In this document: positions 1-64,000 of the stretch, one piece after another | Position numbering within the stretch: position 1 is the stretch's first letter | How the letters are laid out: every line of letters begins with the position of its first letter | From: Cyanophora paradoxa CCMP329 | Taxonomy: Eukaryota; Plantae; Glaucophyta | Assembly (NCBI GenBank): GCA_004431415.1 | Contig: QPMI01000243.1 | Coordinates: forward strand, 44,649 to 108,648 | Direction of reading: 5' to 3' | Length of the DNA: 64,000 nucleotides | The notes under the pieces: generated by a model | Seen by the model: only the letters and a program-made list of their open reading frames with translations | Database searches by the model: none | What the model was told of the DNA's origin: nothing | Program-made: the position numbers and the translations under genes

Positions 1-304
1 CGCGCGGAAGCACGCGACCGCCTCCGCCATGTCCTCCCGCCCCTGCGCAGCCTCCCCTGCCCGGCTGCCGCGTACGCGTCATTCAGAGGCGCGCGGACGG
101 CGGGCCGGGGGCCGCGCACAAGAGAGCCGCCGCGTCCGCGTCCTTCGGGGCCGTCGAACACTCCGACGCAGCTGGCTGAGCCGCAGCGGGCTCCGACTCC
201 TGAGCCGTGTGCCCCGCCGCCGCGGGTTTCTTTGCGGAGGTCGGGCCCGTACACGCGAGCAGCGCGGCGAGGACAAGGAGGGCCCTCAGCCTGAAGCCCT
301 TCAT
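1..304 (-). CDS. Secreted/membrane protein, 5' part only (probably continues off the window start via splicing)
   Basis: ATG at 304; MKGFRLRALLVLAALLACTGPTSA is a classical signal peptide; divergent from the sorting nexin gene. Confidence 0.5.
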
Positions 305-626
305 TTCGTCCCGCCTCTACGAGCGAGTCGCGATGGGCGTCGTCGAGCTGCTGGCGCCGAGCGCCTCGGCTGAAGTCTGAAAATTTTCGAGTGCTGAATC
401 ACTGCTGATCAGTTGGTCTGGAAACGAAGTCTCTAGCCTAGTAGGCCGTTGTCGATCTTATCTATTCCCAGGCGAGGGCAGGGGACCCGGAAAAGCGAGA
501 GCTGAGTGGGGGGATTGGGCCTGCCACGGGTACGCAGCGACTCGAACGTTAGGCGCGTCTTCCAGGCGCGTGTATTATCGACGCCCGAGCGGAAGTAGGC
601 TTCGAAATCCCGTTTCAAGCATCGGA

Positions 627-2598
627 ATGGACTCCCCGGCCCCTCCTCCACCTCCGCGCCGTCCTCTGCCGGTCCCTGGGACGCCGGGCAGCGCCCCGCC
701 TCCAGTTCCGGCCACGCCGCCTGTAGCTCCGCCGCATCCGGCCCCGGCGACCCCGGCGACCCCGGCTGCTCCCGCTCCGGCCCCGGCCGCCCGTCCGGCT
801 CCTGCTGCCCGCCCTGCAGCAGCTCCCACCGCCCAGGTTGCGATCACCTTATGCAACCCTCAGAAGTCCGGCGAAGGCCTCAAAACGCACATTGTGCGTC
901 ATGATACAGAAGTCTTCGGACGCGTACATATGACTGACCCGGCGCCACGCACCGGGTCGGCCCGCAGACGTTCGAGGTGCAAGCGAAGGCGCTGGTGCCC
1001 GAACTGGCTGGCGTGTATGGCTCGCCGCACAGCTCCACTCGCCGCGCATTTAAGGACTTCGCCGCGCTGCGCGACCTTCTCCAGAGCATGTTCCCGCACG
1101 GTCAGTTCCCGAGCGAGAGCTTTTCAACGCTTGACCTCCATGTGCAGTCATTCTGCCGTTCCCTGAGAAGACGACGGCCGACGTTGTGCTGGACAAGAAG
1201 CACGGCTACACGGACGAGTTCATCGAGTGCGCCTCTTTCTAATTGTCCGTCATCGCTTGGGCATGACAGGAACCTCGCCCAGGTCGCGGCGAAAGAAGCT
1301 CAGCAGGTCCGCCTCAACCGCCATCGTCTATACCGCCTCAACCGCCATCGTGGCCGCCGACGCTGCCGGCGCGCGCGCGCAGGTTTATGAACCGTCTTGC
1401 TGAGCACCCGGTGGTCAGCAAGACAGCCGAGTTCCAGGCCTTCCTCACTAACCAGTTCTTTCCTTTTCCGTTCTTTCTCGCGCACGCGTGGCCGCCGACG
1501 CCGCTCGGCGGCAGGGACGCGAGCCTGCCGAAGGGCGGCAACGTGATGGACAAGGCGGCCTCGATCGGCGCCGGCCTCCTGAAGAAGGCCACCGTCGGCG
1601 TGCAGCAGGCGACGCGCGCGCCCGTCCCGAAGGACGACCCCCTCCAGTCGACCATCGAGTGGTACTGCGCCGCGTCCCGTCGGCGTCCTCCCTGTGCCCG
1701 ACGCGCGGCCGGACAGGTTCCGCGGCTTCCAGCTCTCGTGCGAGAAGGCTGCGGACTCCTCGAAGAGCCTCGCCAAGCAGAAGAGCGGTGCGCGGCCCGG
1801 ATCCCCTCTCCGGCGGGGCGCCGTTGAGCGGGCGGCAGACATGGCGTCGTGCGTGGGCCAGCTGGGCGCCATCCTCGCCGACCTCGGCCGCGGCGAGCAC
1901 GCGCACGTCGGCATGGTCGGCGCCCGCGCCCGCTGCCCCTCGCCCGCCCCGGCGCGGCTGAGCGCGCTCGGCGCAGCCGCTACTGGAGGCGTTCGGGGAG
2001 ACGTACCAGGCGCTGAACGCCGTCTCGGTGGGCCTCTCCGCGCAGGCGCAGATCGACGACGAGACCGTGAGCGACCTCTTCAAGGAGTACCTCCTTTTCT
2101 GCGAGGGCTTCAAGGCCGTCGAGATGCACCGCGTGCGGCCCCTCCCTTCCTCCCCTCCTCGGCCCCTCCCCGCTCAGCGCCACGCAGGAGGAGCTGTACG
2201 GGGCGGTGGACTCGCTGCGGTCGCAGGTGGAGAAGGCGAAGGCGAGCCTGCACACGCTCCAGGAGACGGGCCACGCCTCGCAGACCGACAAGATGCTCGG
2301 CCAGGCGATGTCCCTCTTCGGCGGAAAGAAGGAGAAGAAGGACACGACGGCGCAGGAGGCGCAGATCACCGGCGGCATCGAGAAGCTGCAGGCCGAGCTG
2401 GCCGCCGCGCAGAAGGAGTACGAGGAGTTCGCGGGCAAGGTGAAAGAGGAGGTGGCGCGCGTGCACAAGGTCAAGGCGAAGGAGTACAAGGCGATGCTGC
2501 GCGAGTTCGCGGAGGCGCAGATCGCCTTCCACTCCCTAAGCCTCGCCACCTGGAACGCCACTCTCCAGAAGATCGCCGCCGTCCCGGACGAGCCCTAG
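627..2598 (+). CDS. PX-BAR sorting nexin (SNX1/2, Vps5 family) with Pro-rich N-terminus
   Basis: Spliced GT-AG model gives PX motifs RRAFKDFAALRDLL, VILPFPEK and DEFIESRRKKLSRFMNRLAEHPVV..FQAFL, followed by a BAR coiled coil ending FAEAQIAFHSLSLATW; includes a 24-nt exon at 1283-1306. Confidence 0.88.
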
Positions 2599-2996
2599 GC
2601 AGCCCCCTCCCCGCCCGCCTCCCTTCGGGTTCCTCCCCTGTCTGAATTCCACGTGCTGCGTGCCACGGTGATGAGAGGACCGGGGGGCAGGCCAGCCCGT
2701 GGGCCGGAAGGGGCCCGTCAGAGTCGGTCGGACTGTGGCCGAAGTATGCCTTCGATCGTGAACAAGCTAAAAAAGCTGAAGGAAAAGGCAGACCGGGAGG
2801 ACGGCAGCGGCAGCCGAAGCTCGAGTTCGCGCCCGCGGCCTACAAATCTTCAATGGAACTTCGGAATTCATGTACACTTGGCCATGGGGTCTTAAATAAG
2901 AAATACACTAGGAAATCCTGTGGGACTGTGGGCTTCGAAGGCTTCACAGCACGCTCGGCCGGGGAGGCCAGGGGGGGAGTCGGGGCCTCGGGGGCG

Positions 2997-5709
2997 CTAG
3001 CCGCGCAGCAGCGCCTCCGCGTCTGCCACGAACTCGGAGACCTGCCCGGAGCTCAGAAACGGGGGGAGAAGGGGCGAAACGACGGCGGACGCGCCTTGCG
3101 CTGGCGCTCGCGGTCAGACTCGACGACCAGCGCGCGCGCGCGCTCGAGCTGCGCCCGCATCCCGTCGCTGAGCTTGCGCCAGCGCGCCTCGGCGGCGCCC
3201 ATCTCCTCGCGGTGCTGCGCCGCCAGCAGCGCCTTCTCCCGCTCGGCGCCCTCGACCCGCATCGCCAGCTCCTTGCTCTTCACCTCCAGCTCCCCCATCT
3301 TCTGCACCTGCTCGGGGGTGAGGGGCGGGCGGCCTGGGGAGAGGCGGCGCCGGCGTAGGGGCACCTGCTCGCGCATGGCGGCGAGGGCGCGGTCGGAGGC
3401 GGCGCGCTCGGCCTGGGCGACGGCGAGCTGCTGCTCGAGGCTCATGCGCTCGCCGCGCTCCGCGTTGCGCGCGATCTCCATCGTCGTCAGCCGCTCCTGC
3501 ACCTCCGCCACGCGCTTCAGCAGGTCCGCCTGCGTCTTCGCCGCCGACTCCTGCGCGGCCCGCGCCGCCTCCTCGTGGCTCCGCTGCAGCGCCTCGAGGT
3601 CCTTCTCCAGCTGCCGCGCCCGGCTGTCCGCGTCCGCCGCCAGCCGCGCCTGCCGCTCGGCGTCCCGGTTGTGCTCCTCCACTGCCTTCCGCAGCGCGTC
3701 CCGCTCCCGCGAGAGGCCCTCCAGCCGCGCCGTCAGGTCCCGCTCCAGCGCCGAGAGCTTCCGCTCGTACTCCGCCCGCGCCTCCTCCCGCCGCAGCGCC
3801 AGCTCCTCGTCCTTCCCACGTGCCGTCTCCCGCGCGCTCTCCAGCTGCGCCCGCAGCGAGGCCAGCTCGCGCTGCGCCGAGCCCTCGCGCTCCTGTGCCT
3901 CCGCCCGCGTGCGCGCCGCCGCCTCCTCCGCCGCCTCGGCGCGCGCCGCCGCCCGCTCCGAGGTCGCCACCGCCGCGTTGCGCTCGCCCTCGGCCACCTC
4001 GCGAGCCTTCTCCGCCCGCTTCAGCGCCGCCTCCGTGCGGCCCCGGTCCGCCTCGAGCTCCGCCGCCCGCGCCTCGGCCCGCCGCAGCGCGCCCTCCGCC
4101 TGGATCCGCCCCAACCGCTGCTCCTCCGTCCTGTGCGCCCTCGACTCAGCCCGGCGCGGCGCGGCGGGCAGCTCCGGGGCGGGGCGGGGGCGCGCCGGTC
4201 CTTCTCGGCGGTGAGGGCGACCTCGAGGGCCTGGGAGGCGTCGGCGCGGGCGGTGAGGAGGGCCTTGGCGTCCTCCAGCTGCGAGACGAGAGCCTCCAGC
4301 TCCCGCTGCCGCCGCTGCAGCTCGTCGTGCACCCGCGCGTTCTGGCGCCGCCGCCCTCAGCGCCGGCGCGGGGGCGAGGAGGAGCGCGGGGGCGGGGCAG
4401 CGCGGACCTCAAGGAGGGTGCGGTCGAGCTCGACGTTCTGCTCGGTGCGGCGGCGCTCGTCGGCCGCGCGCAGGGCGCGGTTCCGCTCGAGCGCCGCCTG
4501 CACAATCTCCACCGTGTCCTCCAGCACCCCGTTGCCCCCGATCTGCCCGCCCGCAGCCGCTGAACGGTGGCGGCGGGACGAGGGCGCGGCGGAGCGGGCG
4601 TGGAGGCACCTTGAGGTCGGTGAGGAAGCTGTTCTGCGAGACGGCCTCCGCGACGGCCCGCCCGCCCACGACGCCCAGCGAGTTCCAGCGCAGATCGCAG
4701 CTCCGGATGCCGAAGTTGAGGGAGAGGACGGCCGCCAGCTCCAGGCCGCCGGCCGGCCCGATCCGGTTGTTGCGCAGGTCGAGCTGCCGCCCGGGCGGGC
4801 GCGTCAGCGAGGCACGGCGAGAGAGGAGGGCGAGCAGTGCGGTTCTGTCGCTTCAGCGGTAGTCTTTATCACGAGCCGATCGACGGCAACGCGGCACCCA
4901 AGGGGGCATGTTCGCGGGCTTATTGTTCACTGGCAGGCGGGTGACGGGGGAACAGTCACGCGCCGCCAGCGCCGCGGTTGATATATTCCGGGTGACGGAC
5001 GAGCGTCGCCTGATTCTATCGGCTGCCTCGGCGAGAGAGATTCCGGAGGCGCTCGGGAAACGCCGCCCAAGGGCGCGCCTCGGCCGACGGCTCTCAGATT
5101 ACAAAAAATTGGCTTTCTTCCATCCTTAGCGACTGAGCTGAAGGCTAGATTCCCGCTCGCACCTGGTGTATCGTGTTGGATTTTGCCAGCACCTGGCACA
5201 TCAGCTTCATGGCGTCTTCGCTGAGCCCCAAACTGTTCCACTCCAGCAGGAGAGACTCCACGTTGGGGAACGCCTGCAGGAATGCCAGAATCGTCTCACC
5301 CCTGTGAATGTTGCACCCTCTGCGGAATGCTTCAATCTTAGCTTTCTGGCTGACCTCAAATCATAGCTCCATGGCCGAAAATTTGAATGTGGCCGTCGCA
5401 CGCGCACCTTAAGTTCAAACTCCGAATCGCCGTCACATTCGACGACAGACGCGCTTCACTCAACCGATCCAGCAGCGCGGTGTCCCCGAGGCACGAGTCC
5501 GCGAAGCTAAGTACGGATGGGTCATCGGCTTGAGGCGTGGAGGAGCTGCCGGAGGCGCCGAGCGAAGCGCTAGCAATCCCCGCGGGCTGAGAGGCGCTCT
5601 CGCGCATCGCCGCTGTTGCGAGCTTGGAGCCGGACGCGCCCAGCGTCGGCAGCCCACGCGCCGGTGCTGCCTGCGCCCCGATCGGCGGCAGTGATGCCAC
5701 CGTCGGCAT
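2997..5709 (-). CDS. LRRC45: LRRC45-like protein (N-terminal RI-type LRRs plus long coiled coil)
   Basis: LRR exons LLLEWNSLG, LDLRNNRIG, CDLRWNSLGVVGGRA match LRRC45; ~400 aa coiled coil (ORF 3053-4114); spliced end VSEFVADAEALLRG*. Confidence 0.78.
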
Positions 5710-6172
5710 TTTCGCCGATTTCCGGGTTCCAGCTCAGACTGCTGCTGCAACGTCTCGACGAGCCCTGTACCCGTGACAGTGACAGTCGACGTCCCGGCAC
5801 GAGCTCGAGCCCCGGCCCCGGACCCCGCACCGGATCCGGACCCTGAGGCGCCCGGCTCCTCGTCGGCGGCCCCGCCACCGGCGAAGAGGCAGCGCCTGCA
5901 GTTTAGCTAGCTATACCTATGGCTAGCGCTAGCTAGCGCTAGCGCTAGCTCCTCGATCGCGAGCTAGCTCTCCGTTGGTTGACCACCAACCTCTTCCGCC
6001 CACAGTCTTGTGCGGCGCCGGTTAGCGCGTAGACCGGATAGAGGGGCTCCGTTCCCCAGGACTCTCCCGGCCCTTTGTTCACAGCGTCGAAGTCGTACCA
6101 TATACACGTAGTGTGTGCTGTACCCGTAGACGCGTGTCACAGGCCGAGTTTGTTCAATTGCATCGATGCATC

Positions 6173-7461
6173 ATGGCATGCGTTCGTGCCGACCCCTTTC
6201 GTACAATCGAGGTGCGCCGACCGTCGCTCCACCTCGCACGGAGCACGCGCCTCACGGAGCAACGGCGCTCGCAGCATGGAAGTCAGCCCGCTCCGGATAG
6301 CTTCGAGCTCATACAGGATATGCAGACCGATTCGCACGGGTCCGCTCGCCGCAGGCCGGCGAATCGAGCCGCGCTAACCCCGACCGCCGTGCAGTCGCGC
6401 GCGAGGACTACCAACCGATGCGCTGCAACTCGTCTCCTTCCTGCAACTTCGAAGCTGGTGAGCCAGCTGCTTTGGCCGCGCCGATCCGGTCCTGTTCCGC
6501 GTGCTCGCCGCACGCGACGATGCCCGCTGAACGCGTCCCGCAGAGACGAGCGCGGCAGCAAGGAGATCTACAGCATCGCGCTTCGTCGCAGCGACCGCAT
6601 GCGCGGCGCTGGTCGCACTAGGATTCGCCGGCAGTTCGGCCCCCGCATACGCCAGCGGAGTCGCAGTGTCAAAGAAGGTGCGGAGCGCCTGCGCTCGCAT
6701 CCTCCCTCGCGCCCCCGACGCGCGTGGCCGCCAGGCGATCGCGGTGCTGAGTGGAACGATGAACAACGAGAGGGTCAACGGGATCTTCCGGTTCACGCAG
6801 GAGAAGGTGGCTCCGCTCCCCCCACGCGCCGCGCAGCGCCGCAGCCGCATTCGCCGCCTCATGCGCGTCGCGCGCAGGAGGGCGCACCGGTGCACGTCAT
6901 CGGCGAGGTCAACGGGCTGACGCCAGGCGAGTCGCGCGTGTCCTCGTCGGCGGCCGATACAGCTCTGCTGAACTTGGCGGGGGCGCGCGCAGGGCTGCAC
7001 GGGATCCACATTCACGCTCAAGGAGACGTCTCGTTTAAGGTGCCGCGCCGCTTCTCTGCGCGAGCGCCGGCCAGGCCGCGCGCGCGGGCGGCCGAGGCGT
7101 GGCGGCAGGACGGGTCGGGGGTCGGGGGCCACTTCAACCCGTCGGGGAGCTCGCACGGGGACCCGGACGGGAAGGAGCGGCACGCGGGGGACCTGGGGAA
7201 CCTCGTCGCCGACAACCGCGGCATCGCCACCATCGACCGCGAGTACGACACCGGCATGCAGGTCCGCCCCCGAGGGCGCGAGCTGCCCGCCGCCGTCCCC
7301 TCTGCTTCACTGACGCCCGGCCTGTGCAGCTTTCCGGCTCGAAGTCGATCATCGGGCGGGCGCTGGTCATTAACACCGACCCGGACGACTACAGGACGCA
7401 GCCGAACGGCAACTCGGGCGCCGCCATCGCCCAGGGCGTCATCGGCATCTCCGTCAACTAG
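6173..7461 (+). CDS. Cu/Zn superoxide dismutase-fold protein with bipartite plastid/thylakoid-type presequence; active site degenerate
   Basis: Spliced exons give GLHGIHIH, GGHFNP, SHG, RHAGDLGN, SIIGRALVIN, DDYRTQPNGNSG and IAQGVIG; upstream exons give RR..FVAATACAALVALGFAGSSAPAYA; start uncertain (6173 or 6276). Confidence 0.85.
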
Positions 7462-8481
7462 CCCCGCGGCGCCCGCCCGGGGGCCTCAGCCCGCGGGAGC
7501 CCCTCCCGAGCCAAGCCCGCGGCCGGCCCCTTCTGGGGCCCCGGTGGGCAGTCGCCAAGCGTTCAGCCCGGAGGCTGCCCGGCCCGGGGGCCCTCTGGCC
7601 TGGCACCTGCCCTCGTCGTCTTCCCTTTTTGCCCAGCCGTCCTTCAGACTTTTCGGTCCATCGCCACCACTTTCGCGTGCATATGTACCAATTTGGTTAC
7701 TGTGATACGTATACGTTAGTTCGAATCTTCAGAAGGCTTACTTGCAAATGTGATGAATAGGTATACGTGATATTGGTGCATGTCGTAGTCAGTCTAAACA
7801 TTCAATTTTGCAATCGCGATGCATTAGCCTTCATGATCAAAATCACTGGTCAGGAATCGAAGCCGGTGCCCCGGCTGCGGCGGCCGCAGATGCAGGGCCG
7901 CGGCCGGCGCGCGCGCTGGCGCCGGCGCCGCGCCGCGGCCGGCGCGCGCCGCCGGCGCCATGCGGTGCGGCGGCCAGACGGCCCATGGGCCATATGCATA
8001 CGGCATCCGATGATCTCGATCTAGATCTCGAAGTCTGCCGCACGCAGCTGCATGCGCAGGCCAGACCGTCGGACCCCTCGCATGGCCAGAGGAAGTCGGA
8101 CCTCGAATTTCGTTTGTTTGCAATTGGTAAAAGCAAAACCCGTAAGACGACCTGGGCCCCCACGCTCGCCTGGAATGAAGGCGAACGGGCCGGGCGGTCA
8201 TCAACGCCACGCCTCTGGCAAAGCCAGGGAACGCAGCACCTTCACGCTCAGGGGCCCAGGTTATGCTTCCGCATCCGGGTTGAGAGGTTTGTCTTTTTAG
8301 AAAGACATGAGAGATTGACCGAACTGTACACTGATCCTGTACGAGTAAGGTCTTAATCGTACAATTCGGCGGAATCGCTTTTTGTACTCCCGCGCGGAGC
8401 CGATCGCACCACACGTCGCGGAGGCCGCGGGGTCCTCCCAGCGCGCCTCGAGCGCTCTTCCGCGTCGCTGCTGTGCTTTCC
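7439..8481. repeat. Copy 1 of a ~1.05 kb local direct duplication (SOD 3' end, 3'UTR and downstream DNA)
   Basis: Near-identical to 9590-10660; near-identical ORFs at 7767/9919 and 7808/9960. Confidence 0.95.
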
Positions 8482-9589
8482 TTCGCGTCGCTTTGATTGC
8501 GGGGTACAGAATTGCCTCAGGGCTGGGTATAGGTTTCGCTCCGCTCCAACGCTCTGACGTACTGTTCGAGCAGCAGATTGGCGTAGTTAAATCGCTGTCG
8601 GGGAGATTGCTGCTTGCGTGCCGCGGAGATCTCCGCCGCCAAGCGAGAAGGAGGCCAGAGGCGACCCATGGCCAGCGACATCAACTGCGACCCAGCGATC
8701 CAGCGACATCCACTGGTGATGCCGCAGATGTTAACCGAGCTGCAACTGCAACGTTCGGCAGCTGAAGAGAGCTGGCGGTCCGTCGGACGCCGGGCACGCC
8801 GCCAGCTCGTCGGCATCGAAGGCTAAAGCGGGACGCATCGGAGGCTGCGGTGGAGTCGTTGGTGTTCTAGTCCGCCGATGCCTCGCGGAGGACGAAGCCA
8901 GACCGTCCCGCAGCCCCATCCCGGTGATTCAGGCCAGTCGCCCGCGCACATGAGTCGGCTGAAGTGGGAGTGCGAGGACCAGGCACGGTCACGGGCGGCA
9001 AAGCTGTCGCAATAAGCGAGGTGCGGCTCCCGGCGCTGGCGGCGCAGGGGTCGCCGGAGCCAGCCCGGGTTCGGGCGGCGCAGGAGCGAGCAGCGGCGGC
9101 GGCGACGAGGACGGGACGAGGTATGCGGCAACCTTCTCGCCGAGTGCAGCGCCCGCCGCGCCACCGAGTCCCGTGCCGCCGGTGCCGCCTGCGTCCCGGC
9201 CCCAACCCCGCTGCGCGGCGTCGAGGGGAGCGGCCGCAGAGCTCAAGGCGCTTGGCAGTCGTCGGCCTGGACCTCCGCGTCGAGGAGCGGGAGGTCGGCC
9301 CCCGCCCCACTGCCCTACCACCAGCCACCCCGCCCTGCGGCGGGCGGCGCTCCCAGCCCCCAGCACCTCCCTGCACGACCCCGCGGAGGCCGGCGCGGCA
9401 GCAACGGCGGTAGCAGTGGCGGCGGCGGCAGCGGTGCGCGGGTCGGACGTGGATGGCTGCCGCTCGCAGGCGGTGAGTGGCGGCGTGTCGCTCAACGACG
9501 GCGGCACTCGCGGCTGCTGGTACAGAGGCTCGGAGGAGGGCGATGCGTGCCACAGAGAGGAGGCCCCCTGCAGGCAGCCCTGCAGAACT

Positions 9590-10660
9590 TCATCAGCATC
9601 TCTGTCAACTAGCCCCGCGGCGCCCGCCCGGGGGCCTCAGCCCGCGGGAGCCCCTCCCGAGCCAAGCCCGCGGCCGGCCCCTTCTGGGGCCCCGGTGGGC
9701 AGTCGCCAAGCGTTCAGCCCGGAGGCTGCCCGGCCCGGGGGCCCTCTGGAACTGGCACATGCCCTCGTCGTCTTCCCTTTTTGCCCAGCCGTCCTTCAGA
9801 CTTTTCGGTCCATCGCCACCACTTTCGCGTGCATATGTACCAATTTGGTTACTGTGATACGTATACGTTAGTTCGAATCTTCAGAAGGCTTACTTGCGAA
9901 TGTGATGAATAGGCATACGTGATATTGGTGCATGTCGTAGTCAGTCTAAACATTCAATTTTGCAATCGCGATGCATTAGCCTTCATGATCACAATCACTG
10001 GTCAGGAATCGAAGCCGGTGCCCCGGCTGCGGCGGCCGCAGATGCAGGGCCGCGGCCGGCGCGCGCGCTGGCGCCGGCGCCGCGCCGCGGCCGGCGCGCG
10101 CCGCCGGCGCCATGCGGTGCGGCGGCCAGACGGCCCATGGGCCATATGCATACGGCATCCGATGATCTCGATCTAGATCTCGAAGTCTGCCGCACGCAGC
10201 TGCATGCGCAGGCCAGACCGTCGGACCCCTCGCATGGCCAGAGGAAGTCGGACCTCGAATTTCGTTTGTTTGCAATTGGTAAAAGCAAAACCCGTAAGAC
10301 GACCTGGGCCCCCACGCTCGCCTGGAATGAAGGCGAACGGGCGGTCATCAACGCCACGCCTCTGGCAAAGCCAGGGAACGCAGCACCTTCACGCTCAGGG
10401 GCCCAGGTTATGCTTCCGCATCCGGGTTGAGAGGTTTGTCTTTTTAGAAAGACATGAGAGATTGACCGAACTGTACACTGATCCTGTACGAGTAAGGTCT
10501 TAATCGTACAATTCGGCGGAATCGCTTTTTGTACTCCCGCGCGGAGCCGATCGCACCACACGTCGCGGAGGCCGCGGGGTCCCACCCATTCGGGAGCGTC
10601 GCCCCTCTCCTTGCTCCCAGCGCGCGTCGAGCGCTTTTCCGCGTCGCTGCTCTGCTTTCC
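9590..10660. repeat. Copy 2 of the ~1.05 kb local direct duplication
   Basis: Differs from copy 1 by scattered substitutions, a 5-bp indel and a 32-bp indel (~10584-10615). Confidence 0.95.
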
Positions 10661-10952
10661 GGGGCGCGCGGTCGCGCCGGCGCGCGGCAGCCGCGGTCCA
10701 ACCGCCGCCGGCGATCGGGGCGGAGCCGGCCGGTTCGAAACGATGATGTTGATGTACTGGAGCCAGGTCCGGCTCGGCAGGTCTGCGCGCGCTGCGCTAG
10801 CGGAGATCGGCCGGGTCGATCGCCACGCGATCTCCGGGAAAGGGTTCGACTCCCGGCGGGTCGCACCTTTTGGCGGGAGGATCTCAGCAACCGGCTGGGC
10901 CACTTCGAGTCTCGTTTGAGCCTCCCTCGCCGGCTGCGCTGGTAGTTAAAAC

Positions 10953-11835
10953 ATGGAGATCCGCGGCGGCATTGCGGCAGCAGCAGCTATGCAGCAGCGT
11001 CATGTCTCCGGACAACACGATCCGGGGGGCCGCTGAAAGCACTTCAACGAGGCCAAGACGCACCCCGACACGCTGGCCTCGGCCCTGACGCAGGCCATGC
11101 GTCTGTCTCAGCGGGATGCGGTGCGCACCATCTAGATCCACGTGCACGATCGCCTCGGGGTCGCTGTTCTGCATTTGACCATGCCGCGCTGCGCCATGCG
11201 CAGGTCCGTTCAATGTCGGCCGTGCTGATGCGCGGCCGCGGTCGGCGCATCATGACCCGCGAGAATTCGAACGAGACCCTGTGGACGGCGATGCAGGCGG
11301 AGACGCAGCAGTACGTGAAGACCGAGCTGGTGGCGGCGGTCGAGAGCGAGCCGCAGCACCACATCCGCAACAAGATCTGCGACACCCTCTCTGACCTCGC
11401 GGCGCTCGAGCTCGAACACGGTGCGCCCCCGCGCGTGCCGGGCCGGGCGGGACGCGTACGGGGCGGGGGCGGGCAGCCGAGTGTGCGGCGCGCAGGTGGG
11501 GACGTCGAGTGGCCGGAGCTGCTGCCGGTGATGTTCAACTGGACCAAGTCGCCGCGCGCGAAGCTGCGGGAGTCGGCGCTCTGCATCTTCGCGAACCTCG
11601 CGAACTCGATCGCGGAGAAGCTGCAGTCGATGATGGGCGCGCGTGATTCTCGTCATTCCGAAGATCTGAAGGCCACGCTTGCCGACTGTGTCCAGGACGT
11701 GCGCCGGGGCCCGCGCGCTCGCCCCGCCGCCCCGCCCCGCCGCGCGCCGACCCCGCGCAGGTGCTGCTGGCGGCGCTGCGGGCGACGGGCAATTTTCTCA
11801 CCTCCATCGAGGACGAGAACGCGGCCCTTCCGAAG
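10953..11835 (+). pseudogene. IPO5: Truncated, frameshifted importin-5 (IPO5/Kap121-type importin beta) N-terminal fragment
   Basis: MSPDNTIRGAAE..HFNEAKTHPD, VRSMSAVLMR, IRNKICDTLSDLA, WPELLP and LRESALCIF; frameshifts near 10960-11040, an internal inversion, and only ~200 of ~1100 aa present. Confidence 0.8.
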
Positions 11836-12234
11836 TGTCGACCTCCTCTCGAAATTTACATGATCTCCATCTGGCGGAGTTCTTCTACTGAGAATTCGTC
11901 TTTAATTTTCCCCCTTCTGACCGATCGTGCACGGATCCCGGCCCCCGTCGAAGGCCTCCCCTCCGCATTAGTTCCCCTCTATCCTTTTTTTTCTGGATCC
12001 TTGAATATTGGATCTGATGATCATGATCACGTACGCGTGTGCTGATAGTTTGATCGTGATCATGATCATGATCACATTCAGCTTAAGCCCTGCGCCGCGG
12101 CGCGTTAAAAATTACAGCCCTGCCCTTAAGCCTGCTTACATGCAAGCTCTCGAGAGCAAGCTTAGCTCGAGCTCGCTGATTGCAAGCCGGCAATCATGAA
12201 ATCTGGTATTGAACGTATACTGACTCATGATCAT

Positions 12235-12257
12235 GGGGGGGGGGGGGGGGGGGGGGG
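12235..12257. repeat. G homopolymer (~23 nt) just downstream of the stop of the minus-strand fusion gene
   Basis: Directly visible; similar G tracts at ~37010-37035, 45710-45790 and 46400-46560 lie within the channel gene span, mostly or all in predicted introns. Confidence 0.9.
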
Positions 12258-12290
12258 AGAGGGAGGGGGAGTGTGTAGCCTGGGTTATAG

Positions 12291-15200
12291 CTAGCTGGAG
12301 AAGAAAGGGGAGGCGAGGTACTCGTAGGGGGGGTAGCGGAGCTTGTCGAGGCCGTCGATGTGCGTCTGCATGCAGTGGCCGACGGGCTCGTTGACGAGGA
12401 CGCGGGACTCGTCGACGAGGAAGGCGGAGAAGAGGGAGAGGGCGAAGAGGGCATCCAGGTTCGCGTAGGCCCCGGCGCGCAGGACGAGCGAGCGCGCCGC
12501 GGGGCTCTGCAGCCGCTCCACGAGGAGGTACGTCGCGAGCTCCTCGGGCGGCGCGTTCTGCAGCGTCGTCGCCATCTGGCGCCCGAGCTGCTGCGAGCCG
12601 TCCTCCTCCTCGTAGTACGTCGTGAGGGCGAACTTGGAGGGGTGCTTGACGGCGCGGGCCACCTGGGCGCCGTTCTCGTGGCCGGCCTGGAGGGACCAGC
12701 GCCCGAGGACGGCCTTGCGGAGGCGCTTGGCGCGCGTCGGGTCGGCGACGAAGCGCTCGAGGACGCCGGGCTGGTTGAGGAGCACGTAGTGCATCCAGCG
12801 CGAGCCGAGCAACTGCAGGCCCACCGGCGGGCCCTTGACCGCCGCGCTGCACTCGAGCGCCGTGCGGACCTCCCACTCGCGCTGCGTGGGGTAGTCGTCG
12901 GGGTGGTGCCCCCCGCGGAAGAGGACGACGGCGACGTGGCGGCCGGCGACGCGGAGCTCGCCCCCGGCCGGCTCGACGCGGAGCTCCTCGGGGGCGGCGG
13001 CGAGGGCCTGGAGGGAGCGGCGGACGCAGGGGAGGCGGTACTGCTCCCAGAGGAGGAACTCGAGCCAGCGCTCGTCCACCTCGTCGTGGGGGCCCCCGGG
13101 CACCACCATCAGGACCGCCGTCTGGGGCGTCCAGTGCTGCTTCGCCGGGGCCTCCTCGCCGGCGGCGCGGGCCCTCGCGGCGGGGGGCACGAGCCCGCGC
13201 TGCTCCTCGTAGAGCCGCGCCGCCCGCGCGACCGCCGCGGGGACGTTCACCAGCAGCGGGTTCGGCGGCATCACGACCCCCGCGTACGCCTCCACCCCCG
13301 TCCGCTGGATCACGTGCCTGCGCCCCGCCCCGTGAGCGCGGGAGGCAGAGGGACGGGGGCGGGGCGGGGCGGGGCCGCACTGGTGCATGAGGGTGGCGAG
13401 GCCGGAGAGGGCGAGGGGCGTGCCGTACGTCGAGGCGTGCTTGACGCACTTCACGGCGGGGCCCTGGGCGCGGCTGGTGTCGACGAGGAAGTCGAAGCGG
13501 TGGAGGGCGAGGGCGACGGGCTGCCGCGGCGCCTCGTCCGCGTAGGCGGCGCGGTAGACGCCGAGCAGGCCCGCCACGAACGAGTCGACCATGGCGTAGC
13601 CCTCGAGCTGCGAGGTGACGAAGTCGAAGTCCCGCGAGGCGCGCCAGAGGAGGAGCGCCAGGTCGGGGGCCACGCCCCGCGCCGCCGCGTAGCCGGCCTG
13701 CGGGAATGGCTGCGGGAGCACGGAGACGGCGGCGTGCATGGCGTGGCCCCAGGGCCCCGGCACGTCGCGCCCGGGCCCCGTGCCGGCGCCGAGCGAGGCG
13801 GCGGCGGTGGCGCCGCTGGAGAGGAGGCCGTGGTGGAGCATCCACTGCGCCGCCGTGTCCGCGAGGGACGCCGCGAGCCGCGGCGGCACGTGCCGCGCGA
13901 AGTGCACGGCCGCCTCGTAGGCGGGGAGGATCCAGGGCCCGCCGGCGGGGTCGGCGGGGGCGGCGCCGAGGCGGGCGAGGGTGCGCTCGCCGAGGGCGGA
14001 GGAGGCGCGCTCGTCGCGGACGGCCTTCAGCGCGCGGAAGCCGCGCTCGATGCGCTCGGCGAGGGCCACGCGGTCCTCGGCCGCCCGCTTCGCCGCGGCG
14101 AGGAGCTCCTGCATGCGCGCCGCGACGCGCTGGCGCTCCTCGGCGACGTCGGCCTCGAGGCGCTGCTGCTGCCGCCGCATCGTCCCCAGCAGCGCCTCGT
14201 ACTCCTCGCGGAGGGCGGCGAGGCGGCGGCCCTCCTCCTTCCTCACCTCCAGCTCCACGTCCACGAGGCGGCGCTCCAGCTCGGCCTTGGCGGCCTCCGC
14301 CTCCGCCAGCTGCCGCTCCACCTGGCTCCGCTTCAGCCGGCTCACGGCGACGACCTGCACCCAGCGCTCCATGTTCCGCACGCTCGCCGCCGTCAGCCGC
14401 GCCTCCTCCGCCTCCCGCACCGCCCCCTCCCCCTCCCCCGCCTTCCACGCCCCCGCCGGGGCCGGGGCGGGGGCCTTGGGGGCCGCGGGGGCGGCGCGGG
14501 GTGCCGGGGGCGGGGCGGCGCGGGCGCGGGACTCGGCGAGCTGGCGGGCCTTGCCCTCGAGCTCGGCCGTGGTGCGCGAGAGGGCGCCCTCCAGCGCCGA
14601 GAGCTCGTCCCGCTTCGCCGCGAGCTCCTTCTTGGTCATGCGGAGGACCTCGTCCTGGTCGGCGAGGCGCGCGGAGAGGGCGGCGACCTTCGCCTGCAGC
14701 TCCGCCTGCGCCCGCGCCGCCTCCTCCGTGAGCACCCGCAGCCGCCGCACCTGCCCGGGGGGGTCAGGGGATGGGGGCGGGGGCGGCGCGGGAGGACGGG
14801 GCCGGCTCGCCTCGTAGCTCTCGGCCTCGGAAGTGGCGGGGGCGGGGCGGTCGGCGGGGGCGGGGGCGGCGGGGGGGACGACGCCGGAGCGGAGCTGGTC
14901 GATTTTGAGGGCGTAGACCTGGGCGTGGGTGCGGAGCTGGCCCTCCTTGGCGTCCAGCGCGTGCACCCGCGCGAACAGCGCCTGCAGCTCCGAGAGGGCC
15001 CCCTCCTCGGGGCCCCCGCCCCCCTCGCCCCGCCCCTCCGGCCCGCCCTCGGAGAAGCGCGCGCTCCACGCGAGGAGGTCCTTGCGGAGGGCGCGCTTGA
15101 TCGCCAGCACGCCCCGCAGCTCCTCCTCCGCCCCCGCCAGCAGCCGCTGGAGCGCCGGCACCTCCCACGGCGAGCTCGCCATCAGGCCCTCCACCGTCGG

Positions 15201-16940
15201 GCCCTCCTCCTCCCCCGCCCCCGCCCCCGACGCCGCTGCCGCCGGGGCGCCCTCGCCGTCGCCGCGGCTGGCGGGGCGCGGGGCCGGCTCGTCGCGCTGG
15301 GCGGCGTCGGCGAAGGCGGCGAGGGCGGAGCGGAGGGCGTCGACGCGGGACTGGAGCTCGGCGCGCTCGCGGGCGGCGCCCTCGCGCAGCTTGCCCCCCG
15401 CCTCGCGCTCGAGGGCGAGCTCCTCCTCGGCCGCCGTGAGCCGCCGCGCCAGCCGCTCCTTCTCCGCCTCCGCCTCCTCCCCGGCCTTCTGCAGCGCCTC
15501 CATCCGCCCCGCGCCGCCCCCAGCTCCGCCTCCGCCCGCGCCGCCCGCGCCGCCTCGGCCTCGGCGGCGGCGAGGCCGCCGACGCCGCCGGCGCGCGCCT
15601 CGAGGAGCTCGCGGGCGGCCGCGTCGGAGCGCTCCTGGAGGGCGCCAGCTCCTCCCGCAGCGCGGCGGCCTCGGCGCGGGCGGCGCGCTCGGCGGCGGCG
15701 GCCTGGCGGGCGGCGTGGGCGGCGTCGGCGGCCTCCTCGAGGGCGGCGGCGAGCTTCTCCTGGAGGCCCTCGACCTCCTCGACGAGGGCCCCGATCTCCG
15801 CCTCGAACGCCTCCTTCGTCTTCCGCTCCGCCGCCTTCGCCCGCTTCGGCAGCTCCCGCGCCAGCGCCGCCGACGTCGCCACGTCCTGCAGCGCCCCCTG
15901 CAGGTCGAACTCCGCGGTGCGGGCGACGAGCGCCTCGAGGCGCGCCGCCTCGGCGGCCGCCGCCTTGCGCAGCGCCGCGTAGCGCCGCGCGGGGCCCTCC
16001 TTGGCCTCCCGCAGCAGCTCGTCGATCACCACCTGGGCCGCCTTGTCCCGCCCCGCCTTCTTCTTCAGGAAGCGGTAGTTGCCCCGCACCGTCTCGATCA
16101 GCCACACCAGCCCTGCGCGCCGCCTCGGCCGGGGCCGCGCCGCCAGCGGGCGGGGCCGGGCGGAGGGGTGCGCGCACCCTCGCCGATGCGGGGGTCGGGG
16201 CGGTAGTTCTTGTTGGAGGGCGCGTCGGAGGCGCGGGCGACGGCCTCGGTGCCCATCACGCGGTAAACGAGGCCCTCGCGCATCTGCGAGACCCCCAGCC
16301 GCTGCTCGATCTCCTCCGGCGTCAACGCCCCCGGCACGTCCTGCTTCGAGCAGAATCTGCACCACCCGCCGTCAGCGCGCCCCGCCGCCCGGCCGCCACG
16401 CCTCGCCGCACATGACGAAGGGCTTGGCCTGCGTGCGGGGCTCCCGGACGAGCTTGAGGAGGAGGCGGCGGTTCTTCTGCAGGTTCGCCTCATCGCTCGA
16501 GTCCACCACGAAAATGAAGCAGTAGCACTGCGCCGCTGGCGTCAGAGGGCGGAGGGGCAGCTGGCGGCCGCCGCCGCACGTCGATGAGGTAGTTGGCCCA
16601 GACGCTGGGCTCGATCTTGTAGTTGTGGCCTATCTCGAAGGAGGCCGTGGTGTAGCTAACGGGCTCTCCGTCGCACAGCACAGTCTCTGGCCGCTCTGCG
16701 CCGCGGGCGCTCAGGGAGGACTCGGACCCAGAACAGCCGCCCCGCTCACCCTTAACGAGCTGGCCGCAGGAGAACTTCAGCGCTGGCAGAAGCGACCGCT
16801 TGCCGCTGCCGATGCATCCCACCTGCGCCCGGGCGCTCAGCTATGCGGCTCGACCGCCGAGCCTCCGCGACACGCACCAGAGCGATGGGCAGCCAGGTGG
16901 GTCGCGCCACTGGCGCATCTGGTCTGGCCTCGGCAGCCAT
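12291..16940 (-). CDS. Fusion protein: ARL13-like Arf-family GTPase domain + long coiled coil + eukaryotic glutathione synthetase-like ATP-grasp domain (both enzyme domains degenerate)
   Basis: Exons give IALVGCIGSGKRS, VWANYLIDCYCFIFVVDSSD, KPFVIFCSKQD and DPRIGEGLVWLI; coiled coil continues across two 1-nt frameshifts in G/C runs (~15645, ~15508); C-terminus HGLL..LPQPFP..HRFDFL..VAVVLFRGGHHPDDYPT..EW..R..LE.S.AVK.P..PGVLERF. Confidence 0.75.
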
Positions 16941-17116
16941 GCCGGGCCCGCTGCTCGCTGCCGTCGTTGCTGGTGTGTTGCGCTTATTTTGCTTTTGGGG
17001 GGTGGGGTCGCAACGGGGTACAGTGCAAACTCTGCGCTGTCCGAGCCCCGAGATCTGTGTCGATCAATACGGGCCTCTCGAAACGCGCCTGCGATGCAAC
17101 GCTAGCCGTTGCGAGG

Positions 17117-20100
17117 ATGCCGGCCCAAGAGCAACTCATCTTGAGGCTACTGCTGGACGCCTGGCAGTCCAGGCGCTCGCCGAAAGCATGGGAGAAGAGA
17201 TGCCGTGCGCTCCTCGCGTCCGGCGGTGCGTTGGAGGAGGAGCTGAACGGGGCCCTCCAAGGTACCACCGCCTCCGAACGTCGCCGCCCCTCGTGGACGC
17301 GCTGACACGCGCCGGTAGATATACTACTACAACAGCTGCTGTGCGGGGCGCATCCGAGCCCACAGATCCAGTCCTACCTGCGCTACGGGCTCCATTCCGG
17401 CCTTATCTCAGTGCCGGCGTTCGTGGAGCGCGTGTGCAATGGTTCGTGTGCCCAGGCGGTTGTGTGCTGCTGCGTATTGGCTGACCGCTCCCTGCAGTGG
17501 AGCGGTGGCGCAAAGCGCTCCTCGACCCGCGAAGGCCCCTGCACTTCAACTTCGTCCTGCAGCTCCTTGAGGAGTTCCTCCCGAAGCTGCCGGCGTCGGC
17601 CCGCGGGCCGGGTGCGCTGGACCGCGCCAGGACAGCGCCTCTGCCCCGCAGAACCTCTTTCCCGCAGACCAGCGGATCACGACGGAGCGCGCGCTGCGCG
17701 TCGCTGCGGTGATGCTGGAGGCGTGCGTCGCGCTCGCCGAGGGTGTCGCAGAGGCGAAGGACGGCACACCGTGCGCCCCGCCGCCGCCGCCGCCCCCTGC
17801 GCCCCCGCCGACGTTCCTGCGCAGGGGCGACGCGGACCGGCGCTGCAACAGCCTGCTCGAGAAGCTGCTGTCTGATCCGTCCGCGGCGTCGCTCATTGCC
17901 GTCGCGAGCCGCGAGCTGCCGGGTGCGCGCTGCGCGTGGCCGCGGGGAGGCGCGACGGGCCGACCGGGGACGGCAGACGCGTGGGAGCGGTTCCAGCGCG
18001 CACGGAGGAGGGCGGCGGGCGATTCGAAAGGCCCTGCGCAGGAATTGCCCTCGGTGTGGCCGGCGTCGGCGATGTGGCGGCTGGCGGGGCCGGAGGCGGG
18101 GATCAGCGGGCACGCGCACAGCCTGGCGGCGGTGGATTGGATGCTGGCGAGCCTGGCGAGCGGCGAGGCGTGCGTGGCGGCGTGGCTCGGACCCGAGGAG
18201 CGCCTCGAGCGCGTCGAGGCCGCCTGCAGCGTCCGCGGCTGGCTCGCCCACGGGCCCCAGGCTGCCCTCGCCCTCTGGACCGCCGCCCTGCGCCTCGCGC
18301 CCCGTCCGGGTTCCGACCCCGAGGCCCCGCCCTGGCCCCGCCGCAGCCTCCTCCTCTCCGTGGTGCGTGTCCCGGCGCCGGCTCCCCGCGCCCCGCGCCA
18401 ACTGCCGTGCAGGTGCCGGCGATGGTGCGGGGGCTGCGGGAGCGGTGGCCCCGCGGGGCGGCCGCCCCTCACGCTGAGCGGGCCCTCGAGGGGGCCCTCC
18501 ACGCCCTTGGCCTCGCGTGCGCGCGCCCCCACCCCGCCCCCACCCCCCGCCCCTGAGCGAGGGCGGCGCAGCGGCACGCCGCTCGCCGGCGAGGTGGTGG
18601 CGCACGGGCTGCGCGCGGGGCCCTCCGCCGCGAGCTGCTGCCGGCCTCGCTGCTCGAGCCCGAGCCGCGGGCCCCCGAGGAGGCCGGCCTCGAGCAGGCC
18701 CGCGCCCGCCTCCGCTCCGACGACCCCGCCGAGCGCGCCGCCGGCCTCGCCGAGGCGCTCGAGGCCGCCGCCGGCTCGCCGGCCGCGCCCCCGCGCGTGG
18801 CGCACCAGGCGGCGGCGGCGCGGCTGGTGGCGGACGCGTGCGACCCCGCGTGGCACGGCGGCGACGCGGGGCGCGCGGCGGCGGCCGCGGGGGCCCTCGT
18901 CGCCGCCCAGGGCGCCCTCGCGGCGGTCGCCCTGCACGGGCTGCTGCGGCCCCTCGCCGCGGGGCTCGCGCGCGCCGCCGAGTCGGCGGCCGAGGGGCCC
19001 GACCTCACCGCCGCCTTCGGCGCCCTCGTCGGCGTCCTCGAGCGCACCCTCCCCGCCGCCGCCGCCGGCGACACCAACCCGCCCGAGGCCGAGGCCGCCG
19101 CCGCCGCCATCGAGGCGGCGGGGCGCCCCGCGCTGCCCGGTGGTACCGCGCCTGGCGCAGGGGCGGGGTCGACGCGCTCGGGCCCCTCTCCGCGGAGGCC
19201 ACCGGGCCTCGCCGAGCGCCGACGGGGCGGCCGCCGCGGCCAAGGCCGAGGTGATCGTGCTCGACGGGGACACGCCCACGGCCTCCCCGCCCGCCGCCGA
19301 GGCGCCCGCCGCCGACCTCGCCGCCCCGCCGCCGACGCCGCCGCCGAAGCACGTGCGCCGCCCTGCGGTCCGCCCCCGCCATCCGCCCCCCGCCTGACGC
19401 GGCTCGGGCGGGGGCGCGCAGCCAAGTCGCCGACGGAGCTGCCGCTGATGGGGGACGCGGAGGGCCTTCTGGCGGGCGTGGGGCCCCGGGGCCGCCCCCT
19501 TGGGCGACCCCGCCGCCCTCGCCCTCCAGCTCGCGGCCGCCCTCGGCTTCCCGCCCCGGGCCCGGCGGCGCGCTCCTCGCCGGCGCCCCTCGCCGGCTCG
19601 AAGCGCAAGCGCGAGGAGGAGGCGGCCGAGGCCGCTCCGCTCGACGAGGCCTTCGCGCCCGCCGTGCCCCTCCCCGACCGCATCGCCGCCTTCCTCTCGT
19701 GCGTGCACCCCCCTCCCGCCCCGCCCCGCGCCCCGAGCCGGCCCGCAGCCGCCACGGCGCCTTCTCGCTCCTCGAGGTCCTGGGGGCGCCCTGCGGCGCG
19801 CCGGCTCGGGGCCCGACCCGGGCCCCCTCCCGGCGGCGCTCGCCGCGCTGCTCGCGGCGGCGCCGCTCGCCGGCCACGCCGCCGCCCGCTGGGCCGCCGC
19901 CCAGCTCCGCCTCCGCCCCGCCGCCTGGCCCCGCGTCCCCTCCCCAGCGTGCGCCCTGCCGCCGCCCTCTCTCCCGCGCCCCCCGACGCCGCCCGCAGAG
20001 ACCGCTCCTCCTCGGTTCCCCTGCCCTCGCCGTGGCCGCCGCCGTCGCCCTCGCCCTCAGCGAGGGCCCCGCTCCCGTGCGCCCTGCTTCCCCCTTCCTC

Positions 20101-21205
20101 TCGCCTGCGAACCGACGCGTCGCCCCCCGCAGGCCCTCTACGCCGCGGCCCCGGCGCTGCGCCTCGCCGCGGCGGCGGCCGCCGCCACGCCGGACCGCGG
20201 GCCGGCCGAGGCCGCCGCCTGCACCGTCCTCGCCGCCGCCTTCGCCCGCTGTGCGCCGCCCTCCTCTTTGGTTTTGCTCGCTCTGACCCGCCCCGCAGCC
20301 TCCCTGCCGCCGCCCCCGCCTCCCATTTCTCCTCCACTGGCGGCGGCGGCGCTGCGGGCCGGACTGGCGGCGCTGATGCAGGGCCCCGGGACCGCCAGCC
20401 CCGCGGATGCCGCCGCCGCCTCGGCGCCCTCCTTCAGCACCCCCTTCGCCCCCGTGCCCTTCGGGGTCCCCACCGCGGATGCATGGGGCTCGGGCCTGGC
20501 GGCGCCCTTCGCGGCCACGCCGGAGGCCTTGCGGGCGGCGATGGAGGCGGCGGGCGGGGCGCGGCCGCTGGCGGCGGCGGCCCTCGCGGCGGTGGTGCAG
20601 GGGGCGGGGGAGGCGGCGGACGGGGCGGCGCTCGCCCGGGCCGCGGACCTCGCGGGCGCGCTGCTCGCCGACCTCGCCGGGGGCGCGCACGGCGCCGCCC
20701 GCCTCGTCGCCGGCCCCGCCCTCGCCGAGGCCCTCGAGGCGGCCGGGTGCCTGCGGGCGCCGTCGGCGGCCGCGGCGGCGGGGCGCGGGGGCGGGGGGCG
20801 GCGGGGCTGGCGCACGCGTGCGTGGCGTACGCGGCGGCGCTGCTCTCGTGCCCGGGGCCGCCCGTCGGGGGCCAGGTCGCCCGCTCCACCGCCCTCCTCG
20901 CCGCCGAGCTCCTCGAGGGCCGCCACGCCGCCCCCGCCACCTCCCCCGACGGCGCCCCGCCCGCGCCCCCCCGCCCCCGCCGCCGCCGCCTTCTCCCTCG
21001 CCTTCGCCGCCTACGCCGGGCCCTCGCCCGGCGCCTCGGCCTGGCGCCGCCCTTCGGCGCCGGGCCCGTGCGGGGGCGCCTGGCCGGCGCCCTCGCCGAC
21101 GCCGGCGCCACGGCGGCGGCCCTCTCCCTTCTCGACCCCGCCAGCGAGAATGAGCGCCCGCTCCTCGCCGCCCTCGCCTGCCGCGTCGCCGAGCCACCCA
21201 GGTAG
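17117..21205 (+). CDS. MED24: Mediator tail subunit MED24/MED5(MED33)-like, Ala-rich helical protein
   Basis: N-terminus LLLDAWQSRRSPKAW...DILLQQLLCGAHPSPQIQSYLRYGLHSGLIS resembles MED24 (ILQAWKERWS..W..DALLEQAMIGPSPNPLILSYLKYA); 3' part has several apparent frameshifts. Confidence 0.62.
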
Positions 21206-21228
21206 CGTAGCGAATTCGATACCTTCTG

Positions 21229-21629
21229 CTGGGCCGTTTCTCGCTGTCGCCAAAATGTATGGCGGCCTTGCGCGTAAGGCCTTACGTAGCGCTTACGAAT
21301 TAAGCTACGTAGCACGATGTTAAGGAAAAGATAATTTCGTAACGGAGTGTAAGCAATTTTGCTTACGCGCGGAACCCTAATTTGAAGATTAAGGTTCCGC
21401 GCGTAAGCTACAGCCGTAAGCTACGCGTTACGCGAGCAGCCTGGCAGCCAATCGCGGCGCTGGGAGCTCCGGGGCTACGCGGTTAATTCCTCAGCCGCGT
21501 AAGCTACACGCAAGCTTGAGCTGCACGCAAGCTCCGAACTTCCGATCTTGCCTCTAGCGGTTTTTCAATATCTCGCTAGGCGTCTTTAATTTTCGCTACG
21601 TAGTGCCGCGACAGCGAGAAACGGCCCAG
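21229..21629. mobile_element. MITE-like non-autonomous element with 22-bp perfect terminal inverted repeats
   Basis: CTGGGCCGTTTCTCGCTGTCGC (21229-21250) and its reverse complement at 21608-21629; non-coding, AT-richer interior with repeated CGTAAGC/GCTTACG motifs and a 16-bp internal inverted repeat (21361-21408). Confidence 0.8.
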
Positions 21630-21833
21630 TGCTCGGCGCCCTCTTTGAATTCGGAAGTTCCACCCTACGCATACTGTACGACAATACAAAAGCGACACAA
21701 AGAACGCGCACTAGCTAGATAGCTAGCTATAGCTATAGGCGCGTAACGTTTTGACTGGACTGAGTAACAGCCCGGGTACCGATACGGCCCGACTACCCGG
21801 GGGTACCGTCAGTCTGTTCGCAGATCGTTCGCA

Positions 21834-23345
<1,512 letters not shown>

Positions 23346-23939
23346 GCGGGGAATTAGCCCGTTTAGTATGCACAGCTTCGACGCAGGCCGCTCCGCGGAG
23401 CTAGGCTGCGCTCTTAGGCGCGGGCTACGAACCGGAGTTCAGTTTTCGCCCTTGCTCTCCTGTAGGGGCCCCCATGTACCATTGCATAATTTGGCTTTTT
23501 CAAATGCAGGAAGGTGATTGTTCGCATTCTCACTTGTACGGGACTGTGCACTGACGTCGCATTGGGACCCGGATAGCTGGCTTCATCGCGGTGCGAGCTC
23601 GGTAGGACTAGTCGGGATAGAAGGCCGGGCCGCGGATTGCATGAAAGTGAGACTCTGCCAGGCTGTGCACTTGAGGGCCCTCGGCCCAGATCTAGAATGA
23701 AGCGCGCGCGTGTGATCACGGCCCAGAATGAAGCGCGCGCGTGTTTTTCGATTGCGAGCTGCGTAGGACGTGCGCATGCATGCGGGCCCGGGCGTTGCAA
23801 CGGTTCCTAGATTTCACCATTCTCTGAGGCCACGATTGCGGATGCATGTGAGGTCTGGGGGGCCAGCCATCGAGCACTTCGAACAGGCCGGCCAAAACAA
23901 CAGGATCGGGAAAGGGGACGAGAAAGGGTGGGAGGGAGC

Positions 23940-25630
23940 CTAAGTGGAGAGAATCTTGTACTTCTCCGCCTGGGGCACATGGTTGACGACGACGCGGCCG
24001 TCGTAGGAGACGGAAGCGAAGAGCCAGGCGTCGGCGGCGCCCCAGGCGATGCTGTAGACGCTCTCGTCGTGGTGCTCGTACTTGCAGACGAGGCCATCGC
24101 TCTGCTTCGGGGGCGTAAGCGCCTCCTCCTGCTGCGGCTCAATGCTCCCACTCGGCGTCGACGAGACGGAGAGCGCCTTCCACAGCGACACGACGCAGTC
24201 CGTGCTGCACGAAAGCAGCAACTGGTCGTGGATCCGGTTGTACCGCACACCCCACGCCCTACGGCCGCGTGTCAGCGCGCGCGAGCCGCCGGGCCGGGGC
24301 ACGAGGATGTTCGTACCAGTGGGAGTGGGCCCGAAGGGAGTTGAGGGGCGCCGCTGGCTTTCGCAGGTCAAAGAACTTGATAAGCCCGTCGTCCCCGGCG
24401 GAGCACAGGATCTGTGCAGATTAAGATCGAGCCGGGAACTTCAAACCCGGCCGGCACACCCACGGCCTGTTGGGGTTGTAGTCAACACTCCGGACACACA
24501 CACTATGTGCCTGCTCGACAGCCGCCGCGGCCCTGAAGGAAAGAATCAGATACCCGCACGAAGGAAAGGAGGGCACGACGAAATAAAAAGCGCACTTCAT
24601 GGAGCGCAGGTCCCACGTCCGCACCGCGGTGTCGCACGCGGTGGCGATCTGGTCGGTGTGGTGTGGGTCCCACGTTCCGCACCACAGCTTCTGCCCCTTC
24701 GGCGGCTGCACGCTCGAGCTCTCCTGCAACAATCCCAGTCAGCTGGAGAAGAGCGAAAAGAGGAAGCCAAACAAGGGTCCAGGGGGATCAGTAAAAATAG
24801 ATTGTTGTAATCAAAGATTATCAGTTCTGGTGCCGCGTATGACATCATGTAAAGGCCAGCAAAGGCCAAGCCCGCGAGCGGAAGGCACAAGAAAAAAAGA
24901 GCAACTTGCCGTTGGAGTGCTCTTGTTGGCGCCCAGGCCCCACATTCGCACGTTGCCCTCATCGATCGTCACGACGTATTCAGTACGGACGGGGTTCCAA
25001 AGCACCCTGCGAAAGATGTGTCAACGATACGCGCGAGGGCTGAGCGGATGGCATGCAGAGTACGAACCCTCGCAGGAACTCTCCCTTGGGGTCCAGCGTG
25101 CAACGGGGTTGCAAGGGCTGATTTACATCACCGTCGTGCCCGCCCTCCGTCAATTTCCACAAGCCAGCCTTTGTCTCGCTGCCTGGGTGGATGATGAGGG
25201 GCAATAAAGGCAATGGGTTCGCGGATGGCGCGAACCCGTGTTGTAGCAAGTGAAGAAAAGCCCCGCGTCCGAGGGGCACGGTGCTATGTCCCAGATTTCG
25301 TGTTGGTGGCTGTACACGCGTTCGCAGCGTACTTCGTTCACGTCCTCGTTGAATTGTAGCAAATGGACCTGCTTCGGAATGAGTTGCAAAAGCGTGCGCA
25401 CCAAGCGCAGCACGAACCTCGTTCTCTTCGCGCAGGTTAAGCGTGCCAACAAGAAATTTGTTGTTGTCCGTGTCTCCGACGACCGCGGAGATGCACCTAC
25501 TCTGGGACAACTGAAGTCAGGGCGGCGCGAGAATGGGAAGCCAAGAAGCGGCCGAAAGGGCGAACAAGCGCACTTGGAACTTCAAATGGTAGAGGCCGGA
25601 GGCCTGCGGGGCCCCGGCTGCGGTCGCCAT
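23940..25630 (-). CDS. EIPR1: WD40 protein EIPR1/TSSC1 (plant DWA2) homolog
   Basis: LYHLKFQSRCI..FLVGTLNLREENEVHLL..HEIWDIAPCP; VRSVDYNPNRP; HDESVYSIAW..WLFASVSYDGRVVVNHVP..KYKIL. Confidence 0.88.
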
Positions 25631-26167
25631 CGGAGCAGCCCGGCCGGCCAACGCCGCGCCGCCTCAGAGAGGTTTGGTTATGCGGAACGCTTGCAATAAT
25701 TCGAATGGAAGCGATCTGAAGCGCCCGGCCTCGCGAGGCCCTGGGCAATGGACCCTCAACTCAGGGTACAGGACGACAACCAAGTGGGGGTAGAGGCTAT
25801 TCTTGCGTGGAGCCGTTCGTGTTTTCAGCAGGTGAGTTCCCGGGCGCGCGGCGCCGCGGGAAGTCTCGGGCGCTGTCGATGTGTCGCCTAAAATGCGGAG
25901 GGGCGGTGCCCTACCTTGAGAGCAACCGCCCGCCACGTCGCGGCGCCCACCCTCCATATTTTTTCACCCAAGACGCTCCCCGCCCCTGCGGGACGTCTCT
26001 CTCCCGCCCTAGAGGCCGCCACGCGCCCCGCTAAGCCGCTACGCAAACTCCTTGCCGTCTGCGGCGCAGCTGTCCGTTCTTCATAGGAACTGCTTTCCCA
26101 TCGGCCGTGTCTAACTTCCGTGTTCCGCTCATCAGCAGAGGATCAGCTCAGCCAGCAACATCAGAAG

Positions 26168-26510
26168 ATGTCCGTCCAGCCCGGCTTTATGGTCCAGGAG
26201 CAGGTGCCGTCCCTCGTTGAAGATTGCGACTCTGGATTCTGACGTTCTTCTGATGATTTTCCAGAATGGCAAGTCCTCGGTCCGTGTCCACCACCGCCCC
26301 GGTGGCGCCAGCGACATGGGCTCGATCCTCTTCGGCGGCGCCCCCGCCGAACCCGCCAAGCCCAAGGCCGCGCCGGCTCCCGTAGAGCCCGCCAAGCCCG
26401 CTGCACCCGTCGCGCCCGCCGTCCCCGCCGAGAACAAGGAGAACCAGGCGAAGTCGAGCGTCCGTGTCCACGCTGCCCCCGGCGGCAAATCCTCCCTCGT
26501 GCTCGGCTAG
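26168..26510 (+). CDS. SPIRAL1-like small microtubule-associated protein (two RVH-x-x-PGG motifs)
   Basis: Two exons: MSVQPGFMVQEQ|NGKSSVRVHHRPGGASDMGSILFGG...KSSVRVHAAPGGKSSLVLG*. Confidence 0.75.
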
Positions 26511-26660
26511 GTAGATAGTTTCAGCATTTCAGTGGTAGTTTACAGTCTAGGTGCGGTTCTACTTTTTTGCTTGTACGTTTTTCCCATGTACCTATGCTAA
26601 CAAAACCTCTTTTTCCATCGACTGCACTGCATCGAGGCCGGCGGGCGCTTCAGTCGCCTC

Positions 26661-27431
26661 CTAGCTTTTGGCTAGGAGATCCAAAGATGGCTTGCACTCG
26701 TGCAAGAGATTGTACTGCTTGACCTGCGGGAGGGCGCACGCGAGCATTCCTCGAGCTTAGGTCGTGCCTGGCAGTTGCGAGGCGGTGCGCACGGTCTGTA
26801 TAGCCCCCGGTCCGCGTAGCGCTCGCAGCTTTTCTATTGTCGCCTCCGCCGACAGATCGGGAAATCTGCACATGATGTACACCGCCAGGACTGTTCCGCT
26901 GCGCCCCAGGCCGCCTCTGCAATGGATCAGCGACTTCCTCTCGCTTGAGCACGCCGCGTGTAGAAGCGGAAGCTGCAGGAAGGCATGTCGGGAAGACCGT
27001 CGGTTGCGAGGGGCATGCGAGCGCGTACGATGGACTTCAACTGCTCCTCAGATGGCGGCGACCCGTCCTCCATCGGGAAGTGGTGTACAGTTAGCCCTGA
27101 CGCTTTGTACTCGTCGAGAAGCGACGGTATCTTGTAGCTGGACCGAGTTTCAGAGGAGCGAAACGCGCGCACGTACGCGCAGCTTTGCTAGAGCAAGAGC
27201 GCACCGGCCTAGCTCAGAGGTCGTGCAGAGGCAGAATACTTCATCAATACCGGCCTCTCGAATCGCCTTCAGGTCGCTGACAATATTCCTCTTCACGCCG
27301 CCGTACTTCCCTCCTGGAAGCGATGAGAGCGCTATCGCTCCGGGAGCGATGGCGGGCGAGGCGAGGAACGTGATGTCGAGCGGGCCGGGCTCCGGCTTCG
27401 GCGGGCTCGTGCAGATGGACTCATCTGCCAT
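26661..27431 (-). CDS. CDKN3: CDKN3/KAP-type dual-specificity phosphatase
   Basis: LPGGKY..RNIVSDL, HHFPMEDG, catalytic HCRGGLGRS and LRALRGPGAIQTVKQYN. Confidence 0.85.
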
Positions 27432-27594
27432 GGTGGAATGACTGAGCTGTCGCGCTGCCCAGCGCTGCTGCGCTGGGCAGTGGGGGGTACAGCAGCCTCG
27501 CCAAACTCGGCGCCCGCGATTTTGCAGCCTGGTAACGTTGGCCCAGCGGACGTCGCCTTGCCGAGAGCTCGTGCAGCAAGCCGCGCTAGCGGCC

Positions 27595-30500
27595 ATGGCG
27601 ACTCCGATAGAGCGGCTGTTCGCCGAGTGGAAGGCGCTCGCTATTGAACTAGCGCTCTGGTGCTCGCTTCTCATCCGCGTCGTGGCGAGGCTGCAGCTAA
27701 CGGCACGCCGCACAGGGAGGACGAGTTCGCAGAAGTTGTCGGGAGGCATCCGACAGCGGAGGATCGGTGAGCCAATCCCGCCGGGCCCACTGCGGATCGG
27801 GCGCAGGGCAGGGCATGCGAGCTCGTCACAGCGACGCGCCGCCCCGCCCCGCAGCCTGCACGTTTGAGGCCGCAGCTCACCCGCCGGCCCGCCCCGCAGA
27901 CTGCGCGACGCGATGCGCTCCTCCCAGTACAGCCGGATGAAGCAGATCGAGGTCATTCTGCCGACAGGGAGGGACTTCGAGAGCGCCAAGGCGGCGGCCG
28001 CCGCCGCCGTCACAACCACGCGCGAGCTCCGGTGCGTCGAGCGCGGCGGCGCGGCCGGCGGGCGGCGCGGCCGACGGGCGGGGGCGCAGGAAGCGGGAGC
28101 GGGAGATGGAGCGTGCGGAGATGCTGCGGATGAGCGACCCGTACGGCCTGCCGGCGATGCCGCCGGTCACGCCCTCGAGGATCCAGGGCATGCCTCGCCG
28201 CGAGTCCATGCCTCTCATGGCGGGGGCGGGGCCCCTGCCGATGCCGGCGGCCCCGGCCCCGCTGGTGGCGGCGGGGGCGGGGGCGGCGGGGGTGCCGACG
28301 GGGGCGGAGGTGGCGGACATGGCGGAGTACCTCGGGATGAGGCTCCCCGAGGACGGCCCCTTCATGTGGATCGCGTGCGCCCGCCTCACCGGCTCGAGGC
28401 CCCGCGCTCGCCCCGTCGCTCCCAACCCGGCCCCCCGCCCGCAGGCAAGAGGCCCTCCTCGCGCCCCTGCCCCGTGCGCCGCCCCCGCCCCGCCCCCGCC
28501 CCGCCGCCCCGCCGCGGCGTTCGAGGCGGTGGCGGGCAGCGAACTGGAGCGAGCACATGGACGAGGCGGGGGGCGTGTACTACTACGACGCGGTGACGGA
28601 CAACAGCACGCGCACGCACCCAATGGACGCGTACTACCGCCAGCTCTACCTCTCCATGAAGCACGCCAGCCTCGCCAACCCCGCCCCCCGCGCACCCGCA
28701 CCCGCCCCGGCACCCGCCCCGCCCCGCCCCCGCCCCGCGCCGCCGGCCTCGGGCAGCCGACGCCGCGCGTGGGGCCGGCGGGGGCGCACGGGCGCACGCG
28801 CTGGGCCCCGAGCCCGAGGAGCACGGGCGGGGGCCCTCCCCACGCCCGCCCCCGCGCCCCAGGCGACCCCCGCCCCGCCGCCCCCCACCTCCAGCCGCCC
28901 GCCCCGGAGCCCCAGGCCCCGTCCGCCCCGCACCCGGAGCGCCCGCCGCCCTCGCCGGTGCCGCCGGGGGAGGCGCAGGCGGCGGCGGCGGCGCGGCAGC
29001 AGACGGAGCTGATCGCGGCGCAGCTGGCGCAGCAGCAGCGCGCGCAGGCGATCCTCGTCGAGCAGCAGCGCGCGCACGAGCGGCACCTCGAGGCGCAGCG
29101 CGCGGCCCAGGAGCGGCTGCAGGCGCAGCAGCGGGAGCAGGAGCGGCTGCTGGAGGCGCAGCGGGCGGCGCAGCTGGAGGCGCAGCGGGCGCAGCTGGAG
29201 GTGCAGGCGCAGCTGCAGGCGCAGATGCGGGCCCAGCAGGCGGTCCTCCAGCAGCAGGCCCAGATCCTCCTCAGGCAGCCGGCCCCCGCCGCGCCGGCCC
29301 CGGCCCCGGCCACCCCCTCGAGGCAGGGCCAGGCGCAGCAGCAGAAGCCGGGGGCGGCGGGGGCGGCGGGGGCGGCGGAGGCGTCGCTGGTGGCGCGGGC
29401 GGCGGGGCGCTACATCGAGGCGGCCCAGCGGGGCCCGCAGTTCGAGGCCGACCACTTCGCCGCCCTCGTCGCCGCCCCGAGGCCGAGGCCGCCGCCGCGG
29501 CCCCGGAGGAGGCGGAGGAGGCGCCGCCGTCGCCGCCGGCGGGGCCCTCGCTCATCGCGGTCGGGGCGAGGCGGGCGATCGACCGGGGCGGGGCGGAGCG
29601 GGAGGCCCGCGGGGCGGGGCGCAGCGCGGAGCAGGCGGCGGCGCGCGCCCTGCTCGGGGCGCCCCCGGCGAGCCCCGGGAGGCGGGCGCGCGGCAGGCCC
29701 CGCCCTCCCGGGGCGCGTCGAGCGGCAGGGGGAGCCCGCGCGGGCGCGCAAGGCGGCCCGGGCGACGGAGGAGGAGGAGGCGATCGCCGCCGTCATGCGC
29801 CGCCAGTTCCTCGCCCCCGACCCCCCGCGGCCGAGGCCGGGGCGCCCGGCGAGGCGGCCCCCGCGGCCCCGACGGCGTCCACGGCGGCCGGTGGCCCCGC
29901 GGAGGGACCCCGCTCGCCCAGGCGCCGGCCCTCGGAGCCGGCCGCGGCGCCAACGCCTGCGGAGCACGCGGTGCAGCGGCACGCGCACGCGGCGGAGAAG
30001 CCGCACGAGCCGCGGCGGGAGTCGGAGGCGCGGCGCGGGTCGGGGCGGGGCGGGGCGCGGGGTCTCGGCGGGGTCGGAGGCGGGGCGGGAGGGGCGGTGG
30101 AGCGCTTCATCGAGGGGGTCATCGGGGAGGTCTTCGAGGCCCTGGGGGGGCCCCGCCCGCCCCGCACGCTCCGGCCCCGGCCCACCCGCACGGCCACGGG
30201 GAGGAGGCGGGGCCGGGCGGGGAGGGGGCGTGGGAGGGGGTGCGGGAGCGGGTGGAGGCGCTCGTGGCCGGCTCGCTCGAGCGGCAGCTCGGCAGCGCCC
30301 CCGCCGACATCCGCGCCGCCGTCCACCGCGAGGCGAGCGCACCCCCCCTCCCCCTCCCCCTCCTGCGCCGACCGCCCCGCGCAGGTCAGCGACTACATCG
30401 CCGGCACGCTGGGCGCGGGGGCGCCAGGCCCGCTCGCCCACCCTCGGCCTGCCCCGCCGCACCCCGCCGGCCCCCAGCGGCGGCGGCGGGGCGGCGGGGC

Positions 30501-32317
30501 GGCCCTCGGAGCCGCGGGCGCAGGCGGCGGGGCCGCGGCGGGAAGCGACGCCGCCGCCGCCGAAGGCGCCGCGGCCGCTTGGGGAGGCGCTGGCGGGCTC
30601 GGCGCGGAGCAGCGCGACCTCGCTGCACCGCGGCCTCGGCCAGGCCGCCGACACCCCGCACGCCCCCGCAGCCGCCTCCGCCTCGGCCTCCGGCTCCGGC
30701 TCGCTGGCCGGCCTGACGCCCGAGGCGGTGCGGGCGCGGGCGGCCGGCCTGGGGATCGCCCTGCCGCGCGACTGGGCGCTGGCGTGGATCGCGCACCTCG
30801 CGCTGCAGACGCCGCTGCCGGCGGAGTGGGAGGAGCACGTGGACTCGCGGGGCGGGCGCTACTACTACAACGCGGTGACGTCGGGGAGCACGCGGCGGCA
30901 CCCGCTCGAGCGCATGTTCGTCGCGCTGGCGCAGCAGGTGCGGGCGGGGCTCGCGGCGCGCGGCCTCGAGGGCCTCGCCCCGCACCACGCCCGCATCTCC
31001 GCCCGCTGGTTCTCCGGCGCCGCCACCCTCCGGCCCCACATCGGTGCGCCCCCGCCCCGCCCGCCCTCGCGCCCGCGCGCGCGCCGGCGGCGGGGGCTGA
31101 GGCGGGGCGCAGTGCGGCTGGTGAACGCGGCGCCGTGGCTGCCCTTCGAGGAGGCCGGGGCGGGGCGCGCTACTGGCTCAACTTCCACACGGGGGAGCGC
31201 TGCGGGGGGACGCCCCCCGACGTGCTCCACCGCGCGGCCACGCGGGTGCAGAGCGTGTACCGCGGCCACCTCGGCCGCCGCGCCGCCCGCGAGGAGCGCC
31301 TCATCGAGGAGGCCGCCACCCGCGAGTACTCCGCCACCCGCATCCAGGCCGCCTGGCGCGGCCACCGCACCCGCCGCGCCCTCGGCGTCCCGCCACGCCA
31401 CGCCCACGCCCCGCACCCCGCGGCCGCTCCTCCGAGCGGCGCCCGCGCCCCGCCGAAGCCGCGGGAGGGAACCCCGGCCCCGCGGGGCGCCCCCGCAAGC
31501 GCCGGGCAGCAGCCGCAGCCGGCAGGCGGCCCGAAGGCCGGGGCGGGGGCAGCCGGGAGGCGTCGCCGGTGCGGGAGCGGCTGGAGCGGCTGCGGGGGCG
31601 CTGGCGGCGGTGCAGGAGCAGTGGGGCGGCTTCGCGGGCCTGCCGACCTTCCGGGCGCAGGCGCTCGCCGAGAAGCTCCAGGCCCTCCACCGCGACGTCT
31701 CCCTCCTCGTCCGCCCCCGCGCCCCCGCCTGCCCTCTCCCCGCCGCTTCCCTCCTCGCTGAGGGACCCCGCAGGACTCGACCCTGTCGCGCCAGAACTCT
31801 CCCCTCCACACGCCCCAGGGCCCGCCCGGCCCGCTCCTCGCGCCCCACCCGCGCGCCCGCTCCCTCTCCCCGGGCCGCCGCCGCGTCTCGCAGCGCTCCG
31901 TGCCGGGGCCCGGGCTCGCGCCCTCGGGCCGGCCCCTCCTCCCTCCCGCAGCTCTCGGCCTCCCTGCCGGGCCCCGCGCACGCGCCCCTCCCGCCCTCGT
32001 GGAGCGCGCCCCCGCCGCCTTCCTCCCGCACCTCTACCCCCGCGCCCCGCCCGCTGTCCCGCCGGGCGCACCCGTGGGCAAGCCCCGCGTCGTCACCGAG
32101 TCGGTGCGCCGCCCCGCCGCCCCGCCGGGGGCGCCCCGCCGACCGGCCCGCCCCGCGCAGCACGTCAAGAAGCACCTCTCCATCAACAACTACGTCCGCA
32201 TCCCCGCGCGGGTGCGCACCCCCCGGGCCTGCACCGCGAAGCCGGCGCGGGGCGAGCCGGCGAGGGGCGCAGGCTCGCGTGGCGGCCGTCCCCTCGGGGG
32301 CCCGCACGGCCCGGTGA
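27595..32317 (+). CDS. Large protein with two CEP164-type N-terminal/WW modules, a Gln-rich coiled coil and two IQ motifs
   Basis: EVADMAEYLGM..PFMWIA..W.EHMD..G.VYYY..T..ST.THPMD.YY; a second copy at ~30710-30930; IQ motifs VQSVYRGHLGRR and IQAAWRGHRTRR; 3' end approximate. Confidence 0.7.
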
Positions 32318-32887
32318 CACGCGGCCCTACCGATCGCGCAACTGGAGGCCAGCGCTGGACCCAGGCGTCGGGCTCGGCGTTTCATCCTTTTGCCCGGGGC
32401 GCACGTGCTCCAAGCCCATGGCTTGTGCAGCAATGGGTCAGATCTTCTCTGATGTTTCTCCGGCTTTCCGAATTTCCCATAATCGATATCAATGCCTTGA
32501 AACGGCGTGCCTTAAACTGGATATTCCGCTGGCTTGATGCAGCCGCTGAGCGTCTAGATCTCTTAAATTGCGGTAAAAAATTTCTCCGCTGCGAACTTCG
32601 AATTTGGGCATGGCGCGAGTCACTGGCAAGGCCTTAATGGTCAACACGCTCAGCGCGCCACGGGGCGCGGCGGCTAGCGAGTCCGACGGTCGAAGTTACT
32701 GCAGTTAACGTTGCAACGGTTCCGAGTTTCAAGTTCAACAGTTAAATTTGAGCTTCAAGCCCTTGAAGCCTTGAAGGCTTTGAAACCGTTGAACTTGAAA
32801 CTTGATCACGAAACTCGCCCCGCCGCCGCCGGGCCCCGGGGCCGGGCCGCCGGCCGATTCGAAAGCCGCGATCCGATGCCTAGATGA

Positions 32888-32944
32888 TGTGCCATCCACT
32901 TCCCGACTCGCTCGGCTCGAGCGAGTCGGGAAGTGGATGGCACA
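32888..32944. other. Perfect inverted repeat (27-bp stem, 3-nt loop) between convergent genes
   Basis: TGTGCCATCCACTTCCCGACTCGCTCG-GCT-CGAGCGAGTCGGGAAGTGGATGGCACA. Confidence 0.9.
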
Positions 32945-33407
32945 ATGATCATCGGATGGCCCGTGAATACACTCTACATCTGAGGCACACCCACTTTTCA
33001 TTTGACAATTCGAGCCTTACTAGTTACAAAATTGACTCCGAAGATTCACTAGATCCCTCGCGAGGCCTGACCTGTGAGGTCCGACCAGCCACTGGCCCAG
33101 TGGGCCATGTTCGAACACGCCGTGATCATGACGAACAGACTCGTGACTTCGGAAGTCTGAAGCCTTCCAAGTTTAGGGGTCAGGGGGGGTAAGAGTTCTG
33201 AAATCTGAGACCTCTGCCGACAGTCTCTCTACGGGTTCTATTCATGATCAGACAAATTCAGACAAACATGAAGAGCAATACGGAAGGCGATTGCGAGGCG
33301 GGGGTGACGACCTAGACTACACTCCCGGCGCCTCGAGCCCCCTCCGATCCCGATTGCATGGGGCTGTACACCTAGGCCTACCTAAACGCCCTACACCTCG
33401 CGTGGGC

Positions 33408-36400
33408 TCACGGCCAGACGGCGAGGATGAGGGGGGTGAAGAGGACGAAGAAGAAGAGGAGGATGGAGCGGGCCCAGAGGTTGAGGCGCTCCAGCCGCGC
33501 CAGGTAGAGCTCCCGCCGCCGGTACGCCAGGCGGATCCGCCCGAAGAAGAACTTGTACCTGCGCCGCCCCGCGTCAGGCCCCGCCGCCGCCACCGCAGCA
33601 GGGGGCGGGCGCGCTTCTCGTTGGCGTGGGCCTCGTAGGTCGCGAGGTCGAAGAACGGCAGCGCCTTGTGCTGCGCCCCGGGGCCCCCGTCAAGATCGGG
33701 GGCTCGAGGCGGCGCCTGGGCGGGGGCGGGGCGGGGGCGGGGCGGACGCGGGCGACGGCGTCCTCGTCGGCGGTGCTCTTCCAGTTGAAGGGGCGCGCGG
33801 CGCCGCGCTCCTGCTTCTCGGCGTCGAGCTGCTCCTGCTTGACGAGGGCGGCGTCGCGGGGCCCGACCTCCACCTCGCCCCCGTTCGTGATCACCCGGGC
33901 GACCACCGCCGGCCGCCCCTCCTCCGACGTCGACGAGCGCGGCGAGTCGGGGGCCACGGCGATGGCGGGGGCCGGGCGCTGCGCAGGGCCGGGCGGCTTG
34001 GGGAAGGCGAGGCGGGCCTCGCGCTTGTCGCGCTCCTCCTTGAGCCGCGCCATCTGCTCCTCGCGGCGGCGCTCGACCTCGAGGAGCTTCGCCTCGCGCT
34101 CCACGAGCATCCGCTCGCGCTCCTCCTGCCCGATGTCCCCCTTCATCTCCTCGGTGAGGCCGTGCATGAAGCGGATGAAGATCTGGATGGTGATCGAGAT
34201 GATGCCGATGATGTACGCGAGCATGATGTACAGCGCCATCCGCGTCACTGCCCCCATCCCGCACGCCCCGTCGGCCCCGCGCCGGCCCGCGCAGCGCGGG
34301 GGCGGGGGCGGGGGCGGCGTGCGGACCGTAGGAGACGGGCGGGGAGGCGCCCTGGACGACGAAGGAGAAGCCGAGGGTCGCCGAGATGCCCACCGCGCAC
34401 ACGCTCACCCGCCCGTCTGCCGCCCCGCGGCCCCGGCTCGGCGAGGGGCCCGGGGGGCGCGGCGGGGCGGGAGCGGACCGGACTTGAGGGGCATGAAGTA
34501 TGTGGTAAGAATTGCTAGGCAGATGAGGGCGATGGGGAAGAGGATGTTGACGCTGTTGTACGTGCTCATCCCTGCCCCGGCAGGCGCGCGAGCGCCCCGT
34601 CAGGCGCCGCGCGAGCCCGAGGGGCGGGGCGCGGGCGGCGGCGCACGGGCGGCGCGGACGGTCGTCCACAGCACGTCGAAGTTCTGCGGCGGGGAGGGAG
34701 CGTCAGCGGGCGGCGGGGGGCGGGCTTCGGCGGCCGCTCTCGTGGGCGCGCCTTGTAGATCCCTGTGAGAGGCGCGCGCGAGCGGCGTCGGCGAGGCGAG
34801 CGGGGCGCGCGGCGGGCGGGGGCGGGGCTGGCGGGGCGGCGGACCGGTCTGCTGCTTGAGGGTGAACTGGGAGTAGGAGTAGTAGCGGAACTGGCTGTCG
34901 TTGATGCTCTTCATCACGACCTCCTGCTCCGTGAGGTCCGACTGCGCGCCCCGTGGGTGAGCTCGGGGGCCGGGGCGCCGGGTCGCGAGCGGGGCGCGGG
35001 GGTGCGGACGGGGATGTAGGTGAGGTAGGAGCTGTTCCACGTGTTCGAGCGCACGCCGATCTTGAACGTCTCTGCCCGCCCGTCAGGCCCTCGACCCCGA
35101 CCCCTGCCCGGGCCCGGGCCCCAGCGCACGCGTGTCGAACGGGTACTTGGAGACTGCGCGCGAGGCGGGTAAGGGGCGTGGAGAGGGGGAGAGGGGGCCG
35201 GGGGGCGGCGGGGGCGGGGCGCGCCGTCCATCTCGGAGAAGAAGGTCTGGATGAAGCGCTTGTAGACCTTGACGGAGCCGGCGTTGGTGATCGAGACCCG
35301 CACGTCGAACTCCTGCGGCTTCTCCCGCACGTTCGTGAACCTGCCCGCCCCCTCAGCCCCGGCGGGGGCGGGGCGGGGCGGGGCGGCGCGCGTGAGGAGG
35401 GGCTCCCAGATCTTGGCGAGGACGGGGGCGTTGCCCTCGACGAGGGCCTGCTGCTTGGGGTTCGCGAAGCGCAGGTCCGTCCAGTTGTAGACCGCCGTGA
35501 TGTCCGCCTTGAAGCTCTGGTCCCGCTCCGACACCGCGAAGATCGAGTTGAACTGCAGGACGCACGAGACCAGCAGCGGCGACTCCCGCGTCAGCCTCAG
35601 CGCCAGCTGCTGCAGCGCGCGCCGCCGCGCGGGGGAGCCCGGATTGGCGGCGGCGAGGGCGAGGGTGGCGTTGGCGTCGGCGACGGGCATGCTCTCCGCG
35701 TCGTAGTCGTCGGGCGTCTCCTGCTTGTTGATGGCGTACACGAAGACGCCGGCGGAGGCCATGCTGCCGACGGGCACGGGCTCGAGCACCGCCGGCTTGC
35801 GCGTGCGCGCGTCCCGCACGAGCGCCCCGCCCGAGAGGAAGGCCGCCGTCCCGTTCACTGCCCTGGAGAGGTGAGGCGAGGGGGACGGGCGCCGAGGCCG
35901 GGGCCGGGGCCGAGGGCGGCGGGGTGCAGACCGTCGAGGGGGACGGAGACGTTGGAGCCCGGGTAGAGCTCCGACGCGTCGCCCACGCCGACCGTGCTGG
36001 CGGGCCGCGTGAGGCGGGGCGCGCGGGCGGGGGGCGGGGGCGGGCGGGCACTAGTAGAAGGTGAGGATGGAGGAGCCGGCCGAGGAGAGGACCTCGCTCG
36101 TCCTGCGAGGCGCCCGTCGGCGAGGGCCCGCCTCGGGGGGCAAGGGGCGCTGCGCGGGGAGGAGCAGCAGGCGCACAGGGTGTAGTTGACGGGCGCGGCG
36201 CGCGAGTTCATGCGCAGCCGCGGCACGATGTCTTCCCCCGGCGAGCGCGTCAGGCGAGGGGCGAGAGAGGGCGACGGAGAGGAGGAGGCGGGGGGCGGGC
36301 GGGGGCGCACTGGCGTTGGCGTTGCCGAGGCGGACGGGGCGGGAGAAGCGGACGTTGACGTCGACGACGGCGCCCTCCGTGAGGCGGCTCCCCGCCGGCA

Positions 36401-39400
36401 CCGTTGTGAACACGTCGATGATCTTGTTCCTGCCCGGGCCCGTCAGCGGCGCGGCCGCCCCGGGCGGGGCGAGCGGGGCGCACTGGAAGGTGTCCACGGA
36501 GATGGTCGTCGTGCCGGACATCAGCGAGTCCGACTCGGAGCCCGACGCGTAGTAGATCTGGCCCCGCCTCAGCCGCGCCTCCAGGGCGGCGGGGGGCTCG
36601 AGGGCGGCGGACCGTGCCGTCGATGCCGTACTCGCTGCGCTTGAGGCCGCCGGAGGAGGCGGTGGGGCGGCACAAGGCGGCGTTGCCGACGGCCCAGTCC
36701 CACAACGACTGCGAGTTGGGCGCCGCCGCCGAGACGTCGCGGTTCGCGCAGCCGTCGAAGTTCTCGAAGGGCCACCCCGCCCCGAAGCCGGCCGGGAACC
36801 AGACGCGCGCTGCGGCGCGCCGGCGTCGGCGGGGCCGGGGCGGGGGCCGGGGCGGGGCAGGGACGGGGCGGGGCGGGGCGGGGCGCACAGTTGGACTTCA
36901 TCTCCTTCGTGACGGTCACGGAGAAGAGGAGGACGTCCCGGGGGACGGCGGCCCCCGTCCTGCCCCCGCCCCGCCTCAGACCGCCCCCCGCTTGCTGCGC
37001 GCGCTACGGGCGGGGGGGGGGGGGGGGGGGGGGGCTCGCGGACCCCTGCTGCATCGTGACCTCCAGCTGCGCGGCCACAGATTCAGCGGCGGCCGCAGAC
37101 GGCAAACGCGGGAGGGGAGAGGGGCGCACGTAGCGGCTCCGGGGGATGAGCTTCGCCCGGACGTAGTTGTCGCTGCGCAGCGCGCCGCGCGGTCACGGGT
37201 TGTTCCGACCGTCGTCGCGAGCGCTTCGGGGGGCCCTGCGAACGCACGTGGCGGTCCCGTTGGCGGCTGTGCCGCCGCTCGCCGCGTCCGCCCACTCGAT
37301 GTTGGTGACGAGGGTCATGCCGCACGAGGCGAGCGCCCTGGAAGGAGGCGGCTTCGCTCGAGGGGAAGAGGAGGGGGCGGGGGCGGGGGCGGCGAGGCGG
37401 GGCGCACAGGTCGTCGAACTCGACGTCGGAGAGGATGGGGACGTCGTCGTTGGCGACCGAGCGGTCCAGCCGCTTGAAGCGCGCCACGAAGACCAGCTCG
37501 TCCCCCGGCGCGAAGACCGCCGTCCGCTGCGGCGCCGCCGTCGCGAAGCACTCCGAGGGGGCGGGCCCCTGCCCCGCCAGCGCCACCGCGTCCGCGCTCG
37601 TGTACACCTCGAACGCCACCGGCGCGATGCTGCCGCCCCGTCACGCGGCGCGGGGGGCGCTGCGGGGCCGCCGCGCGCGCACTTGATGTCGCGGGCCGGC
37701 TGGACGAGGGCCGCCTTGACGGAGCCCTCGGGGTTCGCTGCGCCGGCGGTGAGCGCGGCGAGGGCGGCGGAGCGGGGGGAGAGGCGGGGGCGGACCGTCG
37801 GAGATGCAGGAGGCGCCGGTCTCGGTGGCCGAGGCAACGTAGCTCAGCGGGTTGATGCAGCTCTGCGCGCGGTGAGGCGGCGGGGCGGGTCGCGCCCGGC
37901 AGTCGCGGGACTCACGTGGTAGCACGCGCCCTCTGCGGAGCGGAGCGTTCAGAGCGGGCGGGCGGGGCGGCCGCGAATGCGAAGATACGCACTGTCGTCG
38001 GAGGCGGTGCGGGAGGAGCGGCTGTCCACGACCTGCACGCCGCGGGGTGAGCGGCGGCCGGCAGCGCAGGGGGTCGGCCCCGGACGAGTCACCGTGAGGT
38101 TGAGGCCGGAGAGGTCGCCGGAGATGGCGAGGCCGGCGGCGGCGCTGCACTGGGCGACGGCGAGAGCCGACGCCTTGTCCACGATGGCGACGTCGCCCGG
38201 GCCGTCGGCGGCGGCGATCTTGTACGTGAACACCAGGTGGCTCGTCGCCGGGCACACCACTGGAGCGGGGCGGGGCTTGGGCGGGGCGGGGCGGGGCGGG
38301 CCGGGGCGGGGGCGGGGGCGGGCGGACCGTCGTTGTAGGCGGAGGAGAGGGCGAGGAGGGCGTTGAAGGCGGGGGAGCCCGGGGTGCCCACCTGCAGCGT
38401 CGGCTTGCACCGCCGGAACGCCACCAGGTCCATCGGGAGCCGCCGGTTGAACCTGCAGCGCCCCTCAGCAGCCGGCCCGCCGCGCGCGCCGCCCGGGGCC
38501 GGGGGAGGGGGCGCACGTGACGTCGACGGTGATGACCTGATTGCGGACGTACTCGGCGGGGTTCGCGGGGTTCGCCGAGGTGTACTCGTACAGCTGCCGC
38601 GCCCTGAGGCGGCGGAGCGGCGAGGGGGCGCACACGAGGCGGACGGACCACGGCGACGCGCTTGGGGCGGAAGGTCGCCTCCGCGTCCGCGTGCGCGCAC
38701 GGCTTGCCTGCGCGCGGGTCGAATCCCCGCGGCGCGGGGCGAGGGCGGGAGGCGCGGGGGCTCACAGCTGGGGCTCTCGGCGGACTGTGCCTCGGCGCGC
38801 ATGCGGTATGCCTCGAGAGAGGCGGGGCGGACGACGAGGCCGCCCGATGCGAGGCGCCCGACGGGCAGCGTCAGCAGCGCCGGGCGGTTGGAGCGGGCGT
38901 CGACGATGCTGGCGCCGTTCGGGTCGAGGGAGGAGCTGTTGCGGACGTCGAGGAGGACGAGGCGGCGCGAGCCGGGCACCGCCTCCGACGCGTCCCCGGG
39001 GCCCACCGCGCTGCGCCGGCTCAGCCGCGCGGGCGACCCTGGGCGAGAGGCGCGGGGGCCGCACTAGGAGAACTTGAGGAGGGAGGTGCCCTCGGGCGAG
39101 GTCTCCATCGAGCTCCTGGCGGGGGCGCGTGAGGGCGGGGGCGCGGGGGAAGGACGGGCGGGGCGCGTCGGGGCGGCGTACACGTAGGCCTCGACGGGGC
39201 CCAGCGCGCTGTTGAGGTAGAGGCGCGGCAGGCCGGCCACTGGCGGGGGGCAGCGTCAAAGCGGCGCAGCGGGGAGGGCGGGGGCGGGGCGGACGGGTGT
39301 TGGCGACGGTGACGGGGCGGGCGAACTTGACGTTGATGACGCTGCGGGGGCTCAGCGGGCGCGGGAGGGGGCCGCCGCGGGCAGCCGGCGGGGCCGGGGC

Positions 39401-42400
39401 GGAGCGCACATGACGGCGCCGTCGGAGTAGTTGCCGGCGGGCAGCGTGGTGTAGACGTCCAGGACCTTGTTCCTGCCCCCGCGCTCAGCGAGGCGCCGGG
39501 GCGGCGGGGGCGGCGGGGGGGCGCGCTGGAAGCTGTCGAAGGAGACGGAGACGCCGCCCGTGTACGCCGATTTCACCTCCGAGCCCGAGTTGTAGTAGAC
39601 CTGCGCCCCCCCGTGAGGCCGCGGCCAGCGAGGGGGCACCCCGGCCGGGGGGCGGACGTTGAGGTCGATGCCGTAGGTCGGCTCGGGGCCGGCCTTGCAG
39701 AGGGCCGGGGCGCCGGCGGACCAGGACCAGACGCCGTCGGGCGCGCGCGCGTCCACGATCGAGTTGTTGCAGCTCGCGAGGTTCGTGAAGGGGTAGCCCG
39801 GCGCGCCCCCCGAGGGGAACATGATGCGAGCTGGCCGAGCGCGGGGTCCGTGAGCCCCCAGGCCAGGGCGAGGGGCTCGGGCGCGGGCGGACGCTGGGAG
39901 AGCATGGTGCCGTCGAGCTTGGCGCTGAAGAGGAGGACGTCCTCGGGCGGGACGACCCCCTGCGCGCGCCCCCGCATCAGCCCCGTGCCCGAACACGACG
40001 GGAGGCGGGGCGCACCATGCTGCAGATTCACGGCGCAGGAGGAACGCGGAGAACGTTAGCGAGACTGTGGCACAGCGGGAAACGCCCCCGCCGGCGCACC
40101 CCTGCTGGAAGGTGACGTCGAGCTGCGGGGCAGGGGCGCGGGTCAGCGGCTGGCGAGGGCCTCGGGGCGGGGCGGGGCGGGGCGGGGCGGGGGCGCACGT
40201 AGCGGGAGCGGGGGATGAGGTCCAACTTGACGACGTGCGGCTTGCTGCGCGGGGGCGGGGGGGTTGAGGCGGGGCCCGGGGCCGGCGCGGGGCGCGGGGC
40301 CGGGGACCTCTTGGTGGAGTCGGAGTACTCGATGTTGGTGGCGAGCTGCATGCGGCAGCCGGCCTCGTGGAGGTCGGGGAAGGCCACCTCGCGCAGCACC
40401 GGCACCTCCAGGACCTGCGCCAGCTCCCCGTCCCGCGGGCTCGCCAGCGGCTTCAGCTTCCTCGACAGGCCCTTGAACTGCACCGCCACCACCAGCTCGT
40501 CCCCCGGCGAGAGCACCGTCGTCCCCGTCGGCGCCGCCGGGGCCGACGCCAGGCACGGGGCGGCGGCGGCCTCCTGGCCCACCACCGGCGTCAGGTCGTT
40601 CGCCGCGTACACCGAGAAGAGCGCCGGCGCGATGCTGCGGCCGCCGTCAGGGGGGAGCCGCGCGCTACAGGAGGGGTGGGCGGACGCGAGGGGGGCGGTG
40701 AGGTTGACGCGCGCGGCCCTGAGCACGCCCGCCGCGTTCGCTGCGCGCACTCAGCTGGGCACAAGCAGAGTTCCCAGCACTCTGTGTACCGTCCGAGATG
40801 CACGGGACGAGGTTGAGCTGGCCGACGCTGTACGAGAAGACGCCGCTGGGGCCGATGCAGGGCTGCGAGTGCGTCAGCGGGGGAGACGAGGACGTGCTCA
40901 GTGCGAGTCACCAGGTAGCACGTCTTGTCTGCGGGGGAAACAGGACTTCAGAGGGCGCGCGGAGCCACAAGAGACGGCTTCGCACCGTCGTTCGCGACGT
41001 TGACGGAGAGGCCGTCGACGACCTTCAGCGGGAGGGCCGAGAGGTCCGAGACGACGCGGACGGCCGCGGGGAAGTTGCACCCCGCGAAGGCGAGCGCCGT
41101 CGCCTTGTCCGCGATGACGATGTCGGCGTAGCGCTCCCCGGCCACGCCGCTCGCCCCGTCCAGGTCCGAGGACTCGATCTGGTAGAAGAAGGAGACGCGC
41201 CAGAGGCCCGGCTCGCCCCCGTCCCCCTTGCAGTACTCTGCGCGCACGTCAGCTCGCGCGGGAGCGGCGGGCGGGGCGCGGGCGGGCCGTCTCTGGTGGA
41301 GCGGAGGAGCGCGAACTGCCGGGTGACGCTCTTGCCGCTCGGCGAAGCGAACTGGACGGCGAGGGTCGGCTCCGTGGGGCAGATCGCGCGGTCCGCCAGG
41401 GACGGGAAGTCGACGCCGGCGGGCGTGCTGAACCTGCAAGCGTGCCCGGCGAATGAGCCCGAATGAGCACCACCAAACAAGAGCAGCGGGCGCACGTGAC
41501 GTCGATCTGGGCGACGTCGCCCTGGCGGAACTGGGCGGGGTGCTCGGGGTTGGACGACTCGTACGAGTAGACGACCGCCATCTTGACGGGCTCAATGGCC
41601 GACGCGCTCAGGCCTGCCGGGCAGCACCTGCCCGCAGGGTTAGACGAGGCGAGGCCACAGCGGGAAAAGCTGCGGGTGACTAGACGCACGCGTCCTTGTC
41701 GATGGTGACCGAGTCGATGACGCGGGCGCGGTACTGGTCCAGAAGGACGGGAGAGACGATAAGCCGGCCGGTGGACAGCTTGCCTTTGGGGAGTGTTGTG
41801 CTAGCGCTTCGCCCAGTGCGGACATCCTGCCCATTGCCCATGGCGGGTGAGGAACCGCGGGTGAGGAACTGCCCCATCATTCCTAAGAGCAGGCGGCTGA
41901 CCTGTATGACACAGCTGTTGAGCTCCAGGCGATCCACATCGAGATACGTCAGCACGCGCGATCCGACGGTCACTTCGCTGGCGTCGCTCGCGCCGACGGT
42001 GCTGTCGTATCGCCCAGTTAAACATTATGCAAAACATCGAGGGGTCTCAAACGTACTAGTAGAATGTCAGGATGCTCGTGCCCTCATCCGTGGAGGCTTG
42101 TGTGAGAGAGAACGGTATCGCCCGGCTTGTGCTCGTGACGTAGAGGAGAGGCAGGCCGGCCTCTGCAAGGCAAGGGGGCGATCGGAACGGATCAGCGAAG
42201 CCGGGACTGCTTCTGAAAAAGTTGGCGCACGTGTGTTGCCAAGCACAACGGGGCGAGCGAAGCGAAGATTGATGTCGATGATCACGCCCTCAACGTACGC
42301 GCCTTCCCTCGCTGTCGTGTAGATGTCGACGATCTTGTTCCTGCTCGAATGTGAGACCAAAAGCTAGAGCAGCACCTGGCCAGCGATATAAGCGCACTGG

Positions 42401-45400
42401 AACGTATCGACCGACGCAGTTGTGATGCCCGTGAAAATGGAGTCGACAATCGATCCAGAAGCGAACGCCACCTGCCAAAGCTGTAAGCGGATAATCTTTG
42501 AGCGGGATATCATGAGATTGAATCATGTACATCGAAGTCAATGCCGTAGGCTGAATTTCTCGTGCCGTCTTTTGGGTTACACTTTTGAATGTTGCCCTTC
42601 GCCCAATCCCTGTCGAAAACTGTCATATGCAAGCGAAAGTGTTGCGACACTGAACAAGCAGAGCGGGTAAACGCACCAGGCAGACGAATACAATCCAGCT
42701 TGAGGAACCGCAGACACGAGCTTGTTCTCGCAAGAATCGAAGTTTTCAAACGGGTAGCTCTACGAGCGCGTACGCTTAGAGATGCAGGAACCTTCTAAAC
42801 AATTTTTGACATTCACAGCGCACGGCTTGAGAGAACATCGGCGACAAGAATAGATTCGCTGCATAACGTTTAGTCCCAACTGTGAAAAAGAGACCACATA
42901 AGAAAATGAAGTGCTCACGGTTCGATTGCATATCCTCTGTTACTTTCAAAGTGAAGAGCAGAATGTTGCCCGGGATACTCGCGCCAGTTCTAATTCGAAA
43001 TCGTGAGGTACCAAGAGAGGCCATGGACAGAAAACACTGCACCCGAGTTGGAAAGTCTTGTCAGGCTGCGTTTAGACCGCACGTAAGCAAGAGCATAGAA
43101 AAAAACTGTTCGATCATTGACTGAGAGACGCACGAATTCACTGCGGGGAATAAGAAGTGCCTTTGCTGGGCCGCTCCCGTTGCTGTACTGAACGTTCAAC
43201 GCGAGCGTCATGTTGCATCCGGCTTTGAACAGGTCGTCGAAATCGATGAGCTGAAACTGCAGTTCGAGCTCCTCGACACCGATGAGACTTTTCGTTTGCA
43301 CGTCGCCTATTTTTTTCCCCAGGATTTCTCGAAGAGTGGATACGACTTTCCGCGGAGGCAGAAGCTGCTTAAATGCAACGGCGATGACAATCTCGTCTCC
43401 AACAGTGAACACAACACTTCTCTCAGGCGCTTTGCCAGACTCGAAGCAACTGCTCGTTACACGAGATTGCGAAGTCGCCAGAACCGCGCCCTTGGGAGAG
43501 TAAACACGGTACGAAGTAGGCACGATGCTACACAAGCGAAGTCAAAAATGAGAGCGTGCTTGCACACAGCCGCTGAAATAGAGGAGAACGCACACAACGC
43601 TCCTGTTGACGTTGACGCGCGCAAACTTTACAACGTTGCCAGTGATTGCTATGCAATATTGTGTCAGGCTGGATAAAACCGAACGCAACGTTAACCTCAC
43701 CTGGAAATCTTGCGTTGTTGTTCTCCCGGATGCACGTGTTGTCAACCGCGAAGATCTTTTGATCACTATCCCAAACACCCGGAAGACTCATAGGCTGCCC
43801 GTTGTTCACGCCATTCAGGAATGAAAGGACTTCCTTGTAGGGCTTCATCAAACTTTCGTAGTTGTCATCGTACGGGTCCAGTTCCGACTGCATTTCGACC
43901 GCTTTCGAGATGGCGTTGCCTGACAAGAAACCCGGTCCTCCTGGCATGCAGGGCTGCATGCACAAACCATTCAGAACAGAACTCAAAGAGAGAGCAGAAG
44001 AACAACCTCCATGTAAAAATAAAGAGAACCTTGTAGCACGAATCTTCGAAGCCGTACCGATCCCTGGCCTGTCCATCTAACACGTATAGCTCGAGAGTGG
44101 AAAGGTCGATGATCATGTTGAGCTGCTGAAGCTGACTTGAACAGGTTCCGAAGGACAGTGCTGTTGTTTTGTTCTTCACGACAATGTCGCCGTCTTTGTC
44201 GCCATCGCCAATCGTGTGGGAGAAGCGGAGATAGCTGATGGCGTAGGTTGCTGTTCAAAGTTCAGTCGACATCAGCAGTCATGACCTGTTGAACGCAATC
44301 GATTATATTGCATACTCACCGTCATTAGAAGCCTCCACAAGCGAAAATGATGCTTGAAAATCGCCCTCTCCACGCCCCACGAGCAGCGAGGCGTTGCAAT
44401 TGAGCAAATCGATACTCGAGGGCAGCGGCTTGTTAAACCTGCAAAAGTTTACAGAGGTTGTTGTCAGATGCAGGGATCGGCCAAGGATTAGAGTGCGCCG
44501 GCAACTATGCTAACGTGATCTCGACGACGATAGTCTGTCCCCGGAGGTACTCCGCAGTGTTCGACTCGTGAGAGGAGTTGTAGTTGTAGACCTGCCAATG
44601 CGTCACTCCATCTCAACCTACAACAGCAAAAGCGCCAGCACGGACCACAGAGAGACGGATAGGGCGAATGTGAGTGTCACTTGGATTTGCGAGCTGACAA
44701 TCACATCTGCCGATCGCGACGGGATTTATCGCATTTTTCTAATGAACCCAAGCTGGAAGACAAGCAGATAAACTCGAACCCGGTTGCTTTCGCATGCGCC
44801 TCTCTAAGATCGATTGATTATTAGATCATCGAAGTACGCAAAGAACGAATTAACTACACTTTCGACGCACTTGACAAACACATTGGCACCACGCGCCTTC
44901 TCAACGATACTGCCCTGACCGCCAGTAGCAGGGCACTCGCATCTGCAGTATGTGCAGAAGTCCCTGCCAACAGATAAGCTTGCGCATACAATGCACGCGC
45001 TCAAGGGATCCGTACTCAGGTGCATCTTCCTGTGGATTGACAGAAGGAATATCCGTATACGTTTGTCATCGACTTCGATACGAAATTCACCACAGAGACA
45101 CACAGACCTTCGTGCACACTCCACAGTAATTCTCCATATAGGGGTTGAACGTTCTGAAGTTCCTTGAATCACACTGTACAGGTTAAACGTGATTGAGCAA
45201 TAAATTTAGCGCTCTGTGGAAATGACTTAGGAAGCTATTGCGAGCCTGGCACTTGGAGTTCATGTCAGAGTAGTCAATGCCATGATTCCAGCACACGTCG
45301 CAGTACTGTTTGCGGTTTAGCTCTCGCCTAAACAAAGGGACCAGGCAGAGAGAGCGATCCTCGCCTTTGAATACTGGATGTAGTACTTCATGCCTTGGGG

Positions 45401-46807
45401 ATCCGCCGGGAACGTTGTCATCAGCTTGGGGTATTCCGGACCTTCATTCGCTGTACCAAACCTGGAATGATGCCAGGGTGAACCAAAGATGACAAGCGAG
45501 TGAAGCTGCAAGCGAACCCGTAGTACTCGCTTAGGGTTAACTCTCTCTCGGTACGGTTGTTGTAGAAGTAGACCATGTACTTCGCCGGCTCGTACGAGGA
45601 GTGGCATGACTTGCAGAATTCTAGACTGCTCTCATCGGCATCCCAAAAGTCTTGGAAGACCATAGCCTGCACAGGGTTCGCGATTGATCAGGTATTAAAA
45701 ACCAGGTGGGGTGGGGGGGGGGGGGGTGGGGTGGGAATGGGGAAGAAACTGAAGGGAGAAAGAAGGGGGGGGGGGGGGGGGGGGGGGGAGCGGGGGGCAA
45801 ACCTCGAGGAAGGGATAATCGTAGTCATCTGTTTCCGAAGTGGATTTGTCAATAGCCCATAGGATCGGTGAGATTGTGCTGTGTGGATATGATTGGCGAA
45901 ACTTCAAGGTCGATCAAAAAGTTTCATACTTATAGTCGATCGGATACGCAGAAGTGAGGTCGTAATACCAAGAACCCTCATCGGATTCATACCACTCATG
46001 CCCCTCGGGAATCATCCATTCGCCGAAGTCTGTGTCAAAAACTGTGTTACCGTCGTAGTTCCCACTCGTCAACTCGAATGCAAATTCCGTCGATCCTAAG
46101 TCGTTTGGGTCCCACGGATTCGTGATGCCGCCAGGATAGCGCGTGACATTGTTGACTGAGGACCGATCCAGCCACACATCAACCGCGGCCCCGGTAGAGT
46201 TCACGGGCCAGGAATCGACAGTCCAGCTGGTCGGGTCGTCCACAGGGTCGTACGCGGCCGGCAGCTCCTTCCAAAGCGAAACGGGGCAACCCGGATACGG
46301 GACCCACCAGCAATACAATTGCGGATTCTCGCATGTTCCTGAAGGAAGAGCACGAAAGTTAAGTCAGCAGCGGTGACAGATCTAGAGTGCGCGCGGAGGG
46401 GGAGGGGGGGGGGGGGGCGATCGGGAGGAGACCGGGGGGCGGGGGGGGAGAGAGAGGGGGGTAGGGGGATAAGGCGCAGAACAAGCGGATACCCGGCAGA
46501 GGAAGGCGGGGTCTCCGATGGGATACAGGGAAAATAATGAAGCACGGGCAAGGGGGGGGGGTACGCTACAGGATAGTGGCGCGTGGGACTAGGTGATGGG
46601 GGCTAGGGACTGAAGACTGGAGGGTTACGGACGCGCACCCCATTTGGCGCCATCGATGCGCACTGCTGCCGTTAGTAACAAAAGCACCAATAGCTGCACG
46701 GCTCCGCTAGAGCCGCCTCTCTGCATGCAAACCGTTAGGGCGGGAAACTGGCTTGAATCCAAGGAAGCGCTAGGCACTAGCGAGGCGGCAGGACTTGCCA
46801 TCCCCAT
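33408..46807 (-). CDS. Giant Cys-less (Pro-loop) pentameric ligand-gated ion channel subunit with signal peptide, Cys-rich head and three tandem macro-repeats of Ig-like adhesin-type modules
   Basis: Ligand-binding domain SFKADI..WTDLRF..IWEP...FTN..GSV..YKRF..FFSEMDVSKYPFDTQTF; M1 NILFPIALI; M2 DGRVSVCAVGISATLGFSFVV..PPVSYVT; M3; M4 NLWARSILLFFFVLF; repeated exon motifs NK(I/V)xD(I/V)(Y/F)TT and YGID occur three times upstream; continuity of the 5' low-GC exons is less certain. Confidence 0.8.
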
Positions 46808-46833
46808 TCTTTGACGAGAAGGCGCTCCGCGAA

Positions 46834-46899
46834 TGTTGACACGCGTGCTGTGGGACTGGTAAGCATTTAAGCGCTGTTGACACGCGCGCTGTGGGACTG
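46834..46899. repeat. Direct repeat of a 25-bp unit immediately upstream of the channel gene start
   Basis: TGTTGACACGCG(T/C)GCTGTGGGACTG at 46834-46858 and 46875-46899. Confidence 0.8.
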
Positions 46900-47873
46900 C
46901 TCACGTCTGTTAACTCACAGGGGCGAGCAACTCACAGGGTCGGCGCTGTGTGTCTTATCCGCAGAGCAATCTGCGGCCGCGCTCAGTGATTATTATGATG
47001 AGGCCGCAATCTTCTCATGTCTAGCGCCTCGAACTCGAGCTCTTATCTAAGCTGTGGCTGGAGAGGACCTGGGCCGTCGTAGCACAGGTGCCGAACAGCT
47101 TCTGCCGTAGATTTACCGGGTCGCTTCGCCCACTAACCGCTGTTCGCTCTGTACATGCATATGTGTGAGCCTGCTAGCGCCTGTAACGGGCGGCGCTGCC
47201 CGCTGGACACGAGCACTCACCGGCAGCACGTGGAAGATGGGTGGGAATCACGCCTGCAAAGCACGCCTGCAAAGCGCCTGCAAGCGTTTGAGATAAGGCC
47301 TAGGGTGGCGGTAGAATCCGAATGGAGAAGAGGCGAGCTAGTCCATCACAACGCTCATCGGGCGACAAGGAAGCGCCCAACTTGCGGCCCAAGCATACGC
47401 CGTGCGGGCACGCTTGAGCCCCCGCTTTCCCTTCAGCTGGCGGGCCTCAGGGCCTCCCAACTATCTTTTGCGCACCGACGACACGATTGCCGCCGGTGAC
47501 TCCGCTCGCCTCTGCCCGCTCGTGGACTTCGTTGGCGGCAGCTGAGCCGCAGCTCTTGTCCCCGGGTACGCGCGCTGGCGCCAAAAAAACCCGAGACGGA
47601 ACCTCGAGCTCGACGTCGACGTCGACGTCGACGTCGATCGCGATCGACTTAAGGCTTCGAAAAATTCGCTGCTTCAATACATTAATCGGCGGCCGCCGGC
47701 CGCGGGGGGACCAGGGGACCGGCGGGGCCGCGGGGGTGCATGCGCTAGCGCTACGCAGCAGTCCGGTCAACGCTCGAACAAACGCTGCGAGTGTCTGTCT
47801 CTGTGACAACTGCAGCCTGCCTGGAGAACGCGGAAAGCTAGGCAGCCTAGAAAAGCAACGCTCGCGCTCAAGC

Positions 47874-50054
47874 TCAGGCCACGGGCGGCCGCCCGCCGTG
47901 CGACTGGATCCCGTTGATGCCCGGCGACGGCGTTCTCCTCTCCGTCGGCGGCGTCGGCGTGAAGCGCGGCGCCGACGCCTGCATGTCGGGCGGCGCCTGC
48001 GTGACGAAAGCTGCGGGGAGGCGGCGTGTCAGCACGGCGGGGCACAACCAGAACGGGGGGGCCGCACTGGAGGTGGGGTAGGCGGCGGCGAAGGTGGGCT
48101 CGGGGTCGTCGAAGGAGTGGGGGGGCAGCTGCGGGGGGGGCGCCCTGCGGGGGCCTCGGCGCCGGAGCGAGCGGGGGCGGGGCGGGGGCGGACCGCTGGG
48201 CGTTGTTGATCTTGGCGAAGAGGAGGCGGAGGACGCGCTCCTTGTCCTCCCAGGAGAGGTCCCGGATGTCCACCTTCTGGGTCGGCGTCGTCGGCAGCTG
48301 GCTCGCCCCCGCCTCGCCCCCGAACTGCGTCCGGATGGTCGGGAACTTGACCCCCGACTTGCCGACGCTCGCCTCCCGGAACTGCTTGGCGTAGCGCTCC
48401 CGCTCGGCCGCCTCGCCTTCGGCGCGCTGCCGGCCGATCTCCCGCCGCACGTGGTCCAGCGCCTCCAGGAAAAAGGCCTCGACCTCCGTCCGCTGCTCCA
48501 GGATCTCCGCCGCCAGCTTCCGCACCTGCTTGAACTCCTTCCCCTTGATCTTCAGCAGCTTCTTCAGCGCCGCGATCTGCCCCCGCTCAGCGCCGCCCGG
48601 TCGCGGGGGAAAGCCGGCGGGGCGGGGGGGGGGGGGCACCTCGGTGCGGGCCTCCTCGAGGGCGGCCGAGTGCGCCGCCTCGGCCTTCTCCTTCTCCGCG
48701 GCGAAGTCCGCCGCCATCTGCCCCAGCGACCGCTCCAGGCTCTTGATCTTCGCCTGCAGGTCCCGGATCTGCCCCGCAAGCACCCTCAGCGCCGGCCGCC
48801 CGGGCGGAGGAGGAGCGGGCGGGCGGGCGGGCGGGCGGGCGGGCCTCCTTGTTCTGCTTCTGGCCCTTGGCGGCCCACTCCTGGGTGAGCTCCTTGGAGA
48901 TGACCATCTCGCGCTTCAGCTCCCGGCTCTCCTCCTCCAGCTGCTTCTTCGCCCGCTGCAGCTCCTCCGTCTCCTGCCGCCCCCGCCCCGCCCCGTCGGC
49001 CCCCGCTTCGCGCCCGCGCCCGCGCCCCAGGCGGCCGGGCGGACCGTGACGTGCAGCTTGAGCTCGTCGGCCATGCGGCGGTTCTGCTGCAGCACCCGCT
49101 TCGTGCTCTCGTCCAGCCGCTCCACCACGTCCTGGCCCCGGGCCCCTCGGCGCCCGAGCGGCGAGGGGCGCCCGCGCGGCGCCGCGCACCTCTTCGACTC
49201 GCTTCCGCAGATCCGCAAGCTTCATCTCCGCCTCCTTCTCCACGTGGATCTGCCGCCCCGCTGCCTGAGCGCGCAATGGGGGCGGGGCGGCGGCGAGCGG
49301 GGCGCGCCTTCTCGGCGATATACTTGCGCTCGAGGGCGCGCATCTCCTCCTCGTGGCGGTTCTTGGCCTGCGAGAGCTCGGACTCCAGGTTCTGCAGCCG
49401 CTCGATGATCATGCGCCGGTTCTCCTGCTCGCCGGCGCCCCCCGTCAGCCGCGCGCCCCGCCCCGCCCCGCCCCGCCCCGCCCCGCGCCCCCCCGCGCGC
49501 TGCGCAGCGGACCTTGAACTCGGCCAAGATCGAGTTCTCGTCCCGCAGCATCTGAAGCTCGTCCATCAGCTGCTGTTCCCGAATGTCGAACTTGTCTGCC
49601 TGGTCTGCGCCCCGCACGCGCTCAGCGCGCCGCGTGCCGGGGCGGCGTGCCGCGGGCCCGCCGCACACCCTTCATCTTCTGCTGGAAGACCGCCTCCATG
49701 TACTCGCGCTCCTTCTTCCACGTCTCCTGCGCCTGCGCGTACGCTTCTTGCAGCGTCTTGAACGCCTCCTCGCGCTTCCGCATCTCCTCTTCAAAGAAGC
49801 CCGTGATCTCAAGCTGCGGGCAGCGGGTTCGAGCGGCGAAGGCTCGGAGCGGCGGGCTGCACACACCCCGTCCCGCTCCTTCTTGTGCAGGTCGGTAAGG
49901 AGCTTCTCGTTCTCGCTCCGCCTGCAGTGACCACAGTTAGACGGCCCGAGCCGGCGCAAAGCTGGAAAACGGACATCTTGTCGATGCGGAGTTTGTACTC
50001 GTCCATGGCTCCTTTCCGAGCCTTGAGCTCATCCAGCATAACTGTCTCCGCCAT
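47874..50054 (-). CDS. BBOF1: Basal body orientation factor 1 (CCDC176) homolog
   Basis: Coiled coil with RKLAAEILEQRTEVEAFFLEALDHVRREI and KVDIRDLSWEDKERVLRLLFAKIN, characteristic of BBOF1; start may lie further upstream. Confidence 0.85.
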
Positions 50055-50409
50055 AGCTAACCCAGGGGCTGCGGCCCTCGCGGCTAGGACTGCCGCGGAG
50101 CTTCGTCACGAGGCCGAAGCTACGGCTGCCGCACGTCTGCTGCTTCGCAGTCCTGCCGAATCCAGTTTTGCTTCCTGCCGAGATCCAGCGGCTCAAATGC
50201 ACTCTCAGCACTTAGCTAGCGAGTTTGCCCTTCTACAAGACACGATATCGCTGAGCTTGGGCTCGTCGTCCCAAAAGTGCGACTAGCCGGTGATTTGGCT
50301 GTACCCGCCAGAATCCGGCTTGACATCAAGCCGCCCGGATCAAATTTGCAGTCGTCTTGCGGCGCTTGCCGACGGTCACGATTCGAGTGATCATCAGCGT
50401 GAGCAACAG

Positions 50410-52282
50410 CTACGGCGCGATCGAGGGAGAGGCTGGACACGCGCGGGGCGGACGTGCCACGGCGCCTCGAGCGGCAGCCTGCAGGCGAGCGGGCGAGAAG
50501 ATGTCGTCGTCGGGGCGCAGGGCCGTAGGGACGCGGAACAACACCAGGTCGTTCGAGTAGCCTGCGCGTGATTCATAGAGAGGTGAGGGCGAGTAATGAA
50601 GGGGCGACGCGGCCGGGCGGCGGCGCACAGGGCCCCGAGTCGAGGTTGCCTGCGACGCCTGCGAAGAGGAGGAGGCCGCCGGCGGCGGGCGCCACGCAGT
50701 GCTTCGTACGACCCAGCACCTCCCGCCGCGACTCGCTCACGCCCCGCACCCGCGCGCTCACGTGCACCCGCAGCCTGAGCGCGCCGTCAGCGCCGGCCGC
50801 AGCCGCGGCGGAGGGGCGGGGCGGGGGCCGGACCTGGCCCACGAGAGGTCCGAGAGGCGAAGGACGTGGACCTCGTCCAGGGGCCGCAGGTGCTCCGTCC
50901 GCACCGGCTGCACTGCCCCCGCCCCGCCCCTCAGCCGCGCGAGCTCGTGGTCGCGCCGCGCCGACGGGCGGAGGGGCCCACCGTCGGCCTGGTGCCCGCC
51001 GAGGACCCACACGCAGCCGTGCAGGAGCGACGCGGAATGGCCGGAGAGGGGTGGCGGGGCCGGCCCGCTGCACTCCAGCCGCCGCCAACGCTGCTCCGCC
51101 AGGCTGTACTCGTGCACGTCCAGGCGGCCCGGTGGACCACCGCTCGCGCCCCGCGCCGCCGGTACCGTCGGTGCCTCCGGCGTCGGCTGCCCCGGGCCCT
51201 CTGCCGGCGAGTGGGCGGGCGCAGGGCTCTCCGGGGGGCGGGGAGGCGGAGCCGGAGCGGACCGGGCGGGGCGACCGTGGATCCGCCGAGGACCAGCAGG
51301 CGGCCGGCGCCCTCGTCGAAGCTCACCTGAGCCTGCCCGAAACGGCCGCAGGGCGCGGTGCCCGCTTCCCCCGCCCCCTCCTCTTCCTCCCTCAGCGACG
51401 CCTGCGGCCGCTGGGACGTGGGCGTGCGCGACGAGCGCAACTTCTGCTCGCGTACCCTGTCGAGGGAGCGGCTCGCGGGGTCGAATACGTGCAGGTCGTT
51501 AACCGGCCCGACGCTCGCAACCCGTCCGCCGAAGATCCTGTCCGCCGGCCGCCTGAACAGGGCGGGCGGGCGGGGCGGGTGGGCGTACCAGAGCTTTCCA
51601 CGCAGGGCGGACATGGATGGCGCAATGCGAAACTCAAAGAGGTCGAAGTCGGTCGTCTGGACCTCTTTGCTTTGCGTGTCGTACGAGAGGATCGTCAACT
51701 GGCGGCGCAGGCCGTAAGGCTAGGCCGCTGGCGATGATGGGGGGCCGGCCACACCTTCGCAGAGCGCTGCCGCTGCAGGAGGCAGTGGACCGTCCCGTCC
51801 ACCACGTCCATCGCTGCGATGTAGGGCGCGTAGTAGCCGGAGCCCGGCCCCCGCATTTTGACCCAGGCATGCGTCTCGAGGTCGAGCGTGTCGCTGACGC
51901 GGCGTCAGAGCGAACCGGGGCGGGGCGGGGCGGAGGGCACGCGCTACACGATCGAGCCGTAATGTTCAGATGCGACGTAGAGTTTCGACCCCCACCGCAC
52001 GGAAGTGAAGCCGCTAAGCGGTACCGACGGGGTTCTGTCCCTGATCGGCCACGAGCAGAAGCTGGGCTGCGAATCCGGCACGATCTGCGGAACAAGTTAG
52101 CTACGTGAGATAGGGCGGACAGGCGCATCATTTTTGGGGGGAGAGTATGGCAGCGGGCGCACCTTGCGAAGCGCTTTGCACGTGGATCGGACAGCACACA
52201 GATCGCGTGCGTTCAGACCCACGCGGCAAATGCACAAGATGAGCTCCGCAGGCAGGACCAGCAGGTTGCTCGCGGTCTCCAT
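50410..52282 (-). CDS. F-box/kelch-repeat protein
   Basis: F-box LLVLPAELILCI..LNARDLCAVRSTCKALR; kelch repeats IFGG..NDLHVFD, RLLVLGG and PPPLSGHSASLLHGCVWVLGG. Confidence 0.8.
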
Positions 52283-52528
52283 CTCATGCAGCGCTCACCG
52301 CTCACTTCTGAGTGCTGACCCGTGCCCTGCTGGCCCAGTGGCCCACTGGCCCAGTGGCCCCCTGGCATGGGGTATCGGGTTTTCGGGGCATCAGTTTCAG
52401 GCACTCGCCGGCTTAGCTAGCAGCCGGTGATGAGCTGGTGAGCTGAGGATCGAGCTACTCTGTAGGCAAAATGATGCCCCGTCGATAGCGAGGCAATCCG
52501 GATTGTGCAGCCGGAGCCGCTTGCCTCG

Positions 52529-55027
52529 ATGCCGAACTCGAGAGACGTATCGGTTAAAGCCCAGCTCGTGTTTGAAGCGCCCCCGCTACCCGCACTCGGC
52601 ATAAAAGGTTCCGCTCTTGCTCTGCGCATGCGCGGTCTTTCGGGCCTCACCCCTCAGCAGACATCGGCTATGTGGCGGCGTGGGGCAATGGCGTCGATGG
52701 GCAGCTTGGGAACGGGAAGGAGTCTAGCTACGCGGTGCCGGTCCTCATCGACGCGCTGCGGCAACGCATCGTCCGGCAGCTTGCGTGCGGCTCCATGCAC
52801 TCGGCCGCGCTCTTCGGTGCGCGCTTTTCTCTTCAAGCTGCATTCAGCGTCAAGTGCGAGTTGACCTTCGCCCCGCACAGACTCCGGCGAGGTGCTGACC
52901 TGGGGCCTTGGAGACGAGGGTTCGCGCACGCCGGCCCTGCGTGCGGGCTGGGCCCGCGCCGCTGACTGCAGACACGCAGGGCAACTCGGCCACGGCGCGC
53001 GAAACAGCGAGTCGAGGCCGCGACGCATCGAGGCCCTGGCGGCGGTCCGGATCGCGTACATCGCGTGCGGCGGGGCGCACTCCGCCGCGATCTCCGGTGC
53101 GGGGCCCCGCGCGGCCCGCTCCGGCGGGCGCGCAGCCGATTGCGCGGCGCAGAGAACGGCGAGCTCTTCACGTGGGGCCGCGGCGCGGAGGGGCAGCTGG
53201 GCCACGGGGACGTCGCCTCGCGCCTGCTGCCCACCCGCCTGGAGCGCCTGGTGAGCGGCGCGGGGCCCGGCCCCAGGGGGCCCCTTCGTGGTGCGCCGCC
53301 CCGGCCGCCGCCGACCGCGCCGCCGGCGCCCCCCGACGCCGGGGCGCAGAACAAGCCCCAGGTGGTCGCCCCGCTGAGCGGGCGCGAGGCGCGCGCCATC
53401 TCCTGCGGCGCCTTCCACGCCGCCGTCCTCCTCAGTGCGCCCGCCCTCGCTCCCTCCCTCGGCGCCGGCTGATCGTCTCGGGGCCGGCAGAGGGCGGGGA
53501 GGTGTGGACGTGGGCGCTGGCGCCGCGGGGGGCGCGGAGCGGGCAGCTGGGGCGCGGGGAGGGGGAGGTGGAGGCGTTCGTGCCGAAGGCGGTGCGGGGG
53601 CTGGCGGGGCGCGACGTGCGGGCGATCGCGTGCGGCAGCGAGCACACGGCGGCGCTGACCTCCAACGGGCACCTCTTCTGCTTCGGGCGGGGCTCGAGCG
53701 GGGTGCTGGGGACGGGCGAGGCGGGCAACGCGGGGGCGCCGCGCCCCGTGGAGGCCCTCCAGCACGTCTTCGTCCGCCTCGTCGCCTCCGGCAACTACCA
53801 CTCCCTCTGCTGGGGTCTGAGCCCGCCCCGCGCCCCCTCCCCCGCCCGCCCCGCCCCCGTCCCACCGCCCCCGCAGCGATCCCGCGGCGCTCCGAGGGGC
53901 TGGCGGCCCCCGCGGGGAACGGCGTGCGGCAGTCGCCGTCGCCGAGCTCGCCGCAGGGGCCGGGGGCGGGGGGCCGGAGGGCGAGCAGGCGGGGCTGCTG
54001 CGGGGCTGGAGCGGCTTGACGGAGTCGGGACGGAGCGGGAGCGGGGGAGCAGCGGACGCCGGCGCTCCTCCACCGGCTCCGCCCCACCGCCTCCCCAGCG
54101 GCTTCGGCCCCGCCCGCCCCCCGTCCCCGCCGCCCCGGCGCCCCGCAGTCCGTCCCGCCCTCCCCACCCCGCCTCCCCGCCCACGGCGCGCCCGCCCGCC
54201 CGGCCGGAGCTGGGCGCCCGCCGCGGCCTCCCCGCCCTCACCGTCGCCCCGCGGGACGGCTACCCCGGCGCCCCGCCCGTCGCCCCCTTCGCCTCCAGCC
54301 ACCCCTACCTCTCGGACGCCGGCCCCGGCCCCCCGGCTTCGGCCCCCGCCTCGGCCCCGCACAGCGCCTCGGTGCTGACGAGCGCGCGGACGCCGGTCTC
54401 CATCGGGCCGCACCCCGTCTCCCCCCCGACCGCCAACGGCGGCCCGCCGGGCTTCGCCGGCCTCGTCTCGCCGCCCACGGCGCGGAGCGCGCGGCCCACC
54501 CCCGAGCTCGAGGCGGCCGCGTCGGACGCGTGGGAGCAGTTCCAGAAGCGGATGCGGGAGGTGGAGGAGACGCTGCCGTTCTCGTACGCGCGGCTGCAGC
54601 CGGCGGTGGAGGCGCTGCGGCGGAAGGTGCAGGCGGACGCGCTCGCGCTGCAGCGGCTGCGCCTCGAGGTCGGCGGCCTCCAGGACGAGCGCCTCGCCCT
54701 CGAGCGCCGCCTCCGCGAGGCGCTCGCCACCGGCGGGCCCGACGCCCGCGCCCTCCTCGAGCGCGAGCGGGAGGCGCGCGAGGCGGCGGAGGAGGCGGCG
54801 GCGGCGGAGGCGCGGGCAGCGGCAGAGGCGCGGCAGGAGAACGCGGCGCTGAAGCGGGAGCTAGAGCGGATGGACATCCGCGAGCGCACGCTCCGCGAGC
54901 GCCTCCTCCTCCTCGAGGAGGAGAACAGCGCGCTCTCCGGTGCCCCGCCCCCGACCCCGAACTCCACGCACCGCCCCGCCCCCTCACGCCTCGCCCCGCA
55001 GGCCGCGGCGACTACGACCCGAGGTGA
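52529..55027 (+). CDS. RCC1-repeat protein with Pro-rich linker and C-terminal coiled coil
   Basis: WGNGVDGQLG..LACGSMHS, WGLGDEGQLGHG..IACGGAHS, WGRGAEGQLGHG, IACGSEHT and VASGNYHS. Confidence 0.85.
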
Positions 55028-55256
55028 CCCCGCCCCGGCGGGCTCTTTCGACGGCCCATGCATGCAATCGTTTCATCAGGCTAAGCAGAGAGGCAGGCTA
55101 GTCTACTAGAACTAGGCTAAGTAGGTGCTTCACAGGAGCGCAAGCGTAAAATCGTGCGCGACGTACGGCGGGGGTCGCGCCGGCGGAATTGCGGGAGCTC
55201 GAGGGTGGGGTGGACTGGGGCTGGAAGGGGCGGGGAGGAATCGAGGGGCGGGGCGC

Positions 55257-56342
55257 TCAGACTTCGGCGCGGACGCGGCGGGCCTGCGAGGAGCGCCCCA
55301 TGACCAGAGGCCCGGGGCGGGGGCCGGCGCGAGGCGGGCGGGGCGCACGCGGGAGGCGTCCTCGGAGAGGTAGCCGGCCTTGAGGGGCGTGCCCGTCTCC
55401 ACGGGGGCCCGCCGCACGAAGCTCACCAGCAGCGTCCCCACCAGCGGCGCCAGCAGGCTCGCCCCCACCGCCGCCGCCCCCAGCGAGGAGGCCCAGCTGC
55501 GCCGCCGCGTCACGCACCAGCGCCGGCGCCGGCGGGGCGCGGGGGGCGCGGGGCCGGACCCGAAGTAGAGGGTGGTGAAGCCCTGGCGGAGGGCCTCGGT
55601 GGAATCGAAGGAGAGCGAGTCGAAGACGGGGGGCGCGAGCTCCGGCCTCGCCCGCGTGAGCAGCGTGCTGAACGCCGGGTAGAGCTTCGCCTTCCACACC
55701 GCGAACCCCGCCACCGACGCCCCGCCGCTGCGCGCGCCGGCCTGGCGGTCAGCGCCGCCCGGACTTCATGATCAGCTGGATGGGACGCACGCGATCCAGG
55801 ACAGGGCGAGCAGCGGCAGGATGAACCGCGCGCCGGTCTTGCGGCGCAGCAGCTGCCGGATGCTCACGCTCGCGGTGACGAGGTGGAAGACGCCGGCCGC
55901 GCCCATCAGGACGAAGCACACGATGCCCCCCACGAAGGCCTCCTCGACCACATCGTCGGCGTCGCTGAGCTTTCGCCAGGCGTACCTGCGCGTTCCGCTC
56001 CTGGTCGGCCGCTTGTCGCGAGGTGCGCAGGACGCTCGCGCGCGCTCGCACCGGCCCGTCGATCCGTCAGCCGCTCGAAAATCGACGTACAAGAGCCCTG
56101 CGCGGCCGGTTTAGCCCGGAATGTGAGTCCTCTAACAAGAAGGATTGCACGCCAGCTTGAGCAAAGTCACTACTCAAAATTGAAGACTGAATCCAGGCCG
56201 GCGCGGGGATCGCGACGAGCGATGCCAAGCCAGCAATCACTGCCCGGGAGTCAGCGCCGCCCGGGAGTGCATCAGGCATGGAAAGCTCACGTGACAGAAC
56301 GGCCGTCACGAGATGGTAGGCCCGGAGCTCCGGCGGCTGCAT
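55257..56342 (-). CDS. Four-TM membrane protein, claudin/tetraspan-like topology
   Basis: Spliced model: TM1 VTAVLSLIAGLASLVAIPAPAW, then hydrophobic segments GGIVCFVLMGAAGVF, FILPLLALSWIA and WASSLGAAAVGASLLAPLVGTLLV. Confidence 0.5.
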
Positions 56343-56401
56343 GGGTGGCGGGTGGCGGGTGGCTGCGAAGCGAAAGCGCGGGAGCGAGAGGCGCGGACGC
56401 T

Positions 56402-57753
56402 AATGCGACTGCAGGACAATTTGTACGCAAGTTTTGTCACTGCTGTGAGGCTGAACCACTTCGGATTGCGACACGCGGAATCCTCACGGACGAGAAAGAG
56501 GGGTAGAATCGCCGCGCCGGCTCCATCCCCCCTCGGCGCTCGAATGCTCGTCGCGCCAGCGACGTCAGCGCCGTGGCTGAGACCGCCGAGCATACACGCA
56601 GCTTTCTCCGGCCCGCTCGCGGCGCCCGACCGCCTGCGGAGCCGCCCGAGGAGAAGACCGCCACCGCTCGCCACCCCGCAGCGCCTCGCCATCGTCTGCA
56701 TCACGCGCGCACTGCCTCCCGCGGGCGAGCCGGAGCCGCCGGTGCGCCCGCCCCCTCGCCCGGCATAGACAGCGCTCATGACCGCGACCGCAGCGGGAGC
56801 CGGCGCGGCGAGGCAGGCCGAGGAAGAAGCGGAGCGAGGATGGCGAGAGCCCAGTGTCGCCGACGCCCACGCCGGCGCCGACGCCGCAGCCTCTAGAAGA
56901 CGATTACCGTTCCGAGTTCTTTGAGCGGGGCGACCGGCGGAAGGGCGAGGTGAACTGGATCCGACCGCAGCGGACAGGAGAGATTAACTGGACAAAGCCG
57001 CCGAACTGGACGTTCGTGGAGCCGCAGGAGAGGAAGCGCGGCGTGCGCCCGCGCCCTCGGTGCCAGTCGCTCCGCCGGACCGGACCTGACGGCGAGCAGG
57101 GGCGGCCGCGCGGGCGCGTAAAGCTCCTCCCGGTGGCCCCGAGGCCGCTGGAGCTGGGCCCCGCGACGCGCACGCCGATGAAGGACTGCCCGGACTGCGG
57201 CGGCAGGGGCGAGCACGTCTGCGCCCTCTGCCACGGCTCCGGGATCTGGCCCTTCAAGTGCCGCCCCGCTCCGCCCCACCCGGCACGGCTTCACAAGCAA
57301 TGTTTGAATTCGCTCTGCCGCAGAATGAGCGCCTGGATCCTGCCCAACCCGCCCTGCGCGCGGGTCCGCCGCCCCCTCCTCCGCGCCTCCCGTGCAGGCG
57401 GTGACGCGGGGCGGGCAGTGCCGGGGACGGGGCGAGCACCGGTGCCGGACGTGCTTCCCCCAGGAGGCGGTGTGGCGGCCGCCGGCGCTGGAGCTGGTGG
57501 AGCAGCAGGAGCAGGAGGCGGAGCGGGAGGCCCTCGAGGTGCGCCCCGGCCCCCCGAGCCCTCGGGCGCCCCGGGGCGCGAGCCGCCTCCCCGCCAGGTC
57601 GACGCGATCGTGGCGGAGGCGCGCTCCATATTGCAGGCCGACGAGGAGGCGGCGGGGGCCGATGCGGGGGCCGAGGCGGGGGCGGGGGCGGGGGAGGCGG
57701 GGAAGGGCGGCCTGGAGCGCGTGCCGGGCGGCTTCGGGGAGCCCGGGGGGTAG
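56402..57753 (+). CDS. DnaJ-type zinc-finger (CxxCxGxG) protein lacking a J domain, possibly organellar
   Basis: CPDCGGRGEHVCALCHGSG followed by further Cys pairs; start codon uncertain. Confidence 0.55.
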
Positions 57754-58020
57754 CGCGAGCCCCGCCAGGTAGCCCCCTCTGCGAGCGAAGCCAGGAAACG
57801 TGCGCTCCGCCTCGCTACCTCTTCCGCGGCCTGCGCCGGGGCGGCGCGTGAGGGGCCGGCCGGCCGGCGGGGGGCGGGGGCGGGGGCGGGGGCGGGGGCA
57901 CCAGAGCTGGAGGCCGAGGGCGTCGTGAGCGAGTCGGAGGCGGCGCTCCGTGACGCCGATCCGCGCCGCCGCCTCCTTGAGGCTCGCCCCGCCCGCCCCG
58001 CCGCCTCCACCGCCCCCGCG

Positions 58021-59099
58021 TCAGCGCCTCCCCTTGCCCAGCCTGCCGCTCGGTCGGGGGGCGGGGTCGGGCGGGCGAGCTGGGCGCCACGCACGGCCTG
58101 ACGGCCTCGGCTGCCGCCGGCGTCGCCGGCGCGGGCGCTGCGACCGGCGCTTCCTCGGCCTGATCCCCTCCCTCAGCCGGTACCCGTTGACCTCCTCCTC
58201 CTCCTCCTCTGCTTCCGGCGCCGGCGCCGGCGTCGGCTCCTCGCGAGCGGCCGCCTCGGCTGCGCCCGCGGCGCCCTTCCCGCCGGCGAGCTGCCGGGCG
58301 CGCTCCTTCTTGCGGGCGGCGCGCTCCTGCTGCGTGCGCCGCGACGCGGCGGCCTGCTCGCGGGCGCGCTCCTCCTCGAGGGCCCGGGCCCGCACCTCCT
58401 CGGGCCTGCCGATGCCGCAGAACACGCGTGCCGCTGGCCCGAGGGCGCGGCGCGCGGCGCGCTGGACGAGGCCCTCGAGGCGCTGGGCGGCGTCGACGTG
58501 GTTCTCGCGCTGCGAGCGGTGCACGCTCGCCGCCACGAAGACCTCGCCCTCCTTGTTCACGTACGAGGGGAACGCCGCCCGCACCGCCTCCGCTACGTCC
58601 GGTTCCAGGGCCGCCAGCGGGTAGTACAGCTGCACCTGCTCGCGGCCGGCATGTCAGTCCTTCGCCCTTGGCGTAGCGGATGAGCTCTTGGTAGTGCTAG
58701 AGCTAGTGGCAAATGCATGCGCTCTCATATAGGTGTGATCGCATCGTCGGGACGCGCCTTGGAGTTCACTTTGTTCACATATTGGCCTCCAGGACCGCTC
58801 GACCGTGCCGTCCGCTTGTTCAGAAGCTGTGAATCAAGGACTATGATGCGGGTGGCCCTAGGCCTGCTGCTCGGCGGCGCCTGGACGCCTGGATCGACAT
58901 CGGCCTGCCCGCTCGTCGACGGGGTTGCACTTGCGGTGTACGCGCGTCGCCCCGCTGCTACATATTCGATGAAAGTGCAGTGGGCGGCTGGGGCTGCAGC
59001 TGGGAAGGCAAAGCGCCATCTCGGCGCAGGCACGGCCCGGGTCGGCAAACTTGAAACGTGTGGGGAAGCGTGGATCCAGCGTGCGAGCGTGTTTTTCAT
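58021..59099 (-). CDS. ICT1: ICT1/ArfB (YaeJ)-type GGQ peptidyl-tRNA hydrolase, probably mitochondrial
   Basis: RSSGPGGQYVNKVNSK|VQL..YVNKEGEVFVAASVHRSQRENH..A; basic C-terminal tail; Arg/Ala-rich presequence; 3' end approximate. Confidence 0.82.
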
Positions 59100-59260
59100 G
59101 CGCCAGCCGTGCCAGTGGTGCCACATCGAGGGGGGTAGAGGCGCGTCAGAAGCGGTCAAGGCGGTCAAGACGCCGCCGGCCTTATTCGGGCGATTATCTA
59201 TCGACAGCAGATCCGATCATCTTTGGCAGCATCGTAGCGTTGGCGGAGACAGCGGCAGCT

Positions 59261-59887
59261 ATGGAGATGGCGACAAACCTAAGGCGGCTGCTCGGCAAGG
59301 GCAGCATGCAGATCGTCAGCATACTGCACTCCGCGGGTCCTTCCGGGCTGTCGCGGAAGCAGATGCTGGAGGCGGCGAAGCAGCGGGGCTTCTCAAAGAA
59401 CGACACCAAATGGACGCTTAAGTGGCTGAAGCAGCGAGAACGCATTGACGTTAAGGCAAGCGGTCTCCGCCGCTCCCGTCGGCCGCGCGGCTGCGCTGAT
59501 TCGCTCTGCAGCACGAGCGAGATCGGAAGGCGGCCATCCCCGGCGAGAAGAGCAACTTCTTCTACTACTTCAGGGAAGACACGAACGACGGCTTCCTGCG
59601 GTTGCGCGCCAAGGCGCTCGCCGCCGGTGCGCATCGCCCGCTTGCAAGTCCTTGCCCTGCGCCGCTCCTCTCGCAGCGCGCTTCTATCATTCATCATAGC
59701 CTGAGAGTGTAGTCTTGACGGAATTGCAGCGCTATAGCAAGCTCCTGCCGCCTCACCCGCACCCGACGTGTCCACGCAAAGCCGGACACTGACGTTCCGC
59801 TCCTCAGGCGTGGACCCGGAGACGGTTATGCGGCACGACGTCCCCTTCGAGAAGCCTGTCGATCTGGGCGATAAGACAGTTGTGTAG
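59261..59887 (+). CDS. Small basic winged-helix-like protein, possibly mitoribosomal mL80-like
   Basis: Three exons: IVSILHSAGP..AKQRGFSKNDTKWTLKWLKQRERI..NFFY..VDLGDKTVV*; resemblance to plant mL80 is from memory only. Confidence 0.45.
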
Positions 59888-60456
59888 GATTTATGTGCAC
59901 TATCAATCGTAATTTGTCTTTAAATTTGCACGTATGAGTTTCGCAGCGAGCGCCAAGTTGCCCGCCAACAGCGTTAGCGGCCTAACCTCCTGCTGGGCCG
60001 CCGGACTTGGAGTGTCGCCGAGTGCGTCAGAATCACTGCGCTGGCGGCATTGTGTGCGGTGCAGTGCGCATGCTAGCTGCAGACCTAGAACGAGCATGTG
60101 CATGCGCAGCGCCATACGCAGCGCTAGCGCCACAGCAGCCGCGCCGCGGCCACTGAAATTAGACGCAGGCGTCCCTTGTGCACGTAGCGCACATACACAG
60201 GAGGTTGAAGCGGACGGGAGGCCAGCTGCATGCATTCACATCGGGGCGCCGGCTAGATCACGCACAGAGGACGTGATCGAATGCGTACAAGCAGGCTAAG
60301 CCTGCCGCCAAGGCAGCACAGAACCCGCGCGTTCGAATTAGTACCCGTCCAGCAGCACAAAACAGCGAAAACGAACGCACGGGAGCTTCAGTGTGCTGGT
60401 TGTACGGTACAGCGGTGCTGAGCACCAGGGAGGCGTGAGGGCGCAGCGCGGCCGGC

Positions 60457-63400
60457 ATGGAGCCTGGTCCCGAGCGCCCCCTGCCGAGCAGCCGCGGGTC
60501 AGGCGAGAGTGCCATGGCGAAAATCCAGCGCCGCCTGGAAGCAGCGCGCCAGTCCCACGAGGCGGGCCTGCTCGAGGCGAAGAAGGCAGCCCGCCACGAG
60601 GTCGTTGGCTCTAGCTATGCGATGGACGCGCTCGGGCGCGAGGTGCCATCCCCGCAGGCGAGGCTAACGCTCGTCCCCACGCTGGCCGACGCTCTCCCGT
60701 TCAGGACCTGGCGAAGGTGGCGCTGCAGGAGTTCGAGCGCCGGCGGAAGGAGGTCTCCAAGTTCCTGCACGACGTGTCCACCATGCGGCGGGAGCCGGCG
60801 GGCGACCTGGAGTCCATGCGGCTCTCCCCCGTAGGATGGCGCTTCCCCAAGGAAGAGTGCGCGGCCCTCTCGCACAGCGCGGCGCTGCCTGCGCCGAGGG
60901 CCGGCGGCAGGTTCTCGCCGCGTCTAACGCGCTACTGGGGACCCCGCGCCGCCGACGTACAGCCGCGCCCCGCAACGAGCGGTGTGCTCGCCGCCCGCGG
61001 CTCCCTCCGCCGCTGACGTGACGAAGGGCATGGGGCGCCATCCTCGCGGGGGTCCCGCCGGGGGCAGCGGGGCGACGGCTCTGGGCCCCGGCCAGCCCCC
61101 CCACGCCCCCCCGGCACCGCCGAGGGCGGGCGGGCGGACCGGGCGCAGGATGAGGCGGCGGCAGGGGCGAGGGGGGCGGGCGCATCCCCGCCGGAAGCCC
61201 GGGAGGAGGCGGCGTGGGGCCTCTCCGGGCGCGCGCAGGGCCCCGCGGCGCCGGCGGCGGGGCCCCGGGGGCGGTGCGGCCGGCCTCCGGGGGCCGGCGG
61301 CTGGTGGAGGGGGAGCGGGTGCGTGCGGCGTCGATCAGCGTGCGGGTGCCGGTGGTGGCGCAGGGGGCCAGCCCCGAGCCGGCCCCGCGCTCCCCCTCCG
61401 AGGCCTGCCCCGCCACCTCGGCCCTGCCCTCCCCGGCGCCCGAAGCGCAGCCCGAAGAGCCGCCAGACGAGCCACAAGAGCAGCCCGAGGAGGGGCCCGA
61501 GGAGCGCGCTTTGGTGCCCCCGGACTCGCCGGCGCCCCCGGACACGGGTGAGGAGGGCTGGGCGGGGGCGGGGGCGGCGCCGTACGTGCCGGAGCTGGGG
61601 CCGGAGGCGCTGCCTGAGCTCGGCGGCCTCTCCCTGGCGGACTACTTCAGATACTTCAGCGCCTCCGTGCGCCCCCGGCCCCGCCCCTCACCCGCCGCCC
61701 GGGCGGGGGCGCGGGGCGAGCGGGGGGTGGCAGGTGCCGCGGGAGCGGCACGAGCGGGAGCTGGAGGAGCGGGTGCACGCGGCGACCAAGGTATTTCAGG
61801 GGGAGCTGCGGCGGCACTACGAGGCGCTGAAGCGGCGGCTCGGCGAGGCGGAGCGGCGGCACGGCGCCGAGATGCGCGCCCTCGACGCCGAGTTCCGCTC
61901 CCAGGCGCCCCCGCCCCGCCACCGGCCCCGTCGGGCCCGGCCGGCGCTGAGCGGGCGGCAGGTGGAGGCGCTGCAGGAGCGGCACCGCGGGCTCAAGCGG
62001 CAGCTCGCCGTGGCGCAGCGGCTCGCCCGGGAGAACGCGCGGCTGCGGGCGCGCCTGCCGCAGCTTGGCGAGGAGATGCGCCGCCGCATCGGCGAGCTGG
62101 ACGCGGCGGCGGCGGCGCAGGAGGCCCGCCGCTCCGAGCTCGAGGCCTTCTGCCAGAGCGTCCCGCCCCCGCGCGAGCAGGCGCCCGCCCCCTCCCCGCC
62201 CCTCCCCGCGGCGCCGGCTCGAGCGGTGGAGGGCGCAGCTGGCGGAGCTGGAGGAGGAGGCGGGGGCGGCGGAGGAGGAGCTGTGGCACGTGCAGCGCGC
62301 CCTCGACGAGCGCAAGGCCGCCCTCCTCTCCTTCTACGTCCGCCCGCCCCGCCCCGCCCCGCCCCGCTCCAGCCCCGCTCCAGCCCGGCCGGAGTCGAGC
62401 GAATCGGCAGCTCGAGGTGCAGGGCGTGAAGCACGCGCAGCAGGCCAAGCGCTACGCCGAGGCCCGCCGTGCGCCCCGCCCGCCCCACCCCGCCCGCCGG
62501 CCGCCGGGCACCCCGAGGCGGCGGCAGAGCGGCGGGCGGCGGAGCGGCTCGCGTACTACCGCGCCCTGCGCGAGATGGCCGACAAGCGCGCCCGCCTCCT
62601 CGCCGCGTGCGCGCGCGCCCCGCCGGCACCGCCGCAGGCGCCGCTAAGATCGGGCAGGGCGCGGCCGCGGCACGAGTACCTGGCGGAGCACGTGCGGCTG
62701 CTGGCGGCGTGCCGCGACACGGCGGCCGCCCTCGACTCCGCCCTGCGCCTCGCCCTCAGCTGCCCCGCCTGCGGCTCGGTGCGCCCCCCGCGGCCCCAGC
62801 GCCCCGGCTCTGACGCGGGGCGGGGGTGGCAGGTCCTGCTGAAGGCGCGGCTGCTGCAGCCGTGCGGGCACACCTTCTGCAAGTCCTGCACCACCGTCCG
62901 CCCAGCCTCACGCCCCGCCCCGCCCCGCCGGCCCGCCCCGCCCCGGCCGACCGGGGCGCGCGGGGCAGCCGTTCCGCCTCTCGGGACGTCGTGGCGGGCG
63001 GAGCGGCGCGAGGGTGGCGCGGGGGCACGGCGAGCAAGCCCCCCTCGTCGCTCTTCCTCGGGCGGGGGCGCAGGCCGGCCCGCCCGTCGCCGCCGGCTCC
63101 GGGGTGCGCCTCTCGGCGTGCCCCACGTGCAAGGACGAGGGCGTCAGCGTCGAGGTGCGCGCCGGCGGCCCCGCGCCCGGCCCCGCGCCTCACGCGCCCC
63201 GCAGGCCATCCCCAGCCCCGCCATGGACTCGATCTGCGCCCGCTACGTCGTGAAGGAGTCCGACGCGCAGCTCAACACCAGCCAGCTCAGGTGGGGCGGG
63301 GCGCGGGGGCGGCGCGGGCGGGGCGGGGCGGTGAGGGGGCGCCGGGGCAGCCGGCTGCTGGAGCGGATCGCGGGGACGTGGCGGAGCTCGAGGCGACCAT

Positions 63401-63803
63401 CCGCTTCCTGCAGGGCGCGCCCCGCGGCGGGGGCTGGAGGCGGGGCGCTGAGGGCGGGCGGGGCGGCAGGGATGGCGGAGGTGGCGATCCCGGCGGACGT
63501 GCTCGAGGAGCTCCACGCCGAGGAGGCCGCCGTCCGCCCCGCCCCCGCCCCGCTGCCCCGCCACCCCCCTCACCGCCCCCGCCCCAGCGCGCCGCCGCCG
63601 AGGCGGCGAGGGCGGCCGCGGCGGCGGCCGGCGGGGCGGGCCTGGTGCGGCGGCGGAGCAGCGCGGATCGGCACCCGGGGCCCGGGGGGCGGAGGAAGAG
63701 CGGGCACGCGAACGCAAACCCGAACTCGCCATCCCGCCGGGGCAGCTCCCTCGCCCCGGCGCCTTCCGCCGGCGCCCCACCGGCCTCTCCCAGGCCAGCC
63801 TAG
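60457..63803 (+). CDS. Coiled-coil protein with C3HC4 RING finger (putative E3 ligase)
   Basis: LSCPACGS|VLLKARLLQPCGHTFCKSC...CPTC after a long coiled coil; 3' end approximate. Confidence 0.7.
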
Positions 63804-64000
63804 GCTCTAGTCGCCTGGGCAGACCCTCCCTTCGGCTTGGCAGCCCGCCGCCGGAGTCATTGCGGACCGCCGCGCTTGGGCTCGAGCTCGAGCTCGAGCT
63901 CGAGCCTCCGAGGCTAGACTCCGAGCCGTCAATTTGCCGGTTCCGAGCGCGGCGTCAATGCCATCGTCGCGATTTGATGCCTTCCGAGCGCGCGAAGCGC

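Follow-up and report, generated by a model that had tools for sequence, protein, structure and literature searches.

Few receptor families have been studied as thoroughly as the pentameric ion channels of the pLGIC family. Their textbook subunits are 300-500 residues long, with the ligand-binding domain at the mature N-terminus. The pore is, to our knowledge, pentameric in every family member studied, and we know of only one accessory N-terminal domain that has been studied so far, that of the bacterial channel DeCLIC. The role of that domain is not yet clear; it is known to be flexible and to modulate gating (PMC9897478, PMC12664993). pLGICs have already been reported in green algae (PMC4795631). 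Outside the family, polycystin-1 and the Chlamydomonas PKD2-mastigoneme complex are thought to sense contact or flow (PMC7265326).

The locus described here lies in a window of 64,000 nucleotides from Cyanophora paradoxa CCMP329 (contig QPMI01000243.1, positions 44,649 to 108,648; all coordinates below are those of the window). Its minus strand, from 46807 to 33408, very probably holds one genuine, heavily spliced and expressed gene for a Cys-less pLGIC subunit with a giant ectodomain. The product consists, in order, of a signal peptide, a Cys/Trp-rich head of ~330 aa, three macro-repeats of ~600 aa each, a ligand-binding domain, and M1-M4 with a long M3-M4 loop (Table 1).

Gene Structure and Transcripts

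The coding region begins with an ATG at 46807 and ends with a stop codon at 33410-33408, on the strand and at the limits given in an earlier note made from the letters alone. A gene model is already public and uncharacterized: the EukProt Cyanophora paradoxa model tig00001030_g6472.t1 (P0001; 2,611 aa) maps collinearly onto 46015..33411 of the minus strand, and the origin that had been called glaucophyte-like is supported. P0001 is without exon 1, which carries the signal peptide, and without 108 codons of exon 2; both splice in frame, giving 2,775 aa rather than the roughly 3000 aa estimated earlier. Exon 1 is a prediction: its donor (GTGCGC) is at 46638, the acceptor of exon 2 (CTGAC branch, pyrimidine tract, CAG) ends at 46339, and the frame is kept. 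Hydropathy of the 2,775-aa model places a hydrophobic core at residues 36-49, which fits the signal peptide that had been proposed, and a second Met at residue 28 would give a canonical one. The 164-aa N-terminal extension was joined to P0001 for hydropathy and composition only; homology searches used the exons and P0001.

A spliced contig of 8,816 nt, present in runs X1 and X5 from two independent studies, extends over channel, junction, and repeat 3, and shorter spliced contigs from a third study (X8) are likewise without introns; the RNA nature of these three runs is a guess by label that rests on the missing introns, which are retained in the DNA-like run X13. Spliced contigs were placed over 33408-39400, and the joints so located have GT/GC..AG borders in minus-strand orientation (that at 33614..33559 is GC-AG). 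Positions 234-3798 of the long contig correspond to 33408-39010, and these 3,565 nt equal, to the base, the summed length of the P0001 exons there. The remainder upstream, 5,018 nt, equals 4,763 coding nt plus ~255 nt of UTR, an agreement that is consistent and proves nothing. Membership of the 5′ 7.8 kb (39010-46807) in the same gene is consistent with the public model, with repeat homology across the boundary, and with this length arithmetic. The transcript reaches at least ~33175 in the 3′ UTR, and the 5′ UTR probably extends to ~47060.

Repeat and channel belong to one gene because the junction exon is a single open frame joining both. RNA contigs from X1, X5, and X8 run through it unbroken, and these, together with the public model, agree with the single, heavily spliced gene proposed earlier. 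All but 5 of the 73 public-model junctions were placed by script. A splice-site and codon dynamic-programming model of our own found the majority of GC-rich exons; it cut up exons that the RNA confirms and broke down where GC is low, and P0001 was preferred. A contig search for P0001-encoding sequence found none.

Table 1. Features of the giant pLGIC gene of C. paradoxa, in window coordinates
Feature	Position	Strand	Evidence and remarks
Whole coding region	33408..46807	-	~75 exons, 2,775 codons
Exon 1 (predicted): start codon and signal peptide	46639..46807	-	Prediction from sequence; absent from public model
Cys/Trp-rich head	44706..46338	-	Full-length residues ~57-388; ~10 exons
Macro-repeat 1	41722..44699	-	P0001 225-877; low-GC island, exon GC3 ~0.6; BLASTP to repeat 2 E=1e-89, to repeat 3 E=1e-76
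Module A, repeat 1	44102..44651	-	P0001 241-357; module C HMM E=0.006
Module C, repeat 1	41761..42411	-	P0001 733-864; Big_12/Big_5-like; BLASTP to bacterial tandem domains, E down to 5e-10
Macro-repeat 2	38797..41688	-	P0001 889-1495; BLASTP to repeat 3 E=2e-125, 39% identity
Module A, repeat 2	41161..41578	-	P0001 905-1006; hhalign A vs C; alone weak against module C HMM, E=0.16
Module C, repeat 2	38836..39540	-	P0001 1347-1482; BLASTP to P0016/P0017 E=9e-11; holds the tail motif quoted earlier
Macro-repeat 3	35739..38699	-	P0001 1509-2084; wholly under spliced RNA contig; AlphaFold model
Module A, repeat 3	38099..38666	-	P0001 1520-1646; module C HMM E=6e-5; AlphaFold beta-sandwich, pLDDT ~80; VIA Z 5-6 to Ig/FN3-like domains
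Module C, repeat 3 (C3)	35748..36497	-	P0001 1944-2081; directly before ligand-binding domain; AlphaFold pLDDT ~80
Junction exon: end of module C3, linker, first ligand-binding-domain strands	35391..35858	-	One open 156-codon exon
Ligand-binding domain of pLGIC	34645..35633	-	7 exons; PF02931; PDB GLIC/ELIC matches
M1 exon (34571..34479) and M2 pore-helix exon (34416..34327)	34327..34571	-	Hydropathy, GLIC M1-M2 alignment, RNA joints
M3 and long charged intracellular loop (~185 aa)	33748..34247	-	GLIC alignment, hydropathy, AlphaFold
Last two exons: pre-M4 helix, M4, stop	33408..33670	-	RNA joint, hydropathy

The Channel

PF02931 (Neur_chan_LBD) matches P0001 2136-2295 at E=2.4e-17 (63.5 bits against a cut-off of 26) and matches the junction exon alone at E=3e-4. 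The exons of this domain include a 24-nt Pro-loop exon (35153..35130) and an 11-nt micro-exon (34762..34752). Among solved structures the best sequence matches are GLIC and ELIC (E 1e-13 to 1e-15, from beta1 to M3), and an AlphaFold model of the channel matches pLGIC structures at E 5e-20 with probability 1.0; its fold matches include GABA-A, glycine, and nicotinic receptors (E~1e-19) as well as DeCLIC. Four hydrophobic segments (M1-M4) lie within residues 2483-2775 of the 2,775-aa model; helices of the AlphaFold channel model are at 393-412, 419-441, 445-, and 645-679, with a long M3 helix and then a disordered loop. The Neur_chan_memb match is weak (E=0.1 on one exon), and the whole protein gives none at E<=0.01.

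The Pro-loop reads SKYPFDTQ, without a flanking Cys pair, and nine relatives all keep its P, F, D, and Q. No Cys of a metazoan-type Cys-loop pair (13 residues apart) is found between FFSEMD and FKIGV; the protein is therefore a Cys-less Pro-loop receptor and not a member of the metazoan-type Cys-loop subfamily. A complete pLGIC of just this kind, with a YPFD Pro-loop, no Cys pair, and M1-M4, had been recognized in the earlier note. In the GLIC/ELIC alignment, with the register taken from the 0′ Arg and the 23′ Pro, the pore has Asp at -2′, Arg at 0′, and Ser at 9′, where the usual residue is Leu.

The Ectodomain

The extracellular part comprises ~2,400 residues, making the ectodomain 87% of the protein, and hydropathy reveals no hydrophobic segment between the signal peptide and M1. 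The description of the head as Cys/Trp-rich is matched by its composition, 17 Cys and 14 Trp in 388 aa; it has no Pfam match, and an ESM Atlas feature search gave no usable lead. The three macro-repeats are likewise borne out, with limits within ~100 nt of those first proposed and pairwise identities of 33-39% (BLASTP E 1e-76 to 1e-125, a likeness that chance cannot explain). They have 11 intron positions in common (3/3 repeats) and go back to a block of ~16-19 exons that was duplicated in tandem.

Each macro-repeat holds two Ig-like modules, A and C, and ~300 aa without a match, partly Cys-bearing. About half of each (module B, segment D, and linkers) is at pLDDT ~30 in AlphaFold and matches nothing in searches. 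The profile of the three A copies aligns with that of C in hhalign (94%, E=1e-7), while B and D have no significant likeness to A or C (0.1-8%); three like modules per repeat, as suggested at the outset, are thus not borne out, A and C being supported and the middle module B not. Foldseek with the whole 602-residue repeat model returned nothing at E<=0.001, as is explained by a multi-domain model of which one half has low confidence; the best row, a weak one, is a Chlamydomonas mastigoneme (E=3e-3). When the first 457 aa of repeat 2 were used in a word-indexed search, P0001 itself was the only match, an uninformative blank, and an ESM Atlas feature search with the middle of a repeat gave no usable match.

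By sequence comparison, module C is homologous to bacterial tandem domains of the Big_12/Big_5 type, through a link that is transitive and partly below threshold. BLASTP aligns it with tandem copies in P0015-P0019 at E 1e-5 to 1e-10, and some copies in these arrays score as Big_12 (45.3 and 26.2 bits) or Big_5 (22.7 and 19.2 bits, two aligned copies falling just under the cut-off of 23.6 bits). Pfam, its Ig models Big_12 and Big_5 included, gives no match for the P0001 repeats themselves even at E<=5. ESM Atlas neighbors of the modules carry Big_5, Big_12, or SWM_repeat. The fold is a predicted beta-sandwich (pLDDT ~80) whose best matches, at Z 5-6, are SbsC, invasin, and FdeC, and also FN3 and other sandwiches, a generic level of likeness (Z < 8); for module C3 the VIA matches are SbsC, invasin, InvE, and FdeC at Z ~5-6. 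The resemblance to Ig-like repeats of bacterial adhesins noticed earlier is supported by sequence (BLASTP E down to 1e-10), and the VIA matches to invasin and FdeC are compatible with it; the tail motif then quoted is present, in module C of repeat 2. A PDB search with the module C profile yielded no sequence at E<1, not even that of DeCLIC.

Relatives and Origin

The Cyanophora genome has three shorter paralogs, only ~30% identical to the giant protein. They share with relatives in Colponema and other protists a plan of signal peptide, 1-2 Ig modules, and pLGIC, and the complete relatives start with signal peptides. Module C stands directly before the ligand-binding domain in the three paralogs, in Colponema, in an MMETSP transcript, and in a Logan contig, the position of C3 being conserved in all relatives. 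This protist family had the membrane-proximal Ig module as its ancestral N-terminal domain, and on this module the giant gene stacked ~1,900 further residues.

All 45 columns that are invariant in nine relatives are kept here (45/45), including WxD, IWxP, PFDxQ, the M1 Pro, the 0′ Arg, and the M2-M3 PPVxY. The KFPPxGYDP linker motif that the relatives carry is degenerate in the giant protein, and a basic motif before the ligand-binding domain occurs family-wide, as RRR here and R-x-R/H in the relatives. No Pfam match was obtained for the paralog N-termini, and a search with the family alignment (A2) was uninformative, returning two unrelated Ig-repeat proteins.

Possible Function

By analogy with studied pLGICs, five subunits would form a cation-permeable pore (Asp -2′, Arg 0′). 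Gating would proceed through a canonical ligand-binding domain, in which all family-invariant residues are kept, and the five long arms may bind an extracellular macromolecule or surface. Coupling of the arms to gating is the mechanism of our best explanation, which we offer tentatively, as possible rather than probable; contact-, glycan- or mechano-gating, raised in the earlier note, is a hypothesis. Going further, the protein could be an extreme member of an undescribed eukaryotic pLGIC class in which a macromolecular, contact, or mechanical stimulus caught by the Ig-like arms, not a diffusible transmitter alone, drives or sets gating; the arms might form a hair-like surface or flagellar appendage, and the modules may be bacterial acquisitions. 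We regard this fuller picture as unlikely.

It is unlikely to the same degree that the arms are anchored to a particle, substrate, cell, or flagellar or surface coat and that force opens the pore directly, as in a mechanosensitive pLGIC. Five ~2,400-aa arms of serial beta-sandwich modules would fit a force-bearing tether, Ser in place of the hydrophobic 9′ Leu would lower the gating barrier, and in an alga, Ig-rich filaments outside the cell are attached to the TRP channel PKD2 (PMC7265326). However, no pLGIC is known as force-gated, the sequence data give no sign of an anchoring partner, relatives with 1-2 modules can hardly act as tethers, and the intact invariants of the ligand-binding domain argue for a conventional binding site. 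The same invariants bear on a mainly structural or adhesive surface-coat or hair protein, with the pLGIC as a pentamerizing membrane anchor and conduction secondary or lost. The share of the ectodomain, the mastigoneme row in Foldseek, and the atypical 9′ residue and degenerate linker motif of the giant paralog would suit such a protein, but the 0′ Arg, Pro-loop, M2-M3 loop, and every family invariant have been kept through a divergence long enough to leave paralogs at ~30% and its own repeats at 33-39% identity, and a mere anchor would not need them; we think this role decidedly unlikely.

The ectodomain might also be cut off, with the basic stretch ahead of the ligand-binding domain as one candidate site, and be shed or remain non-covalently bound. 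The family-wide occurrence of that motif fits a cleaved precursor, and Chlamydomonas PKD2 is reported to be proteolytically processed (PMC2064795); in the AlphaFold model, however, the motif falls within the N-terminal helix of the ligand-binding domain, where a structural role seems more likely, and cleavage appears very unlikely. Finally, adjacent repeat and channel genes could have been merged by annotation or assembly, or the contig could be chimeric at a GC boundary near 42 kb, where GC3 shifts sharply from ~0.6 to ~1.0 within the gene; RNA contig placement covers the 3′ part, from 33408 to 39400. Against this, spliced contigs from three studies cross the shared repeat/channel exon, the low-GC repeat 1 is homologous along its full length to the high-GC repeats 2 and 3, the boundary lies within a run of conserved exons, and the same order of module and channel recurs in relatives from other phyla. 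An artefact at the repeat-channel junction is largely refuted, and as an account of the locus it is extremely improbable.

With a transcript-supported eukaryotic pLGIC subunit bearing ~2,400 extra extracellular residues, and shorter relatives in distant protists, accessory ectodomains are shown to be a recurrent, evolvable feature of the pLGIC family. The range from 1-2 Ig modules to a giant ectodomain offers a graded natural series for the study of coupling to gating. Hypothetically, a free-living flagellate alga may have turned a transmitter-receptor scaffold into a sensor of surfaces, polymers, or force.

Comparison with Known Systems

The Cys-less Pro-loop pLGICs known from protists and prokaryotes, such as GLIC and ELIC (Jaiteh et al. 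2016, PMC4795631), resemble the channel part in their ligand-binding beta-sandwich, Pro-loop without a Cys pair, M1-M4, 0′ Arg, and Pro-rich M2-M3 loop. They have almost nothing before the ligand-binding domain, where the Cyanophora protein has ~2,400 residues, and they differ from its long eukaryote-type M3-M4 loop and its Ser at 9′. An extra extracellular beta-rich domain in the same position is present in DeCLIC and in certain other bacterial channels of the family. The DeCLIC domain, however, has ~300 aa in two lobes and is bacterial, whereas the Cyanophora ectodomain is ~8x longer, eukaryotic, and built of tandem Big_12/Big_5-like Ig modules; no sequence relation between the DeCLIC domain and these modules was found.

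Bacterial tandem Ig-like domains (Big_12 PF19078, Big_5/SbsA_Ig PF13205, SWM_repeat PF13753) share with module C, and more weakly with A, a predicted beta-sandwich and the consensus G.Y..G..I.I.V.FS.PV.V.G.P.L.LN....A.Y.SG.GT.TL.F.Y.V..G.....LD......L.LNGG.I.D..G..A.L.LP. Unlike them, the Cyanophora modules are below Pfam thresholds and lie in spliced eukaryotic exons, and they sit on an ion channel, whereas the bacterial domains sit on S-layer, autotransporter, or dockerin proteins.

A literature search on eukaryotic pLGICs with N-terminal domains or on Cyanophora pLGICs found nothing relevant, and no publication on these channels was found to describe the present architecture. The earlier view that no such channel had been described needs some qualification: the gene model is already public, the core of Ig module and pLGIC recurs in the three paralogs and in other protists, and N-terminal domains are known in bacterial pLGICs such as DeCLIC. 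Conceptual precedents lie outside the family, in polycystin-1 and the Chlamydomonas PKD2-mastigoneme complex, where a channel subunit is joined, covalently or not, to a huge extracellular Ig-like array (PMC7265326); these belong to an unrelated TRP-like tetrameric superfamily with other types of Ig domain, and the resemblance is one of design only.

Gene Structure and Transcript Evidence

The window consists of GC-rich eukaryotic DNA. On the minus strand, from 46807 to 33408, recognizable coding pieces lie in stop-free stretches separated by short, GC-rich, Pro/Arg/Ala-coding spacers. Search queries were taken from the gene's exons and from a public gene model. Used in an exhaustive HMMER search, the stretch 35858..35007 matched (E = 1e-115) that model's 2,611-aa protein (P0001), listed in EukProt under Cyanophora paradoxa as tig00001030_g6472.t1; an earlier note, made from the sequence alone, was therefore right to call the source a glaucophyte-like alga. 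P0001 can be placed on 46015..33411 exactly and collinearly, as 73 blocks plus one 11-nt micro-exon. A script placed 68 of its 73 junctions (61 GT-AG and seven GC-AG; median intron 62 nt), and the five left unplaced all involve micro-exons.

Features of the minus-strand channel gene (window coordinates)
Feature	Position	Strand	Remarks
Ligand-binding-domain start exon	within 33408-46807	minus	read from sequence
Pro-loop exon (..SKYPFDT..)		minus	24 nt; read from sequence
M1, M2, M3, and long charged loop exons		minus	read from sequence
Last exon (M4 and stop)	stop 33410-33408	minus	read from sequence
Micro-exons (examples)	34752-34762, 45015-45029, 40912-40929, 37916-37930	minus	11, 15, and 17-18 nt
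Possible 4-nt exon of public model	~40016-40019	minus	doubtful-looking
GC-AG introns (7/68)	33559-33614, 35154-35224, 35341-35391, 39473-39526, 41238-41287, 45174-45245, 45306-45364	minus	GCGCGCC-type donor; two confirmed by RNA joints
Basic motif RRR	~35620-35628	minus	P0001 2122-2124

Contigs from three sequencing runs (X1, X5, and X8, from three studies and labelled "RNA?") were aligned over 33408-39400, where they omit 43 short intervals; all 15 of those listed can be placed as minus-strand GT..AG or GC..AG introns of 54-79 nt, whose donors read G[TC]NCGC and whose branches resemble CTGAC. Because a DNA-like run (X13) retains intervals absent from these contigs, X1, X5, and X8 contain spliced RNA. 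A single 8,816-nt contig, found in both X1 and X5, starts 233 nt past the stop and covers the channel, the junction, and the whole of the third ectodomain repeat up to 39010, with 5,018 nt more upstream. The P0001 exons from 33408 to 39010 sum to 3,565 nt, exactly the length covered by positions 234-3798 of the RNA contig, which confirms some 38 introns together and supports the 11-nt micro-exon.

The exon 35858..35391 is unbroken in X1, X5, and X8, and its single open frame leads from the last repeat module's end across a linker into the first strands of the ligand-binding domain. At the repeat-channel junction, repeat and channel therefore share a transcript and a reading frame; they are parts of one gene, as had been proposed, and not separately transcribed. 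What the parts are, and how they follow one another along a single transcript, is established, with direct read support covering 33408-39010.

With lengths of 49-136 nt and a median of 62, the gene's introns are very short, and they reach 93% GC. Its 5′ third is spanned by a low-GC island (42000-47500; GC 0.47-0.57 versus 0.70-0.77 on either side). Near 42 kb, over about 1 kb, the exons go from ~0.6 to ~1.0 in GC3 and the introns from ~0.45 to ~0.85 in GC (exons 46015..42059 versus 41623..33411); repeat 1, low in GC, is nevertheless homologous to the high-GC repeats 2 and 3. One idea is that this shift marks a boundary of GC-biased gene conversion. A second lower-GC region lies at 22000-28000 (GC 0.61-0.63), and compositional patchiness may be general in the C. 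paradoxa genome.

The Channel

The C-terminal part is a pLGIC (pentameric ligand-gated ion channel) subunit. In an exon-by-exon Pfam search, the first channel exon alone matched Neur_chan_LBD (E = 3e-4) and the M3 exon matched Neur_chan_memb weakly (E = 0.1); whole P0001 matched Neur_chan_LBD at E = 2.4e-17. Over the stretch beta1 to M3 the protein aligns with the solved structures of GLIC, of ELIC, and of chimeras of these (E from 1e-13 to 1e-15). AlphaFold modelled P0001 1930-2611 with a pLDDT of ~80 in the ligand-binding domain and in M1-M3, and the model matches structures of GABA-A, glycine, nicotinic, and GluCl receptors and of DeCLIC with probability 1.0 (E down to 5e-20). All 45 columns invariant in an alignment of nine relatives are retained, including WxD, IWxP, PFDxQ, the pre-M1 Arg, the M1 Pro, the 0′ Arg, and PPVxY in the M2-M3 loop. 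The description in the earlier note of a complete pLGIC with Pro-loop and M1-M4 is thus borne out, as is the lack of a Cys pair: no Cys pair flanks the loop in P0001, so by the usage of Jaiteh et al. (PMC4795631) the protein counts as a Cys-less Pro-loop receptor.

When Arg is numbered 0′ and Pro 23′, the residues that face the pore are Asp −2′, Ser 2′, Val 6′, Ser 9′, Gly 13′, and Phe 16′. The acidic −2′ residue suggests cation selectivity, by analogy with GLIC, and in the alignment Ser at 9′, versus the usual Leu, appears atypical. The loop between M3 and M4, ~185 aa long, is rich in charges and then, in the AlphaFold model, disordered. A conserved basic motif opens the ligand-binding domain's N-terminal helix: RRR in P0001, R-x-R/H in relatives.

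The Ectodomain

Upstream of the channel, P0001 contains three macro-repeats (residues 225-877, 889-1495, and 1509-2084) with 33-39% identity (E from 1e-76 to 1e-125). Eleven intron positions, out of 16-19 per repeat, are common to all three, so the repeats arose by tandem duplication of a multi-exon block. The final ~135 aa of each repeat (module C) align with tandem domains of proteins with dockerin, NHL-propeller, or autotransporter-type features (P0015-P0019; E down to 1e-10); other copies in these arrays attain Pfam Big_12 at 45 bits, and two of the aligned copies score 19-23 bits for Big_5, just below the 23.6 cut-off. When compared as profiles, the initial ~130 aa (module A) and module C prove related (94%, E = 1e-7). 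AlphaFold models both modules of repeat 3 as beta-sandwiches (pLDDT ~80), and the ~300 residues in the middle of the repeat have a pLDDT of ~30. Structure searches with the modules returned generic Ig-like matches (Z 5-6), among them S-layer SbsC, invasin, InvE, FdeC, and FN3 receptors, and ESM Atlas neighbours are annotated as Big_5, Big_12, Big_13, or SWM_repeat. The earlier reading of adhesin-type Ig-like repeats is therefore upheld for modules A and C, two per repeat and six in total; it is not upheld for module B, since module B and the Cys-bearing segment D matched neither one another nor anything else in profile, sequence, and ESM Atlas searches. The head preceding repeat 1 is Cys/Trp-rich, as had been noticed (17 Cys and 14 Trp in 388 aa), and Pfam and ESM Atlas searches assigned it to no family.

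N-Terminus and Topology

P0001 starts at an internal Met (46015) whose exon stays open further upstream, to an acceptor ending at 46339 with a CTGAC branch, a pyrimidine tract, and CAG. An ATG at 46807 opens a predicted 169-nt exon with a consensus donor (GTGCGC, 46638) and an in-frame join; this extension adds 164 residues, for 2,775 aa in total. By length, 747 nt of the contig are left upstream of the P0001 Met, which would correspond to 492 coding nt and a 5′ UTR of ~255 nt, and is consistent with the extended N-terminus. Hydropathy places a hydrophobic core at residues 36-49 of the extended protein, a region that would be a canonical signal peptide if translation began at Met28, and finds no further hydrophobic segment before M1. 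Complete relatives have a clear signal peptide followed immediately by an Ig-like module. The ~2,400 residues preceding the ligand-binding domain are therefore extracellular.

In 46016-46807 the public model is missing 108 codons of exon 2 as well as the exon for the signal peptide, and the three paralog models likewise begin without signal peptides. It seems, then, that the Cyanophora annotation cuts short this family at the 5′ ends.

Relatives

A search for paralogs and other protist homologs had been put forward as a check, and the same HMMER search supplied them: three Cyanophora paralogs (1,019-1,243 aa), a Colponema vietnamica protein (806 aa), an MMETSP transcript (748 aa), Logan and metagenome proteins, and fragments. 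A copy of module C directly precedes the ligand-binding domain in every relative with enough upstream sequence, joined to it in most by a KFPPxGYDP-like linker that is degenerate in the P0001 gene; most relatives have a second, weaker module upstream. The core of signal peptide, Ig module(s), and Cys-less pLGIC therefore makes up a family found across distant eukaryotes, of which the giant Cyanophora gene is the extreme expansion.

Proposed Working and Comparison with Known Systems

As in the family at large, five subunits would form a cation-permeable pore gated via the ligand-binding domain. The conserved proximal Ig module may couple binding by the distal arms to that domain, by analogy with DeCLIC, whose flexible N-terminal domain tunes gating (PMC9897478, PMC12664993). 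Rival explanations are that the ectodomain gates the channel directly, as a tether; that the protein is mainly a structural coat or hair protein, with the pLGIC serving as a pentameric anchor; or that the ectodomain is cleaved from the channel, and here the RRR motif could be a dibasic processing site or merely structural. At the junction, where repeat and channel run on in one exon, an artefact of annotation or assembly can practically be excluded, and it is unlikely for the rest of the gene.

Protist pLGICs, green algae included, are already known (PMC4795631), as are N-terminal domains in bacterial pLGICs (PMC9897478, PMC12664993). In the literature that could be searched, which is incomplete, we found no eukaryotic pLGIC with an accessory ectodomain, no pLGIC ectodomain of comparable size, and no Cyanophora pLGIC. 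Polycystin-1 and the PKD2-mastigoneme complex (PMC7265326) lie outside the pLGIC family but have a design idea in common with the protein described here.
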